A stretch of DNA of 64,000 nucleotides, taken from the IMG/VR virus record IMGVR_UViG_3300025018_000135, one strand, 5' to 3'. A program made the position numbers and the translations under genes. The stretch is from an uncultured virus (IMG/VR IMGVR_UViG_3300025018_000135). Taxonomy: Duplodnaviria; Heunggongvirae; Uroviricota; Caudoviricetes. The notes under the pieces were generated by a model. The model searched no databases and was not told where the DNA came from. It saw nothing but the letters and a program-made list of their open reading frames with translations. Of the stretch, positions 1 to 64,000 are shown piece after piece. How positions within the stretch are numbered: position 1 is the first letter of the stretch; the number at the start of each line of letters is the position of its first letter.

Positions 1-602
1 GAAATGATCTCCACATAAGATGAATCAATACCTCTACCTCCATCTACAGGAATAAACTTTCTACCAAAGTAGGTTGTAAAGTTCCAACAGTGTCCACAAT
101 CGTCTAACACTACAAAATTTCTTATCTTGTGTTTATTTACGAACTTTAAAATTGATCTTGCTCGGCTTTCACTTCCACCTGTAGACTCTGTAATACCTAC
201 TGCATTTATGTTGTACCTTGTTCTAAACTGCATAAGCCGAATCTTGTCAACTTCGGTTCTTTTCATACTCATTATGTAGTCTAAACTTTCTATTATGTCT
301 TTCGTAGGTATAGCGTCTTCATAAAAAAGACCAGTGCCATGAAACCAAGAACTAATAATTACAGTTCTTGCGTTCATTTGTTTTTGTATGTCTAAATATA
401 TTTTCAAAAGTCGAGTATCAATAAAATCATACGTTCCAGTTCCGCAGCTATTAAATACACGATGGAAGGGTTCGCTGTCTTCTGGATTCTGGTTATTCAA
501 GACTCCATCAATGTCTAGAAAAATGTAAGGCCGAAAGTCTCCAACATATTTTCTAAATAGTCTAGCTATAGCAAGTTTTAGTTTTACCAAATAAAATTTC
601 AT
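1..602 (-). CDS. HAD-superfamily (HAD_SAK_2-like) phosphatase, 3' end truncated by window edge
   Basis: Not in the ORF track. Manual translation from ATG at 602 gives MKFYLVK...YIFLDIDGVLN...VIISSW...FVVLDD (HAD motifs I, II, IV), open to the window start. Confidence 0.75.
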   Translation of the reverse strand, partial: MKFYLVKLKLAIARLFRKYVGDFRPYIFLDIDGVLNNQNPEDSEPFHRVFNSCGTGTYDFIDTRLLKIYLDIQKQMNARTVIISSWFHGTGLFYEDAIPTKDIIESLDYIMSMKRTEVDKIRLMQFRTRYNINAVGITESTGGSESRARSILKFVNKHKIRNFVVLDDCGHCWNFTTYFGRKFIPVDGGRGIDSSYVEII

Positions 603-604
603 TT

Positions 605-1033
605 TCACCCCGTCAGTTCGGCGTCGTCCACCATTTTACACAACATTTGTTTAATGAAGTCTTTACTCATTCCTTCGTTGTCTATTTTACAGATTCCATT
701 CTCGTTTTCGGTACTAAAAACAAAACGCCCGAAGCCTATCCCGCTTTGTGCCCATATAAACTCGATACTTTTTATAGGACAACAACGACTTTGAACACTT
801 TTTGGTGTATTGCTTTTTTCTTCTGTGCTTGAAAACCCTCCAGTTAAGTTTCCTGAACTTATCTCACTATCCCAGAAATAAGCAAATGGGCTTTTGCTTC
901 TACTATTTGAAGGACATTTTTTACAAAACCAGTCACCTGCTTTTATTGCGTCAAACTGTTCTTCGTTTAAAGGGGAATTAGAACCCCGTCGTACTTTTTC
1001 TAAAGGGTTTCTGCATTGAGGACAATTAGGCAT
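605..1033 (-). CDS. Hypothetical protein with N-terminal zinc ribbon
   Basis: CPQC...CKKC; tightly packed in a minus-strand gene run. Confidence 0.55.
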   Translation of the reverse strand: MPNCPQCRNPLEKVRRGSNSPLNEEQFDAIKAGDWFCKKCPSNSRSKSPFAYFWDSEISSGNLTGGFSSTEEKSNTPKSVQSRCCPIKSIEFIWAQSGIGFGRFVFSTENENGICKIDNEGMSKDFIKQMLCKMVDDAELTG

Positions 1034-1307
1034 CTTAGTCTCCGATTAATTTAGAATGCTTCAGAATTCTTTTGTAGAAAAAATCGACTTCTTTCTTATC
1101 AAAGATTTTTTCTAGAACTGTTCTGTCTGTCTCCGTTAACAGCTTACTCTTATTCGTTTCTATTATTTTTTCTATAGCTTCTAAACATGTTATAGGTTTT
1201 AGATAAGTCCGCACGTTAGGATACACCTTACCCGGCCTGTAAATTCTTCCTTTTTGCTGATAGTACTCCGTAACTTCAATATCTTTATCTGAGTTGCTGT
1301 CCATAAG

Positions 1308-2027
1308 TCACCTTTGCTTAGTTGGCTGTTTCTTGAAAGACCGATCATCAAATCCTTTTGCGTCTCTCATATCTACGTCTGAAATTTTTTCCATTTCATT
1401 TTCTTTTCTTGTAGACAATACACCATCAAGATACATATAAATTTCTTGGTATGCTGTGTAAGGATCAACTGCTGCCATAAAACTCAAGTCTTTTAGGCAA
1501 GGATTAACTACAATCTTAATAGGTTCCGCACTTTGTACTTTGGAAATCTTAATATGCAAAATAGGAGACTTGTATTTTCTATGGTACTCTGAGAAATCCT
1601 TTTTTGTAATTTCTAGCGCTTCCAAATACTTCTTAGTCCACTCGTTTCGTTTCCTACGAAAACGTTTTCGCATTACAGGTTGGGGCTTTTCTTCACCTCC
1701 GCAAGATGACTCTAAATCGTTAAACGAACTCGGAAAGAAATGTTCAGTGCGTCCTGCAATAGTATCTTGTATATATTTGTTTATGCAGAGATATACTTTT
1801 CCACAAAATAGAACGTAGGAAACGTAGTAGGTCACTTTAAAACGTTTTTCTTTTGTTTCTTCCCAACCGTGCCTAACAAAATGTGAGTTGAAAACTTTCC
1901 AAAGAAATTCATCAAAGTTTTCTTTTTCAACAATGAATTCTTCTTCTTTTCTTTTATACGTAATGCTTTTGTCAATTACGGTTTGAACTTTGTCGTAGTA
2001 GTCGAAGAAATCTGAGATAATGAGCAT
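1308..2027 (-). CDS. Hypothetical phage protein
   Basis: 239-aa ORF with an AGGAGG Shine-Dalgarno site upstream. Confidence 0.6.
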   Translation of the reverse strand: MLIISDFFDYYDKVQTVIDKSITYKRKEEEFIVEKENFDEFLWKVFNSHFVRHGWEETKEKRFKVTYYVSYVLFCGKVYLCINKYIQDTIAGRTEHFFPSSFNDLESSCGGEEKPQPVMRKRFRRKRNEWTKKYLEALEITKKDFSEYHRKYKSPILHIKISKVQSAEPIKIVVNPCLKDLSFMAAVDPYTAYQEIYMYLDGVLSTRKENEMEKISDVDMRDAKGFDDRSFKKQPTKQR

Positions 2028-3944
2028 TCTTCCTCCTTAACACCTATGCTGTATCTAGCTGCTTGTTGCTGCAAACTAATTTTGGTAATAAAATTTAAGT
2101 ATTCGTTTTTCTTTTCCATAACTTTATGAGCCAGTAAAACCATTCCATTACTGCCTGTCCTAATAAGAAATTCTTTGTCTAGTACAAAACCTTTAGCTTC
2201 TGTTACGTTAAATCTATCCTCCATAATGTCTATGATAAAGTACTCTGTTACGTCAGGCTTACACAAAATACCTTTTGAGGATATTATAGAACCGTATTCA
2301 AAGGTAACAGCGTAATCTGAAACTTTGTAAAAACGGGTTTGTTCTGGGAAATCTTCAAAATTTCTTTCTATTCTTTCTCTTCCTGTACATTCCCAATCGT
2401 CAAGTTCTTCGTCTGGTAACAAACGTATAAAAGCAACGGTTCGCTCGTCAATGGCCTTCCCTTCTTCAGGGTGAAATGAATCTGCGTTGGGATAACATTT
2501 TTTGTATTCTTTTCCATCTTTAGTCCTCACATCGTAACACTCTTTAAAACGACTTCCGTCATAGGGAATCCACAAGCCTACCTCATACATTGAATGGTTA
2601 ATCATTTTTCGTCTCCTTAAAAAGTCCTGACCCAAATTGAGAACATAGACAAGATTATTGCAATACATACAGACTGAAAGATTCTCGCCCACATACTTTG
2701 TAAGTACAATAGCGCAATAAATATTATAATAGTTCCCGGTATAGTTGCAAAAAAGAAACCCTGTTTTATTGACGGGTGCAGATGTTGAGAGAAAAGGTAC
2801 ATTGGCAGAGTGTAACAAGCTAACGCAAGAATAAGTGTAAATATCACTTTAATAATACCTAAGTTAACAGAGTAGATAGTCTTTACTAACGGGCCTTTTC
2901 CTTTGTCCCTGTTTCGACAAGCTTCTGCAAGTATTTCTTGCGACACTTGAACTTCCATTGCCGTTGTATAAAAGCCAAGTGTCAAGAGTTGAGTCAAGTT
3001 GTCTACAATACCAACAACGGCTTGTAAAATTCTCATAAGATGAATTTTCAAAGTTGGGTTACGAAGCCTCTCAATATAAATTTTCATGTTAGCCTCTGTG
3101 TTCTGGTACGTATTGAATTACAGGAATACATTCATCTGATCTAGGAATAACAAATTCACACTCTGTTTTTAACTCTAGGTGCTGTAGATAAAGTTTTTCT
3201 GTTACTTTCAATCTTCCGTGCATCACTATTACCATAACAAAAATGCTACCAAAGATGAAAATACCAAGACCTACAAGAGGCCCGTAGTTTTTAGTGTCGG
3301 GGCTGCGAAACGCAACAGCCATATAAATAATAAACAAAACTATAATTAGTACCAAAGCACTGTCACCTAAGTCTACAAAAGTCATTTTTAGTTCCCCATG
3401 TTTCCGGCTAGTTTATTTAGAAAAGGTAGAATAACAAATTCCAGAGCGTTTTGTTTTTGTATATGTTGACGCACTACTTCTTCTTTCGTTATGTGTTCAG
3501 ATTCAGGCTTTCCTGCGTTGTAACAATTAAGAGTCCATTCCATTAAAAATTTATTCGTTTCTTCGCCTTCCGTTAGCAGTCTACTTATGTGAATAGTTTT
3601 TAAGCTAACTATATTTTCTCTAGCGTTTAAAACAACTTCTAGCTTGAAGTCGTTTTTTGTTTCATACATTGCAGAAACTAGCATGTTTAAGTGTTCTAGC
3701 CTTCGCATCAAGGCATGTTCAAGGCTACTAAGTCGTTTTGTGAATAACATAATGCTTTCCTACTCAATCCTAGTTATTATTCTAAAATCAGTTTCTACGC
3801 TTTCCCCCAACTTCAAAGTTAAAACGCGGTCATTCCAAAACCAACGAGTATCCATAGTGCTTCCTTTAATCGTATTTTCACTAGTTAACCAAGAAGGTGC
3901 ATCGGACTCTGAAAAAATTTCTACATCTCTAAAACTTTTATGTG

Positions 3945-4325
3945 TCATTTTGAAACGCATAGTATCCCCTCTACAATATGTTGAAAATACATATTCCAGT
4001 ATTCAGTCGTAAGATATTCTTTACACTCTTCTGCAAAAGTTTTAGACTGGCGATATGGATAAAACCAATAATTCTCCTTTAATGAACAATAGGCCCCATC
4101 GTTTTCTCGTCTAACTCTCTTATACCACATAATACTAGGTGACTCAGCATTCCATGCGTAGGGCATATCCTTATCTAAAATTTCAATTAGAATACAATTA
4201 GAACCAATTTTCAAAATCTTTGCTTTTACTGCCCGCCCAATTTTTCCGTCGTCAAAAACATTTACTAAGTCCCCAACTTTAGGTCGATACTTAACACTAA
4301 GTTTTTTCAAGAGTTCTTTTTTCAT
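3945..4325 (-). CDS. Hypothetical protein (true start MKKELL at 4325)
   Basis: The track ORF extends through the tRNA; the first ATG downstream of the tRNA CCA end is at 4325. Confidence 0.55.
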   Translation of the reverse strand: MKKELLKKLSVKYRPKVGDLVNVFDDGKIGRAVKAKILKIGSNCILIEILDKDMPYAWNAESPSIMWYKRVRRENDGAYCSLKENYWFYPYRQSKTFAEECKEYLTTEYWNMYFQHIVEGILCVSK

Positions 4326-4342
4326 AATAGGCTCAAAATAAA

Positions 4343-4427
4343 TGGTGCGAACGGCGGGACTCGAACCCGCACACCTTTCGGCACTGGAACCTAAATCCAG
4401 AGTGTCTGCCAATTCCACCACGTTCGC
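4343..4427 (-). tRNA. tRNA-Leu, anticodon TAG
   Basis: GCGAACG acceptor stem pairs with CGTTCGC followed by ACCA. D-loop TGGCAGAC, anticodon arm CTGGA-TTTAGGT-TCCAG, long variable arm, T-loop GGTTCGAGTCC, encoded CCA. Confidence 0.96.
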
Positions 4428-4650
4428 TTTTGTTAACTTGGTTTATTTAGTTTACTTAAAATATTTTCAGTGATCTTTATTCTTTTATTTAGTCTCTCTA
4501 TAAAGTCTAAAGGAACTAGTGGAGTAAACTTACTCTTTTTACACGCTGTATCTAGCTTTGTCCAATCTTCGCATAGTCTATCAGACAATTCTTGCCTCAA
4601 TAAGGACACTTCCCCAGTTGTCAGCTCTACTTTCTTAGTCACATTATACC

Positions 4651-5106
4651 TCAGATAAAAATATCAAAGTCTTGAAGACGTTGCCTTACAAAAATATATT
4701 CCTGCGCGTACCGTTTTGCACGGTCTTCGTCTTTAGTCGTAATTCCTTTTATTCTGCTTAGATCGCTGTTGTGTTTAATATCACACGCTTTAACGATAGC
4801 AGACTCTACAGTAGAACAAGCACGTTTGATAAAGTCCTCTCGGGATTCTCCATCGCGTTTCGTTACATACTGAACTGTTCGCAAAACTTTCCAACCGAAC
4901 AAATCCATAATTTGTTTTCGTGTTACGTCTGTATCTTCAATTGTGTCGTGTAAAACAGCAGCGCATAAAACGTCTTCATCTTGTGTAATCAGCATTGCGA
5001 AATTCATTACAGCTAGACAGTGTAGAATGTAAGGCTTACCGCCTTTGTCGAGAACGTCTCTATGAGCTTCAGCAGCGAATGCAATTGCTCTTGATAGTTT
5101 TTTCAT
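4651..5106 (-). CDS. HD-domain (p)ppGpp hydrolase-like protein (Mesh1/SpoT-HD type small alarmone hydrolase)
   Basis: AIAFAAEAH...PYILH...AAVLHDTIEDT...VKACDIKHN matches SpoT/Mesh1 HD motifs. Confidence 0.85.
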   Translation of the reverse strand: MKKLSRAIAFAAEAHRDVLDKGGKPYILHCLAVMNFAMLITQDEDVLCAAVLHDTIEDTDVTRKQIMDLFGWKVLRTVQYVTKRDGESREDFIKRACSTVESAIVKACDIKHNSDLSRIKGITTKDEDRAKRYAQEYIFVRQRLQDFDIFI

Positions 5107-5378
5107 TTCTTTCTCCGTTTCTTTTTAATTTTCAAACCTGTCTTCTTAAATTCAAGGAAATCATTTTGTTCTAGCTTTACGTCTCTCACAGTATCTTTGA
5201 AAATATTCTCAGGCAAGGGCGGTAATGTATCTGTGTTTGTTTTTATAAGACGTTTTTCTTTGTCTTCTGGTACAACAACAGTTGCACCAACATTGGACTC
5301 AGAGAGAACTTTCGCTATAGCTCTCCCTACAGTAAGGCCGCTTCCTATTATTATCACTGTTGGTTTGTCTTTTTCCAT
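5103..5378 (-). CDS. Small basic protein with Rossmann-like N-terminal beta-alpha segment
   Basis: TVIIIGSGLTVGRAIAKVL; C-terminus KIKKKRRKK. Confidence 0.45.
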   Translation of the reverse strand: MEKDKPTVIIIGSGLTVGRAIAKVLSESNVGATVVVPEDKEKRLIKTNTDTLPPLPENIFKDTVRDVKLEQNDFLEFKKTGLKIKKKRRKK

Positions 5379-7394
5379 TTACTAGTCCTCAAAAACTTCG
5401 TCTGTACCTTTGGCATGGGTTTCTACACCAAGAAAATAATTGACGCGACGGGTCACTGTAGCTTTGGACGGAAAAGTAATTTTCTTTCTGCAAATAACAA
5501 AGCTAAAATTGGTTTTGAAAATATAAAGAGATTCTTTTTTTGCTGTCAGTACTCTTGAAGTAAGCTCAAGTTCTTTTTTTGAAACTACGGTTACTAAATG
5601 TGTAGGCATCTTATATTGCACAAAATCTTCTATAATGTCTAAAGGACTGCTCTGATTGTCAATAGCTTCGTCTAGCAAACTTTCTTTTGTAATGCTAAAC
5701 AGAATGTCATAAGTTTTTATAGGGCGATTCGTAAGAGTGAAAATAAACCTATCCAATTTCTGCTTCTTATAAGTTTTATTTACAGTTTTATCAATTTCAA
5801 CAAGTTGTTTTTGATCTTTAAAAGTCAATGAAAAAGTTTTATTTCGCGGATACTTAGGAACACGTTTCATTTTACAAGCTCCAATTTAAGAGAGTCTAGA
5901 GCGTCTTCTTTCGCTATATCATACAAGGCGTCAAGAAAATAGTTCAGTGACTTGACGGTATCTAGCTCCGTCCTTTTATCAAAGTGCATAACACACATAA
6001 CTGTGTTGCCTTCATACACTTTAACGTCGATGAACTGATGCCTTTTGGTATGTTTAACAATAACGTTATTTCTACCGCTCTTCCATTTTAGAAAAACATA
6101 GTCTCCTACTTTCTTGTTGGTAAATCCAATTTCAACGTTACTGCTGTCACAACGAATAAAGTCTTTAATCTGAATCGGAAAGTTTTCATTCATTAAATGC
6201 TTTAAAGTTTCTGTACTTTCGATAAGACGCGAAACTACAGACGCTGTATCAAGATTTTTTCTAATGAAAAGAGTCATTTCTTAACCCTCGTTACGCTCTT
6301 CTTTGTTTTCTTTCCTAGCTTTCATTTTACTTAACAAGTCAGCTCGAAAGTTTGACTCAATTTGCTGCTTTAATTCTAGATTTTCTTTAACCAAGGCAGT
6401 GTAGTGATCCACTATATTACAAGAAGATTTTGCAAGCTCTACTACAGAGTGTACTAAGCTTTCATAATGTTCAATTACGCTATTCAATTTTTTTAAGTCA
6501 TTTCCTACAGCTCCGTGCTGACGGATGTGCGCATCTAAAAGTTTTTTTACTTCAGAAACACTAAGTCGAGTTTTAGACCTAGATGAATTCGCTGCTTCAA
6601 TAACATTACGCACTTCTGTAATGTTCGCTTTTACTTGTTCTGTTATAGAAGGGATTCCCATTTCTAGTTCCTCAAATATACTTCAGGTCGTTAGTTTTAA
6701 TCTTACGGTAAACTTTTTTACAAACAACAATTTCTTCGTAGTATCTAGTGTAAGCTGCGTAGCGCACACGTTTGAATACGAAGAACTCAAAGAACGGGCT
6801 ATTGTGACAAAAAATATCTACCCCTTTTCTAGGACAGTAGCCGAACTGAATGCCGCTAATGTCCACGTAGTTAACTATCATTGAACGAATGATATCTAAT
6901 GGAGAAAAATTATTTCGCCAGCACTTTTCTTCTAGACTCGATTTCTTTACAGCTATTACTATTTTGTATTCGCAGACTTCTTCGTCTGGAAACCTTTTTA
7001 CAATTTCTTTGTGACCAATACCTTGCTTTATAAGTTTACCAAATTTTCTTCTTTGATTAGATTCAAACTGAGGACAAGCATAAGGCATAAAGGATTTAAG
7101 TTTCATTTTACGTTCTCCGGTTTTACTTCAAACACTCGAACAGGGTAATAGTGTCCACATATATTAATAGGTGCCTTAATAAAACGGTCTTCAACTTTTT
7201 TCCATTGGTATTGATAAGGTTCTACTCCGACAGGCGTGTAGAATACGTAACGAATTCCATCAGGACAATCCATGTTGTACTGAAGCATTTCATCATACTT
7301 GTTACTGTTAAAGATGACTCCTGTACCGCTAAGGAGGCCAAGTAAAATAATACCAATGCAGATATATTTTTCCATCTAGTAAACTCCAGTCGTG

Positions 7395-7431
7395 AAAAAA
7401 GGTAGACGGCGTTAACAATCCGTCTACCTTT
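7395..7431 (-). terminator. Rho-independent terminator after HU gene
   Basis: GGTAGACGG/CCGTCTACC stem followed by T6 on the minus strand. Confidence 0.8.
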
Positions 7432-7436
7432 AGTCA

Positions 7437-7916
7437 TTACATCATAGCTGCATCTTTCAATTTTTTCATTGGGCGAGCTTTTACCCGAGTCATTGCAGGC
7501 TTTGCTTTGAATACACAAGGCTCTTTAGTAAATGGGTTAATACCTTTCTTAGCCTTACGCGCCGGAATATCTTTCGTTACTACTTTCAGAACACCCGGCA
7601 GAGTAAATTCGCGCAGACCTTTTTTCATGACACTTCCAAGGATAACTTTTTCCAGCGCCATAATTACTTTGCGAACATCTTTCTTAGGTACGCCTGAAGT
7701 AAGTTCAAGGTATTCATTAAGCTGAGTCTTGGTGAACTTTTCTTTAATCGGCTTAATGTCAAGTGGCTTGCGTGTGCGCGCAGTAGCAACTTTAGTTTTG
7801 GTTGATTTCTTTTTACTACTGGTCTTTGCAACCTTGCTACTGGTTTTGCTAGACTTCTTTTTGGTTTTCTTTTCTACTTCATCTTTCTTGGATTTCTTGG
7901 ATTTAATCTTAGCCAT
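7437..7916 (-). CDS. HU/IHF-family DNA-binding protein with Lys/Ser-rich N-terminal extension
   Basis: FTKTQL...FTLPGVLKV...PARKAKKGINPFTKEPCVFKAKPA...VKARPMKKLKDA (HU arm signature). Confidence 0.9.
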   Translation of the reverse strand: MAKIKSKKSKKDEVEKKTKKKSSKTSSKVAKTSSKKKSTKTKVATARTRKPLDIKPIKEKFTKTQLNEYLELTSGVPKKDVRKVIMALEKVILGSVMKKGLREFTLPGVLKVVTKDIPARKAKKGINPFTKEPCVFKAKPAMTRVKARPMKKLKDAAMM

Positions 7917-8217
7917 GATGTATTTTCCTTATTAACGTTAATAAACAGGTAATTCTTGATACCCTATTAATTTACAGATTTCTTATTTTCCTTTTCCAGC
8001 AAGTCATGTAGTTCCATAAGGGCTGAATTAGTATCCTCAAAGTCTCCCAAGTCCCAAATAGCCCCTCGATTATTGCCATGAATATCAGTCTTACATATAC
8101 GCATAGGCAAATTCCCCTTTTCGTCTATATCCAGTGCAGCTTTAATAGCCTCTACTTTTGTAGGTTTATTAAGGCTTCTATTTACACCGTTTATAAAATA
8201 CCGCACTTCAAACATTT

Positions 8218-8442
8218 TCATCGTCTCCGTACATTTCGATTTTGTTCTTCTTCAAAGAAAGTCGCATGGCTTCCATTACAAAACAATTTTATTTCTCTTT
8301 CTGATTTTTTAAAAGGTTCTCCGCAATAATAGCACTCCCCTATAGGCTTTAGTTTAGGCTGTTCTGTCTTTAAGATTTTTTCTATAGACTGCTGTTGATG
8401 CTTTTGATTAATTTCGTCTGCCCGGTCTGCATCATCTGCCAT
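8218..8442 (-). CDS. TraR/DksA-like small zinc-finger protein
   Basis: N-terminal DDADRA (DxxDxA coiled-coil tip), then CYYC...FCNGSH zinc site; 74 aa, TraR-sized. Confidence 0.7.
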   Translation of the reverse strand: MADDADRADEINQKHQQQSIEKILKTEQPKLKPIGECYYCGEPFKKSEREIKLFCNGSHATFFEEEQNRNVRRR

Positions 8443-9376
8443 TACTGTATTCCTCGTTTTTAATTTTACAGAGCTTCGCGCAAAGTTCGTTAAGTAAACG
8501 CTCTGGTGTTATTTCAATACCATAATGGTAAAATTTAAATGTAACTCGGCTTCCGTAGTTGCCTGCACGTATTTCAAATTGACCGATACCATTCAACTTT
8601 CCGCCTTCTTTGTCGAAAACGTCAAGGACAATAGAACTGTTAGAGCTTTCTGAAAATACTTCTAAAGTATGTTTACCTTCAAACAATTGAAAGGACACTA
8701 CGTTTAAGCAATAAAAAATTGGACTTACCAAACTTTCAGCTCGCTCAAACCTGCCAATAAGTTTAGGACGCAAGTTATCCAGAAGCCTATAGAACCTATC
8801 TGCTATCTGTTCGTTTTTGTCCGACTTATCTTTAAATACCAAGTATACAACTATTAGTAATATAGAAGCTAACAGCGTCCACGTTAGTACTATCAAGTGC
8901 TCTATTTCCATTACAAAGCCTCTAAAGTGTCATTGCTAAGTTTTTTTATTTGCTCTAAGGAAGATTCTACTAAGTTTCTTGCTTCTAGTTCATTAAATTT
9001 TTCTCCTCTGTATTTTTCTGAGCTAACAGGTATCTCCATAATCCTGAACTTGTTTTTATTCGAGACTTTCATCTGAATCACGAACTTTCTATCTTTCTTG
9101 GTAACACTAACTCTTTCAAGTTGCCAATCACCTCTAATTTTAAGATTAAGCTCTACACAGTTAACAAGCATTGCCAGTATAGTCTGTAGGTGAAAAGGTA
9201 CTTTGTGCGCCCTACAATTGCTATACAACCTGACCATATTTTTAGATAAGAAAAAACTTCTTTTGAAGTCTTCGTCTGTTATTAAAAATACCAGTATTCC
9301 TAGTAGAGCTGTAGCAAATGCAAATACACTCATAATCAAAAGGAGTTCTTTCATAGAAGCTACCGTTTTAGTCAAG

Positions 9377-9625
9377 AAAAAACCGAGGGTGCGAACACCC
9401 CCGGCCTACAGTTTAGAGAAAACTAATTCTCACCTATTCATCGGAAAGTTTAAAAACTCAACGATTACACTTCGTTATACTGTAAGGTAACGAAGCCCAC
9501 GATTTGTTTTACAAAGGGTGGCCTCCGCTTTGCAAACAATTTTTCACTACCATGCCGAAGGCAACTCGGACTTTCTCAGAAAACGTGGGGGGTTCTGAGT
9601 TTTAAGTATGTTGCTACCGGGGCTA
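9377..9625 (-). ncRNA. Candidate structured non-coding RNA ending in an intrinsic terminator
   Basis: About 250-nt intergenic gap with several hairpins, end-to-end pairing, a possible pseudoknot, and a CCGGGGGTG-TTCG-CACCCTCGG-T6 terminator. Confidence 0.55.
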
Positions 9626-9628
9626 ACC

Positions 9629-10126
9629 TCACAACATACCTAAATCTTTTCGTTTGTCTCTATACCATTCAGGTGGTTTTCTTTTTGTCCAAGTAGCAAA
9701 CCTTGATTTGTCGTAACAATAAAAATTTTGATACGCCTTTATAGGGTCGGGTTCTCTAAATACCCAAGGCATACATTGCGCAAAAGGTGTTAGACCTATT
9801 CTTGTGTTGAAACAGTTTGCATACTCCCGAGTCGCAAACATGTGACACTTTGTTGTAGATAAGTTTTCCTTTCCTCTTCTGTGAATATATTCGTCACTCA
9901 AATGAAGAAACAATTCACTAAGGTACATAAAATTGTCTGAGGACTTTCTCGCCCATTTTGTAGCAGGATGATTTACGTGCGTTGGTTTATATGGAACTCC
10001 TATTCCTACCAGACTTAAATTAGTACAAATTATTTGAGCATACTCTACTACCATCTTTTTTACATGCTCGTCACAGTGGCTAATAGCTGCACGTTTCGTA
10101 GAAAAAGATAGAACGAAAATATTCAT
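9629..10126 (-). CDS. Pyrimidine-dimer DNA glycosylase / endonuclease V-like protein
   Basis: MNIFVL...HCDEHVKKMVVEYAQ...YKPTHVNHPATKWAR...EY..R signature of the Pyr_excise-like family. Confidence 0.8.
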   Translation of the reverse strand: MNIFVLSFSTKRAAISHCDEHVKKMVVEYAQIICTNLSLVGIGVPYKPTHVNHPATKWARKSSDNFMYLSELFLHLSDEYIHRRGKENLSTTKCHMFATREYANCFNTRIGLTPFAQCMPWVFREPDPIKAYQNFYCYDKSRFATWTKRKPPEWYRDKRKDLGML

Positions 10127-10310
10127 AACATATTATCAGTAATGTCTATGTCAATGTTCTGTCCGTTAGGGCATCTTATTTGCACAACTGTTGTCAGTTT
10201 GTCTTCTGTGAAAAAAGATAGTGTTCTGATTGCCAGAGCCTGACTTTCAGCGAGTTTTTCTGCATCAATCTTAATCCCGACTGAAGGTATAATCCCAATG
10301 CGTTGTTTCA

Positions 10311-10727
10311 TTATACTTCCTCTCGAATTCCGGGTTTGATTCTACCTGTACGCACAATCAAGTCTTGTTGCTGCATAGAGTTTCTTTCTGCTTCTAAAAC
10401 AGCTTTCTTTTTAGCTACCACATACAATTGAGTAGCGTACTTTGGAATTCTTTGAGTTAAATGTGAGAGTTCAAACAGACTAAGTTTGTTATTTTCTAAA
10501 TATTTCTTAGCAAGTGCATTCAGTACAGGAGAGTCTATCCGGTTAAAACCAATTCTGTCATGACCTGCTGCATGGCCTGTTTCTTTTTCTATTTCGTTTT
10601 GAGCGTCGTACAAAACTAAGAGTCCTTTCAGTGCCCACTCTCTGTTTTCGGAAAGCTTTTGTTTTAAAAACTTTACGTATTCTTTTTTCGTAGTCTTTAG
10701 AACATTTGGAAAAGTTGGAGCGTTCAT
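10311..10727 (-). CDS. Hypothetical phage protein
   Basis: GGAGG Shine-Dalgarno site; 138 aa. Confidence 0.55.
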   Translation of the reverse strand: MNAPTFPNVLKTTKKEYVKFLKQKLSENREWALKGLLVLYDAQNEIEKETGHAAGHDRIGFNRIDSPVLNALAKKYLENNKLSLFELSHLTQRIPKYATQLYVVAKKKAVLEAERNSMQQQDLIVRTGRIKPGIREEV

Positions 10728-10735
10728 ATAACCTC

Positions 10736-11083
10736 CTACAAATCTTCTGGTTTTTCTAATGTCAGTTTGTTTATTTCTGATCCGACTTTAAAGTATATGT
10801 CAACCCGTGGCCATCCTGTAGACCTGTCTACGTAATTTGGAGGATTGTTTGTTTCGTCACATATTACTTCAAAGGTATCCCAAGCTTCATTGCTCTTACC
10901 TACTCTGCAATGGTAATTTAACGTATCCAAAAACTTCTTACGTAAAACGGAATCATTGGTACTGCCAGTATTATTTAATACCAATAGACAATAACTAGAA
11001 TTTAACTGAGCCACTGATTGTGTTGTAGCTAGAAATTTACGTTGTTCGTCCGTAAGCATGTTACCCTCACTTTTTTCTTCCAA
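10736..11083 (-). CDS. Stand-alone protein resembling the tail-sheath C-terminal domain
   Basis: NDSVLR...FEVICDETNNPPNYVDR...VDIYFK...EINKLTL resembles the T4 gp18-type C-terminal motif (ND..TR...V.CD.TNN.P..ID). Confidence 0.55.
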   Translation of the reverse strand: MEEKSEGNMLTDEQRKFLATTQSVAQLNSSYCLLVLNNTGSTNDSVLRKKFLDTLNYHCRVGKSNEAWDTFEVICDETNNPPNYVDRSTGWPRVDIYFKVGSEINKLTLEKPEDL

Positions 11084-12012
11084 GGTCTGTCAGATCAGTG
11101 TCGTCCGTAATATATTGATAAGCTCCTTTTGAATATGCAGGGGCTATGCGCATTTTCTTTTTCTCTATTTCTTCCTGCGCCTTCTTTTCACGTTCTAGCA
11201 TTTCACCTGTGTATTTTACAGGTTTTTCCTTTTTAGCTCTAACCAATTTCGTCTTTTCAATAATTATATTCTCGTTTCTCTTTTCCCACGGCTTTACTGG
11301 CAGTAGGTCTTTTTCTTTTTTGTCTGATTTTAGGCAAGATAAAAGGGTGCGTGAATGTACGCACCCTTGTAGTAGGTCATCATATTTCTTTTTCGATTTA
11401 CGCACTGCCGCCGCTTTATTAAGTTTGTCTAGCCTGTCTCTATTTTTCTGTGCTTTGGTCTTCATATAAAGGCTCAAATTTAAATACGTTAACTTCTCTG
11501 TTTGCGAAGTCAAAACCCCAATGAAAAAGATTTCCAAAAACATCAAGCTGTCTAAGAAGTGGGGTTAGGAAAGAAATATTGTACTTAACAAACATAGGAG
11601 CGACTGGAAAATATTTTCTGGATACTAAATCGACGTTTGGGTGTGGCGTTAGAACGTCTCTGTAGAAAGATAGTGTTGTCCTATCTCCAAAACTTTCTAC
11701 GCTTTTCACAAAACCAAATATCCGTATTTCGTTTTCGTCTTTATGTGACATTACTAAACGATCAAATTCCTCAGATGTAATAGGCTTTCCATTTCTACTG
11801 GGATAATAAGAACACTTGTTAGAGTTGTTAAGTGTTATAATAGCAGGAAACAAAAGAACATCGTTCCCGTCTTTAAATACTATAGTCTTGTTGTTCAAAA
11901 CGATATCGTCGTCTACTGTATTTTCAGACCCTTTAAGCTTGTAAGTTGTGTGAACGTCTTTGACAAAAGATAAAAGACTCATAGGTAGCCCTCCTAGATT
12001 CGAGCCTTGCGA

Positions 12013-12558
12013 TTAAACTTCTACAGAGTATTTAATCGCCCAGATTTTTTTGTTATCAAAATAGTCCTTTTTATCAGCGTCCTCAAACTGAGACAAAAAC
12101 ATGTCCGAAAAATATAAACTGCCATTATTATCATTCATTATGTCTACAACAACATCTTTTTCTTCTGTCTTTAAAATAACGCGAGCTAGTGAATCATTTA
12201 TACGATCAAAGAATTCGTCTTCCTTGTCTTCTGTGATAAAGTAAATAGATAGAATTCTCCTACCTGCACCTTCGCGTGTACTTGTTCCAAGAACTAAAGA
12301 ATCAAAAATAATTTCCGAAGTTGATGCTTCTCCATAAGCTTCACTAAAGTTCAATGCAGCCTCAACTTCATCCTCGTTTTCAATTGTCAGGAATTCTTCT
12401 ATACCTTCATCTTCTAATTCAATTATTTTTTCTTTATCTGGCAGCTCTTTCGCCAAAGTTAAGTCTTCATCTTCCACAGTGTCTGTATTATTGAAAACGA
12501 ATACAGACACTGAGTAGATTTCGTTTAATACGTTATCAATAGCTACGTCAATAGACAT
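12013..12558 (-). CDS. Highly acidic hypothetical protein
   Basis: Dense Asp/Glu throughout. Confidence 0.55.
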   Translation of the reverse strand: MSIDVAIDNVLNEIYSVSVFVFNNTDTVEDEDLTLAKELPDKEKIIELEDEGIEEFLTIENEDEVEAALNFSEAYGEASTSEIIFDSLVLGTSTREGAGRRILSIYFITEDKEDEFFDRINDSLARVILKTEEKDVVVDIMNDNNGSLYFSDMFLSQFEDADKKDYFDNKKIWAIKYSVEV

Positions 12559-12567
12559 ACATCATCC

Positions 12568-12849
12568 TTATTTATTAGGTTCCATACTAACTTCATACCT
12601 TCCTTTAATTTCACGAACAAGGAAAGCACCTACAGAGGAAGACTTCATCATTTTTACAAAAACTTTTTCAGGCACGTCTGAATAAACGTAGCGGTCTTTC
12701 AAGTTAGACTTGAAAAGAACATACAGCAGTTTGTTGTCTAGGTTATATGCCACTGAGTCCAGATTAGAACTTTCACAGTTTGCGAAAACAGTCCGTTCAT
12801 CGTTATCTAGTTTCATTTTCATATTATTAAAAACAATTCGCTTACTCAT
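12568..12849 (-). CDS. KTSC-domain protein
   Basis: ESSNLDSVAYN...LYVLFK...YVYSDVPEKVF..MMKSSSVGAFLVREIKGRY. Confidence 0.9.
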   Translation of the reverse strand: MSKRIVFNNMKMKLDNDERTVFANCESSNLDSVAYNLDNKLLYVLFKSNLKDRYVYSDVPEKVFVKMMKSSSVGAFLVREIKGRYEVSMEPNK

Positions 12850-13645
12850 AGTCTTTCTCCACGGAAGCTGCTTGTGCGTCTGTTATTGGCATGTCTTTGT
12901 ATTTACTATCAGGGTGGCGTTCTAGGTAAGAACGTTTCTGATTCTTTGACATAGAGTTCCACCATTTTTTATCTTGTTGTGTTATAGTGGTTTGGCTCTT
13001 GTCGTTCTTTTCCATTAGTTGTTCTTTCTTCTTTTCTTCTTGTGCTTTTTTCTGTTTAATTACCGCCTCTTTGTCTGCTTCTGACATAAACTCAAAAGAC
13101 TTACCTTTTTTCAGAGTAGAAAAATAAGGCCCAATATTTGTCGGCCTCCAACGGCCTACACTAAAAGCAGTACCTTTAGCAGGGCCGTGATAAAAAACTA
13201 AAAAGGCTTCTTCTGAATCGTGTTTCTTTAAAAGAACACTGTCTTGTTTGAATTTCTTTGCGGCTCCTTTTAAAAAGGAATCTAGCTGTTTATTACCATC
13301 ATCAGTTTTGTCGCCAATGACAATAAAAGATTCTTCATCTACTACTTTTTCTTTGTCTGTACCTTCATTTTCAATATAACGACCTTTCACTTTAATAAAG
13401 CCATAACCCGCTTTACGAATCATGGCTTTTAATTCTTCATTTCGTTCCCTGTTCTCCTTTAGGGAATACTCACCACGAAACGCAGTGAGTGCCCCTATAT
13501 TTCTTTCTTTTGAGTGTTTGTAAATACGCCCTAAACTAGCGGCGGTTTCTTCTTGACCTGTATATGCTCGCACGACATTGGAATTTTGAAAGTAGAAAGA
13601 CAAACTACCTTCTTCTGATATTAATTTCATTTCTACCACTCCCAA
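12842..13645 (-). CDS. Hypothetical phage protein with C-terminal W..MS..Q..YL..HP.S module
   Basis: Long ORF; the C-terminal motif is shared with ORFs at 54410 and 56010. Confidence 0.6.
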   Translation of the reverse strand: MGVVEMKLISEEGSLSFYFQNSNVVRAYTGQEETAASLGRIYKHSKERNIGALTAFRGEYSLKENRERNEELKAMIRKAGYGFIKVKGRYIENEGTDKEKVVDEESFIVIGDKTDDGNKQLDSFLKGAAKKFKQDSVLLKKHDSEEAFLVFYHGPAKGTAFSVGRWRPTNIGPYFSTLKKGKSFEFMSEADKEAVIKQKKAQEEKKKEQLMEKNDKSQTTITQQDKKWWNSMSKNQKRSYLERHPDSKYKDMPITDAQAASVEKDYE

Positions 13646-13791
13646 AGTGTTTAAATGAAATTAGTCTTATTATTTATTTTTTCCAAGTCCGGCAGCTTCC
13701 AGTGCTTTTTTCATGATAGGGTTACTTATTTTAGGCTCTCTCTTTTCTTGTACTTCATTTTTATCATTAGCCACTTGTTTGTTCACCTTTT

Positions 13792-14094
13792 TCATTCTTT
13801 GTCCCCTTTATCAAAAAGTGAAATTGCCTTCTTTGCTTTGGGCGAAAGTGAATAATAAATTGGCTCACCTTCCCCTTTTTTCAAGTAACCCGATTTAATT
13901 GCGTCGTTCAAAAACATACGTGTATAAGTCTTTGAAGCAAACTTACCCTGATCGTGAATTTGAGTATTCGTTAGCATCTTTTTCGGAGCACTATCAATAA
14001 TCATAAAAACTACGATACGACGAATACTTAATTTAGGGTCTTTTTCAGATAAGTCTAAAAGTTTCTTAATTAGTTTATCTTTTTTAGCGTTCAT
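13792..14094 (-). CDS. Probable winged-helix DNA-binding protein
   Basis: SKTYTRMFLNDAIKSGYLKK...YYSLSPKA has a wHTH-like pattern. Confidence 0.5.
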   Translation of the reverse strand: MNAKKDKLIKKLLDLSEKDPKLSIRRIVVFMIIDSAPKKMLTNTQIHDQGKFASKTYTRMFLNDAIKSGYLKKGEGEPIYYSLSPKAKKAISLFDKGDKE

Positions 14095-14143
14095 GTTCGT
14101 CTCCGATTATGGCGGGTATATTTCAACCCGCCGTTAATCTTAA

Positions 14144-14992
14144 TTACTTAACAAACAAAAGATCGCCAAAAGAACTTTGCTCAGATTCACCTGAAGCACT
14201 TCCGTTAGTTCGGAAAAGTGATTCATCAATTGCAGTACGTGAACCCGGCGACCACTTTGCAAAATTAATAGGAGAGTTTCGCGTAACAATACGGAAACCA
14301 TTCCCTACCAAAAACGACACCATACTTTGAGAAATTGTCGAAGAGTCTGCGAGAATAGCCAGATGCCCATTCTCTTTAGCGCCTTGAATTACTTCAAACA
14401 GTTTTCCGAGGTCGTTTCCAATTTCTTCTTCACTTACGTTACCAAAACTTACTTTTACCATGGTTGTCATGCAGAGTTCAGCAAAAGAAGACTCATTTTG
14501 GACGTTGGCCCAACCTTCTACTTTTACAAAGTCTGAAAACTTTTTATTAATACCGGGAATTTCACTTTCACCTAGTTCTCCCGTTTCTGCTTCGGCAGTT
14601 ATGGTAATAGGCTCTTTAACAATTTCATATTCCTGATCGAAGGGAAATGCACCGGACACTTCCATAATTAAAGGTTTAACAAAACCCGCCAGAGCATTTG
14701 TATTTTTAGCAAGTTTAGCTCCTGCCACCAAAAGCAATTTGTGACTATTGTAAGGATTACTAACAATTCTGCTAATTACGTCTTTAACGCTTTGACGGAA
14801 AACACCCGGAGCAGTTTCTGCGTCTTTTTTGCTGGCTTTTTGAAACGGGTTATAAAGGTCGAACTGTTTACCATTTTCCGCAGTAACTTTCCGCGCCTGC
14901 ATTCTTACCGCGTCTGAATGTTTAGTCACCATATCCAGAACAACGACAACTTGCGAGCGTACTTGGTACGGGAAGGTTTGTACATTTTCCAT
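14144..14992 (-). CDS. Hypothetical protein
   Basis: 282-aa ORF with GAGG Shine-Dalgarno site, preceded by the AATCTGTAAAGTA motif. Confidence 0.65.
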   Translation of the reverse strand: MENVQTFPYQVRSQVVVVLDMVTKHSDAVRMQARKVTAENGKQFDLYNPFQKASKKDAETAPGVFRQSVKDVISRIVSNPYNSHKLLLVAGAKLAKNTNALAGFVKPLIMEVSGAFPFDQEYEIVKEPITITAEAETGELGESEIPGINKKFSDFVKVEGWANVQNESSFAELCMTTMVKVSFGNVSEEEIGNDLGKLFEVIQGAKENGHLAILADSSTISQSMVSFLVGNGFRIVTRNSPINFAKWSPGSRTAIDESLFRTNGSASGESEQSSFGDLLFVK

Positions 14993-15037
14993 TTTCTATT
15001 ACCTCGGTATATTGATAGGGTTTGGGCTGACACCTGA

Positions 15038-15050
15038 TACTTTACAGATT
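15038..15050 (-). promoter_or_regulatory. Putative phage promoter motif AATCTGTAAAGTA
   Basis: Identical 13-mer also at 33622, 41751 and 44703, each just upstream of a co-oriented gene start. Confidence 0.65.
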
Positions 15051-15055
15051 TAAAT

Positions 15056-15958
15056 TTAGGCTTTCTTTAATTTCTTTTTTACGTCTTTATTTTCTTCAGT
15101 ATTCTCCTCTAAAAGTTTTCGTATTTTAGACCAAGGCTCTGACAGTTCTACTAGGTCTTTAATAACCTCTTTGATAGGTAGGTTTTTCTCAATAGCCTTT
15201 TTAACTAAAGCTTCCTGCTTCTTTTCAAGCTTTAATCTCTTTTTACGCTCTGACTCGGCAGCCTTATCTTTTCTCCTACGTTCTTCTATTACAGCTTTTT
15301 CTTGTTTTGCTCTTAGTGCCTTGGCTTCTTTTTCTCGTTCCGCAAGAATACTTTTTATTTCCACGACCGCTTGTTTGAACAGGACTACTCGAATATCGCG
15401 TTCTCTCTCAGTTTCCCTGTGTTCCACGTCAAATCGAAGATTACCTCCGTGATTATCGTAAAACCGAAATATAACATTTGCTTTGGGATTTTCATTCTTC
15501 AGTTTGACCCACTCGTCACGAATGCGAAACGAAAGAATTTCAGGCGTCCTTTCCGCAACAGATAACTTTAAGTTCTTAATCTGTTTTCTTTTTTGCAAAG
15601 AGCTTGCTTTAGATAGCATGACACCTTTTGAAGCTGCAATTTTTTCAAGGTATATGAAAATATTACAAATATCCCAAGCATATACTTTAGTAGATAAGCC
15701 ACGTCTGTAATAAGGATACTTAAACCCGTCTACTCCTACAAAACTATTCTTTTTACCAGAACCGAACAATTTCAAAGCTATCTTTTTAGCTTCTTTCTCG
15801 GCTAGAGTCGGAACCCCTCTGTTATCTCGTTTGAACTTTGCACTCATTTTATTTCTCCAAGTTATTTTCAGTCTTTGTGCATTTTGGTGAATCGTTTTAT
15901 CTCTTTCGGCAATTGAGACAAAGCCATCGGCAACTGCAATACTTCTCTGTCTTTGCAA
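15056..15958 (-). CDS. Basic coiled-coil hypothetical protein (true start probably MSAKFKR)
   Basis: Long K/E-rich ORF; GGAG Shine-Dalgarno site before the internal ATG. Confidence 0.55.
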   Translation of the reverse strand: MQRQRSIAVADGFVSIAERDKTIHQNAQRLKITWRNKMSAKFKRDNRGVPTLAEKEAKKIALKLFGSGKKNSFVGVDGFKYPYYRRGLSTKVYAWDICNIFIYLEKIAASKGVMLSKASSLQKRKQIKNLKLSVAERTPEILSFRIRDEWVKLKNENPKANVIFRFYDNHGGNLRFDVEHRETERERDIRVVLFKQAVVEIKSILAEREKEAKALRAKQEKAVIEERRRKDKAAESERKKRLKLEKKQEALVKKAIEKNLPIKEVIKDLVELSEPWSKIRKLLEENTEENKDVKKKLKKA

Positions 15959-16894
15959 TTGGCGCAGTTGAAAGTTACTTCTTGGCCTGTTGTAGTTGAA
16001 CTAATATGAGGAAAATTTTTGTCCTTCATTACACTTACTCCTTAATAACCAGTAAAGGGAACAGAGTCCACGTCGTATTCAATGCTACCATCTTCTTTTT
16101 CAAAACTCTCTACACGAATCGGGTATTTAGACTCACGTTCAAAATAGCAGCACGTTTCGTCCCGAAACTCACCTTCGCCTTTTTTGAACTTTTCCGTGTA
16201 CAATTCTTTTTCTTCTTCAGTTACACGCCACCTTTCAGTTTGTTCTTCTTCAAACTCTTTTTGTAGTTTAGAGAGTTCTTCGTTTAATTCTCGAAACTTT
16301 GAGGGTTCGCACTCAATGCGTTTTTTAATCTGCTTAATCCTAAATAGTGTTTTGTGCATTGCGTTTCTCCAAAGTAATCTGTTCGAGGGTTTTCGGAAAC
16401 CAGTAGCAACTCGTATTCAAGAAAATAAAACGTCCGTATTCACAGTCTTCTTTTTTCGCAAACCCTGTTACTTTAAGTCCGCGAAAAGAAACTCCATAGT
16501 CGTTAGTGAAAGTTACAGTGTCGCCAACTTTTAAGTCACAGGGAAATGGCGGTTCTTTTTCCAGAGTAGAAACTAACTCGTCAAAAGTTTTCATGATATA
16601 GCCTCTCTAGCTCTTTTTCTTTTTGCTTCCGCAGTTAGTCGTAAACGAATTGCCATGCCTTCGCCAAAAGAACGGCCAGTATATTCACGACCATTAATGC
16701 GAGCATAAAACTGAGTCATGTGCGTACCGATATAACTTTTAACGCGCCAAGTAGAACCTTTTGTTGCACTCCCTATTACAGCACCATTAAAGTCCACAAT
16801 GTCGTAACTAGAACCAATGATACCTTCGACACCTATACCGTTTTTTCTGCATTTTCCAACGTAAGCACAGATTTCGTTTTGCATTGTTTTATCC

Positions 16895-17302
16895 TCAATC
16901 AAGAAAGGCTTGAATTTCCACCGTTAAAAACTCAGAAGGGTTATCGTAAACAAAGTTCCGAAGTTTATAAAAACTTTCAATCATTTTTTCTTTAGACGTA
17001 GGTTCAGTCAGACCCCAACACAAATCGTTCATCATTTTCAGCATTAAAGCAGCGCCGAAAGTTTTTGCATCCATATTTCCAGAATAGTAATTGTCTGAAC
17101 AGGAAACTTCGTAGTCGTTTTCCGGTGGTACAACAAACACAAAACCATTCTTTTCAAAAACCGTCCACAGACCACCAGAATAATTTTTTGCGTATTCACC
17201 TGCCATAGTAAATAAGCGATTTTCAACAATTCGCATACTAGTGTGGAATTCCGTAAGGAACAGGGCTTTCTTCAAATATTCAGAGTTCATTGCAGTAGAC
17301 AT
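16895..17302 (-). CDS. Antirestriction protein, ArdB/KlcA family
   Basis: ENRLFTMAGEYAKNYSGGLW...NYYSGNMDAKTFG...FYKLRNFVYDNP matches the KlcA/ArdB pattern; GGAG Shine-Dalgarno site before ATG 17302. Confidence 0.8.
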   Translation of the reverse strand: MSTAMNSEYLKKALFLTEFHTSMRIVENRLFTMAGEYAKNYSGGLWTVFEKNGFVFVVPPENDYEVSCSDNYYSGNMDAKTFGAALMLKMMNDLCWGLTEPTSKEKMIESFYKLRNFVYDNPSEFLTVEIQAFLD

Positions 17303-17552
17303 AGTTATCTCCAAGGGTTTATTTGCACTAGCGTAGCAACTCCAAAGAATTGCTACTAACTGCAAACCTACACAAAGTCTTCCAGATTAACTTCCTGAAA
17401 GGTTCCTGCACCTACACAAACAAAAACACGCGGAGGTTGATTCAATTCACACAAAGCATGAACAACCTTTACGGCTTTTGCCATGTTATTAACTTGACTT
17501 GAAAAATTAATACCACCAATGTTAATGCGAATTTCAACCCGTACAGTATCCA

Positions 17553-17798
17553 TTATTCTTCCTCCGAGTTTTTCCAAAGTTCTTTCCATTCTTCAGGAGT
17601 AATTCCGCTTTTCAGAAACTCCCGTTCCTCGTTGCTCAGTTCAGGAAAAACATCCTGAATTGAACCACCTTGCTGCCAACGGTAAACTTGCATTTGTGTA
17701 ATGGGCAAGTCCATCGTATTTTCTTTACCGCTGATCGTAGAAACTTTTTTAACCAGCATCTTGTTCTCCTTAAAAACCAAATTCAACTGAAAAACCAA
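17553..17798 (-). CDS. Small phage protein
   Basis: S.ISGKENTMDLPIT...IQDVFPELS.EEREFL.SGITPEEW, a pattern I recognise from unannotated phage proteins. Confidence 0.6.
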   Translation of the reverse strand: MVFQLNLVFKENKMLVKKVSTISGKENTMDLPITQMQVYRWQQGGSIQDVFPELSNEEREFLKSGITPEEWKELWKNSEEE

Positions 17799-18324
17799 TC
17801 ACGTCGTTACTGAAGGATACTTTATTTGCATTGCCCATAGACGTTGGCAAATAAGATACCCTAGCAGCTATTCTTTCGTTGCCTACTTTTATTTCAAAAG
17901 CCGCCGCAGGTAGAACAGGCATTCCAGTAGCGTTCTCATAACCTGTAATTGCGAAAACACTACCACCAAAAGAAAGGTAGTCAAAAACTTTTACCGGAAT
18001 TAAGTCTGATACTTTCTTTTCATAATAGAACCCGGCATAAACTGAGGTTTTATTAAAAGAGTTGTCGTAGAACCCGAAGCTGTAGCCTACATTTTTTAGT
18101 TTTGTAGGAAACTTTACATAAAGTCCGAAGTTTTCTTCGTTAAGATTGGGAGCGTAGACCTTGCGTAATTTTTCACGGCCCCAAAAGTCTTCATATTTTT
18201 TATATACAAAGTCCTTACCGTTAATGTGCTTACTACCAACATGTACACCAACTTTAATTTCATTTTCTTCTGCGTGGACAAAAGACACACAAGCCAAAAG
18301 AATAAAAAGAAATACCTTTTTCAT
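17770..18324 (-). CDS. Secreted PagP-like outer-membrane beta-barrel protein
   Basis: Signal peptide MKKVFLFILLACVSFVHA; NEENFGL, FYDNSFNKTSVYAGF; C-terminal beta-signal GFSVEFGF. Confidence 0.65.
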   Translation of the reverse strand: MKKVFLFILLACVSFVHAEENEIKVGVHVGSKHINGKDFVYKKYEDFWGREKLRKVYAPNLNEENFGLYVKFPTKLKNVGYSFGFYDNSFNKTSVYAGFYYEKKVSDLIPVKVFDYLSFGGSVFAITGYENATGMPVLPAAAFEIKVGNERIAARVSYLPTSMGNANKVSFSNDVIGFSVEFGF

Positions 18325-19080
18325 TTTTTCGCTCCTAGAATTTTCATTAGTGCAGCAACTCATAGAATTGCTGCTAAATAAAAGTTAGTCGTAGTAACCA
18401 AGTCCCATGTCTCTTAGTTCTTTGTCCCAGTCCTTAATTCTTTGAAAATGGTCTTTGACATTTTGTTTCGTGTCACTCACATACTTTTCAGCAGCCTTCC
18501 TGCTTCTGAAAAGGCAGTTCGTTTCACCTCTTTTAATTCCATTGAGAGATGTGACAATATTTTTGTCAATCAGGAATTCATAAGAATCGTAAAACGTACC
18601 TCCGTAATATGTACGAATATCAACAGCGTAATGTTTATGACCAGCTACACCGAGAAGGTAAGGCTTACTCAAAAACATTATTTTTGAAATAGAGCCTACG
18701 GTAACTTTGTAACCACCAACACCTTGTTTGATTTCTTTAAAATTAATTCTCTTGTTCATTTGAAACTCCTTAAAAGTAACGACGTGAAGGTTTGTGTTGT
18801 TGACGATGATGTGCTGCATTTTCTTTCTGTTCTTTCATTTTAGTTAACGTGCTGTGATTTATTCCTGTGTAGTCAGAACCGCAAACATCACAGAAGACTT
18901 TATTTTCTACTCGAATACCCCAGCTAGAAAAACTAAAGCACTCATTGCACTTAATCTGGCGCAGAACAAAGTTCAGTTTCATCTGACTCTCTCCGGGCGG
19001 TTGCTGTTGCCTATATATGTAGGTGGTCGGGCGTCGGCCATTCGCGGCCACGGGCTATCCTACAGTCTCCCCGCAACGTC

Positions 19081-19110
19081 AGTTTACAGGTGGCTGGGAT
19101 ACCCTGTCAA
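19081..19110 (-). promoter_or_regulatory. Sigma70-type early promoter
   Basis: TTGACA-N18-TAAACT upstream of the small-gene cluster. Confidence 0.65.
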
Positions 19111-19261
19111 CAGGGGGTGATACCCCTTACATATCAATAACTTACGGAGCTTACCCTTCGGAATATGTAGGTAAAATAGGGCTTTTCCGGGGGGTATAAA
19201 CGGGAAAAGGGCCAGAAACCCTAAAAAGAGTTCCCAGCCCTGCCTTTCCTAGCTTACTTTT

Positions 19262-20308
19262 TCAGTCTTCGTCGTCTTCCTCAAAAGTAAGAGCCTTTTT
19301 AGAATAGTTTTCAGGCTTTCCTTCAAAAAAGTTTTTTTCCTGAGAATTTACTTGTGCAACTGCATCAACCCAAGGGTAAGGATTTTCTACGCCTTCATAT
19401 AATGGATTTAAATTAATTGCTTTTAGGCGTTTATTCGCTAAGACTTTTATATACTGATCGTTAGTATAAGGTGTCATGCCCGCAACACCATGTTCAATAA
19501 TATGATTTCCCCAAGTAATTTCTAAATTAGTTCCAGCATCAAAGAGTTTATAGATATTCTCTTTCACTTTATCTGTAAGAATACCCGGATTTTCCGCTAC
19601 AAGGGAATTAAACATATTAATGAAGAAAACTAAATGTGAAGTCTCGTCTCTCTGAATATATCGAATTTCATTTGCGGCACCTAAAAACTCTCTGTGCAAA
19701 CGCTCTAATACGTAGAACAATAGAAAGCCACTATGGAAGTAAACACCTTCTAAAAGTATGTTAGAAACAAGGGCGTATAAGAAGTTTTCTTCTGTGAATG
19801 CTTCTGTACGTAGAGCGTTTGCTTGTGCTACTACAAAATCGTTTTTCGCTTTTAAAGTAGGGTTAACGTTATACATGTCATAAATGTGCATAGGGTCATC
19901 ACAAATATTTTCAATAACGTATGAGTAAGAAAATACATGTAATGCCTCTTCCCAAGTCTGCCTATAGATAACTAGTTTCAGGGTAGGGTCAGTAATATAG
20001 GTGCCGATGTTCATAGCTAAGTTTTCTACTTGAATAGCATCCAAGTTTGTTAAAAAAGCTAAGGCTCTATCTACTGCAATGCGTACACCGTGAGTCGGTG
20101 GCTTTTCTTGATACTGATTTCTATCTTTAACCAAACTAATTCTTTTAGGAAACCACTCGTTGTGCATCATTTTTTCTAGCAGTTCTATAGCCCATGGATA
20201 ACGTACATGGCTAATAGAATGAAACTTATCAGAAGGCCCGCCAATAATTCGGCGGGCATTAATAAGTTCTGCAATTTCTTTCTCTCGTTGTGCTTTGGAG
20301 ACTGTCAT
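19262..20308 (-). CDS. nrdB: Ribonucleotide reductase class I beta subunit
   Basis: LD, EEALHVFSY (with radical Tyr), LEGVYFHSGF, RDETSH, NFFE. Confidence 0.95.
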   Translation of the reverse strand: MTVSKAQREKEIAELINARRIIGGPSDKFHSISHVRYPWAIELLEKMMHNEWFPKRISLVKDRNQYQEKPPTHGVRIAVDRALAFLTNLDAIQVENLAMNIGTYITDPTLKLVIYRQTWEEALHVFSYSYVIENICDDPMHIYDMYNVNPTLKAKNDFVVAQANALRTEAFTEENFLYALVSNILLEGVYFHSGFLLFYVLERLHREFLGAANEIRYIQRDETSHLVFFINMFNSLVAENPGILTDKVKENIYKLFDAGTNLEITWGNHIIEHGVAGMTPYTNDQYIKVLANKRLKAINLNPLYEGVENPYPWVDAVAQVNSQEKNFFEGKPENYSKKALTFEEDDED

Positions 20309-20324
20309 CTTTTACCTCTCAAAA

Positions 20325-22622
20325 TTATTGGCATACAACACAACCTTCTTCCATGTTGCATACAGGGGCTACAAAGTCTTCGTTTTCTACTGAATCAATC
20401 GGAGTGGTTTTAATTTCTGTACTTTCTGAGCGTAAGTAATAGAAAGTTTTAACTCCGTACCTGTGTCCTAATAAGTAAATTCCCCCTAACGCCTTACCTT
20501 CAATGTTTTCTTTTACCCAAACGTTAGTAGACTGAGACTGATCTACGTAAATTTGTCTAACTGCTGCGGACAGTACAACCCAAGTCATGTCTACTTCGCG
20601 GGCAACTTTGATAAGATGTTCTTTGGCAGTACCTTTTAGTTTTCTAACCAAAGGACTTGCTACGTCAAAGGTTCCAGACATATTCCCTTTTTCATAATAA
20701 TTATCAAAAGGAAGTTCTGTGCAGTTAGTAGTGTCACAAATATTAGCAATAGTTGCAGTTGGGGCAATGGCTAATAGCTGAGAGTTTCGCATACCTTGTG
20801 TGGATTTTTTACGCAAGGTATCCCAAGGCATAGTTTGTATTTCAGAAAGACTAGATACACCAAGCCTCTCGATTATAAGTTTATTCGCAGTATCAAATGG
20901 AAGTTCTCCTTTTGACCACTGTGAGTCTTCAAATCTTGGGAAAGAACCTTTTTCTACAGCAAGGTCTGCTGAAGTATCAATTGCCCAGAAAGATATTTTT
21001 TCAAATAATTCATGTGCTGCATTTAAATGTTCTTCACTTTCAAAATCAATTCCGTTTTCTGTTAACCATTCGGTATAGCCCATTACCCCAAGACCCAAAG
21101 GTCGGTCTGCTTTATTAAAACTTTTTCCATTTTCATGGGGCAAGAATCCAATCTCTACAGCATTATCAATCATCCTCACGCCAAGTCTTACAGCTTCTTC
21201 AATTTCAGCCAGAGTAACATTTTGTGCAAGGTTTACTGAACCTAAATTACATACAGCACTAGTATCACCATGATTAGTTCTTAAAGTAATTTCCGTACAT
21301 AAGTTACTACTATGAATAACACCATAACCGCGAGTCATGCTGCGACGGTTACATTCGTCTTTAAAGCAAGGCCATCCCATTCCTTGATCGTTAAACAAAC
21401 AAGTCAGCATTGCGTTCCAAAGTCTCTTGGCTTTGATCTGTTTAATAGCTTTTCCTTCTTGTTCGTAATAAACGTATTTTTCTTCAAATTCTTTTCCGTA
21501 CAAGTCTTTCAAATCAGGAGTATCATACGGAGAAAAAAGACTCCACATTTCGTTATTATTTACACGTTCTATAAAAAGATCATTAATCCAATTAGCTAAG
21601 AAAAGGTCAGGAGTTCTGCGTCTTGGATCACCACTTGATTTAGCAAGCTGCAAAAACTCTTCAATGTCTGCGTGCCAAGGCTCTAAATAAACAGCACAAG
21701 AGCCTGCTCTTTTACCACTCTGATCGAAACCTAACATGGTGCTTTCAATCATTTTTGCATAAGGTACTACACCACCTGCAACACCTTTAGTTGATTTAAT
21801 GAAAGAACCTTTCGCTCTTAGTGGCGTAAGAGACATTGCAGTGCCGCCACTAAATTTAGAATACTGAGCGGCTTCCTCTATAGAGTCAAAAATCTCAGTA
21901 ATACCATCACCAATTTCCATCAAGAAACAAGATGACAATTGTGGATGTAGTGTACCTGCGTTAAATAAAGTAGGAGTTGAAGACATAAAACGCATAGTAG
22001 ACAAGATATTATAGAAACGAATAGCCCAATCTGTAGCAGCTTTTTTCTTTTCAGCTAATGCAAGGCCCATTGCTACTCGCATAAAGAAGTGCTGCGGCTT
22101 TTCTCTAACGACACCACTCAGATCAGAAAGCAAATATCTGTCAGCTAAAGTAGTTAGACTCATATAGCTAATTTTGAAGTCTCTATCTTTTACAATAGCC
22201 CTGTTAATTTTTTCAAGGTCAAAATGCTTTAAAAGTTTTGGTGAAAGAATTTCCTGTTCTACCATAGGCTCAATATAATCTTTAATGTGGCTGTACTTGA
22301 TAGAGTTATTAGCATTTTTGTAAATCTTTTGAAGAATCAAACGTGCGGAGAAATAAGACCAGTCGTGATTTACCTTAATCATAGTAGCTGCAAGTGCAGC
22401 AAGTTTTTCTTGAATATCGTCTGTGCTAATGCCGTCGAATACTGGTAGAGTCTCTGGTTTGTAAATCTGCCGGTAATCAATATCTAAATTAGTTGATGCC
22501 CAAATTAAGCAACGCTCAATCTTGGAAAGATCAAGTAGCTCTTTCTCCCCGTTCCGTTTGGTGACGTAGATTGTTCTGCTCTCAGTTGCTTCTTTTGCAT
22601 TAATAGCTTGAACTTCTGTCAT
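20325..22622 (-). CDS. nrdA: Ribonucleotide reductase class Ia alpha subunit with ATP cone
   Basis: VTKRNG ATP cone, STPTLFNAG, LSSC, SNLCTEI, CNLGS, APTA, TFYYLR, C-terminal CVVCQ. Confidence 0.97.
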   Translation of the reverse strand: MTEVQAINAKEATESRTIYVTKRNGEKELLDLSKIERCLIWASTNLDIDYRQIYKPETLPVFDGISTDDIQEKLAALAATMIKVNHDWSYFSARLILQKIYKNANNSIKYSHIKDYIEPMVEQEILSPKLLKHFDLEKINRAIVKDRDFKISYMSLTTLADRYLLSDLSGVVREKPQHFFMRVAMGLALAEKKKAATDWAIRFYNILSTMRFMSSTPTLFNAGTLHPQLSSCFLMEIGDGITEIFDSIEEAAQYSKFSGGTAMSLTPLRAKGSFIKSTKGVAGGVVPYAKMIESTMLGFDQSGKRAGSCAVYLEPWHADIEEFLQLAKSSGDPRRRTPDLFLANWINDLFIERVNNNEMWSLFSPYDTPDLKDLYGKEFEEKYVYYEQEGKAIKQIKAKRLWNAMLTCLFNDQGMGWPCFKDECNRRSMTRGYGVIHSSNLCTEITLRTNHGDTSAVCNLGSVNLAQNVTLAEIEEAVRLGVRMIDNAVEIGFLPHENGKSFNKADRPLGLGVMGYTEWLTENGIDFESEEHLNAAHELFEKISFWAIDTSADLAVEKGSFPRFEDSQWSKGELPFDTANKLIIERLGVSSLSEIQTMPWDTLRKKSTQGMRNSQLLAIAPTATIANICDTTNCTELPFDNYYEKGNMSGTFDVASPLVRKLKGTAKEHLIKVAREVDMTWVVLSAAVRQIYVDQSQSTNVWVKENIEGKALGGIYLLGHRYGVKTFYYLRSESTEIKTTPIDSVENEDFVAPVCNMEEGCVVCQ

Positions 22623-22631
22623 TTTAACCTC

Positions 22632-23381
22632 TTACTTCTTTGTTAAATTGATTTGTTTATTTACCTTATTGGTCTGCTTGGTGTTTTTGAACTTCAAAAG
22701 ATACTTAACGTCAAACTTTGCAACGTTGTACTTTTTCAAAAGTTCTTTGATATCTTTTGTCTCTGCTGCAAGTATAGTCCTAAGTTTCTCTACGTCTTCA
22801 CTATGTAAGTAGTCACGTAAAGAATTTCCTTTCCTTAAATTTGTATCCTTTAATAACACTTCTAGTGTCTTATCTTTTGAGTACAGCCAATGAAAGACCT
22901 TATTTTTTATTTCCTCTCTCCTTTCTTTGTTTTGTATTGAGTAAAGGTTGGTGAATATAGTAGACAACACACTTACAGGCTGTTTCTTGAACAGGTTTTC
23001 GTATATGTCTAAGTCTTTTATTCGCAGTCTCTTATAAGGATAGGTTGCTTTACTTACAAGACACTCCTGAATTTCAGAATCAGACAAATTAAAAAAATCA
23101 GTCTTCATAGAGGATTGCATTCGAGTATCTACCATAACAATACCAGACACTCGTTTTAAATTAACTGCTAAGTCTGTTATAAAAATTATACAGTTATCAG
23201 ATACCTTATCTACGTGTTTACTTAAAAAGTCAACAGAATTGAATACTGCTAACGTGCTGTCGGATAAATCTTCGACGTTATCTCGGCCTTGTAAAAATAT
23301 TTTCGATCGTGGTTTGTACTTCTTAATACACTTAAAAAGATCAATGTGGTTTGTGTTGGAGAATCCGTAGACTGGTTTCAT
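22632..23381 (-). CDS. Hypothetical protein in replication cluster
   Basis: 249-aa ORF between nrdA and the SbcC-like gene. Confidence 0.55.
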   Translation of the reverse strand: MKPVYGFSNTNHIDLFKCIKKYKPRSKIFLQGRDNVEDLSDSTLAVFNSVDFLSKHVDKVSDNCIIFITDLAVNLKRVSGIVMVDTRMQSSMKTDFFNLSDSEIQECLVSKATYPYKRLRIKDLDIYENLFKKQPVSVLSTIFTNLYSIQNKERREEIKNKVFHWLYSKDKTLEVLLKDTNLRKGNSLRDYLHSEDVEKLRTILAAETKDIKELLKKYNVAKFDVKYLLKFKNTKQTNKVNKQINLTKK

Positions 23382-23385
23382 AAAA

Positions 23386-25761
23386 TTAGCCTCCCTGCAA
23401 AGAAGAATAACCGTTCTGCTTTACAACGGTATACTCTTTCTGATTAGGGTAGTTATCATCTAACGGAGTTACAACAATTATATGCTCAATTACTTTACAG
23501 AGTTTTGGTATAAAACTATTCATAAAAAGATTTTTTGTACTGTTGTCAAGATTCACTGTAGGTTCATCTAACACCATTACGTTCAGTCTTTTATTTTTAG
23601 GAATTAATGGGAGGATTGCTAACGGAAGTAAAAAACTAAAACCCCGACCTTCTGCACCTGACAAACGCCTCACGTCCGAAACCCTCACCTTTTTCTTGTA
23701 TTTTCTTTCCATGTAAATATCAAAACGGTTTTCACTAACTTCAAACTTAAAGGTGATAGGCTCTTTGTAAATTAAAGGTGCGTAATGATTCATATTTCTT
23801 TCAATCATTTTAGCAATTTGTCTTACTACAATCAGTTTAAGACCTTTGTTTGAATAGGCATCTACCAACAGTTCTAAAACCGGAACGTCTTTCAGTGCTT
23901 CTTCTAATTCTATTTTTTGCTTATTCAGTTTCTCTAATTTTTTCTTATTTATTTTTACGTTTTCGAGTTGTGCAGAGACTTCAGGTATTTGATTGTTTGT
24001 TTTACTAACAGATTCTTTACGACCTTCTACTTCTTCTAATAAACTCTTGTATTGTTGTTTTATTTCTTTGTAGTCTGTATTTAACATAGTATCAAATACA
24101 GAGGATATTACGCCAGATAACTCTAGCCATTTTTCTAGTGAGCTTAACCTAGAGGAATCAATGTCTTTCGGCTTTTCCACTCTTTTTGGTTTTTTCAAAC
24201 CTTTTAATTTGACTTTGCAATCTTTATAGTCTTCATACATATCAGCGTGTTTCTTTAACTTCTTTGTTGTAGCCTTCAATTCTTCTACTTGGGATTTCTT
24301 TCGTTCGTATACTGCCTTTTCTTCTTCGTATTTTTCAAGCAAAGGTTTAGTTTCATAATAAATTGAAACAGAGGACAACTTTGCAATCATGGAAGAATGT
24401 TTGCCGAAATCTGAGGCTAGGGTTTCAGACTTCTTTTCAATAGATTCAATTAATTTTTGTGTCTGTTTCTTATCCAGAGGCTGCTGGCAAGTAGGGCATT
24501 CCTTTTCTTTAACCAGTTCGGACAGAGCGTTTATAGCTTTAGTGTTGTTGTTTAACTCTGATCTACAGTCTGAAGCTTTTTCTTGATAAGATTCTATTAG
24601 TTTTTCAACATCTTTTTGCTTAACTTTTAATTCTTTCGCCAGCGCCCGCGCACGGGTGAAGTGTTCTGCGTTGTATTCTGGTTTGCTGGGAGGTTGAATT
24701 GAGTCTAGTTCTTTATAATCTTTACAAGCTTTCAAGTACTTACTGTATGCGTCAGTGTCTAACGTCTTCTTAGCTTTTTTATAGGCTTCAAACAATTTCG
24801 TCTTAGTACGTTCATAAGACTTCAACTCACTTAAATAGTCTTGGTACTCGTTTATCTCTTTCTCTAAAGACTTTATATGTTTAATTTCTTGAGAGACTTT
24901 TTTAGCTAGTTTATCTATGTGCCTTCCCTTTGAAACTTTCAGACCCAGCGACTCACTTACTTCTAAGAAAGACTGAAATACTTTTCTATTGGCCTTAACA
25001 GTATTATATTTGTTTGAAACAGAGTGGTAGAAACCAATAAGTTTATTATAAGAGTCTTGGTTAATAACTAAGGCTTGAAGTTTTGACTCTAGTTTTCTCT
25101 CTTCTGGAAGCTTGCTTAGTTCATCTTCAATATCTTTTATCTCTCTTACTATAATCTCCAGCCTCTGACTATCCTTGTTTTTTAAACCTGTTAGCATTCC
25201 ATTTAGTTGCTTGCGTATTTGATCGTAAGAATTGAGCTTAAATAGGTTTGTAAAGAACGCCAAACGTTCAGTAGCCGAACCGAACTGAAGGGGGTTTGCG
25301 CGTCTTGAGTCAATGTAATAAAGAGTAAAAAATTCTTCTTCAGTATAAGGAAAAAACTTTTTAATCCTATCTACTGCATTCTGCATACCGCGAATCTTGG
25401 TGTCCTTTCCGTCTTCTACAATAGCGTACTCTAAAGACTTTCCTTTTGCTTTCTTGTGTAGAACTACATTCTTTTTAGCAGAAGTGAAATCCAGAATAAT
25501 TTCACTTCCTTTCTCTGCAAAAAAATCTTTCTTAGCGCGTGACTTAATTTCTTGCGTAACTGCGTCTGTGTCTACAATAATGTTAGCAAGCGCAGACATA
25601 AGAAGACTTTTACCGGAGCCGTTTGTGTTATCCTCTTCATTGGTTCTATCTGCGTCTTTGTTAAAACCACGAATAACAGTAACGCCTTTATTATTTAACG
25701 GAAGTGTTGCGTCTTTAAATAGAACAATGTTTTTTAGCGTTAGTGAATTCAACTGCGGCAT
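23386..25761 (-). CDS. SbcC/Rad50-like SMC ATPase (T4 gp46-like)
   Basis: Walker A NGSGKS, long coiled coil, zinc hook CPTC, signature LSGAE, Walker B VLDEP. Confidence 0.92.
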   Translation of the reverse strand: MPQLNSLTLKNIVLFKDATLPLNNKGVTVIRGFNKDADRTNEEDNTNGSGKSLLMSALANIIVDTDAVTQEIKSRAKKDFFAEKGSEIILDFTSAKKNVVLHKKAKGKSLEYAIVEDGKDTKIRGMQNAVDRIKKFFPYTEEEFFTLYYIDSRRANPLQFGSATERLAFFTNLFKLNSYDQIRKQLNGMLTGLKNKDSQRLEIIVREIKDIEDELSKLPEERKLESKLQALVINQDSYNKLIGFYHSVSNKYNTVKANRKVFQSFLEVSESLGLKVSKGRHIDKLAKKVSQEIKHIKSLEKEINEYQDYLSELKSYERTKTKLFEAYKKAKKTLDTDAYSKYLKACKDYKELDSIQPPSKPEYNAEHFTRARALAKELKVKQKDVEKLIESYQEKASDCRSELNNNTKAINALSELVKEKECPTCQQPLDKKQTQKLIESIEKKSETLASDFGKHSSMIAKLSSVSIYYETKPLLEKYEEEKAVYERKKSQVEELKATTKKLKKHADMYEDYKDCKVKLKGLKKPKRVEKPKDIDSSRLSSLEKWLELSGVISSVFDTMLNTDYKEIKQQYKSLLEEVEGRKESVSKTNNQIPEVSAQLENVKINKKKLEKLNKQKIELEEALKDVPVLELLVDAYSNKGLKLIVVRQIAKMIERNMNHYAPLIYKEPITFKFEVSENRFDIYMERKYKKKVRVSDVRRLSGAEGRGFSFLLPLAILPLIPKNKRLNVMVLDEPTVNLDNSTKNLFMNSFIPKLCKVIEHIIVVTPLDDNYPNQKEYTVVKQNGYSSLQGG

Positions 25762-25780
25762 TACAAGTTCCTCTTGGTAT

Positions 25781-26908
25781 TTAGTTTTTTCCTATAAATA
25801 TCTTACTCACTTTTACTATTTCAGAAGTTACGATAGCACGGGGGTTAGCTAAAAAAGTTCCTAACTGAACTTTAATGTTGTTAAGAGCCTCTAATATTTC
25901 GTAAACTTTCAAATTGTATGGCTCAATTTTTTCTTCAGAAAGCTGTTTAACATAGTTAAGATTCTGAGACGTGTGCCAAACGTTCTTGTGAGAATTAACT
26001 GTTCCAGAGTCTAACTGGTACATTACAAGATAAGTCATTTTATTAGTAAGTGAGTTGAAGTCACTCACGTCTAATAAAAGCTTATGCAACCTTTTAGGAT
26101 TGCCCTGCTGGCAGGCCACTAAGACTCCAATGGCAATTTCATCATCAGTCGAAGTGCCTGACTTCAAAACATGTTTCTTGATAAGACTTTCTGCTTCTTT
26201 TTGTGTTTCACAGGATTCTATTAACTGAAAGGCAGATTCTAAGGATTCAACAGCAAGTCTTACACAACCGCCTGAATTTTGGGCAATAGCTTTAATTGAA
26301 GACTTTGAAATTTCTATTCCTTCTTTTTTACTTATTTTATAAAGTCTCTTTGCAATGTCAGAAGCAGATGGATTTTCTAAATAAAAACGACTGCATCTGG
26401 TAAGCAAAGCATTATCGAGTTTTTCAGGCTCCATTGAGCATAGAATAAAAATAACGTGTGTCGGCGGTTCTTCTAGTGCTTTTAAAATTGCTTGTTGTGC
26501 CTGTGGAGTAAGCTGCTGAACTTCGTCTAGAATAACAATTCTATATTTTCCTACAGAAGGTTTGTAGCGTAAAGACTCTAGTAGATTTCTAGCGTCTTCA
26601 ATTGTTCGGGTGTTAGCTGCATTAATTTCATTTACATCGGGATGGCCGTCTTTTGAAAGAAAAAGTTTGCAAGACTCACACTTGCCACAAAAGTTTTGTT
26701 CTGTGCAATTAACGTAGGCTGCAAAAATTCTGGCTAGAGTTGTTTTACCTGTGCCTGTCATTCCTAGAAAAGCCAAGGAGTTGGGAATTTTTCCTGACTT
26801 TAAAATACCCTCAATTCTTTTAACTTCAGATTCATGTCCACAAACATCCTTCAACTTCTTTGGTCTATATTTGTTCGCTAGGCTCATTACTGCCTCCTGA
26901 TACTTCAA
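25781..26908 (-). CDS. Clamp-loader AAA+ subunit, DnaX (gamma/tau)-like
   Basis: LANKYRPK, GMTGTGKTT, C4 zinc module, EINAA, ILDEV, LEEPP, TRC. Confidence 0.92.
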   Translation of the reverse strand: MKYQEAVMSLANKYRPKKLKDVCGHESEVKRIEGILKSGKIPNSLAFLGMTGTGKTTLARIFAAYVNCTEQNFCGKCESCKLFLSKDGHPDVNEINAANTRTIEDARNLLESLRYKPSVGKYRIVILDEVQQLTPQAQQAILKALEEPPTHVIFILCSMEPEKLDNALLTRCSRFYLENPSASDIAKRLYKISKKEGIEISKSSIKAIAQNSGGCVRLAVESLESAFQLIESCETQKEAESLIKKHVLKSGTSTDDEIAIGVLVACQQGNPKRLHKLLLDVSDFNSLTNKMTYLVMYQLDSGTVNSHKNVWHTSQNLNYVKQLSEEKIEPYNLKVYEILEALNNIKVQLGTFLANPRAIVTSEIVKVSKIFIGKN

Positions 26909-26958
26909 AGGATACTACATTATAGACTTTACCATCTATTATTAAAACATATCTATAG

Positions 26959-27534
26959 TTAAGCATCTTTCACCTTATATTTTAGTTCTATCAAAGTGAT
27001 TCTTTCATATTCATCGTCCTCTATAATTACGTTTTCAAGTTTCTGAAAAGATATCTCGTTTACTTTACAGTTAAATTCTTCCTCTGTGTCTCTCACTCCT
27101 AGAGCTACGAAAGGAAGGTAAAGAGAGATAACGTCACCTAAATAAAGTTTCTCTCCGCGAAATAAAAAGGATTCATCAACAAAAGACACTTTCGATTTTT
27201 TAGTGAGTTCCTGCTTTAGTTTGTTAACATGAAAAAATACAGGTTTCTCTGTGTCTGAGCGCAAAGACCTTTTGAAGGAACGGTACATAGGCTTTAGAGA
27301 TTTTATTAGGTCACGTTCTGGTAAGCCTATGCTATACACATCGTCCATTTTGTCTAAGAATACAGCCTCTCTTTTTATACAGCCTTTCAGAGCTTCTTTG
27401 GACATATCAGTTTTTACGAAGGAATAAAAAATAGATTTCTTTGCAGTGTCAATTAGTGAGTAAAAAACTTCCATTACTTCATAAAGGTCTTCGTCACTGG
27501 AATAAATCTTTTCAACTAAAAAATTTTCAGGCAC
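26959..27534 (-). CDS. Hypothetical protein
   Basis: 191-aa ORF in the gene run. Confidence 0.5.
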   Translation of the reverse strand: MPENFLVEKIYSSDEDLYEVMEVFYSLIDTAKKSIFYSFVKTDMSKEALKGCIKREAVFLDKMDDVYSIGLPERDLIKSLKPMYRSFKRSLRSDTEKPVFFHVNKLKQELTKKSKVSFVDESFLFRGEKLYLGDVISLYLPFVALGVRDTEEEFNCKVNEISFQKLENVIIEDDEYERITLIELKYKVKDA

Positions 27535-27537
27535 TTA

Positions 27538-27900
27538 CTACCTCCGCTTTTCTAATTTTCTCGACACTTCCTTTATATGCTCTTGAATGGAAAGACCTGT
27601 ATTAGCAACTACCTGAACAGCTCTATCATCCCAGAGTTCTACCATTCCAAAATCTTTTACGTTGGTAATTTCTAAGTGACCTATACCGTGTTTTTCTAGC
27701 CATTTTTTGACATGAATTACTTGGTGAGGGTCACTGGCTCTAGCTGTAAATATTTTTACTTCAATACCTTTACTAATCCATGCTTTGACTTTTTCCATCA
27801 TCTTAGGAACAGGCTCCCCTACATGTGAAGCTCCTTTCCAACCATCGTAATGTGCTAAAGTACCGTCGAGGTCAACACCAATCCAACCGCCCATTTTCAA
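27538..27900 (-). CDS. HAD-family phosphatase (polynucleotide 3'-phosphatase-like)
   Basis: IGVDLDGTL, IFTAR, WDDRA. Confidence 0.85.
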   Translation of the reverse strand: MKMGGWIGVDLDGTLAHYDGWKGASHVGEPVPKMMEKVKAWISKGIEVKIFTARASDPHQVIHVKKWLEKHGIGHLEITNVKDFGMVELWDDRAVQVVANTGLSIQEHIKEVSRKLEKRR

Positions 27901-28604
27901 TCCTCCATTATGTAGTTATCAAGATGTTTTATATTATTAACGACAACGGAAACACTTTCCCAGAAAATTTGCGGGTCAATAGAACTGAAACCGAATTTAA
28001 AGTCAAAGTCTAAAGGATTCTTAGCAACTGAAATAACCTTAGACGTACCGTAAATTCTACAAGAGGGTGGTCTAAAGCCATCGTAATATAAAGTCTTTCC
28101 GTTTTTAAAAGTACCTATAACACCTCTTAGAACATCTGAGTGTTTTGAGCTAGGATTAAAAGAGTCAATAAAAGAATCTGGGGAGTCTAAAAAAACACTC
28201 CACGTATTGGCACTTATTAAAACATTTCCAGCAGGTTCTTCGTTTTCTAAAAACCAGTCTGGGTGTACAGTGTTTGCATAGTCTTTGAGTTTAGGCCGAA
28301 AGACTTGTTTATCTAGTGAGAGAAAATGATTAACGATATCCTCAAACTGCTCTTTGAAGTGCTCATAAGACATATCTAAAACTTTTATATGGTTTCTGTG
28401 GTCACGCAGAAAATTAGAGAGTGTCCAGTAAAATTTAGTAGATACGGACGGAAGGGTTAGTCTTGTGATAAAGTTGTTTTTCATGTAAACGTTTAAAATT
28501 TCGTTTACTGTTAGAGTTCTAAATTTATCTAAGTCTTCATGTGACTTTAATTTCGATACTGCGTTGTAAAAATCCCTTTCACCATTATGCTCATTTAAAT
28601 TCAT
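27897..28604 (-). CDS. Hypothetical protein, possibly related to a major-capsid C-terminal region
   Basis: PAGNVLIS...FNPSSKHSDVLRGVIGT...YDGFRPP; the resemblance is from recall only. Confidence 0.4.
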   Translation of the reverse strand: MNLNEHNGERDFYNAVSKLKSHEDLDKFRTLTVNEILNVYMKNNFITRLTLPSVSTKFYWTLSNFLRDHRNHIKVLDMSYEHFKEQFEDIVNHFLSLDKQVFRPKLKDYANTVHPDWFLENEEPAGNVLISANTWSVFLDSPDSFIDSFNPSSKHSDVLRGVIGTFKNGKTLYYDGFRPPSCRIYGTSKVISVAKNPLDFDFKFGFSSIDPQIFWESVSVVVNNIKHLDNYIMED

Positions 28605-29635
28605 GCTATCACCTTGTCTCTCAGGGTTTCTATAATTTGTAATCCACGCTTAACTTGTTTTTTAGTAGCTCCTTTCTCTCTCATAACTTTATCAAGATTC
28701 TCTACAACAGAAGGCAAGCGCACGTCTTGATCGTCAAGTTCTACGAATTCTTCTTCTATCATCGCCTTTAGTTGTTTTTTACTTTCATATCCTTTTATGT
28801 CAACAACGTTATTATATTTTGCTAAGTCGTCTTCTGAAATATCGTAGCTTGAGTGAATGAAGAGTTTATACAGGTAAAGAGGATTCTTTTGTATTTGTTT
28901 TAAATCATGTTTGCTTTCTACAGGAAGGTTAAACATTTTAAAGGCAGGATCGTTTGGAATACGCTTTAATTTCTTTTCTAGTTTTCCACTTTTTAGTCTG
29001 AACTTACCGTGTGTGAAAGACTTAGGAAGACTTTCGCCAAAGTTGGTTTGGTAAAGAGTTCCTACATAATGTGCAGAACCTGCATCGTGAGGTGTATGAA
29101 GGTGTCCCATGATCCAAGTGTGTTTTTTATTAACATCAACTGCTTTTTTAATTACACGACCATTGTCCCCAGTTGAACCTGAAACTTCAAAGTGTCCAAT
29201 GTTAACAGTGTCTGCATAAGATTTTACGTGAGGATACGGAGAAAAATTAATAGGTACTGGAAAAGATTTTTCTAAGTAAGGTTGGTCTAGGAAGTCTACG
29301 TTTGAAAGCATACCTAGTTCGCGCATAACTGAAAAAGGTTGCAGAGAGTGTACGCCCATTTCACTGAAGTCATGGTTTCCTAATAGAGTAAACGTGTGGA
29401 TATTTTTTACTTTCTTTAGGAAACGCATGAACTCAATTATAGCTTCATAAGACAGTCGTGGATGTTCACAGATATCGCCTAGAAGAACTACAGTTTTAAT
29501 ACCGTTTTTAAGAGCGTAGTTGTAGGGTTTTTTAAGTTCATTTATCTGAAGTTCAATGTGATTCTTAGGAAATCTTTTTCTTAGTTTATCAAAGTGCAAA
29601 TCTCCAACAAAAACGCTTTCAAAAACTTCAGGCAT
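28601..29635 (-). CDS. SbcD/Mre11-like metallophosphoesterase nuclease (T4 gp47-like)
   Basis: GDLH, LGD, GNHD, GH, GHLH motifs. Confidence 0.92.
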   Translation of the reverse strand: MPEVFESVFVGDLHFDKLRKRFPKNHIELQINELKKPYNYALKNGIKTVVLLGDICEHPRLSYEAIIEFMRFLKKVKNIHTFTLLGNHDFSEMGVHSLQPFSVMRELGMLSNVDFLDQPYLEKSFPVPINFSPYPHVKSYADTVNIGHFEVSGSTGDNGRVIKKAVDVNKKHTWIMGHLHTPHDAGSAHYVGTLYQTNFGESLPKSFTHGKFRLKSGKLEKKLKRIPNDPAFKMFNLPVESKHDLKQIQKNPLYLYKLFIHSSYDISEDDLAKYNNVVDIKGYESKKQLKAMIEEEFVELDDQDVRLPSVVENLDKVMREKGATKKQVKRGLQIIETLRDKVIA

Positions 29636-30287
29636 TACTAGACTCCTTAAACTTTATATAATTAGCTTCAACTTCTTTCTTTAATTCAGGGTCGATTATA
29701 TTATCATCTGCGTCAACGTCTACGTAAATAGATTCAAATTCAGACGGAATAAAAGGAAGTTCAATCAACTTTTTACTTTTCCCTGAAGTGTATCCACAGC
29801 CATTAGGGTCACGAAAAATATAGCCGTCTAGATGGTAAATTATACCATTAGACTTAAATAAAGCGCCGCACAAGACATGTTGGTACTGGCCGTCTCCAAT
29901 TTCCATCCATTGTTCGTCTTTGTCTTCGCAGGGAACGACAGAGGTAAACAACATAAAATTAGAAATAAGTTTTTGGATATAGTGAATTGAACTTCCACTA
30001 TGACCTTGCGAACTCAGGACTCTCAAAAGATCAAACGTATTTTGTTGAATCCATTGATTAGGGCCGTCGGTTTCGCCGTCATCGTCAACATCCTTATAAC
30101 CCAGTAACTCAAATTGCTTTTTTGCAAATTTAATGTAGGCAGAGTCTTTCTCTCCATAAAGACGCATAGATAAGTCAAAAAACATTCTAGCCATGCGATG
30201 CTTTACATAATGAACTTTATCTCTAATTTTAAATTTAAGACTAGTAAAAGCTCTGGGTTTAACAACGTATAGTTCGGGGGGAATCAC
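29628..30287 (-). CDS. Hypothetical phage protein
   Basis: 219-aa ORF with a QGHSGSS motif. Confidence 0.55.
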   Translation of the reverse strand: MIPPELYVVKPRAFTSLKFKIRDKVHYVKHRMARMFFDLSMRLYGEKDSAYIKFAKKQFELLGYKDVDDDGETDGPNQWIQQNTFDLLRVLSSQGHSGSSIHYIQKLISNFMLFTSVVPCEDKDEQWMEIGDGQYQHVLCGALFKSNGIIYHLDGYIFRDPNGCGYTSGKSKKLIELPFIPSEFESIYVDVDADDNIIDPELKKEVEANYIKFKESSNA

Positions 30288-30399
30288 TCATTTTATTTCT
30301 CCTGTTTTTAACCAACGTTTTGATCTTTTATTTTATTCATCTTTTTAAGACAATCGCCTTGCATTAACCAAAGCTGTTTGTCTTTGTAGTCTTTCATTT

Positions 30400-31854
30400 T
30401 TATGAGTCCTTCAAAACGTCAAAGTAGTCTTTAACAGCTTGGCCACTTTCCATATAAGCGATAAGTTTTTTGCGCAGGTGGAAAGGTTTACCTTTGTGTC
30501 CGATTTTCTTCAAAGTCTTAGTAATTTCTTCTTTGTTACCTAGAATCAGAGTTTTCATTTCGATAAAAGAAATTGGCTTCATTTTCTTAGGCCAGTCTTT
30601 TACACCAATCTTAGAAAGGTCAAGTGTCATTTTATTTCTGTTACCTGTTGCGACACCAGTTTGATCCATGAAATACCACGAATCGAACACAGGGTCGTAA
30701 CCGTGGGCTTCGCCTTTACCATCACGCACCCAAATGCGCAGCCACGTTTCCAGATCAGGTACAGACAATTTATTTTTAATAGTTTTCACGTTTACATAAC
30801 GGTAAGTGTCTTTCTTACCTTTATATTGAACAGATTCCTCTCTTTCTTCTTTTCCTTTAATACCGAAAACAGAAGAACGGGAAACCATTTTTAAACGAGC
30901 GTCACTAAAGAACTTCAAAGCATTACCAGAAGGTTCGGCTTCGCTCGGGCCGTACATAGCCATTGGAACAGCACGTAATTGGTTAACGCCCATTACAACA
31001 ACTTTCTTAGGCTCCATTGCACCTTTTACGCGCTTCAATTGCGTAGAAAACATTCGTGCTTGTTCTGCAATCGCTTCGTTATCGTCTTCGCGTTCATCAA
31101 CATTTTTAGGAAGCATTGCAGGGTAAGAATCTACAACTAGAATAGCTTGTGGGCTTCCGTCTTCGCATTCTATCCAATATTTCCCAGTTTCTTTTAGTAG
31201 CTTACTGTCAGCATATTGTTTTAGATTTTCGTTAACTGCTTTGGACTTTCCTTTCTTGTCAGTTAACTTTGCAGGATAAACTTTCCACCATTTTCCTTGG
31301 CGATACATTTTATCAGGAAGCTCTCTTTGCAACTTACGCTGAAATGCAAAGAACAATTCGCCAATGTTAACTTGAAAACGACGAACAAGACCTTTCTTAA
31401 TGTAAACACCTTTGTCGTCTTGAATACCGAACATGTCTTGAATAGTACCTTTGAATCCAAGACTTCTGGCAATCGACATAAAGTAATCAGGACTGAAAGA
31501 ACCCTCATAGTCGAAGTACGCAATTAAGGGCGCGTCTCTACCCGCTTCAATGTCTGCTTGTTTTTTAATTGCAGCTTGTGCAATTTGTGTCATTGCGAGA
31601 GTAGATTTTGAAGACTGTTCACCTCCGAAAAATGTATACCAGCCTCCGGGTACAATACCGCCGCTTAAAATTAGGTCTAATGATAAAGAGCCTGTAGAAA
31701 CTCTTTTTGTGTGCGAGGCCATAGTTGAAACAAGGCCAACTTCGTGTTGAATATCGTCTAACAGATCATCACCATTAAACGCAGCCATTTTTGATATTTT
31801 AGTAGTTTTTACTTTGGGTTTCTTGGCAACAGGTGCCTTTGCTTTTCTAGCCAT
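30400..31854 (-). CDS. RecA/UvsX-like recombinase
   Basis: STGSLSLDLIL.GGIVPG, Walker A GGEQSSKST, VVDS, QARMFS, NQLR, GNALKFFSDARL, KNKL. Confidence 0.92.
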   Translation of the reverse strand: MARKAKAPVAKKPKVKTTKISKMAAFNGDDLLDDIQHEVGLVSTMASHTKRVSTGSLSLDLILSGGIVPGGWYTFFGGEQSSKSTLAMTQIAQAAIKKQADIEAGRDAPLIAYFDYEGSFSPDYFMSIARSLGFKGTIQDMFGIQDDKGVYIKKGLVRRFQVNIGELFFAFQRKLQRELPDKMYRQGKWWKVYPAKLTDKKGKSKAVNENLKQYADSKLLKETGKYWIECEDGSPQAILVVDSYPAMLPKNVDEREDDNEAIAEQARMFSTQLKRVKGAMEPKKVVVMGVNQLRAVPMAMYGPSEAEPSGNALKFFSDARLKMVSRSSVFGIKGKEEREESVQYKGKKDTYRYVNVKTIKNKLSVPDLETWLRIWVRDGKGEAHGYDPVFDSWYFMDQTGVATGNRNKMTLDLSKIGVKDWPKKMKPISFIEMKTLILGNKEEITKTLKKIGHKGKPFHLRKKLIAYMESGQAVKDYFDVLKDS

Positions 31855-32210
31855 TCTAAACTCTCCAGTAATTTCTTAATTTTTAATAACCTTTCTTCCA
31901 CTTCTTTAACACTTATCGGAACGTCATTTATGTCAGATTGACTGGTATCTGTATAAAGATCATCAACCTGCTTTTTAATTATCTGCAAAGCTTGAAAAGG
32001 TTTCTTTGCATAGTCTTCACCAGTCCCACACATGCAGGAAGAAAAAGGTTCATCTACATGATGTACAGGTATCTGCCTACATTTATTACAGACTCCCATG
32101 TTGTCTAGTACCGATTCCAGTTCCGCTATATCTTCTTCTTTAATGCACTTCACAATAGTGTTCATTGCTTTTTTAAATACATCTTCCGTAGCCACAGTGT
32201 CCTCCATTAG

Positions 32211-32245
32211 AAAAAAGGGCTGTATAGGAAACTGTGCAGCCCTTT
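32211..32245 (-). terminator. Rho-independent terminator after putative SSB
   Basis: GGGCTG...CAGCCC stem with T6 on the minus strand. Confidence 0.75.
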
Positions 32246-32257
32246 ATTTACTTAGGA

Positions 32258-33565
32258 TTACTTACGTTTTTTCTTAGAGGATTTTTTAGGTGCCTCAGAG
32301 GATTCTTCACTAAGTTCTGATGATTCTTCTTCAGAGGACTCTTCGCTCATTTCAGAAGACTCTTCTTTTTTCTTGCTCTTCGCTTTTCCTTTCTTCTTAG
32401 GAGCTTCAGAAGATTCTTCTTCACTCATTTCCAACTCAGAGGATTCTTCACTCATTTCAGAAGATTCTTCTTTCTTTTTACCTTTGCTTTTAGCCGCAGC
32501 TTTACCTTTCTTCTTAGGAGCTTCAGAAGATTCTTCTTCGCTCATTTCCAATTCAGAAGACTCTTCACTCATTTCTGAGGATTCTTCTTTTTTCTTTTTT
32601 CCCTTAGCGGCGGCTTTACCTTTCCCTTTCTTTTTCGGAGCTTCTGAGGATTCTTCACTCATTTCTGAGGTTTCAGACATTTCCAGTTCAGAAGACTCTT
32701 CTACTTTTTTACCTTTCTTTTTGGATTTCTTGCTTGCTGCCATATCGTCTGACTCCTCATAGTCGGTAGTTTCTTTGCCGTCTTTTGTTTTACGAATAAC
32801 TTTTTTACTCAATTGCTTAAATTCAGATTTCTGAGTTTTTGTATCCTCTTCTTGTGAGGCCCCTACTTTTTCCAAAGCTTCTTCAATATTCCAGTGTAGA
32901 TATTCAACCTCTGTTTCATTTAACGGAGATTTCTCACCTTTCTGAATATCATACGCCTGCGCGGGCTGTGCGTCAGGATCAAACTTAATCATAATGTCCA
33001 TTCCGTAATCATCATCGGAAATAGGCATTGATTTAGTTTTACCACCAACCTTGTGTTTATTAAGGTCGGCCAAGCCTTTCAATTTTTTAGCTACTCCACC
33101 CGGAAGTGACAATACACGGATTGGAGTCCATGCCTTAGATTCATTTCCGTCTTTAAATCCAGATTTCAATTCGGTCTTACTATATTTCTTTTGAAACTTA
33201 GAAGGTTCGTCTTCCTGAATATCCCGAATAATAGCGTTAACGTAATAACGCTGCCGTGCGGTGTAGTCAGGTAGTTCGTCACAATAAACACAGTCTTTTG
33301 TAGAGTCGAAACTATCAGTTTCCGCATCATATCGACCACAGGCTTTAGGTAGCGTTACTTTTTTACCATCTTTAGTCTTAATATCAATCCAGTGTGTTGC
33401 ACTAGCAATTACAGGGCCAACAAGTCGCATCTGAACATACTTGTTGTTCTTCGGCATTGAGAAAACATCAACGAAGTGTTCTAGTTTAACAATTTCTTTT
33501 TTACCACCTTTCGGGTTAGTGTCGTCAAATGTTTTTGACGTTTTATACTTACGTTTTGAAGACAT
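32258..33565 (-). CDS. Putative single-stranded DNA-binding protein (gp32-like) with repetitive acidic/basic tail
   Basis: H..C...C.YC zinc-like site, RYYVNAIIR, D.DYGMDIMIK; located next to recA-like gene; low-complexity C-terminus. Confidence 0.6.
   Translation of the reverse strand: MSSKRKYKTSKTFDDTNPKGGKKEIVKLEHFVDVFSMPKNNKYVQMRLVGPVIASATHWIDIKTKDGKKVTLPKACGRYDAETDSFDSTKDCVYCDELPDYTARQRYYVNAIIRDIQEDEPSKFQKKYSKTELKSGFKDGNESKAWTPIRVLSLPGGVAKKLKGLADLNKHKVGGKTKSMPISDDDYGMDIMIKFDPDAQPAQAYDIQKGEKSPLNETEVEYLHWNIEEALEKVGASQEEDTKTQKSEFKQLSKKVIRKTKDGKETTDYEESDDMAASKKSKKKGKKVEESSELEMSETSEMSEESSEAPKKKGKGKAAAKGKKKKEESSEMSEESSELEMSEEESSEAPKKKGKAAAKSKGKKKEESSEMSEESSELEMSEEESSEAPKKKGKAKSKKKEESSEMSEESSEEESSELSEESSEAPKKSSKKKRK
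32270..32740 (-). repeat. Imperfect coding tandem repeats (KKKEESSEMSEESSELEMSEEESSEAPKKKGKA)
   Basis: About 4 units visible in both DNA and protein. Confidence 0.85.
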
Positions 33566-33621
33566 TTTATTTCCTCTTTTCCTTGCAAGGTTTAGTTTAC
33601 GTGATTGCGCGTATCACCAGA

Positions 33622-33634
33622 TACTTTACAGATT
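33622..33634 (-). promoter_or_regulatory. AATCTGTAAAGTA motif upstream of putative SSB
   Basis: Exact copy of the repeated 13-mer. Confidence 0.65.
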
Positions 33635-34632
33635 TACTTTATCTCATACTTTTCTTGTTTCTTTACTTCTTCTTTCGTTAAACACTCTTGAATACCCAAG
33701 GAAAGTCTAGCTAATCCGATAGGGTCTGCTAGTCTTGCCAACTTTCTTAAACGCCTTGTTTCTGAAATATTTTCTAAGTCTCCACTAATACAAACTTCTA
33801 GGTTTTTTACTTCGGTGGCGTCCATAGGAACGCTCATGTTATTTACTTTACACTCACGCCTTTTTGCGGGAGGTAAAACAAAAGCAATTCCAGATTCGTT
33901 AGACGAAGTTATGTTAGTTGCGTGGTTTAGCCAAACTTTTATATAGCTAGTTAACGTACCTTGGGTTTGATCCAACTTATCTATTGCTTTAGAAGCATAC
34001 AAAACATAGTTTTGAATTAAGTCGTCTAAGTCTATTTTTGAATTGTTGTGAGAATAATACGCTTGAGCTTGTTTAGTAATTAAGCGCATGTATTTTTGCA
34101 GTATCATGTTTTTAAATTCACAGTATTTTTTGTGCCAGTAATTTACTTCACGGATTATAGCCAACATATCAATTTCGCCAGTGTACTCAACTTGGCTTTC
34201 AATATCTTTCATTTTAACTAGGTAATTGGAGTCGAGGGTTTCTGCGTACTTTGCTTTGTACATTGCATAGGGCCGGGTTACTTCTAGAAAGTTTCTAACA
34301 GCAGTATTTGTAAGGCTTCTTTCTATTTTCATTTTTTTATAAATAGAGGACTTTCTTTCTTGGTCTGCAAAAAGAAAAGCAACAGCAGCGATAGAGAAAT
34401 TCTTTTTGTCATGTGCAGATATTTTACGTCTTCCATTTTCCGTGAAGTGATGCAGAATACCAGAAACAAAACTGTCCATGTAGTTAGTGCTGTTAAAAAT
34501 AGAAGCAACTGTGTTATATAGTAATGTATCCAGTACGTCCATGTACTGAGACGTTGAATAATTTTTCTTCAGTTTTTCATTAGTCTTTTTTAAGTCTCCC
34601 ATTACTCTAGAATGACCGTAATTTAGAGACAT
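33634..34632 (-). CDS. Phage sigma70-family-like transcription factor
   Basis: YMRLITKQAQAY...LDDLIQ...KAIDKLDQTQGTLTSYIKVWL resembles sigma region 2. Confidence 0.7.
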   Translation of the reverse strand: MSLNYGHSRVMGDLKKTNEKLKKNYSTSQYMDVLDTLLYNTVASIFNSTNYMDSFVSGILHHFTENGRRKISAHDKKNFSIAAVAFLFADQERKSSIYKKMKIERSLTNTAVRNFLEVTRPYAMYKAKYAETLDSNYLVKMKDIESQVEYTGEIDMLAIIREVNYWHKKYCEFKNMILQKYMRLITKQAQAYYSHNNSKIDLDDLIQNYVLYASKAIDKLDQTQGTLTSYIKVWLNHATNITSSNESGIAFVLPPAKRRECKVNNMSVPMDATEVKNLEVCISGDLENISETRRLRKLARLADPIGLARLSLGIQECLTKEEVKKQEKYEIK

Positions 34633-34960
34633 TAAAAACCTCCCATTAGAGTTTGCGAAAGCTTTTTAACTACGTCTTCTTTTATTGCTAAAGGCGCAGT
34701 CCCTTCCTTTAAGTAAGAATAGTAATTAAAGCTAACATTGTAGGAAGGCTCGCACTTATCTACTTCTTGAAATCTTATAAAGTGTCTAGCATTAATTGTG
34801 TAGTTTGGACTATCTAAAAAATGTAGAAACTTTGGCTTAACAAATTCTTCTGGAAGTTTATTTTCATCGTAAAGAGACTCTAAGTATCTAAGGAAGTCAT
34901 ACGTGTGTTTAGTTTCAGATATTCTAATAGGAAGGTTCAGTCGAAAGGATGATCTAGCCA

Positions 34961-35401
34961 TTAAAAACCCCTCTCTTGTATTGTGTGGAAAAGAGAAATA
35001 AGGTGCTTGCAAGCCCATGGGCGTCCATTAGGGTTACGGATAATGGGGTCTTTACCGTTTGAAAAAACAATATCAGCAGCGCCTCTTTTATTTAGTTCTA
35101 CTTCACAGCCATACGCCCAAAAATAATCACAGTCACAAGAACACTTAACATGACAACGATCAATTAACATTTTCGGTCTACCTTTTTTGTCTCTAGATAA
35201 ACCTTCTACCCAAGTCTTATATTTATTTGGGTTGCGTCTTAAAGTTCCATCGTCATTATGTGTTGTGAAAGTAACAGCCCTAACTACAGTATTACCATTT
35301 CGTCTTTTACCTTTTTGAAGTCGTGTAACTTTAACGTCTAACGAACGCTGTTCGGTTACACGTTTAGTCCACCTTTCTATCTGAATCATTGTTAATGGCA
35401 T
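34961..35401 (-). CDS. SWIM zinc-finger protein
   Basis: CSCDCDYF...CKHL (CxC...CxH). Confidence 0.7.
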   Translation of the reverse strand: MPLTMIQIERWTKRVTEQRSLDVKVTRLQKGKRRNGNTVVRAVTFTTHNDDGTLRRNPNKYKTWVEGLSRDKKGRPKMLIDRCHVKCSCDCDYFWAYGCEVELNKRGAADIVFSNGKDPIIRNPNGRPWACKHLISLFHTIQERGF

Positions 35402-35433
35402 GTTCTGAACCCTCTTGTCGATAGGTCATTAAA

Positions 35434-36426
35434 TTAGTCTCCCTTACCTACCATTGATTTTCTACCTGCTATCTTGGTAAGCGTTTTTTCCATTAGTTTC
35501 TGTAGACTCTTTGGAATTTTTTCTCCGATCATGTGCATAGCAAAACACTCACAGAAATGTTCACGACTATTCTTTTGCGCGTAGTCAGAAACCATCATTT
35601 TGAATTTACTTTCTTCAATATCAAGACGTGGCCAGAATTTCTTCAAACTTTTATTCTGCGACCTCAAAGTATCTAGGTCTACAAGATCAAGTGCGTGTAC
35701 CTTTTTAATTTGAGAAAGAACTTTATTAAATTCTTTTTTCTCTTCTTTGTCTGCAATAGTTTTTCTATAGTCAGAAACTGTCTGTTTATATTGACCTTCA
35801 ATAGCGGCCAAGTGCTGAGAATAGTTTTCTTTGGTAATACGATTAATTTCAACGTGCTTGTAATAAGCCTTAGTCCAGTGTGCTCTAATTCTATCGTCCA
35901 GTAAGTGATACCAAACACCGTGACCGTATTCGTGAAAAAAGATGTGTGCATTGTCTACGTTGTGCGCAAGATGAAAAGAAAGAATATCCAGAGAGTCGCC
36001 TTTATAGTGGTGAACATAATGACCGTCTAGGTTTCCTTTTTCTTCTTGTACCTCAATAATCAAAGGTAGAAATTTATGCAGAGACTTCTTTTTAATCTTT
36101 GTGTAAAAGGTTTCAATTTCTGCAAGAATTTCTTTCTTTTCCTTTTTGGATTTATTTCCAAAGAAGTTAACGTCACCAAAAGAAGAAACTGCTTTTGAAT
36201 CGAATATGTCGAAGCTACATCCGTAAATAGAACCTGCTTTCGGGTTGCTTCCAAGGTTTGCTAAAACATCTTCAAGTAAAAAGTCCATTGTTTCTTCAGT
36301 GTAAGGCATTTTGTTGTAGACAGTTCCTCTGGCTTTTTCACCTTTTATTTTATCTACCAGAAGAATAAAGGTTTTCTTGTCAGGTCTTACTGCTACGAAG
36401 TCACCTATTTTAATCGTTAGCGACAT
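35434..36426 (-). CDS. Putative zincin metallopeptidase
   Basis: FFHEYGHG (HExxH) plus downstream SDYAQKNSREHFCECFA. Confidence 0.7.
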   Translation of the reverse strand: MSLTIKIGDFVAVRPDKKTFILLVDKIKGEKARGTVYNKMPYTEETMDFLLEDVLANLGSNPKAGSIYGCSFDIFDSKAVSSFGDVNFFGNKSKKEKKEILAEIETFYTKIKKKSLHKFLPLIIEVQEEKGNLDGHYVHHYKGDSLDILSFHLAHNVDNAHIFFHEYGHGVWYHLLDDRIRAHWTKAYYKHVEINRITKENYSQHLAAIEGQYKQTVSDYRKTIADKEEKKEFNKVLSQIKKVHALDLVDLDTLRSQNKSLKKFWPRLDIEESKFKMMVSDYAQKNSREHFCECFAMHMIGEKIPKSLQKLMEKTLTKIAGRKSMVGKGD

Positions 36427-36800
36427 TGGTTTTCCTCACTATAAATTTTACGTGGATTTCCTGTATTTTATTTTCTATTGAGCTTGATCTAAACTGATAA
36501 AAACAAGACCCTATAAAAAAACTAATTCCGTTTAAGTTTACCTTGTCCCCGATACAATCGTTAATGAATCTATGCACCTGAAAGTCTTTATTTTCTATAA
36601 AGATCGCATTTAGCTCACTGTTCTTATTGTCTAGTGTTTTCATTGATACTTCTGTGCAATACGTGGACAATTTTTCTAAAGGTCTATACACGTCATTTGT
36701 AGAAGACCCTTGTTGTTTTTTATTAAAAAGAATTGAAAAGTCGCATTCTTTTAAAGGTTGTGTATCTTTAATATCTGATATAGAAAATTCAGGTTTCATT

Positions 36801-37052
36801 TTATTTCCCTCTGTTTAGTTTTCTAGCTTTCTTGGCTGCTTTTGCTTTCTGTCTGCGTTTTTTAAAGTTACTTGGTTTTCTGGCTGTGTTTATAGTTTCT
36901 TCAATGCACGGACTGGGGGTGTAGTCTATTAAGTCTTCAGGTTTTGCGGCTACACTATTTTTCAAAATACCAAAAATAGCGTGAGCTAAAGTTGTATCTC
37001 CTTGATCTATATGCCCTACAGTTCCTACATTTGGTTTATCTACAACAGACAT
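36801..37052 (-). CDS. Small protein with EF-Tu-like N-terminal P-loop segment and basic tail
   Basis: KPNVGTVGHIDQGDTTLAHAI versus EF-Tu [23 protein letters not shown]; GAGG Shine-Dalgarno site before ATG 37052. Confidence 0.65.
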   Translation of the reverse strand: MSVVDKPNVGTVGHIDQGDTTLAHAIFGILKNSVAAKPEDLIDYTPSPCIEETINTARKPSNFKKRRQKAKAAKKARKLNRGK

Positions 37053-37635
37053 GGACAGCCTCATTTAAATAGAGATCAGCTAAATTATTTACGAACATTT
37101 TGTTCAAGTGTGCATTATTTTTTCTATAGTCTATGTTCCAAGGGCGTTTCACCAAAAAACATTTCTTTGCTAACTTTCTTTTTAAAACAGCGTCAAAGTG
37201 CTTTGGATTATCTTCTATAAACAAACCAACATCGCCAAATTGTTCTTCTATATAGTCTGCTTTACATTGTCCAAGGTTAACACACTGAACAAAGGTAGAA
37301 GTGAAGCCGTAAACTTTCAGCATACCCTCCGTAATTTCTTTTCCACGGGAATGCCACCCTCTTGCTGTAAGCAATACAGGGTAGGGGTATATATTTTTTA
37401 GAGCATCAATAAATTCCAAACTGTAAGGTTCTGGCCTACTGTTTTCTAAGGCTTGGTGCTCTGTTAATACCTGAAAAAATTCTTCTAAACTAATTTCGTA
37501 CTTAGTGTGAAGATCATAACTGTCCCACTCAGAAAAGTGAATATTTTTTCCTGTGTGTTTATTCAACGCTTCACACATAGGTTCGCGTAAATTGAAAAGA
37601 GTATCATCAACATCAATAATTGCTACGTTACTCAT
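37036..37635 (-). CDS. 5'(3')-deoxyribonucleotidase (NT5C-like HAD)
   Basis: IIDVDDTL, LLTAR, K, FIEDNP, PWN. Confidence 0.85.
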   Translation of the reverse strand: MSNVAIIDVDDTLFNLREPMCEALNKHTGKNIHFSEWDSYDLHTKYEISLEEFFQVLTEHQALENSRPEPYSLEFIDALKNIYPYPVLLTARGWHSRGKEITEGMLKVYGFTSTFVQCVNLGQCKADYIEEQFGDVGLFIEDNPKHFDAVLKRKLAKKCFLVKRPWNIDYRKNNAHLNKMFVNNLADLYLNEAVHVCCR

Positions 37636-38574
37636 ACCTCAATCCCCTTTTCTAGTGCAGTTTCAAAAGACCCAGATACTCTGAAACCTTCTGGAAATAA
37701 TTTAAGCATTTCTCTTTCGTCTGAAAAATTAACCAACTTCATAGAGTCACACATAAATTTCAAGTCCAGTGTTGGTGGAATACTTGATTGAATTGGTTCT
37801 ATAGACGGAAGTAAGACTTTGCACAGCATAACCCAGAGCTTTTATCTATAATATGAAAAATTACCTTTTCAGGTGAAAGAAAATTAGTCATTTGTTCATT
37901 CATTAGCGCAGCAGCGTCTTGATGAAAAACTCTTACTGTATATTCAGGTGTGTATACTTTGTTTGAAATAGTTTGTGTACTTTCAATATCCGTCTCTTTG
38001 TAGTCATAAAAACCAAAGGATAGTTTCTTTTTTAGAATAGCTATAGTTTTCATCTTAGATATTTTTACGCTGTAGGGCGCTGGAGTGTCTTCTCTCAGAA
38101 TTTTTCCCGGAAATATAATGTTCATAACCCACTCCACATGTTTTTAGAAATTTTACCGAAGCCGGAAGATAGTAAAACAAAGTCTTCATTATCGGTGCTG
38201 ATAAGGTTGTCATACCTGCACCCACCTCTAACCCAGATACCAGATACGTCAGAGTCTGTGAGAAAACATCCTACTAGAACTAGCTTCTTTTTATAATCTA
38301 CTAAATAAGTTTTACCTTCTAGGTTTCTGGCCTGATTTTGCATTTCTTCAAAATCATCTAAGTACACTTTAACAACGGCGGGGAAAAACTGCAACCTTCC
38401 GGGGAAAGTTTGTGTAGATACTATGTCTTCAGGTTTTGTATTTCTAAGGCCCAAGCTCAAAGTATTTTTAATCTTTGAGCTTAAACTATATTCATGAACC
38501 TTTACTTGATTAACACGAGGCTCCGGTAGTCTTAGGATTTCGCAGGGTGCTATGAAGTATTTCATATCTTTTCC

Positions 38575-39246
38575 TTATAGGTATATTTTCTGCAAAGCGG
38601 CTTTTGAAAGTTTTACAGTTGACCCTGTACGTTCGCTTACTTCGTTAAATTTATTAAAAGTTTCTAGTGCTAGGTCAATTCCGTTTTTATAAGCCAATAC
38701 TTCCAGACTATATTGCAAGTCACGGAACTTATTAGACAGTATATCTTCGATTTGTTGATCTTTTGTTTGAAGGCTGGTTTCGCCTGAATAGGTAAATGTT
38801 CTACCTAATACAAAATCCAGTAGAGCCTCTAAATTAGCGTTAAGATGGCGTAATGCTTGCTTGTCACAATAGGAAGCCATAGCTTCCATATCGAGTCCAT
38901 GATTTCCAATTGTGAAAATACTAGAAATCTTTTCACCTGTGTACAAACTTTGCCCCCAACGTCGTGAACTAAGTTTTATCTCCATAAAGTTTGCAAATAT
39001 TGATACGTAAGTCTGAATATCTGCTAATTCTTTTCCGGCCTTTTCTTGAAACTCTTCTTGGTTTATATCACCACGAACAAGTTTCTTTTTGAAGTTTGCG
39101 TATTCTCCGATTTCCCCTACTAGAGCGCCGTACCAGTCCCATAGTCCCCATTCTAAACTATTAGCAGGTTCACCTTTACTATTTTTAAATGATACTAGTC
39201 TTTTCTTGTTAGCTTCTGAAAAATAAGAGATGTCTAAGGTGTGCAT
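38575..39246 (-). CDS. MazG-like nucleotide pyrophosphohydrolase
   Basis: GEIGEYAN..KK...KELADIQTY...GIDL...KFNE. Confidence 0.8.
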   Translation of the reverse strand: MHTLDISYFSEANKKRLVSFKNSKGEPANSLEWGLWDWYGALVGEIGEYANFKKKLVRGDINQEEFQEKAGKELADIQTYVSIFANFMEIKLSSRRWGQSLYTGEKISSIFTIGNHGLDMEAMASYCDKQALRHLNANLEALLDFVLGRTFTYSGETSLQTKDQQIEDILSNKFRDLQYSLEVLAYKNGIDLALETFNKFNEVSERTGSTVKLSKAALQKIYL

Positions 39247-40728
39247 AAATTTCTCCTAGTTAATTGAATTGCTTTTTACATTAAACATTTTCTCGAAAGT
39301 ACCGGGATAATTTTTCTCATATTCCTCAGATACTTTACCTAAAGTATATTTCGTTTTATCTGTATATACGTACCTTTCAATAGGGTTCCATCCAATTATC
39401 CTAGAGGTTATTACAACGTCTCCGTTGGAAAAATTATAATGGCCATAAACTTTTCCGTAAAGACATATATTAAGTGACTCCAATGAGGCACTATAAGAAC
39501 CACCGGGAAAAGGAACGACAAGATACCAGTCTTCCATGTGTGCGTGGTCTAAAGGACTTTCCATCTTTCGTCTTGACTGTCTTTGTAATGAACAGTTCCG
39601 TGTATACATTTTAATAGTCTCCCTGATTCTTTTTCTATAGCTATATCTTGTAAGCGATCATATTCTGTTGTTAGTGAGTTACAAACGTACAAAGAAAAAG
39701 TATTCATAGGATGGAAAGTTATAGAGTTACGATCAAGTCCATCAGTTACTTTAAAATCAGGTTTGACATTAATTTGAAGGGTATCGGCAACTCGAATTGC
39801 TATATTTTCTAACTGATATTTTACTGATTCAATTGTACTTTCACTCAAAGACTGGAGTAAGAATTTTTCTAGAGTGCTTTTAATTTCTTCGTGTATACTT
39901 GCATGAACGCCTTTCGGTGTTTCTAGTAATTCTTTTATAGAGTTTTCGCTAGGAATTGCCATTTAATCCTCCCGTGTTTAGTTTTTTATATTCTGTGTCT
40001 GTTATGTCCAAAGGAATCAACGGGTAAATCAAACACACACCGTGATTATCCACCTTTGGCTCACCGAAGTTTTCAAAGCAATACCAGTTATCATCGTAGC
40101 TCATTTTATAGTTGTTACCGTTTACAGCAACAACACGAGAGCAGTGGAAAGGAACACGCTGGACGTACTTACGACCAACACCTAACCAATCCGTAGCTAT
40201 AAAGTCCCCGCTTAAAGGCTTCTTGGGGTGAAATGACATAAATACCTCCAATAAGTAATCGGTTTTTTAGTTAGACAATATTTTACTTTTTCCTATCGTA
40301 AGGGTTGTCCTCTAGAGCTTCCATTTCAGTGTCCCATACTCCTGCAATTTTCATGTCTCTAACGATAGGAGCCTGCGGCTTACATTTTCTTTTAATACAT
40401 GTAAATCTAACAATTCCAAAGAACCCATCTTTATGCCACTTTTAAAAGATCAGGTATCTCTTTCATAGTAATGTCTTCTGATTCAGAACACGCCCATATA
40501 AAAATATCACTAACGTTTAAAGAAAGTGTTATTGCGTGGCATACGATTTCAACAGTTTCATATTCGCCATTTGGTTTTTTCTTAACAGGCTTAAATATAC
40601 TAGTGTTAGCCCAAAGGATATTTTCTTTAATAAAGAGAGAAATAATTTCGTCTTCTTCGTATCCTTTTTCACCATCTAGTTTGTAAGTATAGTCTTCTAG
40701 CTTTATAGTTTTGTGTAACTCTCCCATC

Positions 40729-41727
40729 TTAGTCTCCAGATTTTTGTTTAAGTATAAATTCTTTTTCCACTTTCTTGAGTTCTGATTTTAGTTTCATTGG
40801 GTTAAAGCACACGTTCATTAAAGGACAAGGTTCATATTTATTGTGATACTCTTCCATGTAAGTCTTTTTGCAGTCACAGGGTTTTTCTTCAATAAGTGTT
40901 TTAATCTCCGATACTTTTCTTTTCTCAATAGCAATACCGAAGTGTTTGTCGCTTAGTTTACACTTGCGTCTAACCTTCTGTCTGTACGTGCCTGAAAACT
41001 TTTTACCTTCGATAGCAAACTTTCTAAAGCCTGCATCACGGGTTAGATAAACAAGCATCCAACCGCCGATTTTAATTTTGTATTGTTTTTCAAGATAGTA
41101 ACAGTAGCTCTCAATCTGCGCCACGTTGTAGGAGTAGGGGAATATTTTCTCTACACCTGACAAATGTTTTTGCATGGCCTCAAAGCCACAAGTCTTGTAA
41201 TCAATTACATAGTATTTACCGTCTTCTTCAAAAAAGAATAAACCATCAAGGTGGCCTGTTGTAAACTTACCAAACTTCACGCCTAATTCGTGGTAAGCCA
41301 TTTCCCCGTCACACTTAGGGCAGGGCTTATAAACTGAAAACTTTCTTTTTCCTTTGCATTTTTTATCTTTACACGTCCAGTTACCAACTAGCTTTTTTCC
41401 TTTACCTAACCATTCCTGAATTAATTCGTGTGTTGTTGTTCCATTAGACGTGTAAAAGTCTCCATTAAAATCCAGTTCCTGCCATTCATCCACACCACCA
41501 AACTTCATTATTTTGAACCAGTGCTGCAAGCCACAATAAGGAAAAGAAGATGGGTGCAATTCGTAGGCGCGTTTAGGAGAGTGCCTTCTCTTTTTACCTT
41601 TAGTATTTCTGTCAATATAGTATTTAAATTCTGCGATGACGTGAGCCATAGGATCATCATCACCAACAGTGTCTAATTCAAAAAATTTGGTTTGTTTGTG
41701 TTGTTTTCCGTATCTAGAAAAACTCAT
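40729..41727 (-). CDS. Cas4-like PD-(D/E)xK exonuclease
   Basis: HPSSFPYC, GTTTHE, GHLDG, IDYKT, QIESY, C-terminal Cys cluster; internal zinc ribbon. Confidence 0.8.
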   Translation of the reverse strand: MSFSRYGKQHKQTKFFELDTVGDDDPMAHVIAEFKYYIDRNTKGKKRRHSPKRAYELHPSSFPYCGLQHWFKIMKFGGVDEWQELDFNGDFYTSNGTTTHELIQEWLGKGKKLVGNWTCKDKKCKGKRKFSVYKPCPKCDGEMAYHELGVKFGKFTTGHLDGLFFFEEDGKYYVIDYKTCGFEAMQKHLSGVEKIFPYSYNVAQIESYCYYLEKQYKIKIGGWMLVYLTRDAGFRKFAIEGKKFSGTYRQKVRRKCKLSDKHFGIAIEKRKVSEIKTLIEEKPCDCKKTYMEEYHNKYEPCPLMNVCFNPMKLKSELKKVEKEFILKQKSGD

Positions 41728-41747
41728 AGATCACCTTTGATTCAATT

Positions 41748-41793
41748 GACTACTTTACAGATTGTCTATCTTGATTTTATCTGTAAAGTAGTC
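41748..41793. promoter_or_regulatory. Divergent pair of ATCTGTAAAGTA motifs forming a 15-bp perfect inverted repeat
   Basis: GACTACTTTACAGAT (41748-41762) and ATCTGTAAAGTAGTC (41779-41793) lie between the divergent nuclease and primase genes. Confidence 0.75.
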
Positions 41794-41813
41794 GTCTAAT
41801 TAGGAGACGTTTT

Positions 41814-42782
41814 ATGTCCCACGTTATTGCAGAAATGATGAAAGCAGAATTAAAAAAGTTGGGTGAGGTAAAAGAGTCACACAACAATTACGTGGTGCTC
41901 TGTCCTTTTCATAACGAAGATACTCCGTCATTTAATGTCAACGTAGACCCTAGTAATCGCAGAGTACCTTTAGGGCACGGTCATTGCTTCGGGTGCGGTG
42001 CTTCTAAGAAATGGAATCAAATTGCAGAAGCTTTGAATTTAAGAAAGATAGACGAAAAAGGAATGTCAGAGGCTACGGCTTATGTTCGACCTTCTGACAA
42101 AAGACTTAAAGACAAATTACTTGGAAATAAAGAAGGTCTTACTATAAATAAACTAGCAGAATTGCTCGGTGTTAGAATGCCAATCGCATTACACGAATCG
42201 GAAAACTGGAGAGGTTTTAGTGCAAAGACACTGACAAAAATTGGAGTTGTTGTTGGTGTAGATGATTATGATAACAAAGCACTGGTAATGCCTGTTATTG
42301 TTGACGGCATTATTGAGGGTGGAATTAAAGCGCTTTGGTATAAACCTTCTAGTAAGAAAATGCCGAAGTACAAAAATCTAGAAGGGGAGTGGGCTAAACA
42401 TTCTGGTTTATTTCCTTACGATTATATAAAGAAAGCCGTTAAGAAAAAGGGGTATATTGTTTTAGTAGAAGGTGCAAGAGACGCACTGAGATTAATACGT
42501 AGAGGTGTTCCTGCTCTCGCTATATTAGGAACACAAACGTGGTCACAAGAAAAAAGAAATCTAGTATTACAATTAAATCCTGAAAAAGTTGTTATTATGA
42601 TGGACTGTGACGATGCTGGAATTAAAGCAACTAATGCGATAGCCAAAGACTTAAAAGGGAAAATAGATAGGCAGATTATTCCAATGAAAAAATATGCGGA
42701 GAAATATAAAATACTAGACTTAGACCCCGGTAACTGTCCAAGCAAACTTCTTACCAAAATTATTCATACCATTGAGCAATAA
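41814..42782 (+). CDS. DNA primase (CHC2 zinc finger plus TOPRIM)
   Basis: CPFHNEDTPSF...HCFGCG; LVEGARDAL; MMDCDDAG. Confidence 0.93.
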   Translation: MSHVIAEMMKAELKKLGEVKESHNNYVVLCPFHNEDTPSFNVNVDPSNRRVPLGHGHCFGCGASKKWNQIAEALNLRKIDEKGMSEATAYVRPSDKRLKDKLLGNKEGLTINKLAELLGVRMPIALHESENWRGFSAKTLTKIGVVVGVDDYDNKALVMPVIVDGIIEGGIKALWYKPSSKKMPKYKNLEGEWAKHSGLFPYDYIKKAVKKKGYIVLVEGARDALRLIRRGVPALAILGTQTWSQEKRNLVLQLNPEKVVIMMDCDDAGIKATNAIAKDLKGKIDRQIIPMKKYAEKYKILDLDPGNCPSKLLTKIIHTIEQ

Positions 42783-42814
42783 AAAAGGGGAGACGAAATT
42801 CGTCTCCCCTTTTT
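42781..42814. terminator. Bidirectional intrinsic terminator
   Basis: A6-GGGGAGACG-AAATT-CGTCTCCCC-T5 between convergent genes. Confidence 0.9.
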
Positions 42815-42823
42815 CTTTTCCAC

Positions 42824-43489
42824 TTAACTGTTTTTAAGGATATTATATTTCGCTCTAGCCCAATCTTGTACCAGAGGAAAGTCTTTACCTGCTTCTGTCA
42901 TAATATATTTGAAGTCTAGTACCCCAAGTTCACCTGCTGCTTTAAGAGTAGCCAACGTACCCCGTTCGTCTTTAGATTCTCTTAGCATTTCAATTGTCTG
43001 AACAACAGACATTTCAACACCGTTCATTTTACCATCGTCACTTATATCAACACCATTCAGATTTTTTGCCACCGCAGTTTCTTCAAGTATTTCTTCTGGA
43101 ATTTCAATATCATCAACATTTGTGGCGGTCATTACTGAACGTTGCAATTGTTGTGAATTAACCAGACGTTCTACTTCTTCTCTAGCGTCGTCTGTCTCCA
43201 TGACCTTGATAGCAGAATCAGAGTCTACTAGTTTAATCATGCCTCTTGCAAATGCGCGGCGGAAATCTGCACTTTCCATCAATTGTTTTTTACTTACTTG
43301 AATAGTTAATTCAATAGGAATCCAAGTTGCTGGAATAATTACAGCGTCCATACCAACACCGTTGGAACGTGGAACTGCAATTACGATCTGGCCACGTGTA
43401 GCACCTTTAGTATTATTAATAGCAAAAACTGAGTTGTCATTACTTGCTTCAAGTTGACGCAGTTCGATGGTTTTTAATTTGTCTGACAT
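42824..43489 (-). CDS. Hypothetical phage protein
   Basis: 221-aa ORF. Confidence 0.6.
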   Translation of the reverse strand: MSDKLKTIELRQLEASNDNSVFAINNTKGATRGQIVIAVPRSNGVGMDAVIIPATWIPIELTIQVSKKQLMESADFRRAFARGMIKLVDSDSAIKVMETDDAREEVERLVNSQQLQRSVMTATNVDDIEIPEEILEETAVAKNLNGVDISDDGKMNGVEMSVVQTIEMLRESKDERGTLATLKAAGELGVLDFKYIMTEAGKDFPLVQDWARAKYNILKNS

Positions 43490-44157
43490 TTTTGTTTCCT
43501 CTTTGATTTACCTAGACGCTTCTTTGATTTGCGTCGGTTATTTTTACCCTGACGGGTTTTAATTTTGGAAATACGTGAAAGTATCTGTCCCTGATAGATT
43601 TCCCTAAGTCCGGTGAGTGCCACTAAATTCGGTGGCTTTATACCAAGTGACTTTCCGTACTCCAAATAAACTCTTTGGTCGCATAATAGCGCTATTATTA
43701 AATTACTCAAAGAAAACTCAGTTTTCAAAATACCATATATTCTAGATTGGCGTAGTATTTTATCTAGTTTCTTTGATCTATTTATTGCTACTTCCAATGG
43801 CAGTGGTAATTTATTTTTTTCATACCAGTTTTTAGTAAACTCAATATATCTATCAAGTATAAAGAACCTTGTTATTTCTGACTTTCCTTTTCTAAGGACT
43901 GATTTGGTTTGTTCTTCTGTTAAGCCTTTATCAAGTGCGAGTTCTTCAACAGATTTTGACTCTCTATACAGACAGCCTTTTTCTCCGTCATGCCACATAC
44001 AAGTTTTTATTTTGCATTTCTTTAAAATCTTTTCCGACAAAGGACAAATAATAGGCTCGAAGATTACACTTATTTCTTTTTCACTTTTCTTTTTGGCAGG
44101 GCTTTTGCTTTTGGTATTCTTTTTGGTGGTCGTGTCGTTTTCTCTTCGAGCAGACAT
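43474..44157 (-). CDS. Hypothetical basic protein, possibly DNA-binding
   Basis: Cys cluster plus an HTH-like segment, SVEELALDKGLTEEQTK. Confidence 0.5.
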   Translation of the reverse strand: MSARRENDTTTKKNTKSKSPAKKKSEKEISVIFEPIICPLSEKILKKCKIKTCMWHDGEKGCLYRESKSVEELALDKGLTEEQTKSVLRKGKSEITRFFILDRYIEFTKNWYEKNKLPLPLEVAINRSKKLDKILRQSRIYGILKTEFSLSNLIIALLCDQRVYLEYGKSLGIKPPNLVALTGLREIYQGQILSRISKIKTRQGKNNRRKSKKRLGKSKRKQKCQTN

Positions 44158-44651
44158 ATCAATTTATTCCTCTCCTTTTTATTAGACAACAGAGGCAAAG
44201 CGTTTGCATGGTGGAAAGCCAACATCACTGCGTCGCATTCGTGAGGCAAAGCATGTACGGATTTATAAAAGGGGTCTAAATTCTTAGGAAGGTTTAAAAC
44301 TTTTTTAGCCGCATTTTTCCAAGTGACTGCCGTATATGGATAAATGGGTATATTAGGAAAGGCACCGAACAAATAACCAATCATTGCAGTAACTTGTTCA
44401 GCAGTAGGAGTGCGGAAGCTGCGAATTAAAAATCTTTCAATTGAAATAGCGTCTGGATTATATGTTTCTATTAGTTCTTCTATTTCGTCGCCGAAAGCGT
44501 CTAGTTGTAAGCGAGGGTCATCTTTTAAATCCACTAAAGTATTTTTAATCATTCCTAAAGCGGGAATATCGAACTTACATTTTTTATCGAAACTAACAAC
44601 AGAAAAGCCGCAATTTGCTGTGCCGGGATCAATACCTAAAATCTTTAACAT
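44070..44651 (-). CDS. ruvC: RuvC-like Holliday junction resolvase
   Basis: ILGIDPGTANCGFSV, ISIERF, HECDA; true start MLKILG at 44651. Confidence 0.88.
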   Translation of the reverse strand: MLKILGIDPGTANCGFSVVSFDKKCKFDIPALGMIKNTLVDLKDDPRLQLDAFGDEIEELIETYNPDAISIERFLIRSFRTPTAEQVTAMIGYLFGAFPNIPIYPYTAVTWKNAAKKVLNLPKNLDPFYKSVHALPHECDAVMLAFHHANALPLLSNKKERNKLICLLEEKTTRPPKRIPKAKALPKRKVKKK

Positions 44652-44702
44652 ACTGTTGCACCACGCTAATTTGATAGTAATGAAATTGGTGCAATTCTTA
44701 TG

Positions 44703-44715
44703 TACTTTACAGATT
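44703..44715 (-). promoter_or_regulatory. AATCTGTAAAGTA motif upstream of ruvC
   Basis: Exact copy of the repeated 13-mer. Confidence 0.65.
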
Positions 44716-44740
44716 TTCCAAAACACCTTCGGAGGGCTTT

Positions 44741-45952
44741 ATGCCTGTAAGAATTCCATCTAATAGAAACCTTGGGCCGCGTAACAGACGCACTGTTACA
44801 GTGGCTCAAAATGCAATTAAACGTGTCGCCCCTATGGCACAAGAACAATACGATAATGCAATTCAAGTTAACGGATATGAGTGCTTAATTTATCAAAGAC
44901 TAGAAAATGGGCGTAAGTGTTCGTGCAGCAAAGCCGCAAAAGTTTTACCAACCGTTTTAGATGAAGAAGGAAACGCAACACAGGAACATATTAATTCTCT
45001 ATTAACAGGTCAGGCTTTTGGTATTGATGAATATGGAAGTCAGCCTAACAATAAAACTACAGGTAATTCGTACACGTCACCTGCGCCTAACGAAGACGAT
45101 TTTCCTATACTAGAGGAAAAGTCCACTAATAGAAATATTACGCCAGATGATGTTAATGCAGTAGAGCTTGAACAATTTAATGATGATGATTTTATTTTAG
45201 AACAAGATGCTGCGATGGGTTCAATGGGTCGTTGTGGAGTTTGTTTTTCTTCAAGTTACGTGGGTGGATATAATTTATTTAACGGAATACGCTTGGTATA
45301 CGACACAACGTATTTTGATTCCAACCAAAAGGGTACAAGCAAAACTTATAAAGCAACTATCAATAAGTCTCAAGCTCCTAATACTTTTGAGATTAACGAT
45401 ATAGACGGATACGTGGAATTTGATATTGTTATTCCGAAAAATGTAATTGACGTTCACTTCATTAGAGTCTTTAATAATTTTGACGTTATACCTCAAGCTC
45501 TAATTCAAATTAAAAATTCCAGTATGTCGGACTTTATTGATTTAAATACTAGTAATGTATTTTCTTTTGCAACTGGATTACCTTGCAGTATTCGTATTTC
45601 TAAACTGGCTGTATTTACTCACGTAGAATTACAGTTCGCGGCTACTTATGAAGACACTAAAATAGAATATCCAAGAATTACCAAAACGGGGGATGTATCT
45701 GTAATAGAGGGAATTGATTCTGTAACACTGGTGGCTAGTCCTAAAGTTACAGATTTAAAGCCTTGGGATATTATTGCGGATGGGGTTTTCGGTAAATTAT
45801 GGCGAGTCACTAACGCTAATCTATTTAACGACAATCATTTAAATAATCACGGATGGGATATTCAAGCCCGTCTCGTGCAAAGTTACGAAGTACAATCCTA
45901 TTTGTTTGTAAAAGGTAGAAAACCTAAACAAACAACTAATTTTAATAGATAA
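44741..45952 (+). CDS. Probable virion structural/assembly protein
   Basis: First gene of the plus-strand block; CSC...CGVC...GG motif; beta-rich C-terminal half. Confidence 0.45.
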   Translation: MPVRIPSNRNLGPRNRRTVTVAQNAIKRVAPMAQEQYDNAIQVNGYECLIYQRLENGRKCSCSKAAKVLPTVLDEEGNATQEHINSLLTGQAFGIDEYGSQPNNKTTGNSYTSPAPNEDDFPILEEKSTNRNITPDDVNAVELEQFNDDDFILEQDAAMGSMGRCGVCFSSSYVGGYNLFNGIRLVYDTTYFDSNQKGTSKTYKATINKSQAPNTFEINDIDGYVEFDIVIPKNVIDVHFIRVFNNFDVIPQALIQIKNSSMSDFIDLNTSNVFSFATGLPCSIRISKLAVFTHVELQFAATYEDTKIEYPRITKTGDVSVIEGIDSVTLVASPKVTDLKPWDIIADGVFGKLWRVTNANLFNDNHLNNHGWDIQARLVQSYEVQSYLFVKGRKPKQTTNFNR

Positions 45953-45994
45953 GCGCTCTGTGCGAATAAGAAACCTAAGCTGAGAGAAACGGAT

Positions 45995-46375
45995 ATGAGT
46001 AGTGAAGTCAAAGTCAGCGTAGGGTCAGGTAATACTATCGAGAATCTGGTAAATTCTTTATTTACCGGGGGGCCATCAGATGCAGTTATTGCCGTCCTGC
46101 TACTGGTAATCATTTTGTTAGGATTGCTAAGTTGGAAACTAAATAAAAACAGTGAGGAAAATAAAAAAAGAGCAGATGAATTAATCGTAGAGTCTAATAA
46201 ACAAATGTTAGAGCTGTCTGCTAGGTACAGTGATTCTATAGAAGAGATACAAGAAAAACATAATCATGAAATAAGAATGCTAGGCACGTCACTTGAAGCA
46301 ACTAAATTAATTTTAACAGAAGTAAAAGTATTATTATCTGTTGTCGTCAAGCAACCAATGAAAAAGTCGGAGTAA
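45995..46375 (+). CDS. Single-TM coiled-coil membrane protein (holin/antiholin-like)
   Basis: TM segment AVIAVLLLVIILLGLLSW followed by a heptad-rich region. Confidence 0.55.
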   Translation: MSSEVKVSVGSGNTIENLVNSLFTGGPSDAVIAVLLLVIILLGLLSWKLNKNSEENKKRADELIVESNKQMLELSARYSDSIEEIQEKHNHEIRMLGTSLEATKLILTEVKVLLSVVVKQPMKKSE

Positions 46376-46379
46376 GAAA

Positions 46380-47267
46380 ATGAAAGGCAACGTTACTTTA
46401 CTGAAAGCGTCTGACATTTCATTACCAAAAACTAATCTTGAAGCTATGCACCAATTAAGGAAATTGTCATTTGAGTTTCACGTAGAGGCTCACGAACTCG
46501 CGGACACTCTTAGAAGGTTCCGTGAAGACTCTACTGTTCTTTCTGGTGTATTTAATATTCTCAATGACGCAATTATTAGAGTTAGTGGTGATGGTAGTAT
46601 TCTTTATATGAACCCCACCGCAGAAAAATTGTTCGGTGCTGATAGAGTTATGTGTAAAGGTAGGAGTATTTCATTTCTTGCCGGTCTGTCATTAAAAGAC
46701 TTACTGGAAGAGTTGAATACCAACGGAAAGAATCAATTGAAAATGTTCAACCTTAGCGGTAGATATTTCGACGCTTCTCTGTCGGTCACTGAAGTAGAAC
46801 ACGGTAAAGATAAAATAGAATACGTTTTCGTAATTCGTGATATGAGTGACATACTGAAAATGAAGTCTGCATTAATTGATTCTGATACTAAGTTTGAAGT
46901 ACTGTCTAAAGCTTTAGATGAAGCTACTGACGTTATTATTATTTCAGACTCAAATAATAAAATTATTTTTTGCAATAAAGCTTTTACCGAGCATACAGGG
47001 TATTCGTACAAAGAAGCTATTGGTAAAAATCCGGGATTTTATAAGTCTGGTAAAACACATGACGAAGTTTATGAAGACATGTGGCAAACTGTGCGTTCTG
47101 GAAAAGTGTGGCACGGTATGTTTATTAATACTGCGTTCGATGGAAGGTTGTTAACAGACGATACTACAATTACTCCAGTCTTACAGACAGCTTCGTCTAT
47201 GCCTACGTTCTATATCGCAGTTAAAAAAGTTATACAAAAAGGGGATTTAAATGAAAGATTTAATTGA
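46380..47267 (+). CDS. Stand-alone tandem PAS-domain protein
   Basis: PAS1: DAIIRVSGDGSILYMNPTAEKLFG...VIRD. PAS2: IIISDSNNKIIFCNKAFTEHTGYSYKEAIGKNP...MWQTVRSGKVWHG.FIN. No output domain. Confidence 0.9.
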   Translation: MKGNVTLLKASDISLPKTNLEAMHQLRKLSFEFHVEAHELADTLRRFREDSTVLSGVFNILNDAIIRVSGDGSILYMNPTAEKLFGADRVMCKGRSISFLAGLSLKDLLEELNTNGKNQLKMFNLSGRYFDASLSVTEVEHGKDKIEYVFVIRDMSDILKMKSALIDSDTKFEVLSKALDEATDVIIISDSNNKIIFCNKAFTEHTGYSYKEAIGKNPGFYKSGKTHDEVYEDMWQTVRSGKVWHGMFINTAFDGRLLTDDTTITPVLQTASSMPTFYIAVKKVIQKGDLNERFN

Positions 47268-47565
47268 TTTAATCAGCAGATTGACAAAAAGAGACATGAT
47301 TCGTGGCGGGGCTTTAATTCTAGTTCTGGCCTACATGTATTTTTCTGATGCCACTGGATTTAGTGTTGTAACTTATATGATTAGCTTAATGCTAGTCATT
47401 GCTTTGTTCTCGCATTTTATTCGCCGTATTATTTTCCCTTATCTGGATATGGGCGTAATTGCAAAAGCAGCTAAAGAAAGTCCTACAGGCGCTGCCGTTG
47501 TTTTTGCAAGCATCTGTTTTATTATCGGCTGCCTTATTATTTCAGTTGGTGGAATGTTGGGGTAA
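47251..47565 (+). CDS. Putative holin (3 predicted TM segments)
   Basis: 104-aa hydrophobic protein overlapping the PAS gene stop; upstream of the endolysin-like gene. Confidence 0.6.
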   Translation: MKDLIDLISRLTKRDMIRGGALILVLAYMYFSDATGFSVVTYMISLMLVIALFSHFIRRIIFPYLDMGVIAKAAKESPTGAAVVFASICFIIGCLIISVGGMLG

Positions 47566-47568
47566 CTT

Positions 47569-48243
47569 ATGTATAAGCTCAGAGACGATTCTGTAACTAC
47601 TAATGCAGAAGTTAGGTTTAAAAAGCCTTGGAAAAAAGACGGTGATTATTTAATACCCCAAACCAATACCAAAGAGAAATATAAAGTAGTTAAGGTTATA
47701 GAAAGCTCAGGTAAAGACACTCTGTTCGAGTGTAAATACTACAACGAACTTTGGTATATAGGACTAAGAGAAAAAATAGAAAATACCTATGATCTGATTT
47801 TCCTCTCTGAGTATCAAAAAAGAATTGCGCTACCTGCGCCTAGTCATTATTTTCAAGCTTACGTTGTAAAACGAAAAGATGAAGACAAAAGGTTCGCTCT
47901 AATTAGTTTTAAGCACATGCTGGAAAAGCATGGAATAATTGGAAGCGACACAGAGCAAACTGAATTAGGGTTTCGATATTGGAAAAAATTAATAGAAAAG
48001 TATTCGAGTCTTAATTGCTACTATTGCATAGATACTTCAAGTGACATACCAAAAGCTCTAGAGCCTAAAGTAAAAACGCTTAAAGTTAATACTTTGATTA
48101 TTCCTGTGAAAGTGTCCGGTGGTAAAATAGTAGCGAAAGACAGTAAATATAACGAGTATGTAGAAAACATGTTAGGCAATGTAGACAGTTTTTTGCTAAT
48201 ATCGAAAAACAAAATTCAGATTACTATTGATAAGGTGATTTAA
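47569..48243 (+). CDS. Hypothetical protein
   Basis: 224-aa ORF with SD.EQT..G..YW motif. Confidence 0.5.
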   Translation: MYKLRDDSVTTNAEVRFKKPWKKDGDYLIPQTNTKEKYKVVKVIESSGKDTLFECKYYNELWYIGLREKIENTYDLIFLSEYQKRIALPAPSHYFQAYVVKRKDEDKRFALISFKHMLEKHGIIGSDTEQTELGFRYWKKLIEKYSSLNCYYCIDTSSDIPKALEPKVKTLKVNTLIIPVKVSGGKIVAKDSKYNEYVENMLGNVDSFLLISKNKIQITIDKVI

Positions 48244-48714
48244 ATGTGTAAAGTAGAGAAAATTCTATCGCGTCTAGAAGAAACTGACATGGTTATTGCT
48301 ATGGCGCCAGAAGACTACAATAAAGACGCTGAAAAGGCTACTGAGTTATTCAACAAAGAAATGAAAAAGATATTCCCTAAAGCAGACTTTGCTGTTGCAA
48401 AAGTAAGACTGTTTGGTGGCGAACCTGCTGCTATTGGTTTTGGTTTTGCTTATGACAGACCTGCGATTATTCAGAACTCTAATACGTATACTCAATTTAT
48501 AATGCACCTGACAGACAAATCGGGCAAACAAAGAGATATGACTAGCTTTGAAATTGAAATGCTGCAAATGAGTTATAAGTTAGGTAAACGTGGTGCAGGT
48601 GTAACGTACAGAAAGATTAAAGGTAAAACTCCGATGGAAGCCACTAAGAAATTAATTGAGTGGTTTAAAAAGAACAAAGATGTTCTGATAGAAGTCGGCG
48701 AAGCTAACAAATAA
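48244..48714 (+). CDS. Hypothetical protein with KILSRLEE leader (putative internal head protein)
   Basis: Leader shared with neighbouring genes. Confidence 0.5.
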   Translation: MCKVEKILSRLEETDMVIAMAPEDYNKDAEKATELFNKEMKKIFPKADFAVAKVRLFGGEPAAIGFGFAYDRPAIIQNSNTYTQFIMHLTDKSGKQRDMTSFEIEMLQMSYKLGKRGAGVTYRKIKGKTPMEATKKLIEWFKKNKDVLIEVGEANK

Positions 48715-48750
48715 GCCTAATTTTAGTCATTAACCAACGGAGTAATTAAC

Positions 48751-49149
48751 ATGATCGACCCGAAGAAAATCCAAGACGAAATCCTTGCTAAAGTGCGCCC
48801 TATCTTTATGAAGCAAGGTGTTAAAATTACTAAGGGTAAAATTGACGGCCCTTATGAAACCCCGAACGGCGAAGAAACCCTTCACGACATCTGTTTTGAA
48901 ATTAAAACAGATGAAATGGGTATTTCTATTTTCCAGCATCCCTCTAAACCTAAATACAAGAATCAATTAATTAGTTTGGTAACTGGTAAAAACAAACGCA
49001 CTATTATTGCGTCTTTGCTTGGCATGTACGCTGAACCTTACGTTGAAACTGGTGCTTATGTGGCGGAAGTATTTATTGCGCCGATGAACGCTAATAAACT
49101 GGAGCTTGTTGTTGTAGTTGCAAGCGGTTCAGATAAAGCCAAGAAATAA
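48751..49149 (+). CDS. Hypothetical protein
   Basis: GGAG Shine-Dalgarno site; 132 aa. Confidence 0.55.
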   Translation: MIDPKKIQDEILAKVRPIFMKQGVKITKGKIDGPYETPNGEETLHDICFEIKTDEMGISIFQHPSKPKYKNQLISLVTGKNKRTIIASLLGMYAEPYVETGAYVAEVFIAPMNANKLELVVVVASGSDKAKK

Positions 49150-49257
49150 GAATTAGGGATGTAGCGCTTTACGTTTCTTTTACTCTGCTTAGGCATTTGT
49201 TTTAGAGTGAATGGTAGCTACATTCCTTCCTAATTAATCAAACACAGGAAAACGAAG

Positions 49258-49575
49258 ATGGATATTAAAAATAAAATTGAGTCTCGATTAAATATAGAAA
49301 CTGCCGCGTCAGATAGTCAAATAATTAAAGACTGTAGTAAGGCCATTAAAGCTAACAGTACACTTACACCTATCGAAAAGAAAAGCGAAGTTGGCGGAGG
49401 CGAGTGTTTTATTGAAATCGACTCGAATCGTGGTGGAAACTTAACTGAAAAAGACTTGGCTAGAATTAAAACGTCTTTGTCTAAGTACAAGATTTCAGGG
49501 ATTACTATTCAGTTCAATGACAGTTCTAATGACCAGATTGTATTTACCTCAGATGCTTTCGTGGGGGAAAGTTAA
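49258..49575 (+). CDS. KIESRL-leader protein
   Basis: MDIKNKIESRLNIETAA. Confidence 0.6.
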   Translation: MDIKNKIESRLNIETAASDSQIIKDCSKAIKANSTLTPIEKKSEVGGGECFIEIDSNRGGNLTEKDLARIKTSLSKYKISGITIQFNDSSNDQIVFTSDAFVGES

Positions 49576-49576
49576 A

Positions 49577-49894
49577 ATGGACATTAAAACCAAGATCGAA
49601 GCGCGTCTTGAAAACAAAGCATCTATCAAAGATGAAAATTACTACGACGGTATGTTGTCAGATGTTCACAAAGAATTGAAAAAGATTTTTGGTGCCACGA
49701 AAGTAAAAGAAGGAAAGTTTTTAGCATTTAAAGACGAAGGTCTGAAAACCTACGTTGTTACTACTGGCTTTAACGTAAAAGACTCTAATAAAGTAATGAA
49801 GCTGATTAGTAAGTATGGTATTAGGGAAGTAGAGTTTAATGCAGGTGCCAAAGGTGAAATGCACGTTGTTGTCCACTTCGACTTAAAAGACTGA
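49577..49894 (+). CDS. KIEARLE-leader protein, copy 1
   Basis: MDIKTKIEARLENKA...; ATG at 49577. Confidence 0.7.
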   Translation: MDIKTKIEARLENKASIKDENYYDGMLSDVHKELKKIFGATKVKEGKFLAFKDEGLKTYVVTTGFNVKDSNKVMKLISKYGIREVEFNAGAKGEMHVVVHFDLKD

Positions 49895-49904
49895 GGGAAA
49901 TAAA

Positions 49905-50222
49905 ATGGACATTAAAACCAAGATCGAAGCGCGTCTTGAAAACAAAGCATCTATCAAAGATGAAAATTACTACGACGGTATGTTGTCAGATGTTCACAAA
50001 GAATTGAAAAAGATTTTTGGTGCCACGAAAGTAAAAGAAGGAAAGTTTTTAGCATTTAAAGACGAAGGTCTGAAAACCTACGTTGTTACTACTGGCTTTA
50101 ACGTAAAAGACTCTAATAAAGTAATGAAGCTGATTAGTAAGTATGGTATTAGGGAAGTAGAGTTTAATGCAGGTGCCAAAGGTGAAATGCACGTTGTTGT
50201 CCACTTCGACTTAAAAGACTGA
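49905..50222 (+). CDS. KIEARLE-leader protein, copy 2
   Basis: Identical to copy 1. Confidence 0.7.
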   Translation: MDIKTKIEARLENKASIKDENYYDGMLSDVHKELKKIFGATKVKEGKFLAFKDEGLKTYVVTTGFNVKDSNKVMKLISKYGIREVEFNAGAKGEMHVVVHFDLKD

Positions 50223-50232
50223 GGGAAATAAA

Positions 50233-50541
50233 GTGAGCGTCAAAGATAGGATTGAAGCACGTCTTGAAGAAACAGCAAAGTATGATATTAGTAAAGAAAA
50301 CCTTGAGAAAATTCGTAAGATAATCGGTAAGATGGTACTTGACACTCGTTCGGTTTCTTACTCAGGTATACACAAAACAGGCGATCATTCTTTTACAGTA
50401 AAAAAGCTTTCCAACACAATGACAGACTGGGAAGCTATTAAAACGGCTGAACAAAAAATTAATCGCCTCTTGGGGGAAACAGATATTAAAGTAATATTAA
50501 GCTTAGGGGACAAACAAGTTAATATCCTAGTCGTATATTAA
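50233..50541 (+). CDS. RIEARLE-leader protein
   Basis: MSVKDRIEARLEETA. Confidence 0.6.
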   Translation: MSVKDRIEARLEETAKYDISKENLEKIRKIIGKMVLDTRSVSYSGIHKTGDHSFTVKKLSNTMTDWEAIKTAEQKINRLLGETDIKVILSLGDKQVNILVVY

Positions 50542-50554
50542 ACTAAGGTGCTTT

Positions 50555-51391
50555 ATGAAAAAACTATGTCTGGTTTTTCTGTTAATGCTGTACGGGTGCG
50601 AACGGGATGCACAAGCTCCCGCGCATACGCTCACACACGCGCACGTACCTGCGCCCGCGCACGAGGCTTTTATTCCTGAAATAAAAACGATTAAGTTTAT
50701 CTTTCAAGATGACAAAGTAACAGAAAAACCAGAGCAAGCTGAATTACCTAAGAATGCTTACACTCACATTCCTGAATTGGCTAGAGTAATTAAGGAATTA
50801 GAGTACCCTATTTATTTGCCTCAGTTTGTTGCAGGATTAATTGAGCAAGAATCTTGTATTACTTTAAGGCACAGTCGTTGTTGGAGTCCGACCGCTGAGT
50901 TAAAGACAAGTCGTGAATATGGTTTTGGTTTAGGGCAAATAACAGTTGCGTATAATACAGACGGCTCAGAACGATTTAATATATTCAAGGAACTGAAAGC
51001 GCAAAAAGGTTTTGAGGATTGGGACTGGAATGATCGTTTTAATCCCAAGTATCAGATACGTGGAATAATTGTTAAGTTGAGAAGTACAGATAGTTTTCTG
51101 AAGTTTGAAAAAGCAGATGAATACGAAGCAATTGCTTTTTTATTGTCTGCTTACAATGGCGGTGCAGGTCACGTATTAAAAGATCGCCAGATTTGTTTAC
51201 GAAAAGAAGGTTGTGACCCTAGCAGATGGTTTGGTCACGTTGAACTAGATTCAGTTAAATCAAAAACTCCGCAACCTGCTTATGGTAATCAATCTTTCTT
51301 TCAGATTAATAGAAAGTATGCGCCTAGAGTTTTAGGTGAGCGTATGCACAAATATACATGGTACATGGAAAGTTTTTTAACTGAGGAATAA
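50555..51391 (+). CDS. Lytic transglycosylase (SLT-type endolysin) with lipoprotein signal
   Basis: Lipobox LMLYG-C; catalytic IEQES, GLGQIT, LSAYNGGAG. Confidence 0.85.
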   Translation: MKKLCLVFLLMLYGCERDAQAPAHTLTHAHVPAPAHEAFIPEIKTIKFIFQDDKVTEKPEQAELPKNAYTHIPELARVIKELEYPIYLPQFVAGLIEQESCITLRHSRCWSPTAELKTSREYGFGLGQITVAYNTDGSERFNIFKELKAQKGFEDWDWNDRFNPKYQIRGIIVKLRSTDSFLKFEKADEYEAIAFLLSAYNGGAGHVLKDRQICLRKEGCDPSRWFGHVELDSVKSKTPQPAYGNQSFFQINRKYAPRVLGERMHKYTWYMESFLTEE

Positions 51392-51497
51392 ATAATCAGG
51401 CTAATTTAATATCATAAGCAGAGCACGATTAACGTGATCGTGTCGTTTGAGAAATCAAACGTATATCATGTTGTAATTACAACGAGAGGAAATAAAA

Positions 51498-51794
51498 ATG
51501 TATACTGTTAAAAACAAAACCGGCGATATGGTTTCGGTTGGTGGTCTGGTACTGGAACCGGGCCAGTCTAAAACCGTTACTGTTTTAAATGCAGAATTGC
51601 AGGCAGCAACTACACTGGTAAGTATTACTCCTAGTGCGGCATCATCTTTGACTGCTCTTACTGATAGTTCTACTGGTACTTCAGGTGGTGCTACTATTGG
51701 TGCAGTTTCTGATGTTGCAACTGCTGCAAATGCTATTGCAACTCTGGCAGCTAATCAGAGTAACATTATTAGTTTTGTTGAATCACGTCTGTAA
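51498..51794 (+). CDS. Probable head fibre/decoration protein
   Basis: Ala/Thr/Ser-rich, LTDSSTGT.G...NAIATLAA; strong Shine-Dalgarno site. Confidence 0.45.
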   Translation: MYTVKNKTGDMVSVGGLVLEPGQSKTVTVLNAELQAATTLVSITPSAASSLTALTDSSTGTSGGATIGAVSDVATAANAIATLAANQSNIISFVESRL

Positions 51795-51850
51795 AATAAT
51801 AGGGAGAGTCGAAAGGCTCTCCCGTACCTATTTAAATAAAGGAGAAAAAA

Positions 51851-52330
51851 ATGTTAACGGTAACTAATCTAACACCAAACGTTCAATTTATTGGCAACGT
51901 TGGCATTGAACCTTTTGGTACAAAAACCGCAGAATTTAATGCCGCTGCTTTGCAAAGTGCTGTTAACAGTAGACTAGTACTAGTTAAAGCAACAGCAGAA
52001 ACATATCAAAGTTTAAGAAGTAAGATTGTTGAAGATTCTAGTACATCATACACACTAAAAGCAATTCATGAAAATACTTACCGTAGATTTACATCAGGCG
52101 ATCCAATTCAAGTAACTGTTAATAATTATACAGCAGAACAATTCGTTCCTGAGTCTCAGTTTCATTTTAAGCAAGCAGGTCTTGGTAAAATTACTTATGT
52201 AGCAGGAAGCGGCGTTACTATTAATACGTCAGAAACTTTAATTAGTAGAAAACAAGGAAGTGCCCAAACGCTTATTTATTTGGGTGATAATGTTTTTGAT
52301 TTAATTGGTGACTTAGAGGCAGCGCCATGA
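51851..52330 (+). CDS. Probable virion structural protein
   Basis: Q.G.G.IT.VAGSGVTIN...LIGDL, a beta-rich C-terminal domain typical of fibre-associated proteins. Confidence 0.5.
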   Translation: MLTVTNLTPNVQFIGNVGIEPFGTKTAEFNAAALQSAVNSRLVLVKATAETYQSLRSKIVEDSSTSYTLKAIHENTYRRFTSGDPIQVTVNNYTAEQFVPESQFHFKQAGLGKITYVAGSGVTINTSETLISRKQGSAQTLIYLGDNVFDLIGDLEAAP

Positions 52331-53391
52331 GTATTTTAGGAATTATCGCGAGTAGTTCTTCAAAAGCCGCGCCAATACCTGTGCCTGTGTGCAATGTAAT
52401 ATTAAACGGGGACGCCGCTGCGGGTGTTCCGGGAGTCTTAGTTCCAGACATAGATGGACAAAGTTTTAGTATTACAGACGCAGCACAAGGACTATATATT
52501 GCAGGAACGCCTCTTGCAGAATTACGCGCCATGCCAGCTTCTGGTAAAAGAGTGTGGATTGAAGGAAAAAATTTCTTAACGTCTAATCCGGGTTCTGGTT
52601 TAAACGTAAGAATAGGTTTTTCTGTTGTGTCGAATCTTGGTCAGTCATTAGGACTTGTACAGATCATAGGTGGAGGGGCTGAAGGAGAAAATGGTGTTGG
52701 TTCTATTCGCGTGGAGTCCATTACGGGTGCTTATACTTCTGTTAATGCAGTTTTACCGCAAGTTCAGAGTTCTTACAGTTTAGCTTTAGATTCTGAAGGT
52801 GAAATTTATTTTTACGACAGAGTTGCCGGCGAAGTCGTTGCAGCTTCTACTTTAAATCCGGGATTTAGTGGAATAGTTGCAGGTGCTACATTCCTTGTTG
52901 GAATTGGAATGATTGATGGGAGCGGAACGGCAGGGCCATTAACAGCTTCAGGAGATTTTGTAACGAGTCAGAATCTTATGACAGATAGATTAGCACTAGG
53001 AAAAGATGAAGACTGGTGCGGTAATTTAATTGTTGGTGCAACACCTTCTATGGTTGCTGGATATTTTAGTCTTGTAGTTGGTGAAAATCTTGCTGAAGCT
53101 TGGGGCTATCTAGTTTCTCAAGGAATAGGAAGTATAAGTGGTATTCCATTAGAAGGGTCTGTAATGCGCGGCCTTTATGTAGAAGCCTTTAATGGAAGCA
53201 TCACTCGCAGACTAGCAGAATTCTCTGGTGACGTTACAGCTATATTGGCAGGAAAGAGTTTTTATTTAAACGATACTGAGTATGCGTTAGGTGCAGTAAC
53301 TTATTATGCGGGGACAGACTACACTGAAGTTTTGCTCCCAACCATTCCAACCTTTATAGATGGTGTAACTTATACGGTGGACTTTATATGA
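52327..53391 (+). CDS. Probable virion fibre/receptor-binding protein
   Basis: Gly-rich, beta-rich, low in Lys; begins MSILGIIASS; overlaps the upstream stop. Confidence 0.45.
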   Translation: MSILGIIASSSSKAAPIPVPVCNVILNGDAAAGVPGVLVPDIDGQSFSITDAAQGLYIAGTPLAELRAMPASGKRVWIEGKNFLTSNPGSGLNVRIGFSVVSNLGQSLGLVQIIGGGAEGENGVGSIRVESITGAYTSVNAVLPQVQSSYSLALDSEGEIYFYDRVAGEVVAASTLNPGFSGIVAGATFLVGIGMIDGSGTAGPLTASGDFVTSQNLMTDRLALGKDEDWCGNLIVGATPSMVAGYFSLVVGENLAEAWGYLVSQGIGSISGIPLEGSVMRGLYVEAFNGSITRRLAEFSGDVTAILAGKSFYLNDTEYALGAVTYYAGTDYTEVLLPTIPTFIDGVTYTVDFI

Positions 53392-53858
53392 CTATAAAAA
53401 TTTTAGCCAACGAAGAAAAGCCCAGCAACATTATTGAAATAAAAACCAAAGGTTACGACGGCGGTAAAGACCTTTATAGGCTGTTTAAGTCACTAACTAA
53501 AAATACTTTCGTTATTGTTGATAAAGATGATTGGGACTGTTCAAAAGCATTTTTCTTCAATACACCTAAATTAAAATCTAGTTTAGAAGAATTTAAGATA
53601 GATAATCGTATAGTATTGGTAAATACAATTGAAACTACAGGAAATTTAATTCCAATTATCGAAATGACCTTGTATATTGAAAGTATAGGTGGTGTAGGTC
53701 ACAGTTTTGGAATTGAAACGTCTCACGGAGAAAAATTCGGTTGGGATGGTGACGGGGCTGACAGAGTTGTCGAAATAAAGTTAAACGGCAAAGTAATAAA
53801 TAACAGGTTAGAAGGTAAAAAACTTAGAGATCGAATATCTGAACTAAGGATAAGGTGA
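53388..53858 (+). CDS. Hypothetical protein
   Basis: G.GHSFGI...FGWDGDGAD motif. Confidence 0.5.
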   Translation: MTIKILANEEKPSNIIEIKTKGYDGGKDLYRLFKSLTKNTFVIVDKDDWDCSKAFFFNTPKLKSSLEEFKIDNRIVLVNTIETTGNLIPIIEMTLYIESIGGVGHSFGIETSHGEKFGWDGDGADRVVEIKLNGKVINNRLEGKKLRDRISELRIR

Positions 53859-53862
53859 TAAC

Positions 53863-54240
53863 ATGAAAGTATTAGCTGGAAAACGACCTGACGGTTTCCC
53901 TTCAAATTTATCAATAATGCCCAGAACACAATTATCTAGGGATATAAAAAGACTAATGGAATTAGACTTTAGTAAGAAAGCGCTTTTATGGGACGAAGGT
54001 GAACTTTACGACGGGTCAGAGTCATACAAGATAAGTCTATTCATACCAGTTATTCGTTTCTCGCCGACTAGAATGAATAAATTTGCCAACGGCATTAAAC
54101 AGTTGGCAGCTAAGAACGGCGCAAATATTAGCGTTGATAAAAATATAGCAGTAGAAATAAGACTCCCTGAAAAGCTAAAATCAAAAAAAGGAATTATGGT
54201 TTATATTACAGTTTTTAATTTTTCAGGAGACAAACAATGA
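53863..54240 (+). CDS. Hypothetical protein
   Basis: 125-aa ORF in the operon. Confidence 0.5.
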   Translation: MKVLAGKRPDGFPSNLSIMPRTQLSRDIKRLMELDFSKKALLWDEGELYDGSESYKISLFIPVIRFSPTRMNKFANGIKQLAAKNGANISVDKNIAVEIRLPEKLKSKKGIMVYITVFNFSGDKQ

Positions 54241-54413
54241 CCACGGAAAAAGAAACTAAAAAATTAGAACTGTGGCAAAAGTATGCGTTAGCTTTAGCTG
54301 GCGTACTAACGGCTCTGGGTTTGGTTATTGCAGCGGCTACAGGAACACTGGACAAGTTTAAAGATATGATGGATGTTCTTTCAACAGAACAAGTAGAGGA
54401 AGAAAAACAATGA
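54237..54413 (+). CDS. Small single-TM membrane protein (58 aa)
   Basis: Below the track cut-off. MTTEKETKKLELWQKYALALAGVLTALGLVIAAATG...; AGGAG Shine-Dalgarno site; ATGA overlaps at both ends. Confidence 0.7.
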   Translation: MTTEKETKKLELWQKYALALAGVLTALGLVIAAATGTLDKFKDMMDVLSTEQVEEEKQ

Positions 54414-55999
54414 AAGCACTTAATGTAGAAGTAGCATTTCAGGTTCCTGAGTGGTTTAAAGAAATGACACCGGAAATGCAAAAAGATTACTTGAAAAAAC
54501 ATCCTAATTCTAAATTGGCTAAACGCTTTGGAAAGAAACTTGAAACGGAAGTAAAAGAGAATCCATTTAAGGTTGAAGAAAATCCCAAAGCAAAAAAGAA
54601 AAAAGTAGAGAAAGAGAAACCTAATACTGTCCCTACTGGAAAAGACGCTGTAGATATTTTAGAGAAAGAAGGTTCACCTACGAACTTCAAGGGCCCGAAG
54701 ACTTCTAAGGATTCTTTGAGCGATAACCCGGTTAAAGAAAGGCAGATCGTTACTTTCTTAAAAAGGTTGGCTGACCTTTCGACGGACGCGAAAAAGAAAG
54801 GAAAAGCTGCTCCTAATTATGATTTATGCCAAGTGTCTATTCCGGGCACAAATCTTTTCTGTCGTGGAAATAAAGGAATTGAAAGACAAGACATGCCTCA
54901 GTTAAAAGGCAAGCCTGTTCCCGGTTCATGGGGAGACAAGAATCTTGAAAAAGACTCTAAAGGCGAAGTGGATGGAGAGGCATCTTTCAAAAAGATGTTG
55001 AAAGAAGAAGGTGTGCAGCTTAAAAATAAAAGAGTTGATGCTGCTAAATTAAGAGCAACACAAAAAGAATTAGTAGGTTCAAAAGTTGCAGGCATGTTAG
55101 AGGCTTTGAAAAAAGACCCTAAGAATGCAGGCATCACTGCGCCTATTTTCGTTTCAAAAGATGGTTATGTTTTAGACGGTCATCATAGATGGGCTGCAAT
55201 GGTAGGTTTGTCTATGGCCGATGGTCTGCCTAATCCTGTTAAAATGGATATTATTGAAGTTGATTTAGATATCAAAGCCCTTGTGAAAATGACTAATGAT
55301 TTTGCAGAAGAAATCGGCATTGCACAAAAGAAAGCACAAGCACGTTTACTTGCGGAAGCTAAGTTAGTTGTATTAGGTAGCTGCGGTTGCGGTTGTACTG
55401 AATTAAAAAAGAAAATTGAAGCTCGTTTGGAAACAGCAGGTGACGAAGACTTAGACGCACCTTCAATTACCAATGTGCAAAAGGATAGTATTGGTAATGA
55501 CGAACATACTCAATTTTATAAAGCTAAAGAGATTTTCAAAATCTTTTCAGATTACAAACTAAACAACTTTGAAATTGTATACGCCAACAACCAAAAAGAA
55601 GACTTTAATGTAAACAGCAGAGGTTTCACTGATCGCATTACTAATATTGAAAAATATCTTGTAGGGAAATCTAAGCGTGACATAAAAGTTGAAGACTTTA
55701 TTAAGCTTGCTTATGAGGAAGACTTAGAGCATGAAATTCGCAAGCTTGGATTTACGCCAGAGTCTTTTGGTAAGGCCGAAAAGTTTATCGACCCTGAAAA
55801 TATTAAAGCCACTCGTTGTATTGAAACTGGCTTTTACTATGACAAAGATAAAAACTACGGTTGTGTGTCTGTTGTAGCTTACAACGAAGAGAATGTAAGA
55901 CTTGAGGTTTATTTCTCTATTAAGTCTTCTGTTAAAAAGCTTGGTGGGTATTTAATGAAAGTGTGTTTCGCACTGGACTATTGTGAACAATATCTATAA
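54410..55999 (+). CDS. Multidomain protein with ParB/sulfiredoxin-like domain
   Basis: LRATQKEL...APIFVSKDGYVLDGHHRWAA; internal KKIEARLETA. Confidence 0.75.
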   Translation: MKALNVEVAFQVPEWFKEMTPEMQKDYLKKHPNSKLAKRFGKKLETEVKENPFKVEENPKAKKKKVEKEKPNTVPTGKDAVDILEKEGSPTNFKGPKTSKDSLSDNPVKERQIVTFLKRLADLSTDAKKKGKAAPNYDLCQVSIPGTNLFCRGNKGIERQDMPQLKGKPVPGSWGDKNLEKDSKGEVDGEASFKKMLKEEGVQLKNKRVDAAKLRATQKELVGSKVAGMLEALKKDPKNAGITAPIFVSKDGYVLDGHHRWAAMVGLSMADGLPNPVKMDIIEVDLDIKALVKMTNDFAEEIGIAQKKAQARLLAEAKLVVLGSCGCGCTELKKKIEARLETAGDEDLDAPSITNVQKDSIGNDEHTQFYKAKEIFKIFSDYKLNNFEIVYANNQKEDFNVNSRGFTDRITNIEKYLVGKSKRDIKVEDFIKLAYEEDLEHEIRKLGFTPESFGKAEKFIDPENIKATRCIETGFYYDKDKNYGCVSVVAYNEENVRLEVYFSIKSSVKKLGGYLMKVCFALDYCEQYL

Positions 56000-56009
56000 G
56001 GAGAATTAA

Positions 56010-57110
56010 ATGAAAGCGCTTGTCTCAAAACAAAAAGCAGATTACAGAAGTCAAAACGAACTATATCTATTCACAATAAACGATGCAGATACTTACAAAG
56101 CAATAGAACCTATTCTAAAAAAGATGGGTAAAGAATGTAATAAGTTGATTGCAGCTAATAAGTCTGTAGATAAAATGAACTTGACTCCTTACACTCAGGA
56201 ACTTATTAAGCACGTAGAACGTGCAGTACAAACATATCCTAAAGGTATGGACGTTGCTTTTTCTAAACTAGATATTCGACAAGTTGCAAAAGACATCGCA
56301 CGATATTATGCAAATGAGTTGTTTTATGTAATTCAATCGGAAAACGCCAGTGTTGAGGAAGCGAAAGCGCCTGAGTGGTTTGATAAAATGTCTAAAAAGA
56401 GTCAGGAAGATTATCTGAAAAAGAATCCTGACTCTGATTTAAAACGTTTTAAAAAGACTACGGACGCACCCAAAAAAGAAAAGAAGAAAAGCTTCAAACT
56501 AATCAACAAAGACATTCCTGCTATAGTTGCTTTAGCTGTAAAAATGTTGAAAGAAAAAGGCATGGATGCAGTTGAAGAAGACAAGATGACAGGATTGGTT
56601 CCAAGAATAATGGCGAAATTTACTCAGGACAAGCTGAAAGGTGATAGTTCTTTTTGGGACGATAACGATAAAGAAAGCGCTATGGAGAGAGTGGCTGGCA
56701 TTATCGTTAAAGAAGTCATGAAGTCTAAAGAAGAAAGTAATTTTTCTAACGTATCTCCGGTTGTTGTTTCAGGTCGAGACTTTAAAAGAGAGTTTCAGGC
56801 TCTAAGAGTTTTCTTCGGAAACATTCGAGTATTACGTCACCCTGTTTTAACTAATACGATGGTAATGTACTCCGGGAGAATCGGAACTCTTACTAGACCA
56901 ATGTTATTTAGAATTGAATCTGAGTTGAAGAAAATTGATGAAAACTGGCGCATGACTAATATTTGGAAAAATGATCCTATCTACACTGCGAATCCAGATA
57001 AGAGTCCTGACTATACTGGCTGTCAGTTTATGCTTAGGCGTGACAAAGAGAAAACAAAAATTATCAACATTGATATTCCGGGCATGTCTTTAATTACTAA
57101 GTTGGAGTAA
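56010..57110 (+). CDS. Multidomain hypothetical protein (probable virion internal protein)
   Basis: Contains the PEWFDKMSKKSQEDYLKKNPDS module. Confidence 0.55.
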   Translation: MKALVSKQKADYRSQNELYLFTINDADTYKAIEPILKKMGKECNKLIAANKSVDKMNLTPYTQELIKHVERAVQTYPKGMDVAFSKLDIRQVAKDIARYYANELFYVIQSENASVEEAKAPEWFDKMSKKSQEDYLKKNPDSDLKRFKKTTDAPKKEKKKSFKLINKDIPAIVALAVKMLKEKGMDAVEEDKMTGLVPRIMAKFTQDKLKGDSSFWDDNDKESAMERVAGIIVKEVMKSKEESNFSNVSPVVVSGRDFKREFQALRVFFGNIRVLRHPVLTNTMVMYSGRIGTLTRPMLFRIESELKKIDENWRMTNIWKNDPIYTANPDKSPDYTGCQFMLRRDKEKTKIINIDIPGMSLITKLE

Positions 57111-57113
57111 CAC

Positions 57114-57443
57114 ATGATAAGGAAAAAGATTGAAGCCAGATTAGAATCGTTTTCTGAAGTAAAGGACAAACTACAGAAGTGTAAGCTACCTGAAGAATAT
57201 AAGCAATACGCTTTAGAAAACATGACAAACTCTACAAGCTACAAAAAGAAGTTTGCTTTTAGTTTAAAACTACATCCTGACTTGACCAAAAAGATTAAAG
57301 AAAAAGGACTACGCAGTGGATTTGATATGGGGGTTTGCCCTGATGGATATTTTATCCATACTCACAGAGCAAGGAGTAAGGCGTATCCAACTCCTTCAGG
57401 GATAACCATAAAAGATATTAAGTTTATTAATTCAACAGGGTAA
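57114..57443 (+). CDS. KIEARLE-leader protein
   Basis: MIRKKIEARLES. Confidence 0.6.
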   Translation: MIRKKIEARLESFSEVKDKLQKCKLPEEYKQYALENMTNSTSYKKKFAFSLKLHPDLTKKIKEKGLRSGFDMGVCPDGYFIHTHRARSKAYPTPSGITIKDIKFINSTG

Positions 57444-57446
57444 CTT

Positions 57447-57562
57447 ATGAAAAAATTAGAAAGAAAATAGAAGCTAGACTAGAAAATATAATTCCTAAGA
57501 GTGAAGTAACAGTAAAGCAACATAGTGTTCCAGCAGGATCAAAAAGAAAAGAAAAGAAATAG
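57447..57562 (+). pseudogene. Frameshifted remnant of a KIEARLE-leader gene
   Basis: ATG-A6 leads to an early stop; one extra base gives MKKIRKKIEARLENIIPK... ending at TAG 57562. Confidence 0.55.
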
Positions 57563-57564
57563 TT

Positions 57565-57598
57565 AAAGGCCGCATTGTTAATTCAGTGCGGCTTTTTT
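57565..57598 (+). terminator. Intrinsic terminator ending the plus-strand block
   Basis: GCCGCATTG...CAGTGCGGC-T6. Confidence 0.85.
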
Positions 57599-57879
57599 AT
57601 TGCCTGAATTTCAGGCCCTTGGCAGGCGTGGCCAGAGGCCCGGACACGCCAGAATTGGTCAAAAAATGACCAATTCTAGAAGGCCCCGTAAGCCTCTAGG
57701 AGGCGGTTTAGGGTATGGGGAGCTAGTAGGGTACAGGGTAGGCACCAATCAGGCCCATTCTGGGCCGTCTGGTGTCTTGGCGGGGTGTCTGGGGAAGGGG
57801 TTTCTAGGTCACGTAGTTTGGGGAGGTGTCTTGTAGCAGAGGCACAAAACACCACGAGGCGGGGGCAAACGCTAGGCAC

Positions 57880-57904
57880 AAAAAAGGCGGGAATTTCCCG
57901 CCTT
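57880..57904 (-). terminator. Intrinsic terminator after tmk
   Basis: GGCGGGA-ATT-TCCCGCC with T6 on the minus strand. Confidence 0.85.
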
Positions 57905-57914
57905 GGTTTTTGCG

Positions 57915-58556
57915 TTATTTTTTTGACAAAATAATTTTCAACATTTCTTTTGCAATTTCGCTTGTTGTTAATTTTCCAGAATCAAAATTATGAATACGAA
58001 CCCCAGACTGGTTAGGGATATATTCACTGCGATCTCTTATAATAGAGTCTAGTTTTGCGTACTCCCTTCTAACGGCATAAACATAATCGGAATTTATTTC
58101 CATTACGTCCCTGTTTTTTTCTGAAAGTCTTTTATCTAAAGTTTCATTGTCTGTGTGTAAAAGGAAAAGAAAGTCTGGAGCAGGACAATCAAGAACAATA
58201 CTTCTAACAACCTGTGCAAGAAAACCTACACGGTTAACGTTCAATGCAAGGATTTGATGAATTAGCGTAGAGTAGTAGTAACGATCCGCAATGTAGATAA
58301 CACTTTTCGCGTCAAAAGCTCGTCCATCTGTTTGAATAAAAAAGTCTGCCGCGAATAAACAGAGTTCCTGAAACTTTGAAAGCCTTGTAGTTCTATGTAA
58401 TAAAGTTGTTCTAATTTTCTCTACCTTTGGAAAAGAAAGTAAAAAAGTTAAGTATGGGTTTTGTAGAGTCAGATTGTTCTCGATAATAAGTCTTTCTAAT
58501 TCTTGCTGTACAGAAGTTTTTCCTGAACCGTCAGGGCCTTCGATTACTACAAACAT
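57915..58556 (-). CDS. tmk: Thymidylate (dTMP) kinase
   Basis: FVVIEGPDGSGKTS, LFAAD, ADRYYYSTL.HQ, PDFLFLL. Confidence 0.9.
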   Translation of the reverse strand: MFVVIEGPDGSGKTSVQQELERLIIENNLTLQNPYLTFLLSFPKVEKIRTTLLHRTTRLSKFQELCLFAADFFIQTDGRAFDAKSVIYIADRYYYSTLIHQILALNVNRVGFLAQVVRSIVLDCPAPDFLFLLHTDNETLDKRLSEKNRDVMEINSDYVYAVRREYAKLDSIIRDRSEYIPNQSGVRIHNFDSGKLTTSEIAKEMLKIILSKK

Positions 58557-58566
58557 TCTTTTCTCC

Positions 58567-59748
58567 TTATGCTGAAATTTTTTGTTTGAGCTTTTGTAAG
58601 AAACGCTCGCCTTTTTCGTGACTCACGCCCAAGTAGTCCAAACAATGGTTAGTATAGGTTTTAAAATCTCGACAGTTATCCCTATAGTCGTCGTTAGTCC
58701 CTTTAGTTATTTTATTTTGTTGAAGGTACTCTGTAAACTTTTCATCGTAGTCTAACATAAGTCTAAGCAAGTACTGACGTTTTCCCGAGAAAGACCTCAA
58801 TAGTTGTTTGACTGTTATAACATCATCCAAGTCTTCTTCGTTGTTTTGAAGATTACACTGCATAAATTCTGAACAAACATCATCCTTAACTGCAAAAGTC
58901 AAAGGTACTGACTTATTTGTAAATCCACTTTCATTTTTAATCAGCTTGCTTCTATTAGGCCCTGAATAAAACTCCATCAGGTTAACGCCACGGTTATGAA
59001 TAGTTCTCTTGGTAATGTTAAAACAATGGTCGAAGGTTTTGAATCTTGGATACGTGAACATTATGGAGTGTATCGCAGCCTCTTTTACTTCGTTAACCAA
59101 ATCCATAGCTTCTATTCCTTGTGTCCTTATAATAAAAGCCATTTTTCTATTAACAAACTTTTTTGTAAACGAGTCTGACTTCTTCAAAGCATATACAACT
59201 ACTTTTTCAAAGTCAGGAATCGTCAATGCTGGGTATTTCTTCTTTATTAATTTATCAAAGTCTGTAGTCAAAGCACCGGCAAGGCTAAGAAGTTCTATGT
59301 CTTCGTCTGCTATGTTAAACATTTCAGCATAGTGTATTCTATTCTTTCGTACTAGACCATTTGCTACAACATAGTAATACCAAAGCTTAACATTTTTAAG
59401 CAAGTAACCTTCTGATAGTATTGCTCGTTGAATATCCACTACACGATCAAAGTCCCCCAAAGTCTTTTTAAGAAAGCGTTTATACTTTGTTGCATCAATG
59501 AATTTGAAAATATACCTAAGAGTTTCGATAGTTATTTCTTTTGACTGTGCTCTGGTAAGACTAAGTTTGAATCTTTCTGTTAGTATCTCTTCTATGTAGT
59601 TCACTAACACATCCTCACTCTGAATGGAAAGACATACCAGACTTCTTGAATCTCGATTTGTTTCTTGGAATGTCTTCGAGTCTTGTGATTGGTTTAAAGC
59701 TCTTAACTTTCTTAGACTTCCTTTTCTCTTTCTTCTGTGATTTATCAA
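58567..59748 (-). CDS. Hypothetical protein, possibly a second sigma-like regulator (true start probably near 59610)
   Basis: Long ORF; MDLVNEVKEAAIHSIMFTYPRF is only weakly reminiscent of sigma region 2. Confidence 0.5.
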   Translation of the reverse strand: MINHRRKRKGSLRKLRALNQSQDSKTFQETNRDSRSLVCLSIQSEDVLVNYIEEILTERFKLSLTRAQSKEITIETLRYIFKFIDATKYKRFLKKTLGDFDRVVDIQRAILSEGYLLKNVKLWYYYVVANGLVRKNRIHYAEMFNIADEDIELLSLAGALTTDFDKLIKKKYPALTIPDFEKVVVYALKKSDSFTKKFVNRKMAFIIRTQGIEAMDLVNEVKEAAIHSIMFTYPRFKTFDHCFNITKRTIHNRGVNLMEFYSGPNRSKLIKNESGFTNKSVPLTFAVKDDVCSEFMQCNLQNNEEDLDDVITVKQLLRSFSGKRQYLLRLMLDYDEKFTEYLQQNKITKGTNDDYRDNCRDFKTYTNHCLDYLGVSHEKGERFLQKLKQKISA

Positions 59749-60403
59749 ACCATTCCTTTGGTGCGCAGTCTAAAGTTGGCGGTTCATAATCAAAGTCTGT
59801 TTTCTTTTCTTCAAATTTTGGTAAGGAACCGTCTGCTCCTATCAACTCTCCTATTGGAAGTTTGCTAAGATATTTCTTATCAGTGTTTGGCATTACTAGT
59901 CTTCCTTTGTCCATCAAAGACTTCTTTTTCTTCTTAAAGTCTTTTGAGCTATAAAGGGAGTCTGCTATGAACTGTCCTACTGTGCTGTGATTGTCCTTGT
60001 TCAAACGTGCAGTGACAATAAGTGTATTATTTTCTGTATTTACTCCGATTACGTATCCTTTAAAATAATGAGAAAGGTAGTCTCTTCCCAAAGTAAAATA
60101 AACCCGTTGACCAAAATAAAAACCAAAGTTTTTAAGATGGTTTGCAGTTTTCGTCAAAGTGAAAGCTAGAATCCTAAGTTGAGCTGGACGCAAAGAAGAT
60201 ACAACCTTTGCAATGTCATTAACTTTCTCAGGGGTCTTGTTAGAACTGAGACGGTAGTAGTCAGGGTGAAAACAATCAGGTGCGTTTGTTTTCTTACTGA
60301 CTCCGAGCTTGCAACAAACGTCTTCAAACTTGGATATTTTTGTGTAGTGCAAACAATCACCACATTTCATTCCAATTCTGAGCTTGCGTGTTGTTGATTT
60401 CAT
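59615..60403 (-). CDS. Hypothetical protein with N-terminal Cys cluster
   Basis: CGDCLHY...CC...C. Confidence 0.55.
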   Translation of the reverse strand: MKSTTRKLRIGMKCGDCLHYTKISKFEDVCCKLGVSKKTNAPDCFHPDYYRLSSNKTPEKVNDIAKVVSSLRPAQLRILAFTLTKTANHLKNFGFYFGQRVYFTLGRDYLSHYFKGYVIGVNTENNTLIVTARLNKDNHSTVGQFIADSLYSSKDFKKKKKSLMDKGRLVMPNTDKKYLSKLPIGELIGADGSLPKFEEKKTDFDYEPPTLDCAPKEWFDKSQKKEKRKSKKVKSFKPITRLEDIPRNKSRFKKSGMSFHSE

Positions 60404-60861
60404 TCTTCCTCCTTAAAATGTCTTTTGTATAGTTGTTCGATTCCGTGGACTATTACTTTTTGTTGTGACATTTTGAAATACTTAGCCAAGCGTACTAACT
60501 TCTTGTGAACTTTCCCTGTAAAAAATCCAGAATAAACGAATCTTTTATTTTCATTGTTTATGTTCTCCAGTGATAATCTTGAATTTACTACAATAGTTGC
60601 CAAGTACAGACAGCGTTCCCTGCTTATGTGATCCGTATAATTCAGGTTAATAAATTTCTTTGCGTATAAAGCGTCTGCCGTATCGTGTACATTTGTATGG
60701 CAGTCCGTACAGATAGAAACAGTAGGCCCTTTTTCGCCACCGTAGCATCTGGGAACAATATGATGATGTTCTACATTAACTTTTTTAAAGTTAGCTGTAC
60801 ACACCCAACACTCTTCTGACTTAATTGTTTCGATTATTGGAAAACCTAAAGGACGTTTCAT
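60400..60861 (-). CDS. HNH-motif protein with possible C-terminal ribbon-helix-helix
   Basis: CWVC...EHHHIVPRCYGG...ICTDCH.NVH; C-terminal VHKKLVRLAKYFKMSQQKVI. Confidence 0.75.
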   Translation of the reverse strand: MKRPLGFPIIETIKSEECWVCTANFKKVNVEHHHIVPRCYGGEKGPTVSICTDCHTNVHDTADALYAKKFINLNYTDHISRERCLYLATIVVNSRLSLENINNENKRFVYSGFFTGKVHKKLVRLAKYFKMSQQKVIVHGIEQLYKRHFKEEE

Positions 60862-60892
60862 ATCGCGCCTAATGCGTTATGAAAAAGAAAGG

Positions 60893-60926
60893 AAAAGGTA
60901 GACTGATTTTACACAGTCTACCTTTT
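60893..60926 (-). terminator. Terminator after the AT-hook protein gene
   Basis: AAAAGGTAGACTG...CAGTCTACCTTTT. Confidence 0.75.
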
Positions 60927-60946
60927 CGTTTGCGACCACAAAAAAC

Positions 60947-61327
60947 TTAGCCTTGTGCTGCGGCCTTAACAGCAGCAACTGCACGATCAAGAGCTTTAAG
61001 AGCTTTCGTAAGTGCAGCATTACTAGTTGCGGCAACTTCCGTTTTCTTAGAACTCTTTTGTGCTTTAGGCTTTTCAGTTTTTTGTGCTTTGGCGGGACGA
61101 CCACGTTTGCTAGTTTTTTCTGCCTTAGCAGTTTCCACTTTTTGCTTGCGTGATTTTTTTGCAGGTACTTGCGTGTCTTCAGATTTAGCAGGACGGCCAC
61201 GCTTTTTTGGCGCTTCTTTCACTGCTTTTTCCTTTTTAGCTTTAGCCGGACGGCCTTTGGTTTTTTTCTCTACAGTCTCTTCAGACTTTTTAGGACGACC
61301 ACGGCCTTGCTTTTTAACTTTAGCCAT
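60947..61327 (-). CDS. Histone H1/HMGA-like basic protein with four AT-hooks
   Basis: GRGRPKK, KGRPAK, KRGRPAK, KRGRPAK; Ala-rich C-terminal helix. Confidence 0.8.
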   Translation of the reverse strand: MAKVKKQGRGRPKKSEETVEKKTKGRPAKAKKEKAVKEAPKKRGRPAKSEDTQVPAKKSRKQKVETAKAEKTSKRGRPAKAQKTEKPKAQKSSKKTEVAATSNAALTKALKALDRAVAAVKAAAQG

Positions 61328-61410
61328 TTTACTTTTCCTCTAGGGAAGTTAAGAAACGCCAACATACTCTGCCAGCAAAGAGCCACATTTTTATAAACGT
61401 GGAAAACTTT

Positions 61411-61965
61411 TTATTCCAAACCTTCTCTGCTAGACAAAGGTGTGAAAATTTTATCATCAGTTGATTGAATCTCTTCTCCGTACAATCTGATAATTTTATT
61501 TTTGTAATTCATCTCAAAATTATCAATTACCTGATTAACCCACCATCTGTATTTGGGGCGCTTCCAAGGAGGCAGGTTATAAACTAAAGTAATGTGTGGA
61601 ACGTAGTTTTCAGACAAAGGCATTGCGTTATATTGTTTAATTATTTCTTGTCTTCTGTTATGTAATGTAGGGGCATCAAGAGTAATTACTAAAGAATTAA
61701 TTCCGTAGTAATCATCATACCAGATAGAGGCCCCTGTTATTACAGTGTTGTGCATTTTGTTTTCAGGAACGAAGTTTTCGATTGATGTCTTTGAATATAG
61801 CAGGGTTACCCTGAAGTCTTCTGCCTTAACAGGATTGTTAAAAGGGCACTGACTTACTATATTTGCCAAAGAGACTCTATCTGATTCTACAAGCTTCAAA
61901 GAAACTCGATTATTTTTGTGAATCATATTATCACCTGTTGAAAGCAAAACTCCAATCTCTAACAT
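61411..61965 (-). CDS. 2H phosphoesterase, anti-CBASS Acb1 (T4 57B)-like, first HxT motif altered
   Basis: NPVKAEDFRVTLLYSK...LVITLDAPTLHNRRQEI...YVPHITLVY. Confidence 0.7.
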   Translation of the reverse strand: MLEIGVLLSTGDNMIHKNNRVSLKLVESDRVSLANIVSQCPFNNPVKAEDFRVTLLYSKTSIENFVPENKMHNTVITGASIWYDDYYGINSLVITLDAPTLHNRRQEIIKQYNAMPLSENYVPHITLVYNLPPWKRPKYRWWVNQVIDNFEMNYKNKIIRLYGEEIQSTDDKIFTPLSSREGLE

Positions 61966-62947
61966 TGAAGTGTTTGTTCTTTCTGTTTACTGCGGAAATT
62001 TTCTTTTCCTCTACTAGCCAGTACCATTTGAATCCGTGCTGACTCGGGACTTTTTGCTTGCTAACATTGATTAGTTTTTTCCCAAGCTTTTGTTCTATTG
62101 CGGAAATAACTTCCTCAATGTCAGGCATATCTTCTTTATCTTTTACGTACTGTAATACCTTTTTCCTTTTGTTCTCTTCATCCCTTACTTTTGTCCAGCT
62201 ACGTTGGGCAAGAACATTAGTATTTTCTCCAACTACGAGCTGATCCATTAGTACAACGTAATTTCCTACTTTCCTTGTTTTAAACCCGGCGGTCTGTAGT
62301 TCTTCTTCTGACAGTATATTTGCTAAAATTGGAATAATTGGAAAACGTTTAATAATGAAAGGTTTCTTCTTATCTTCCGCCGTAGGTAATTGAACTGCAA
62401 ACTTTTGCAGGTCTTTAATTAAAGGAGCAGATTCTTTTAGTATTTCATCTAACGGCTTACTTCCTGATAGTACCTTCACATCAGTATCCTCTTTTTCATT
62501 AGGGGCGGTGTCCTGCTGTTCCGAAGAAGCCACCACTTCTAATTTAGATTCTCTCTTTTCCAGCACTTTGCTAGATACCGATGAAATTAGCTTATTTATT
62601 TTAACACAACGAGATTCTTGTTTTTCGCTAAACTGACGTAAATCCTTTTTTGTGAGTTCATGTGACTCCACATGGTCAATCATTGAAGTACAATGATTTC
62701 TCATAATTTTAAATCCTTTTTTAATTCTGGCGATTTCGTCAAAACGATAAGCACCAAAAGCATCCTTATAGTATTCAGAAGCACTATCTATTAATTCTAT
62801 AATTTGGGTAAAAGAGTTTATCATGGCAGGGGCAGAGGTTAATGTAGCTGCCACTCTTTTACTCATTGTAAGAATAGAGAAAATAGAAGATTGGATAAAT
62901 AGCTGGGCGTCACTTGTTTTTTGAAGAGTTTCGTTTGCGGTCTGCAT
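61931..62947 (-). CDS. Hypothetical protein
   Basis: 338-aa ORF. Confidence 0.55.
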   Translation of the reverse strand: MQTANETLQKTSDAQLFIQSSIFSILTMSKRVAATLTSAPAMINSFTQIIELIDSASEYYKDAFGAYRFDEIARIKKGFKIMRNHCTSMIDHVESHELTKKDLRQFSEKQESRCVKINKLISSVSSKVLEKRESKLEVVASSEQQDTAPNEKEDTDVKVLSGSKPLDEILKESAPLIKDLQKFAVQLPTAEDKKKPFIIKRFPIIPILANILSEEELQTAGFKTRKVGNYVVLMDQLVVGENTNVLAQRSWTKVRDEENKRKKVLQYVKDKEDMPDIEEVISAIEQKLGKKLINVSKQKVPSQHGFKWYWLVEEKKISAVNRKNKHFNVRDWSFAFNR

Positions 62948-63177
62948 TTTTAATTTTCCTTAGAGTTCGTCTACGTAGTTCTCTAAAACCCATTTCAGTA
63001 TAAGACTGACCAATTTCAGGGTGGTATAGTCTCAGTGCAGATTCATCTTTGAAGTTCAAAGATATTGAAAAAATAACACGTTCAATTTCCGTATTTAATT
63101 TTCTGCGTATATTCATAGTCCCTCTTATGTCTGTTTTTTGCGGCCACAGAGTCCCCGGCAGTAGAGGCTGCGCCGCC

Positions 63178-63205
63178 ATGATAGCGGCCGCAGCCTTGGA
63201 GTCAA
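63178..63205 (-). promoter_or_regulatory. Sigma70-type promoter in a GC-rich intergenic patch
   Basis: TTGACT-N16-TATCAT upstream of MNIRRK (GAGGG Shine-Dalgarno site). Confidence 0.6.
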
Positions 63206-63242
63206 GGGGGCCGCTAAGTGCTTGTCTGGTCTAGGTCTTGGC

Positions 63243-64000
63243 TTACTTAGCCAAGGAGTCTAAGGTGGACAACACATAGGCGGCAGGCTTTTTGTAACGG
63301 CCAGTTAATGTCTTTTTCTTTTCTTGTAAGTCTTTAATTGTCTGTACAAGTTTAGCGTCTTCCATAGAAGAAAGACGATACACTTTTAGATCAGTAATAA
63401 TTGCGGCTTCTTCCTCAGTTATTTTTAACAGACTTGAAATTCTTTTGTTCAAATCTTTTAACGACGGATGTTTTTCTTTCAGTGCTTTTACCACAGTGTC
63501 TAAATTAGCAACTGCCAGTCTCAGTATTTCATGATAATGAATTCTATCCTCTGTATTCTTTAACCAGTACTGGCAGGCTTTCTTTTCTATTTCCAATCTG
63601 TATTCATACCAGTCTTTGAGAATTTCTACTACAGTAGTTCTCCGCAGTTTAACTTCTACAGTATCCTTAACTACTTTTCTGTCCGTAATTAAAATACTAA
63701 AACTAGTAGCTGAGGAAAGTGCTGTTTGTACTTTATTTACAACTTCCTCAAAATTTGCTTTTAGTGCAGGTTTGACTTCGATAAAAAGCTTACCACTTTT
63801 TTCTTCAGGCGAGGAAGCGTCACGGGCAGATTTTAGTTCTTTCATACCCACTACTTTTTCCAGAGCCTTTTCCATACAGTTCTGGGGAAACCCTAGAACA
63901 GTAATTGTTCCTTTCTTTTCATCCAACTTATAAACAGGTTTAAAAACAATTCTGCCCTTACCTGTTTTCATAATCGAGAGTATTTGTTCCTTCTGAGACT
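63243..64000 (-). CDS. Type II topoisomerase GyrA/ParC-like subunit, 5' part outside the window
   Basis: TGKGRI, ARDASS, EILKDWYEYR, RIHYHEIL..A..NLDTVVKAL, ITEEEAAIITDLKVYRLSSME; frame open to the window edge. Confidence 0.88.
   Translation of the reverse strand, partial: SQKEQILSIMKTGKGRIVFKPVYKLDEKKGTITVLGFPQNCMEKALEKVVGMKELKSARDASSPEEKSGKLFIEVKPALKANFEEVVNKVQTALSSATSFSILITDRKVVKDTVEVKLRRTTVVEILKDWYEYRLEIEKKACQYWLKNTEDRIHYHEILRLAVANLDTVVKALKEKHPSLKDLNKRISSLLKITEEEAAIITDLKVYRLSSMEDAKLVQTIKDLQEKKKTLTGRYKKPAAYVLSTLDSLAK

Follow-up and report, generated by a model that had tools for sequence, protein, structure and literature searches.

Gene context of the gap

The window, by which we mean the whole 64,000-nucleotide stretch of DNA analysed here, comes from a large uncultured phage with T4-like replication and nucleotide-metabolism genes. 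The gene set includes NrdA, NrdB, a UvsX-like recombinase, a gp32-like SSB and a clamp loader, together with SbcCD-like nuclease subunits, a sigma factor and a primase. The GC content of the window is 36.6%, the minus strand carries almost all genes between ~600 and 41,700, and strong, G-rich Shine-Dalgarno sites precede most genes of the window. Public sequencing runs place the phage in aquifer metagenomes.

Within the minus-strand gene cluster, a non-coding gap separates two genes and ends in an intrinsic terminator (Table 1). Homologues of the upstream gene in GenBank phages are labelled "DNA binding protein" or "pyrimidine dimer DNA glycosylase/endonuclease V", and its product found no match among PDB sequences. 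The downstream product was without a match in PADLOC, Pfam or PHROG. Its ATG (9354) lies 25 nt past the U-tract of the terminator, and its Shine-Dalgarno is weak compared with those of most genes of the window. No tandem repeats were found in 9300-9700 and none of the neighbouring proteins matched a defence family; a type III toxin-antitoxin layout, which we had also considered, was therefore excluded.

The preliminary description of this locus had treated the gap as non-coding, and this was borne out. The minus strand of the gap contains no ORF of at least 30 aa, and because TAA, TAG and TGA each break every frame, stop-codon reassignment cannot rescue any of them. The sole ORF on the gene strand is 24 aa long, starts with TTG and runs from 9539 to 9465. 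It is very hard to see this ORF, or the plus-strand ORFs of 26-33 aa that are also present, as a small protein accounting for the region: they start with TTG or GTG and by eye have no clear Shine-Dalgarno, whereas nearly all genes of the phage have one, they span less than one third of the gap, and those on the plus strand oppose the direction in which the whole region is transcribed.

In composition the gap also stands apart. Its GC content is 0.44 versus 0.366 for the window; at 9501-9650 it reaches 0.46-0.47, whereas the flanks have about 0.29-0.39 and the majority of the other short gaps in the window are rich in A+T (GC 0.24-0.39). Judged by eye, other terminator-like hairpins in gaps of the window lie mostly in gaps of ~50-85 nt; one, at 57444-57599, occurs ~125 nt into its gap. 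At 9377-9628, ~220 nt of extra sequence precede the terminator. These 220 nt could be a plain spacer, a decayed or acquired fragment of no function next to which only the terminator matters, but a GC content well above the genome mean, among short gaps that are mostly AT-rich, speaks against that reading. Further evidence on both sides of it is given below.

Table 1. Features at and around the gap. Paired segments are listed 5' strand first; all coordinates are those of the window.
Feature	Position	Strand	Basis
Upstream gene, 165 aa, phrog_624	9629..10126	-	match (E 2.7e-45)
Candidate sigma-70-like promoter, weak, GAGACA-16 nt-TATGTT	9633..9660	-	by eye, 8/12
Non-coding gap of 252 nt, candidate RNA of ~250 nt	9377..9628	-	ORF scan, stops, GC
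H0, 13-bp hairpin with one G-U, 18-nt loop	9601..9644	-	MFE; mean pair probability 0.97
H2, 7-bp hairpin, C-rich 11-nt loop CCCCCCACGUU, then AAAGUCCGAG	9575..9599	-	pair probability 0.95
H4, 12-pair stem with one bulge, loop CGGAGGCCACC	9504..9539	-	pair probability 0.37
H5, perfect 8-bp hairpin, 10-nt loop	9470..9495	-	pair probability 0.44
H6, small interrupted hairpin AUCG..GAGUU/AACUU..CGAU	9440..9465	-	MFE
H7, 5-bp hairpin GAGAA/UUCUC	9416..9431	-	pair probability 0.96
Intrinsic terminator, 11-12 pairs, 7 G-C, UUCG loop, U6 tail	9380..9407	-	pair probability 0.96-1.0
TCTTGACTAAAA, right after the terminator	9366..9377	-	pattern scan
Downstream gene, 147 aa, hydrophobic N-terminus, family-less	8911..9354	-	
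5'-3' complementarity CCCCGG/CCGGGG	9622-9617 / 9404-9399	-	sequence
Complementarity CTCAGAA/TTCTGAG, 11-nt loop CCCCCCACGTT	9599-9593 / 9581-9575	-	sequence
Pseudoknot complementarity CCCACG/CGTGGG	9589-9584 / 9501-9496	-	sequence
Complementarity TTGTTTGCAAAG/CTTTGTAAAACAA	9539-9528 / 9516-9504	-	12 pairs, one bulge, one G-U
Complementarity CTTCGTTA/TAACGAAG	9495-9488 / 9477-9470	-	sequence
Complementarity AAAACTCA/TGAGTTTT	9603-9596 / 9460-9453	-	sequence

Hairpins and folding of the gap RNA

The terminator is the top-ranked terminator-like site in 1-20000. It is followed by TCTTGACTAAAA, and the same 12-mer, with C at position 6, follows the terminator at 11368-11343. The 64 kb contain only these two exact matches, and the two terminators are the strongest in 1-20000.

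All six complementarities that had been described for the gap are present in the sequence, at the positions given for them. Pair probabilities were obtained from the thermodynamic ensemble of a 281-nt transcript (9650-9370), and this ensemble is predicted to be a string of hairpins closed off by the terminator, whose mean pair probability is 0.96. The string begins with H0, which had gone unlisted before. H0 has a perfect 8-bp core (9639-9632 / 9613-9606); the final codons of the upstream gene form its 5' arm, and both the stop UGA (9631-9629) and the CCCCGG segment lie in its loop. Across the 64 kb the minus strand has only four C6 runs, one of them in H2. H4 and H5 compete with an alternative hairpin, AGCGGAG/CUUCGUU (pair probability 0.50), and H4 occurs in the MFE structure of the longer transcript and is absent from that of the 252-nt one. 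DNA run X3 carries a strain variant at 9455 (U>C in the sense of the RNA) that falls in the loop-closing pair of H6. A further hairpin had been given as TGCC-TTCG-GCA; there is a stem at this place, but it is really a 4-bp TGCC/GGCA stem with a 3-nt loop and a pair probability of 0.23.

The proposed long-range pairings fared less well. The AAAACTCA/TGAGTTTT pair shares its bases with H0 and H2, its pair probability is 0.0001, and the variant at 9455, seen in one low-depth contig, would disrupt it as well. The pseudoknot between the loop of H2 and a downstream segment does not rise above chance, because a downstream 6-nt complement to the H2 loop arises in 14% of 5000 shuffles.

Stem counts were compared between 9645-9377 and 500 dinucleotide shuffles. 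The gap holds 13 perfect stems of at least 6 bp versus 8.6 +/- 2.9 in the shuffles, 10% of which reach 13. For perfect stems of at least 8 bp the count is 3 versus 0.53 expected (1.4% of shuffles reach 3), and for local stems of at least 7 bp with a loop of up to 20 nt it is 3 versus 0.33 (0.4% of shuffles reach 3). These three local stems are those of H2, H5 and the core of H0. The total number of stems is thus ordinary and only the local hairpins are enriched over chance, and the long-range pairs, namely the pseudoknot, the 5'-3' pair and AAAACTCA/TGAGTTTT, either do not exceed chance or conflict with better stems.

Folding energies give a similar picture. On the minus strand the whole gap folded with a z score of -2.47 (none of 200 shuffles as good) and, on repeating the calculation, of -2.36 (2 of 200), versus -1.51 on the plus strand (17 of 200). 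With the terminator removed the z score was only -1.40, and 22 of 200 shuffles were as good. When GC-corrected MFE values were ranked for 1278 windows of 150 nt, the six at 9301-9700 took ranks 26 to 121 on the minus strand and 158 to 373 on the plus strand. Folding is therefore above average and strand-biased but not outstanding, and the term "structured" that had been applied to this RNA does not hold in its strong sense once the terminator is set aside. Clearer than the folding energies are two simpler signals given above, the GC content of the gap and the ~220 nt in front of its terminator. For a functionless spacer, the z score without the terminator and the chance-level long-range pairs are what one would expect; the excess of local perfect hairpins is not.

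Comparison with known RNA families

We searched Rfam 15 over the window at gathering scores and, with a permissive cutoff of E <=10, over 9200-9800 (601 bases) and 9370-9640 (271 bases). Across the window the only match at gathering score was a tRNA-Leu at 4343-4427, which is also the only gene that ARAGORN found there; in the gap ARAGORN found neither a tRNA nor a tmRNA, as had been expected. No family reached its gathering score in the gap. The best sub-threshold matches were SpF44, with 20.8 bits (gathering score 70) on the plus strand, and the L20 leader, with 20.1 bits (gathering score 58.7), where it is the terminator hairpin with its U-tail that aligns confidently. Models of RNase P, ribozymes, riboswitches, T-boxes, 6S RNA, tmRNA and Y RNA gave nothing at E <=10 on either the 601 or the 271 bases, and no small RNA family, RsaE-like ones included, was matched in the Rfam scans.

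In RNase P RNA, the CR-I segment follows P3. In the gap RNA, a segment that is rich in A and contains GUCC, GAGAAAGTCCGAG, comes after a hairpin, an arrangement that we take to resemble P3 with CR-I; an echo of the CR-I motif and a ribozyme had both been suggested. A catalytic RNA, either reduced and RNase P-like or a self-cleaving ribozyme with a pseudoknot, could draw further on an AAGUCC that might pair, by eye, with GGGCUU at 9498-9493, and on the presence of at least one tRNA gene in the phage. Against it, neither an RNase P class nor a ribozyme family was found at E <=10 on the shorter segments, even on the 271 bases, and across the window none attained its gathering score. The complement proposed for the pseudoknot does not exceed chance, the order of elements is unlike that of RNase P, with ~90 nt between the would-be 3' strands of P4 and P1, and no homologues of the RNA were found. 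The CR-I echo is a resemblance that the covariance models do not back, and with a size and element order that do not fit, the gap RNA is not a member of the RNase P family. We consider catalysis of either kind highly improbable.

Search for relatives

Phage genomes and metagenomes were then the subject of sequence searches. A blastn search in distant mode with 9300-9700, and a megablast search with 5000-15000, gave no match among 50,697 GenBank phages, and the clamp loader shares at most 38% identity with its counterparts in GenBank phages. No paralogue of the gap was found within the 64-kb window.

Relatives of the upstream protein were used as anchors. In IMG/VR they occur at 48 loci with 28-45% identity over the best aligned segment and at most 43% across most of the protein; metagenome contigs gave 98 relatives, 80 of which were kept, with at most 45% identity at near-full length and at most 55% in N-terminal fragments. 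When the RNA was compared with all 128 loci by nhmmer and blastn, nothing was found, the single nhmmer match having an E value of 4.4. From the 128 loci we hand-picked 44 with enough downstream DNA, and in 8 of these 44 the homologue is followed by a gap of at least 150 nt. The one of these gaps that was inspected (L049) holds an ORF, and the other seven were covered by nhmmer and blastn only. No relatives of the downstream protein or the clamp loader were found in IMG/VR, and the neighbouring gene at 10311-10727 gave five weak matches that lacked synteny.

Short patterns were equally unproductive. The 18-mer CTGAGAAAGTCCGAGTTG has no match in IMG/VR; AAATCGTGGGCTTCGTTA has two, with nothing in common past the 18-mer; and GAGAAAGTCCGAGTTGCC has 13 in GTDB genomes, apparently coding and mostly G+C-rich, in none of which the flanks are similar. 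A pattern of loop plus linker with a free stem matched IMG/VR twice, in unrelated and apparently coding sequence. By these sequence searches the RNA has no homologue in GenBank phages, IMG/VR, JGI metagenomes or GTDB genomes and is an orphan, which, together with the missing window paralogue and Rfam family, counts in favour of a mere spacer.

Evidence for expression

Part of 8900-10200 is contained in 16 public runs, one of which, X9, is an aquifer metatranscriptome (0.11 of sampled words). Over these 1301 bases X9 yielded one contig, 190 nt long and 100% identical to 9431-9620, at a depth of 2.7. The contig lies wholly within the gap, and within 8900-10200 none was present on the flanking genes; it shows neither the strand nor the ends of the RNA. 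The flanks of the gap are covered by DNA runs X2 and X3. By our own arithmetic, a random 190-nt piece in 1301 nt would fall inside the 252-nt gap with a probability of about 0.06. We regard the contig as hinting, genuinely but weakly, at a discrete RNA of relatively high abundance, although carry-over of DNA may explain it. Run X7, from marine sediment, gave a single 151-nt contig on the upstream gene only; the word shares of runs X6-X8 and X10-X16 are small, and no habitat was inferred from them.

The RNA data bear on the spacer reading in both directions: the sole RNA-library contig of the 1.3-kb stretch falls inside the gap, which is not what a functionless sequence predicts, but this evidence amounts to one low-depth contig. 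Variants in run X3 were found at 9455 and 9370, in or beside the RNA, with none in the ~680 nt of flanking coding DNA that were covered. This placement, which suits a spacer, does not suggest tighter constraint on the RNA than on the genes.

Upstream of the RNA no site passed the threshold of our promoter scan (9/12). The GAGACA/TATGTT candidate (Table 1), at 8/12, falls short of it; were it used, transcription would start at about 9624-9628, and the limit of the X9 contig at 9620 fits such a start. The recurring intergenic motif of the phage, TCTGTAAAGTATC, has no good copy upstream of the RNA, its nearest match (9479-9491, plus strand, three mismatches) being at chance level and on the opposite strand.

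Possible attenuation

Two upstream segments, CCCCGG at 9622 and ACCCCC at 9593, are each perfectly complementary over 6 nt to the 5' arm of the terminator, CCGGGGG. Two or more such complements occur in 2.7% of 5000 shuffles (mean 0.33), in a test designed after the pairing had been seen. In a nascent RNA that starts at 9625, the 5' arm is predicted to be paired with 9622-9617 (probability 0.98-1.0) before the 3' arm exists. In nascent read-through transcripts it is predicted to pair with the C6 loop at 9592-9587 (0.81) or with 9563-9554 (~0.72). Once the 3' arm has been made, the terminator is predicted to win, with a probability of about 1.0. The attenuator that had been proposed may draw on this complementarity of two C-rich segments to the terminator 5' arm.

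These pairings raise the question of a cis-acting attenuator of the ON type, that is, a riboswitch-like element or a factor- or translation-dependent antiterminator. A helix of CCCCGG, or of the C6 loop of H2, with CCGGGGG would hold the 5' arm of the terminator, and a ligand, a protein or a ribosome at the nearby stop would stabilise this helix, such that the terminator is blocked and the downstream genes are read. The two 6-nt complements and the predicted sequestration of the nascent 5' arm are in keeping with this, as is the finding that no promoter-like site occurs in the 25 nt that lead from the terminator to the next ATG. The pbuE adenine riboswitch is an ON-type transcriptional riboswitch in which the terminator's 5' arm shares bases with the 3' strand of the closing helix. 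By analogy, a closing helix that shares its 3' strand with the terminator, here likewise placed before the gene that would be regulated, could reflect the layout of an ON-type riboswitch.

Several observations weigh against such a switch. Equilibrium favours the terminator completely, and the competing helix is weak, with 6-7 bp that enclose a loop of ~210 nt; the complement test was designed after the fact. Unlike an ON-type riboswitch, the gap has no known aptamer, no conservation and no downstream gene related to a ligand, and the enclosed region is very long. No known riboswitch, T-box or leader family matches, the downstream genes hint at no ligand, and a true aptamer class should be widespread, whereas the sequence searches returned no relative. 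On balance we consider an ON-type attenuator to be rather unlikely. More unlikely still, and to be called improbable, is the fuller proposal of a new ON-type attenuator in a jumbo phage whose ~210-nt sensing domain gates the downstream membrane-protein genes, where that domain would be closed by CCCCGG/CCGGGG or would have the C6 loop as a second clamp, and where a ligand, a factor of phage or host, or the ribosome as it completes the upstream gene at the H0 stop would be the trigger.

Possible action in trans

Small RNAs of Firmicutes with C-rich loops, such as RsaE/RoxS and RNAIII, pair with G-rich ribosome-binding sites. The gap RNA could act in trans in the same manner, with its C-rich apical loops (CCCCCC in H2, GCCCCGG in H0) pairing with the G-rich ribosome-binding sites of host or phage mRNAs. 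In agreement with this, runs of at least four C number two in 269 nt versus 0.875 per kb on the minus strand, the C6 run, of which the 64 kb hold only four, lies in a predicted loop, the genes of the phage use strong G-rich Shine-Dalgarno sites, and the 3' end would be formed by a terminator. However, the best duplex predicted with the 79 translation-start regions of the window, at -30.6 kcal/mol, is no better than those of shuffled RNAs, whose best duplexes average -31.5 +/- 2.1 kcal/mol and equal or beat it in 62% of 60 shuffles. As no small RNA family matched either, we would give a base-pairing small RNA little credence.

Discussion

The gap between the two genes is non-coding and GC-rich, carries local hairpins in excess of chance, folds better on the minus than on the plus strand, ends in a strong terminator, and is the sole part of 8900-10200 present in the RNA library. 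The proposal in the preliminary description of a phage ncRNA is reasonable in these respects. Set against them are the ordinary fold without the terminator, the lack of an upstream promoter above the scan threshold, RNA evidence from one low-depth contig, the placement of the X3 variants, and the orphan status of the sequence. We tentatively favour the reading that the gap encodes a terminator-ended minus-strand ncRNA of ~250 nt, a leader or UTR-derived, that also attenuates, and we hold this to be plausible though short of probable. The chief competitor, a functionless spacer ahead of a working terminator, we judge to be somewhat unlikely.

According to the favoured reading, the RNA would extend from a 5' end near 9620-9628 to the intrinsic terminator, where its 3' end would lie (about 9378). 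It could originate as a leader, if a weak promoter in the end of the upstream gene is used, or as a 3' UTR, if read-through transcripts of the four-gene operon upstream are processed. It would consist of the local hairpins H2, H4 and H5 or their alternative, H6, H7 and the terminator, with H0 added on read-through transcripts. These hairpins may make the terminated product outlast the flanking mRNA, and the longer-lived product would therefore accumulate as a discrete species. The terminator may double as an attenuator into the next genes: because no promoter-like site precedes the ATG, the downstream genes for small membrane proteins would be read only by read-through.

RNAs of a similar kind have been reported from virulent phages. 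ONT-cappable-seq of six Pseudomonas phages is described as giving 29 candidate ncRNAs derived from 5' UTRs, of which the jumbo phage phiKZ accounts for 17, and on northern blots in that report species of about 120 and 210 nt were abundant (PMC10914365). As characterised there, these ncRNAs are short (100-250 nt), lie in a gene cluster with a terminator before the next gene and belong to no family, as would the gap RNA; they also accumulate relative to mRNA, as the RNA proposed here would (PMC10914365). Unlike the gap RNA, which is represented by a low-depth metatranscriptome contig, they are reported with mapped 5' and 3' ends, two of them with northern blots (PMC10914365). There is no sequence relation between the two, and the source phage here is uncultured.

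The lambdoid phages provide a second parallel in the PR'-tR' leader RNA, whose form in Stx phages is StxS (PMC7547250), a functional precedent in that a by-product RNA of this sort can itself be regulatory. In both cases a short RNA would come from a strong terminator placed just before a block of genes that depends on read-through. PR'-tR'/StxS differs in having a strong known promoter, in that the Q antiterminator sets read-through, and in being shorter; for the gap RNA, no promoter passed the scan and there is no known antiterminator, and the phage is of an unrelated type.

The stretch is probably a new orphan RNA of a known kind, a terminator-ended phage ncRNA or leader. As an orphan it offers, as it stands, little to build on yet. 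If real, it would be a further entry among the terminator-ended ncRNAs of large lytic phages, a list that is still short but growing; its source is an uncultured groundwater phage without close relatives, and in situ expression is hinted at. Its importance would rise if the C-rich segments and the terminator proved to compete as a regulated switch, since the control of read-through by RNA has been little explored in jumbo phages.

Structured and repeated non-coding elements

Ranking of GC-corrected folding energies in 1278 windows of 150 nt placed the string of strong hairpins at 57540-57720 as the top outlier on both strands. Besides a terminator, this string holds one 11-bp perfect hairpin and others, and its fold had a z of -5.83, with 0 of 200 shuffles equaling it; searched against Rfam, it matched no family at the gathering score. 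The gap downstream of nrdB is a second GC-rich non-coding gap, besides that of the candidate RNA (9377-9628). It contains a 15-bp hairpin and another of the strand's four C6 runs, and the z for the fold of the whole gap was only -1.34.

The two strongest terminators of positions 1-20000 are each followed immediately by TCTTG(A/C)CTAAAA, which has no other exact match in the 64 kb. This 12-mer may belong to a module common to both sites, or may resemble a -35 element.

Features in the window
Feature	Coordinates	Strand	Remarks
tRNA-Leu	4343-4427	-	Anticodon TAG; sole tRNA
TCTTG(A/C)CTAAAA	9366-9377, 11328-11339	-	Directly 3' of terminators
Promoter-like TTGACA-16-TATGTT	10127-10154	-	10/12; immediately 5' of ATG at 10126
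Non-coding gap	19052-19261	-	GC 0.49; downstream of nrdB
Promoter-like TTGACA-18-TAAACT	19110-19081	-	In gap downstream of nrdB
TCTGTAAAGTATC copies	15036-15048, 23489-23501, 33620-33632, 39329-39341, 44701-44713	-	Exact or ≤2 mismatches
TCTGTAAAGTATC divergent pair, 41.7 kb	41749-41761, 41780-41792	-, +	Exact or ≤2 mismatches
Hairpin string	57540-57720		Densely strung; within convergent junction 57444-57914
Terminator	~57568-57598		In hairpin string

Gene starts, gene calls and the intergenic motif

The ATG of the gene upstream of the candidate RNA lacks a Shine-Dalgarno sequence, and together with the adjoining promoter-like site it could represent a leaderless start, an internal start, or chance. 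Part of this gene (9973-10123) was 100% identical to a 151-nt contig from a 2024 marine-sediment metagenome run, and no other part of the 1.3-kb stretch compared (8900-10200) was present in that run. The match is odd, the phage being otherwise seen only in aquifer runs.

The long ORF call at 3945-4421 is probably spurious because it overlaps the tRNA-Leu gene. Near 50 kb, the adjacent genes at 49905-50222 (+) and 50233-50541 (+), each encoding ~100 aa, are both preceded by an identical 25-nt sequence (GACTTAAAAGACTGAGGGAAATAAA), and this common upstream sequence suggests a tandem gene duplication.

The repeated TCTGTAAAGTATC copies lie mostly in gaps directly 5' of genes, and with ≤3 mismatches allowed, 47 matches were found versus 30.8 ± 5.3 in shuffles. 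The motif is probably a phage-specific promoter element.

Follow-up and report, generated by a model that had tools for sequence, protein, structure and literature searches.

The question raised by this locus is why a phage should carry a short gene whose product begins like elongation factor Tu (EF-Tu) and ends well short of a complete G domain. The window analysed here, by which we mean the whole 64,000-nucleotide stretch of IMG/VR record IMGVR_UViG_3300025018_000135 from an uncultured virus of the Caudoviricetes, has a GC content of 36.6%, and nearly all of its genes across 1–44 kb lie on the minus strand. A sequence-only reading of this DNA had described an ORF for a mini-protein mimicking the EF-Tu N-terminus with a disabled P-loop, and had suggested that it acts as a decoy or a translation modulator. 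To simplify the presentation below, we will refer to this ORF as the mini ORF and to its product as the window protein. The features that bear on the question are as follows.

36801..37052, minus strand: the mini-EF-Tu ORF of 83 codons, running from the ATG at 37052 to the stop at 36801–36803
37059..37062, minus strand: Shine-Dalgarno-like GAGG, 6 nt upstream of the mini ORF ATG (37052), read from the sequence
36954..37037, minus strand: segment copied from EF-Tu (strand beta1, P-loop, helix A), residues 6–33 corresponding to EF-Tu 11–38 (HMMER)
36996..36998, minus strand: codon 19, GAT (Asp), at the position of the Walker A lysine (EF-Tu Lys24) in the P-loop GHIDQGDT
36876..36953, minus strand: spacer colinear with EF-Tu switch I, residues 34–59, with ID..P and TINTA; R58, G59 and I60 not kept
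36804..36881, minus strand: Lys/Arg-rich C-terminal tail, residues 58–83, whose last 25 include 13 K/R but neither D nor E
36410..36799, minus strand: downstream ORF of 129 aa that matches no known family and begins 1 nt past the mini ORF stop
37036..37635, minus strand: upstream ORF of 199 aa, HAD/PNK-phosphatase-like (phrog_420, E 5e-14; phrog_415, E 1e-4; Pfam HAD_2, E 0.02)
35434..36426, minus strand: HExxH metallopeptidase conserved in PaBG-like jumbo phages (phrog_17197, E 5e-50)
40729..41727, minus strand: Cas4-like PD-(D/E)XK nuclease (BLASTP), the other boundary of a variable region

We find that the mini ORF is a real accessory gene of a PaBG-like groundwater jumbo phage. As had been proposed from the sequence, it has a Shine-Dalgarno site of its own, and it abuts both neighbours, with the last 17 nt of the 199-aa upstream ORF overlapping its start and a gap of 1 nt on the downstream side. 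An alternative in-frame ATG (37062–37064) is overlapped by the GAGG and lacks a comparable Shine-Dalgarno site of its own. The GAGGG belonging to the downstream 129-aa ORF sits within the 3' end of the mini ORF, and the two are possibly co-translated; the 129-aa ORF has no relatives and gave no GTPase, EF-Tu or other family match in Pfam, PHROGs or NCBIfam. The GC content (0.373) and GC3 (0.25) of the mini ORF are similar to the values of the adjoining genes, and as this composition matches the phage, recent capture from a host was rejected. Capture of tufB linked to a tRNA was likewise rejected, as the sole tRNA of the window lies 32 kb away. No Rfam match was found within 36300–37700 at E up to 1.

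The window belongs with the jumbo phages PaBG, Lu11, phiRSL1, BcepSauron, Vibrio GR7B and Xanthomonas PhiXhv, to whose counterparts its SSB, sigma factor and HExxH peptidase are 25–41% identical. The mini ORF lies within a variable stretch bounded on one side by the peptidase gene, which is present in 51 phage records, and on the other by the Cas4-like gene, whose product is 34% identical to its PhiXhv-16 homologue (E 2e-41, BLASTP). Between these two boundaries PhiXhv-16 has one gene and the window has about ten ORFs. A more specific synteny, in which the insertion would run from a kinase to the peptidase, was rejected because the HAD-like ORF of the window is not homologous to the PhiXhv-16 kinase (E 0.91). 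On a larger scale the mini ORF falls within a block containing SSB, primase, clamp loader and RecA. The window also encodes homologues of Tad3, Acb1, an ArdA-type antirestriction protein and SAM lyase, which indicates that this phage invests in counter-defence. The stretch was found in 16 listed runs, 15 of them aquifer metagenomes of one year and one the likely source, and no RNA run is among those listed. Contigs from four further aquifer runs, which may stem from one campaign, carry the mini ORF DNA with 0 differences (one of them corresponds to 36439–37128), and their identity leaves zero variants with which selection on the mini ORF itself could be measured.

On the evidence of sequence comparison the EF-Tu likeness is real for residues 7–33, in agreement with the earlier reading, and the mini ORF goes back to a bacterial tuf gene, of which it represents the 5' end. 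HMMER aligns residues 7–33 to EF-Tu 12–38, placing N8 to L22 of the window protein (N8 V9 G10 T11 V12 G13 H14 I15 D16 Q17 G18 D19 T20 T21 L22) against N13 to L27, and the local BLOSUM62 score of 83 was reached by none of 5000 shuffles (24 +/- 4.5). EF-Tu heads the matches in both libraries: among the matches listed by phmmer against the PDB the best are EF-Tu (best E 4.3e-5, query 7–58 to EF-Tu 12–66), and the top NCBIfam match is TIGR00485, the EF-Tu equivalog (E 3.8e-6), with aIF2-gamma and SelB ranking lower. These matches are short of curated family thresholds, with 25.9 bits against a cut-off of 522.4 bits for TIGR00485, and 16.6 bits (E 0.006) against a cut-off of 26.5 bits for Pfam GTP_EFTU (PF00009). 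In general searches the protein is close to an orphan. Apart from the protein itself, four artefactual EF-Tu-repeat proteins were all that passed E 0.001 in an exhaustive search of 1.84 billion representative proteins, a word-based protein search returned the mini ORF product alone, and no close relatives of the mini ORF or its neighbours were found in IMG/VR (one weak match) or in JGI metagenomes. Atlas look-ups for the mini ORF and the 129-aa neighbour gave only leads below 0.9. No match of the window protein to a known defence or anti-defence family was obtained with PADLOC or with Pfam, the only anti-defence library searched.

Beyond helix A the resemblance is less secure. HMMER aligns residues 34–58 colinearly to switch I, with ID..P and with TINTA against TINTS/TINTA, and places T53 opposite T61, the G2 threonine of EF-Tu, although T53 falls inside a stretch that, when scored alone, is at the level of chance (its score was reached by 531 of 5000 shuffles). 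The earlier description of this segment as a linker needs correction in that HMMER aligns it colinearly to switch I. Relative to EF-Tu, R58 has become E51, G59 is deleted, I60 has become E52 and R44 has become K37, so that the RGITI sequence of the Lit site is missing, as had been pointed out; we take G59-I60 to be the bond at which Lit cleaves EF-Tu. The replacement of the Walker lysine by Asp is also borne out, with D19 aligned to Lys24 and D16 to Asp21, and the G1 pattern G....GK[ST] does not occur in GHIDQGDT. The G3 (D..G), G4 (NK.D) and G5 motifs and domains II and III are absent, the protein ending at residue 83 and the alignments at EF-Tu 66–67. The basic nature of the C-terminal tail is as first described.

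The near-orphan status of the window protein disappears when it is compared with small phage proteins of the same design. It belongs, over its full length, to a recurrent and uncharacterised family of phage proteins, here defined as the phage mini-EF-Tu class, which overlaps phrog_27465 and phrog_12626. The plan of the family consists of an EF-Tu N-terminal segment (beta1 with NVGT(I/V)G, P-loop and helix A), a variable spacer and a Lys/Arg-rich C-terminal helix. Against a family HMM built from 16 proteins, with the window sequence excluded, residues 8–77 of the window protein reach 44.2 bits. When the motif was kept and residues 23–83 were shuffled the mean was 26.3 bits and 44.2 was reached by 0 of 2000 shuffles, which indicates that helix, spacer and tail also fit the family, beyond the EF-Tu motif. 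The class motif itself, NVGT(I/V)GH followed by a TTL..A helix, occupies residues 8–26. The match to phrog_27465 is weak (E 3.3e-4 over 20 residues, 8–27) and there is none to phrog_12626. Over the last 83 aa of PaBG gp192 the window protein can be aligned from one end to the other at 32% identity (E 3e-7), as large a similarity by E value as that of IMG/VR locus L063 (E 3e-7), and PNVGTVGHID is common to all three.

Among cultured phages, tblastn found small ORFs with the EF-Tu N-terminal motif in several groups. They comprise 109-aa ORFs of Erwinia jumbo phages, with P-loops GHVDHGRT and GHVDHSRS, a 92-aa ORF with a basic tail in Pseudomonas phage Dolphis, a 59-aa ORF with the motif in Aggregatibacter phages S1249 and Aaphi23, and ORFs of 59–239 aa in Vibrio phages 150E35-1, henriette, Va2 and 1.244.A, which keep the ERGIT(I/V) switch-I motif and have a basic tail. 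A query with the C-terminal part of the Va2 protein retrieved the Va2 protein alone. The phrog_12626 form is found in 48 SPN3US-like phage records, this being the 50 matching records minus two Listeria-labelled contigs. A motif scan of IMG/VR gave 60 loci, of which 35 are full-length EF-Tu, 10 are cut or frameshifted EF-Tu and 15 are short or re-contextualised (PaBG itself is one of these 15), and a profile search of 5.8 billion proteins gave about 25 that score above the EF-Tu-fragment background; as members were found via the motif, such counts are biased. The presence of similar genes in many unrelated phages suggests that phages reuse this piece of EF-Tu.

The neighbourhoods of these genes differ from one branch to another. 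In 6 of the 11 mini-bearing temperate-type contigs scanned, the mini gene comes after genes for replication or helicase proteins (O-like, DnaC-like, DnaB-like and related), a location equivalent to the nin-like region past the replication genes. In one temperate-type contig the motif is fused in frame to the large terminase. For SPN3US-like phages, the CDS directly upstream is annotated as an acetyltransferase in five of eight loci viewed and is unannotated, with a length of 480–492 nt, in the other three; a macro-domain gene lies four genes further in the two loci whose flank extended that far. No partner gene is common to all family branches in the neighbourhoods viewed.

Selection on the family acts at the level of protein and not of DNA, as judged from codon usage and from substitution rates. 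The peptide NVGT(I/V)G does not vary across 27 loci, yet all four Val, Gly and Thr codons are in use; because these loci were found through the motif, the invariance of the peptide is partly by construction, but the freedom of the third positions is not. Mimicry of tuf at the nucleotide level was rejected for this reason. The dN/dS values of related pairs are 0.05, 0.11, 0.30, 0.35 and 0.74, with two more pairs saturated, so that 4 of the 5 computable pairs fall within 0.05–0.35. The EF-Tu-like segment is thus conserved at the protein level among homologues, which was the point on which the sequence-only reading had made itself dependent.

The Walker lysine behaves differently. Among 49 distinct members, a set that includes close variants and is biased by the way it was found, 28 have GK[S/T], 5 retain the lysine only (GKx) and 16 have no lysine, and the change from lysine to aspartate is one of many decays of an unneeded residue, a state of the lineage and not a hallmark of the family; the idea that a disabled P-loop is the defining trait does not survive this comparison. 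In the SPN3US-like branch the lysine is retained in 0 of 8 sequences read, and SPN3US itself, with the P-loop GRVAFDDT, has lost H19 and D21 as well; H(V/I)NVGTIG is still invariant in the branch. No family member has the G3, G4 and G5 motifs or domains II and III. A candidate retained G3 (hhhD..G after helix A) was dropped, as a strict match occurs in only 2 of the 49 members. With these motifs and domains absent and the Walker lysine missing from many members, the protein is not a GTPase, and GTP binding is evidently not the point of the conserved segment.

At least 7 K/R are found in the last 25 residues of 35 of the 49 members, and the tails of the metagenome members are of two types, RK.ARKAR(L/M)..LQRRAF.GE or GKG(E/Q)(K/R)R..K..RW. 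The window tail fits the HMM of the temperate-phage tail weakly (5.0 bits, reached by 23 of 2000 shuffles). A profile of the Vibrio-type tail found nothing in the PDB at E up to 10, and a scan of bacterial genomes with a two-sequence tail alignment matched 44 stretches, none of which was confirmed. AF2 with the family alignment modelled the window protein at pLDDT 62.8 and pTM 0.26, and the member P0021 at pLDDT 72.6 and pTM 0.34; the Atlas model of the mini ORF product has a pLDDT of 0.35. Helices are predicted for residues 17–33 (helix A) and 62–81 (the tail, with a block pLDDT of 71–80) of the window protein. Helix A and the tail helix are modelled best in either AF2 prediction, and NVGTIG comes out as a low-confidence coil with no strands. 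This would fit a motif that becomes ordered only on a partner or in an oligomer, although the low confidence of the models may equally reflect plain model failure.

The explanation we favour, to which we assign a probability of about 40%, is that the window protein acts by mimicry at the protein level and competes with EF-Tu for a factor that recognises EF-Tu. In this model, the mini protein would display the beta1/P-loop peptide of EF-Tu, which is unpacked in both monomer models, and a factor recognising this region would be bound by the displayed peptide in competition with EF-Tu itself or a nascent or cleaved form of it. The likeliest such factor would be a host weapon or sensor directed at the N-terminal 60 residues of EF-Tu. 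The basic helix would add affinity by way of nucleic acid or an acidic surface, and the change of lysine to aspartate would merely drop a phosphate-binding residue that is not needed for the function. Family membership, recurrence in many phages, protein-level selection, independence of GTP and the exposed motif in the AF2 models are all consistent with this proposal, as is a setting typical of host-interaction genes (the variable stretch, the counter-defence homologues and, in other phages, the nin-like region).

Weapons that act on this part of EF-Tu are described in several reports: TreTu ADP-ribosylates D21 (PMC9825190), EF-Tu is cleaved on the C-terminal side of R45 and of R59 by a type IV Thoeris caspase (bioRxiv 10.1101/2024.10.24.620036), and Lit is cited as an EF-Tu protease (bioRxiv 10.1101/2024.10.24.620036; PMC13581612). 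The aspartate targeted by TreTu, Asp21 in its GH.D context, is present in the window protein as D16 in the alignment. As the sites of TreTu, the Thoeris caspase and Lit all fall within EF-Tu residues 1–60, a competitor or pseudo-substrate is the favoured form of mimicry. There are, however, several difficulties. With R58, G59 and I60 missing and R44 replaced by K, the window protein cannot be a substrate of Lit or of the caspase; the specific link to Lit made in the earlier reading is not supported, nor is the one to Doc, whose target lies outside the copied part. Strand beta1 is buried in folded EF-Tu, and the best-conserved part of the family would thus be an odd epitope for a reader of native EF-Tu. 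The SPN3US branch, without H19, D21 and a basic tail, may not be served by the same mechanism as the others. The points made above about the low confidence of the AF2 models and the bias in the family counts also weigh against mimicry. Finally, EF-Tu is among the most abundant cell proteins, at 6–10% of the proteome (PMC13581612). A simple competing substrate would be swamped at such levels, and a tight pseudo-substrate or an inhibitor would be required.

The main rival to mimicry is a translation modulator directed at the ribosome or RNA, in which the P-loop face that touches the sarcin-ricin loop, together with the arginine-rich helix, would dock on rRNA of the factor-binding site or on tRNA and so tune or block translation factors. 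The K/R-rich tail of most members, modelled as a helix, and the retention of the H19 and D21 equivalents in the window protein are in keeping with such a role, and a universal target would explain the occurrence of the family in phages of many hosts. In ribosome-bound EF-Tu, moreover, D21 sits within a 23S pocket formed by G2655, C2658 and G2659 (PMC9825190). We nevertheless regard it as unlikely, as H19, D21 and the tail are all missing in the SPN3US branch, an isolated beta1-loop-helix seems, from the AF2 models, unlikely to keep the geometry it has in EF-Tu, an aspartate in place of the lysine is unfavourable for contact with an RNA backbone, and no precedent was found in the full-text literature. 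A decoy or a translation modulator, the two functions suggested at the outset, would still be among the best readings of this sequence.

The coupling of the mini ORF to its neighbours raises a different prospect, that the protein is a subunit or regulator of another phage protein, with its EF-Tu strand joining the beta-sheet of the partner. The candidates would be the 129-aa ORF in the window, which follows after 1 nt and whose Shine-Dalgarno site falls within the mini ORF, and the upstream GNAT acetyltransferase in SPN3US-like phages, where 5 of 8 loci have a CDS so annotated; a motif that is unstructured in models of the monomer would also suit a partner-dependent strand. We think this improbable, given that no partner gene is common across the family and that the 129-aa ORF is itself without relatives or family. 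Low odds are likewise given to a role in phage DNA replication, as a minimal beta-loop-alpha protein that binds phosphate or nucleic acid and whose likeness to EF-Tu would be only a mark of origin. The proximity of replication genes in the temperate contigs and in the window, the GK[S/T] of more than half of the members and the ending Q(L/R)(R/K)AF of many tails, which presumably resembles a sliding-clamp-binding motif, all point in this direction; but 16 of the 49 members, the window protein included, have no lysine, the window tail lacks Q..AF, the residues kept are the EF-Tu-specific N13, T16 and H19 and not a generic P-loop pattern, and lambdoid accessory genes ordinarily sit past the replication genes in any case. 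It is very unlikely that the ORF is untranslated or is a functionless remnant of a captured tuf 5' end. The outcome of the exhaustive search and the sub-threshold family matches of the mini ORF are what one would expect of a remnant, but its phage-like composition, its Shine-Dalgarno site and tight junctions, its full-length fit to the family model, the purifying selection seen in relatives and the recurrence of an identical architecture in unrelated phages are not.

If the competition with EF-Tu proposed for the window protein is extended to the whole family, phages of many lineages would carry a dedicated protein that displays the EF-Tu N-terminus and thereby disarms or co-opts a conserved host factor recognising that region, a proposal that we consider possible but on balance doubtful. 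The near-invariant NVGTIG/P-loop peptide would serve as an unfolded or strand-adding mimic carried on a basic helix, and its target could be a hitherto undescribed EF-Tu-directed immune effector or guard, or the factor-binding site of the ribosome. Such proteins, if the proposal is correct, would represent a new class of takeover or anti-defence protein, each made out of a piece of the most abundant protein in the cell. The weapon sites considered above (Asp21, Arg45, Arg59 and Gly59-Ile60) all lie in the first 60 residues of EF-Tu, and the family keeps this weapon-targeted region under protein-level selection, sheds GTP binding and gains a basic helix. It spans jumbo, temperate and mid-sized phages of several host groups and offers a concrete handle on how phages cope with or exploit EF-Tu; with homologues in tractable phages (Dolphis, SPN3US, PaBG and S1249), the question can be tested directly.

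In a search of the main texts of the full-text literature we found no paper that describes or tests the mini-EF-Tu family. It is on record only as PHROGs of no assigned function and under stray labels of 'putative elongation factor Tu', and probably also as false 'EF-Tu virulence factor' matches in prophages (PMC12013270). What is new here is the recognition of the family as a whole, of which the window protein is a new, minimal variant without the lysine.

Comparison with known systems places the window protein as follows. Among translational GTPases its best match is EF-Tu (TIGR00485, PF00009; residues about 11–66), with which it shares beta1, helix A (TTL..AI..L) and, of the P-loop, the first half (GH.D.G), with a colinear stretch (TINTA) at the place of switch I, and from which it differs in length (83 against about 394 aa), in the change of the Walker lysine to aspartate, in the added Lys/Arg-rich tail and in the absence of G3, G4, G5 and domains II/III. 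The small uncharacterised phage proteins of phrog_27465 (Aggregatibacter S1249/Aaphi23, 59 aa) and phrog_12626/28329 (SPN3US and Erwinia jumbo phages), some of which are labelled 'putative elongation factor Tu' or 'putative GTPase' in GenBank records, have the same motif; unlike the window protein, the S1249 type keeps GKT, and the SPN3US type is extended by 30 aa at its N-terminus and lacks a basic tail. PaBG gp192 (267 aa, hypothetical), from a relative of the window phage, and L063 (190 aa) both have PNVGTVGHID, a spacer of similar length and a K/R tail, and can be aligned with the window protein as far as the last residues, although gp192 has a 185-aa N-terminal domain, keeps the lysine (GKA) and lies at another genome location, and the P-loop of L063 is GHIDHSIP in place of GHIDQGDT. 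The temperate minis (72–147 aa; L014, L022, L033, L025, L028 and P0015–P0060), which lie past replication genes on contigs of 20–90 kb, follow the same two-module plan, but most keep GHIDHGKT unchanged, and the window tail is shorter than theirs and lacks the Q..AF ending. Outside the family the nearest published case (PMC3556154) is gp247 of the large Caulobacter phage Colossus, a truncated EF-Ts of one-third length that was proposed to be a translation modulator. It derives from a different elongation factor and, in contrast to the window protein with its lost catalytic lysine, retains a residue believed to have a function, and the role of modulator is a proposal there as it is here (PMC3556154).

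The mini-EF-Tu genes of SPN3US-like and Erwinia jumbo phages share part of their neighbourhood. In every locus (L075-L080, L001 and L003, handles for the individual phage loci) the mini-EF-Tu gene is preceded by a CDS of about 160 aa, which is annotated as a GNAT acetyltransferase in five of the eight, and SPN3US and Asesino also have a macro-domain gene at the fourth position downstream of the mini-EF-Tu gene. A putative ADP-ribose link from these loci to EF-Tu Asp21, the residue ADP-ribosylated by TreTu, is conceivable.

Elsewhere the family occurs in fused, split and run-on forms. On a 38.9 kb IMG/VR contig (L035), the gene for the large terminase subunit (2498-4174), immediately 3' of the small terminase gene, carries an in-frame 45-aa extension consisting of the EF-Tu N-terminal motif (GHVDNGKT). 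In Vibrio phage henriette (L011, 1489-2153) the family gene is in two pieces, a 59-aa ORF comprising motif and tail, and a 160-aa ORF comprising ERERGIVVV... and a GKGDRIRRR tail identical to that of the shorter ORF; this arrangement represents either a tail duplication or a broken gene. When two further loci carrying the motif are compared (L071, 2465-3121, and L025, 2465-2905), the stop after ...RRAFTG is lost in one contig, with the result that the reading frame of the mini protein continues through an adjoining ORF, whose hydrophobic product resembles a membrane protein.

Full-length EF-Tu genes are also found, on viral-labelled IMG/VR contigs of 370-620 kb (such as L023, L024, L041 and L067). 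These are either huge phages' own EF-Tu genes or host DNA, and they could be the source of the truncated forms.

Within the window itself we see four homologues of counter-defence proteins, together with three other genes:

12842-13645, minus strand: SAM lyase homologue (E 2.6e-16)
16895-17365, minus strand: ArdA-type antirestriction protein homologue (E 2.4e-11)
29628-30287, minus strand: homologue of Tad3, a type I Thoeris inhibitor (Pfam PF25185, E 2e-22)
32258-33565, minus strand: SSB homologue with a repetitive C-terminal region of about 170 residues
35434-36426, minus strand: conserved jumbo-phage peptidase with an HEYGH motif
46380-47267, plus strand: ORF encoding a pair of PAS domains (E 1e-23)
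61411-61965, minus strand: homologue of Acb1 (anti-CBASS; E 1.6e-14)

The Tad3 homologue lies within the replication/recombination block, adjoining a RecA-like gene. The repeats of the SSB homologue alternate acidic/serine blocks (SSEMSEESSE...) with lysine blocks (KKKGK...), and the PAS-type sensor domain is an unusual kind to find in a phage. The peptidase is situated two genes away from the EF-Tu mimic; its resemblance to the domain family of anthrax lethal factor is sub-threshold (E 0.022).

Follow-up and report, generated by a model that had tools for sequence, protein, structure and literature searches.

Directly upstream of the holin gene of an uncultured jumbo phage lie two genes that may tie the moment of lysis to the state of the infected cell, namely a gene for a small membrane protein with a predicted coiled-coil part, here proposed as an anchor or partner, and a gene for a soluble tandem-PAS protein lacking an output domain, the second PAS of which resembles the flavin-type PAS domains of NifL and MmoS. 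The favoured reading, to which a probability of about 0.4 is assigned, is that this accessory module preceding the holin acts as a signal-dependent antiholin or co-holin. The stretch of DNA analysed as a whole (64,000 nucleotides; hereafter the window) is part of the 134-kb genome of this phage, which is a distant relative of the phiRSL1/BCSR5 group, and the runs holding it are labelled as aquifer or groundwater metagenomes. Four further runs contain short contigs that match the region, the pieces listed differing by no more than one letter; no RNA run is listed for this DNA. Contig X3 (46339-46528) spans the junction of gene 45995 and the PAS gene. The features of interest are as follows.

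45995..46375, + strand: single-pass membrane protein, 126 aa (ORF, hydropathy)
46380..47267, + strand: soluble tandem-PAS protein without output domain, 295 aa (Pfam, PDB sequence search, AF2, Foldseek)
46380-46544, + strand: N-terminal helix of the PAS protein, aa 1-55
46545-46835, + strand: PAS1, aa 56-152
46836-46937, + strand: inter-PAS linker helix, aa 153-186
46938-47231, + strand: PAS2 (NifL/MmoS type, as supported by sequence matches), aa 187-284
47251..47565, + strand: holin of the phrog_8226-type family, 104 aa (phrog_8226, family profile, AF2)
47569..50541, + strand: eight small soluble ORFs between holin and endolysin (ORF list)
50555..51391, + strand: endolysin of the lytic-transglycosylase-like phrog_669 family, 278 aa (phrog_669, lipobox pattern scan)

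The first three genes are tightly packed inside a run of plus-strand genes beginning at 44741. As the preliminary description had noticed and as the ORF list bears out, the TM/coiled-coil gene is followed after a gap of 4 bases by the PAS gene, the stop of which is overlapped by 17 bases by the 3-TM holin gene, with a ribosome-binding-like site (AAAGGGGA) located 5' of the holin ATG. The PAS gene does stand between two membrane genes, as had been claimed, since by the hydropathy scan the 126-aa protein has one TM segment and the 104-aa protein three hydrophobic stretches. The possibility that 45995 and 46380 form one frameshifted gene was considered and rejected, as the frames differ and the PAS orthologue P0002 starts at the same Met. 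The promoter/terminator scan remained at chance level (22 versus 23.8 expected, and 6 versus 5.0 expected), and the operon limits are therefore not defined by it.

Judged by its sequence, the 104-aa gene is a true member of the phrog_8226-type holin family. The phrog_8226 model, annotated as "holin", matches both this protein (E 6.5e-5) and its orthologue P0009 (E 3.9e-5) over nearly their full length, as well as 43 of the 60 aligned family members (best E 2.2e-13); the Pfam family Holin_2-3 stays below threshold for the 104-aa protein (18.3 bits vs 27). The AF2 model built from this 60-sequence alignment (pLDDT 87.3) comprises helices at residues 2-32, 38-61, 67-76 and 78-103, in an architecture where an N-terminal amphipathic helix runs into TM1 and is followed by TM2, a basic loop and TM3, the loop between TM2 and TM3 (SHxxRRxLFPYxDLxxxAxKA) being the most conserved part of the holin. 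A profile of the family, for which 219 representatives were collected at E<=1e-3, matches the gene that immediately precedes the endolysin, both in phiR1-37 (E 2.7e-19), on which the phrog_8226 model itself has no match, and in YuA, FP1, ST4 and Mecenats66 (4/4; E 2.7e-19 to 6.6e-6 with phiR1-37 included). The profile finds no member in BCSR5 and phiRSL1; besides, tblastn with P0020 and g290 against cultured phages yielded nothing new, the close-holin alignment A5 retrieved no relatives from IMG/VR or JGI metagenomes, and no experimental paper on this holin family was found in the literature search. In five of five cultured phages and 19 of 19 IMG/VR loci, the family lies directly upstream of a homologue of the window endolysin, and such a holin together with a transglycosylase-like exported endolysin is a widespread two-gene lysis module. 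The lysis-region setting suggested earlier for the 104-aa gene thus holds, its family being paired with this endolysin family in 24 phages, where the two genes are adjacent; in the window, the holin and the homologous endolysin are about 3 kb apart on the same strand.

Regarding this endolysin, the 278-aa protein is matched by phrog_669 "endolysin" (E 8e-22) and itself matches 79 phage records, those listed being mostly annotated as endolysin or lysin, with 46-51% identity to the YuA and Bordetella-phage types and 42% to g289 of phiR1-37. An SLT endolysin had been announced some 3 kb downstream; the endolysin nature and the strand are as stated, but no Pfam SLT match appears even at E<=1, and the similarity to the MltF transglycosylase domain is weak (E 0.09). 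Its N-terminus carries a lipoprotein-type signal (…LLMLYG-C), the only credible lipobox in the window according to the pattern scan. The intervening block of eight small ORFs includes four paralogues of roughly 105 aa and an exact tandem duplication (49573-50228, 328-base period), and these ORFs show neither TM segments in the hydropathy scan nor any Pfam family above cut-off.

The protein encoded by gene 46380 is matched in Pfam by PF00989 in two stretches (83.7 bits vs a cut-off of 22.6, E 1.2e-23) and by PF13426 (66.6 bits vs a cut-off of 27), and neither a kinase, a GGDEF nor an HTH domain was found in its 295 aa by the same search, nor a membrane segment by the hydropathy scan. Its AF2 model (pLDDT 61.5 overall, about 70-85 in the PAS cores) displays two alpha/beta modules, for which Foldseek retrieves the tandem PAS of DosP, PpsR and MmoS (E 5e-16 to 2e-13) and the PAS of NifL (TM 0.88, rmsd 1.6). 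An N-terminal helix plus two PAS domains without output domain, the architecture initially read from the sequence, is thereby confirmed by Pfam, the AF2 model and Foldseek. This stand-alone architecture is kept in P0002, the sole orthologue among 5.8 billion clusters, which is 52% identical across 94% of the length, the linker helix being identical at 31 of 34 positions and the PAS cores at 46-52%. The nearest bacterial proteins have PAS domains only 32-37% identical, from which it follows that the PAS gene was not acquired recently from a host sensor. The contig of P0002 is 2.2 kb long, and "2 contigs, longest 2240" is the record given for P0002 as well as for the holin orthologue P0011; this shared record hints, short of proof, that PAS and holin genes are neighbours in a second phage. 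Scans of IMG/VR with the PAS protein, the 403-aa protein and the alignments A1 and A3 gave no close relatives for synteny, and scanning GTDB genomes with A1 gave none either. In JGI metagenomes, A1 retrieved 26 weak PAS1 matches, and tblastn of all window proteins against these loci found no second shared gene, save an AAA protein in L006; the latter is a high-GC contig with a long ORF that reads as a multidomain PAS-GGDEF-EAL sensor, and is probably bacterial.

The assignment of PAS2 to the NifL/MmoS FAD type is supported by the PDB sequence search, where the two best of 56 solved sequences are MmoS (3ewk, E 3.4e-20) and NifL (2gj3, E 1.9e-13), and by W235, which aligns with the F-alpha Trp of NifL and MmoS and which, like N250, is also kept in P0002. 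The preliminary description had placed PAS2 in a NifL/Aer/MmoS type; at the sequence level this stands for NifL and MmoS and less so for Aer (8DIK), which matched less strongly (E 1.7e-4). To the flavin-pocket residues T103, H132, N164 and R195 of MmoS (PMC9668731), S189, P218, N250 and K282 respectively correspond by hand mapping, giving one identical (N250), two conservative (S189, K282) and one changed (P218) residue. The Cys of the motif GRNCRFLQ in 9vf7 aligns with Pro218, leaving the adduct Cys without counterpart. LOV domains are defined by an adduct-forming Cys in the GxNCRFLQ motif and, because Pro218 stands at the Cys position, a LOV photocycle is not expected in PAS2. The same site lies beside the flavin N5 and is occupied by H132 in MmoS and by E70 in NifL, NifL also differing from MmoS there. 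PAS2 is thus a candidate flavin-binding domain, with the Pro at this site as a point against it.

The 126-aa product of gene 45995 begins with a short acidic tail, has a single membrane segment (about residues 21-52 in the hydropathy scan, the helix itself being placed at about residues 28-47) and ends in an 80-residue charged part, helical or coiled-coil. A cluster of Lys and Arg follows the membrane helix, which by the positive-inside rule suggests that the coiled coil and the C-terminus are cytoplasmic. No homologue but itself occurs among 5.8 billion clusters, and Pfam and PHROG searches returned no significant family match. What sheds light on this protein is rather that such gene pairs recur. 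In IMG/VR, a motif scan delivered 32 stretches, 13 of which encode a PAS relative; six of the latter, 135-282 aa long, are small NifL-type PAS proteins that stand alone, and they fall into four phage lineages (L082=L064, L088=L059, L068 and L058). In each of the four, the PAS gene abuts or overlaps a gene for a helical (coiled-coil) protein of 135-172 aa with one C-terminal membrane helix, the membrane helix of the 126-aa protein being N-terminal; no sequence similarity is detectable among the coiled-coil membrane proteins of different lineages. Both of these differences speak against the favoured reading. The pair adjoins, and comes after, an Amidase_3 endolysin in L082 (Pfam E 2.8e-20) and a Phage_lysozyme endolysin in L058 (E 3.3e-35), and no recognisable lysis gene is present within 3.5 kb in L088/L059 and L068. 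Counting the window, a holin or an endolysin is directly beside the PAS pair in three of five lineages. Membrane proteins of phrog_781 also occur near the PAS pairs in L082, L088 and L068, and have no relative in the window.

Because a like pair recurs in these four lineages, genes 45995 and 46380 are read as a two-gene membrane-tethered sensor module at the holin, and gene 45995 is proposed, by analogy, to encode the protein that anchors the PAS protein to the membrane or partners it there; the label "antiholin" it had received at first is without direct support, and the recurring pairs favour the role of anchor or partner instead. The scheme that we infer, from the bound flavin and the topology of the anchor to all the protein contacts and any effect on lysis timing, would run as follows. 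The accessory module sits directly before the holin of the two-gene lysis module; the PAS protein would dock on the coiled coil of the anchor, on the cytoplasmic side of the membrane, where it would use its flavin to read redox or respiration in the infected cell, and would then alter the association of the membrane helix of the anchor with the holin, or with itself. The triggering of the holin would in turn be delayed or advanced, the module behaving as a signal-dependent antiholin or co-holin. Generalised further, this would amount to a new class of phage lysis regulator, in which a membrane-tethered flavin-type PAS encoded by two genes, in the window and in the four IMG/VR lineages, gates the holin by contact according to host redox state or respiration; this broader claim is put forward tentatively, being somewhat more doubtful than the reading of the window itself.

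The main rival to a sensor module is that the PAS gene, alone or together with gene 45995, would be an unrelated insertion, a "moron" in the late operon that came to lie by the holin and has a target other than lysis. It could, for example, dampen host signalling by pairing with PAS domains in sensor kinases or cyclic-di-GMP enzymes of the host, or tune phage gene expression. Stand-alone tandem-PAS proteins of 190-370 aa are indeed common in bacteria and archaea, as seen from the Atlas look-alike clusters, and the window carries several host-interference genes (Tad3, Acb1, an antirestriction protein and a SAM lyase). In addition, tblastn found the PAS gene in none of the 19 IMG/VR loci with this holin-endolysin module, and none is present in the annotation of the five cultured phages with the module; phage-wide, tblastn with the PAS protein returned only 4 unrelated Listeria-phage fragments. 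Being absent from all 24 other phages with the holin module and having one orthologue, the PAS module must be regarded as optional and rare, and because eight unrelated small ORFs have been inserted right after the holin, between it and the endolysin, the adjacency of PAS and holin genes may be an accident of an insertion hot spot. The two lineages whose PAS pair has no lysis gene nearby fit the same picture. What speaks against it is that the PAS gene is paired with a gene for a membrane-anchored coiled-coil protein in five of five lineages, which points to an action at the membrane, that three of these five pairs are directly beside a holin or endolysin, and that the distance to the nearest bacterial proteins argues against a recently captured host sensor. 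An insertion unrelated to lysis is considered somewhat less likely than the sensor module, and is its strongest competitor.

Other explanations concern primarily the nature of gene 45995. In YuA and FP1, an Rz-like spanin gene is annotated immediately before the holin gene, which the endolysin gene follows, so that gene 45995 could be a spanin, more precisely the inner-membrane subunit, the PAS gene being a separate insertion that would act, if on lysis at all, on the cytoplasmic loop of the holin; the conserved basic loop between TM2 and TM3 would offer a possible docking site. An N-terminal membrane helix followed by a coiled coil is also the layout of a spanin i-subunit, and PHROG gives Rz-like spanin matches, albeit insignificant ones (phrog_1152, E 0.014; another, E 0.21). 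Yet, lipobox scans covering ORFs of at least 25 aa in 44000-58000 and of at least 35 aa in the whole window disclosed no small lipoprotein ORF embedded in, overlapping or near gene 45995 that could be the o-spanin partner, and the 126-aa protein has no sequence similarity to YuA gp60 (E 1.3). The charge distribution would moreover favour a cytoplasmic coiled coil, and the partners in the four lineages are tail-anchored, with a helical part that lacks a signal peptide and is most likely cytoplasmic, all of which makes a spanin improbable. Still less probable is that the 126-aa protein is a second holin or a novel single-TM antiholin regulated by the PAS protein, with the 104-aa protein serving the exported endolysin as a pinholin-like trigger. 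The place directly beside the endolysin, where a holin is usually found, is taken in L082 and L058 by the anchored coiled-coil protein and by no other membrane protein; the Atlas feature search gives the 126-aa protein a weak Holin_BhlA-type lead (score 0.89, under the 0.9 bar), and the window endolysin brings an export signal of its own. Known exported endolysins are accompanied by small depolarising holins. Against this reading, the 126-aa protein has no significant family match, and the proposal largely overlaps the favoured explanation, the one difference being the membrane protein held responsible for the lesion.

Should the PAS protein and its anchor indeed time the holin, the moment of burst would depend on host physiology instead of a fixed clock or superinfection, and phages would be able to gauge the energy or redox state of the host before committing to lysis, which would be especially relevant in redox-stratified habitats, e.g. 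aquifers. Lysis timing decides burst size and phage fitness. To our knowledge, no studied phage times lysis by host redox state, and the lysis-timing regulators we know of are membrane antiholins or proteins of the T4 RI/RIII type answering superinfection; no description of PAS domains in connection with holins, lysis timing or jumbo phages appeared in the literature searched. The three-gene system offers a simple and testable way to ask how cytoplasmic signals reach a holin.

Among known systems, lysis inhibition in T4, with the holin T and the antiholins RI (periplasmic) and RIII (cytoplasmic), is a functional parallel in that accessory proteins encoded with the lysis genes time holin triggering upon a signal. 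An ICP1 case (PMC7182436) belongs with it, and RIII is an example of a cytoplasmic protein able to act on a holin (PMC8385771). In contrast with the candidate of the window, a flavin-type tandem-PAS protein with a separate anchor that is known from sequence, T4 RI and RIII answer superinfection and contain no sensor domain from a general signalling family. The closest relatives of PAS2 are those of NifL (2GJ3), MmoS (3EWK) and Aer (8DIK), with the F-alpha Trp and the flavin-pocket Asn kept and a tandem PAS in MmoS as well; however, these are cellular proteins with kinase-like, kinase or chemoreceptor outputs, whereas the phage PAS protein has no output domain and has a Pro at the site of MmoS H132. 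As regards the lysis cassettes of YuA, FP1, ST4, Mecenats66 and phiR1-37, they share the same holin and endolysin families (endolysin 42-51% identical) and, in YuA and FP1, a single-TM coiled-coil gene immediately before the holin, but holin and endolysin genes are adjacent and without PAS in these five phages; in the window, the holin is flanked upstream by the PAS gene and downstream by about 3 kb of small ORFs, and the endolysin bears a lipoprotein-type signal.

Short stand-alone PAS/LOV proteins, such as the Pseudomonas "sensory box" proteins (7R5N, 7A6P, 5LUV), are likewise output-less and signal via the helices flanking the PAS core; Pseudomonas short LOV proteins figure among the solved matches (E 1.6e-7 to 6e-4). 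Short LOV proteins are single-PAS light sensors with an adduct-forming Cys. Finally, in the Cid/Lrg holin-like proteins, under LytSR and CidR control, a holin-like action is tied to the energy or redox state of the cell. LytS senses membrane potential. A link of Cid/Lrg to oxidative stress is made in PMC6997555. There, however, control is transcriptional, via a two-component system encoded in a cellular genome, whereas what is proposed here is control by protein contact within the lysis region of a phage.

The window is phage DNA, with phage-type genes (RNR, SbcCD-like, clamp-loader, UvsX, SSB, sigma-factor, RuvC, primase and topoisomerase II) and an even GC content of 0.34-0.39; its source contig is 134,286 bases long according to the protein index record, and no nucleotide match to a cultured phage was found. 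Besides, it carries a set of counter-defence genes, recognised with Pfam:

29628-30287, - strand: Tad3 Thoeris inhibitor (E 2.1e-22)
61411-61965, - strand: Acb1 anti-CBASS (E 1.6e-14)
16895-17365, - strand: antirestriction protein (E 2.4e-11)
12842-13645, - strand: SAM lyase (E 2.6e-16)

The genes between 44741 and 57836 are encoded on the + strand; the first four are:

44741-45952, + strand: 403-aa protein, phrog_21298, first gene of the block (homology)
45995-46375, + strand: 126-aa protein, one membrane helix, then a charged helical tail (ORF call)
46380-47267, + strand: PAS protein, 295 aa, 4-base gap behind the 126-aa gene (ORF call)
47251-47565, + strand: 104-aa protein, start overlapping the PAS stop by 17 bases (ORF call)

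The ORF coordinates, the gap and the overlap all agree with the three-gene layout of the preliminary description. The region is also matched by low-coverage contigs of four further runs (label: aquifer metagenome), whose listed pieces differ from it by no more than one letter; one contig spans the junction of the 126-aa and PAS genes, so that faulty assembly of a single sample does not explain the arrangement. Regarding the 403-aa protein, homologues (22-31% identity) occur in 69 phage records, nearly all from jumbo phages, e.g. BCSR5, BcepSauron, Motura and phiRSL1; the protein, which by our own reading bears CxC…CxxC motifs, is conserved in phages of the phiRSL1, BCSR5, BcepSauron and Motura type.

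In the PAS protein, Pfam recognises two PAS stretches and nothing further, in agreement with the earlier claim of a PAS-PAS protein devoid of output domain. Its AF2 model (7 sequences; mean pLDDT 61.5) opens with a long N-terminal helix, followed by PAS1 and, across a helical linker, by PAS2, with PAS cores at about 70-85 and low confidence in the N-terminal 60 residues and the linker; Foldseek matches include the tandem-PAS proteins DosP, PpsR and MmoS, as well as the NifL PAS domain (TM 0.88, rmsd 1.6). The top solved sequence matches of PAS2 are MmoS PAS-A (E 3.4e-20) and NifL (E 1.9e-13), the match to Aer being weaker (E 1.7e-4). W235 aligns with the F-alpha Trp of NifL/MmoS, and the four flavin-pocket residues of MmoS named in PMC9668731 (T103, H132, N164 and R195), placed by hand on PAS2 from the solved-structure sequence alignment, correspond to S189, P218, N250 and K282, respectively. 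Since P218 also occupies the LOV cysteine position, a light cycle is not expected. The best matches and W235 support, at the level of sequence, the putative FAD-type PAS2 put forward earlier; no cofactor signature was recognisable in PAS1.

The PAS protein is rare. Across 5.8 billion protein clusters, a single full-length orthologue was retrieved (P0002, 52% identity), with identical architecture and start, the remaining matches covering PAS2 only at 32-37% identity; in cultured phages, PAS-like sequences were limited to 4 of 50,697 records, all unannotated Listeria-phage fragments. Identity to P0002 amounts to 31/34 in the linker, 45/97 in PAS1, 51/98 in PAS2 and 20/55 in the N-terminus. No other part of the protein is as constrained as the inter-PAS linker (46836-46937, aa 153-186; low model confidence), which may be a helix for contact or signalling. 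Both P0002 and P0011, a holin orthologue (57-58% identical), are recorded on "2 contigs, longest 2240", which hints at a conserved PAS-holin linkage.

The 104-aa protein, confidently modelled by AF2 (pLDDT 87.3), is identified as a holin from its family and from that family's gene context. Alone, it matches phrog_8226 "holin" weakly (E 6.5e-5; E 3.9e-5 for the orthologue P0009), while an exhaustive profile search yielded a family of 219 representatives (E<=1e-3; 90-140 aa long with few exceptions) that share the motif SHxxRRxLFPYxDLxxxAxKAxExPxGAA between TM2 and TM3; phrog_8226 is matched by 43 of 60 aligned members (best E 2.2e-13). The decisive evidence is gene context, namely adjacency to the endolysin in relatives. 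In phiR1-37, g290 is matched by the family profile (E 2.7e-19) and directly followed by the endolysin g289, 42% identical to the window endolysin (50555-51391), for which 79 phage records contain a homologue, most of the listed ones annotated endolysin or lysin. The annotated "holin" directly 5' of this endolysin is a profile match in YuA, FP1, ST4 and Mecenats66 (4/4), and an endolysin homologue starts within about 230 bases 3' of the holin in all 19 IMG/VR loci retrieved with the holin sub-alignment. This adjacency defines a conserved module of holin and exported transglycosylase-like endolysin, and the presumed lysis region is thereby supported, the two families being paired in 24 other phages. 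The window departs from this module in that eight small soluble ORFs separate holin and endolysin.

Within that gap, 49258-50541 holds four paralogous genes of ~105 aa (MDIK.KIE.RL…), two of which (49573-49872 and 49901-50200, 100% identical) are exact tandem copies with a period of 328 bases. The window endolysin bears a lipoprotein-type signal (…LLMLYGC, Glu at +2), and several homologues 3' of the holin in IMG/VR loci have a TM segment or a signal-like hydrophobic stretch at their start. In 5 of the 19 loci, a single uninterrupted ORF (314-338 aa) contains both the holin-family and the endolysin match, perhaps encoding an endolysin that is fused to the holin or anchored in the membrane; with its 336 aa and a holin match at 17-119, the family representative P0029 is consistent with this form.

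Loci with holin-family and endolysin matches in a single ORF
L044: 3929-4936
L047: 3803-4819
L048: 3869-4813
L049: 285-1280
L050: 3923-4885

A motif scan of IMG/VR for NifL-type PAS gave 32 stretches, 13 of them encoding a PAS relative by tblastn. Sorted by ORF calls, six encode long sensors with several domains (308-1526 aa) and are probably of cellular origin, L072 has no ORF call, and six are small stand-alone PAS proteins from four lineages: L082=L064 (282 aa), L088=L059 (135 aa), L068 (137 aa) and L058 (270 aa). In 4/4 lineages the PAS gene abuts or overlaps the gene of a 135-172-aa helical protein with a single C-terminal membrane helix, located upstream in L082, L088 and L068 and downstream in L058. 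The L082 pair lies directly behind an Amidase_3 endolysin (Pfam E 2.8e-20; phrog_435 E 3e-24) and the L058 pair directly behind a Phage_lysozyme endolysin (Pfam E 3.3e-35; phrog_7 E 2.9e-50); no lysis gene was found within 3.5 kb in L088/L059 and L068. The anchored proteins share no sequence similarity between lineages. As their helical parts lack a signal peptide, these are most likely cytoplasmic, which would place them, the PAS protein and, we infer, the window coiled coil on the same side of the membrane. About one in five ORFs in these loci has a membrane segment (our rough estimate, not a test), so that an abutting same-strand membrane neighbour in 5/5 lineages, the window included, is unlikely to be due to chance. 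Of note, a phrog_781 membrane protein with a CxxC motif occurs within 3 kb of the pair in three lineages (L082 505-807; L088 5933-6301, also with a weak sub-threshold DUF1360 match; L068 6027-6473), with no relative found in the window; directly upstream of the L082 amidase endolysin lies a 476-aa trypsin-like protein (877-2307) that also contains an intein splicing domain (E 9.8e-11 to Pfam Intein_splicing).

With a probability of roughly 0.42, genes 45995 and 46380 would form a two-gene membrane-tethered redox or respiratory sensor at the holin, acting on holin triggering. The coiled coil of the 126-aa protein would serve as the membrane tether of the PAS protein, a flavin in PAS2 would sense the redox or respiratory state, and the signal would pass through the anchor's membrane helix to holin triggering; beyond a two-gene module beside the holin, we infer all of these steps. 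A PAS gene was found at the holin-endolysin module in 0/24 other phages (5 cultured, 19 IMG/VR loci). The main rival, in which the PAS gene is accessory, unrelated to lysis and located in an insertion-rich spot, is somewhat less probable, the recurring pairs speaking against it.

The 126-aa protein had no homologue in the protein clusters and no significant family match in Pfam or PHROG. Reading it as a spanin, the PAS gene being an independent insertion, is reasonable because YuA and FP1 have an "Rz-like spanin" at the same place upstream of the holin, but lipobox scans of the window found no lipoprotein partner ORF within or near gene 45995, Lys/Arg directly behind the membrane helix favour a cytoplasmic coiled coil, and the PAS and anchored-helix gene pair recurs in other phage lineages, which together make this reading improbable. 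That the 126-aa protein would itself be a regulated holin or antiholin is more doubtful still.

In the literature searched for PAS domains together with phage holins (judged by title or abstract), lysis timing or jumbo phages, no description of a system like the sensor pair favoured here was found, and the whole words "PAS" and "holin" are both absent from a jumbo-phage genomics survey (PMC7824862). Among known systems, T4 lysis inhibition comes closest in function; there, the holin T is the target of antiholin RI and of RIII, a cytoplasmic protein. The ICP1 system resembles it. NifL, MmoS and Aer are the nearest relatives of the sensor, and the closest lysis cassette is of the YuA/phiR1-37 type; none of these systems joins a cofactor-type sensor domain to lysis genes. 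The PAS module is proposed as an accessory lysis regulator; if the function holds, there is a fair chance that it represents the first member of a new class.
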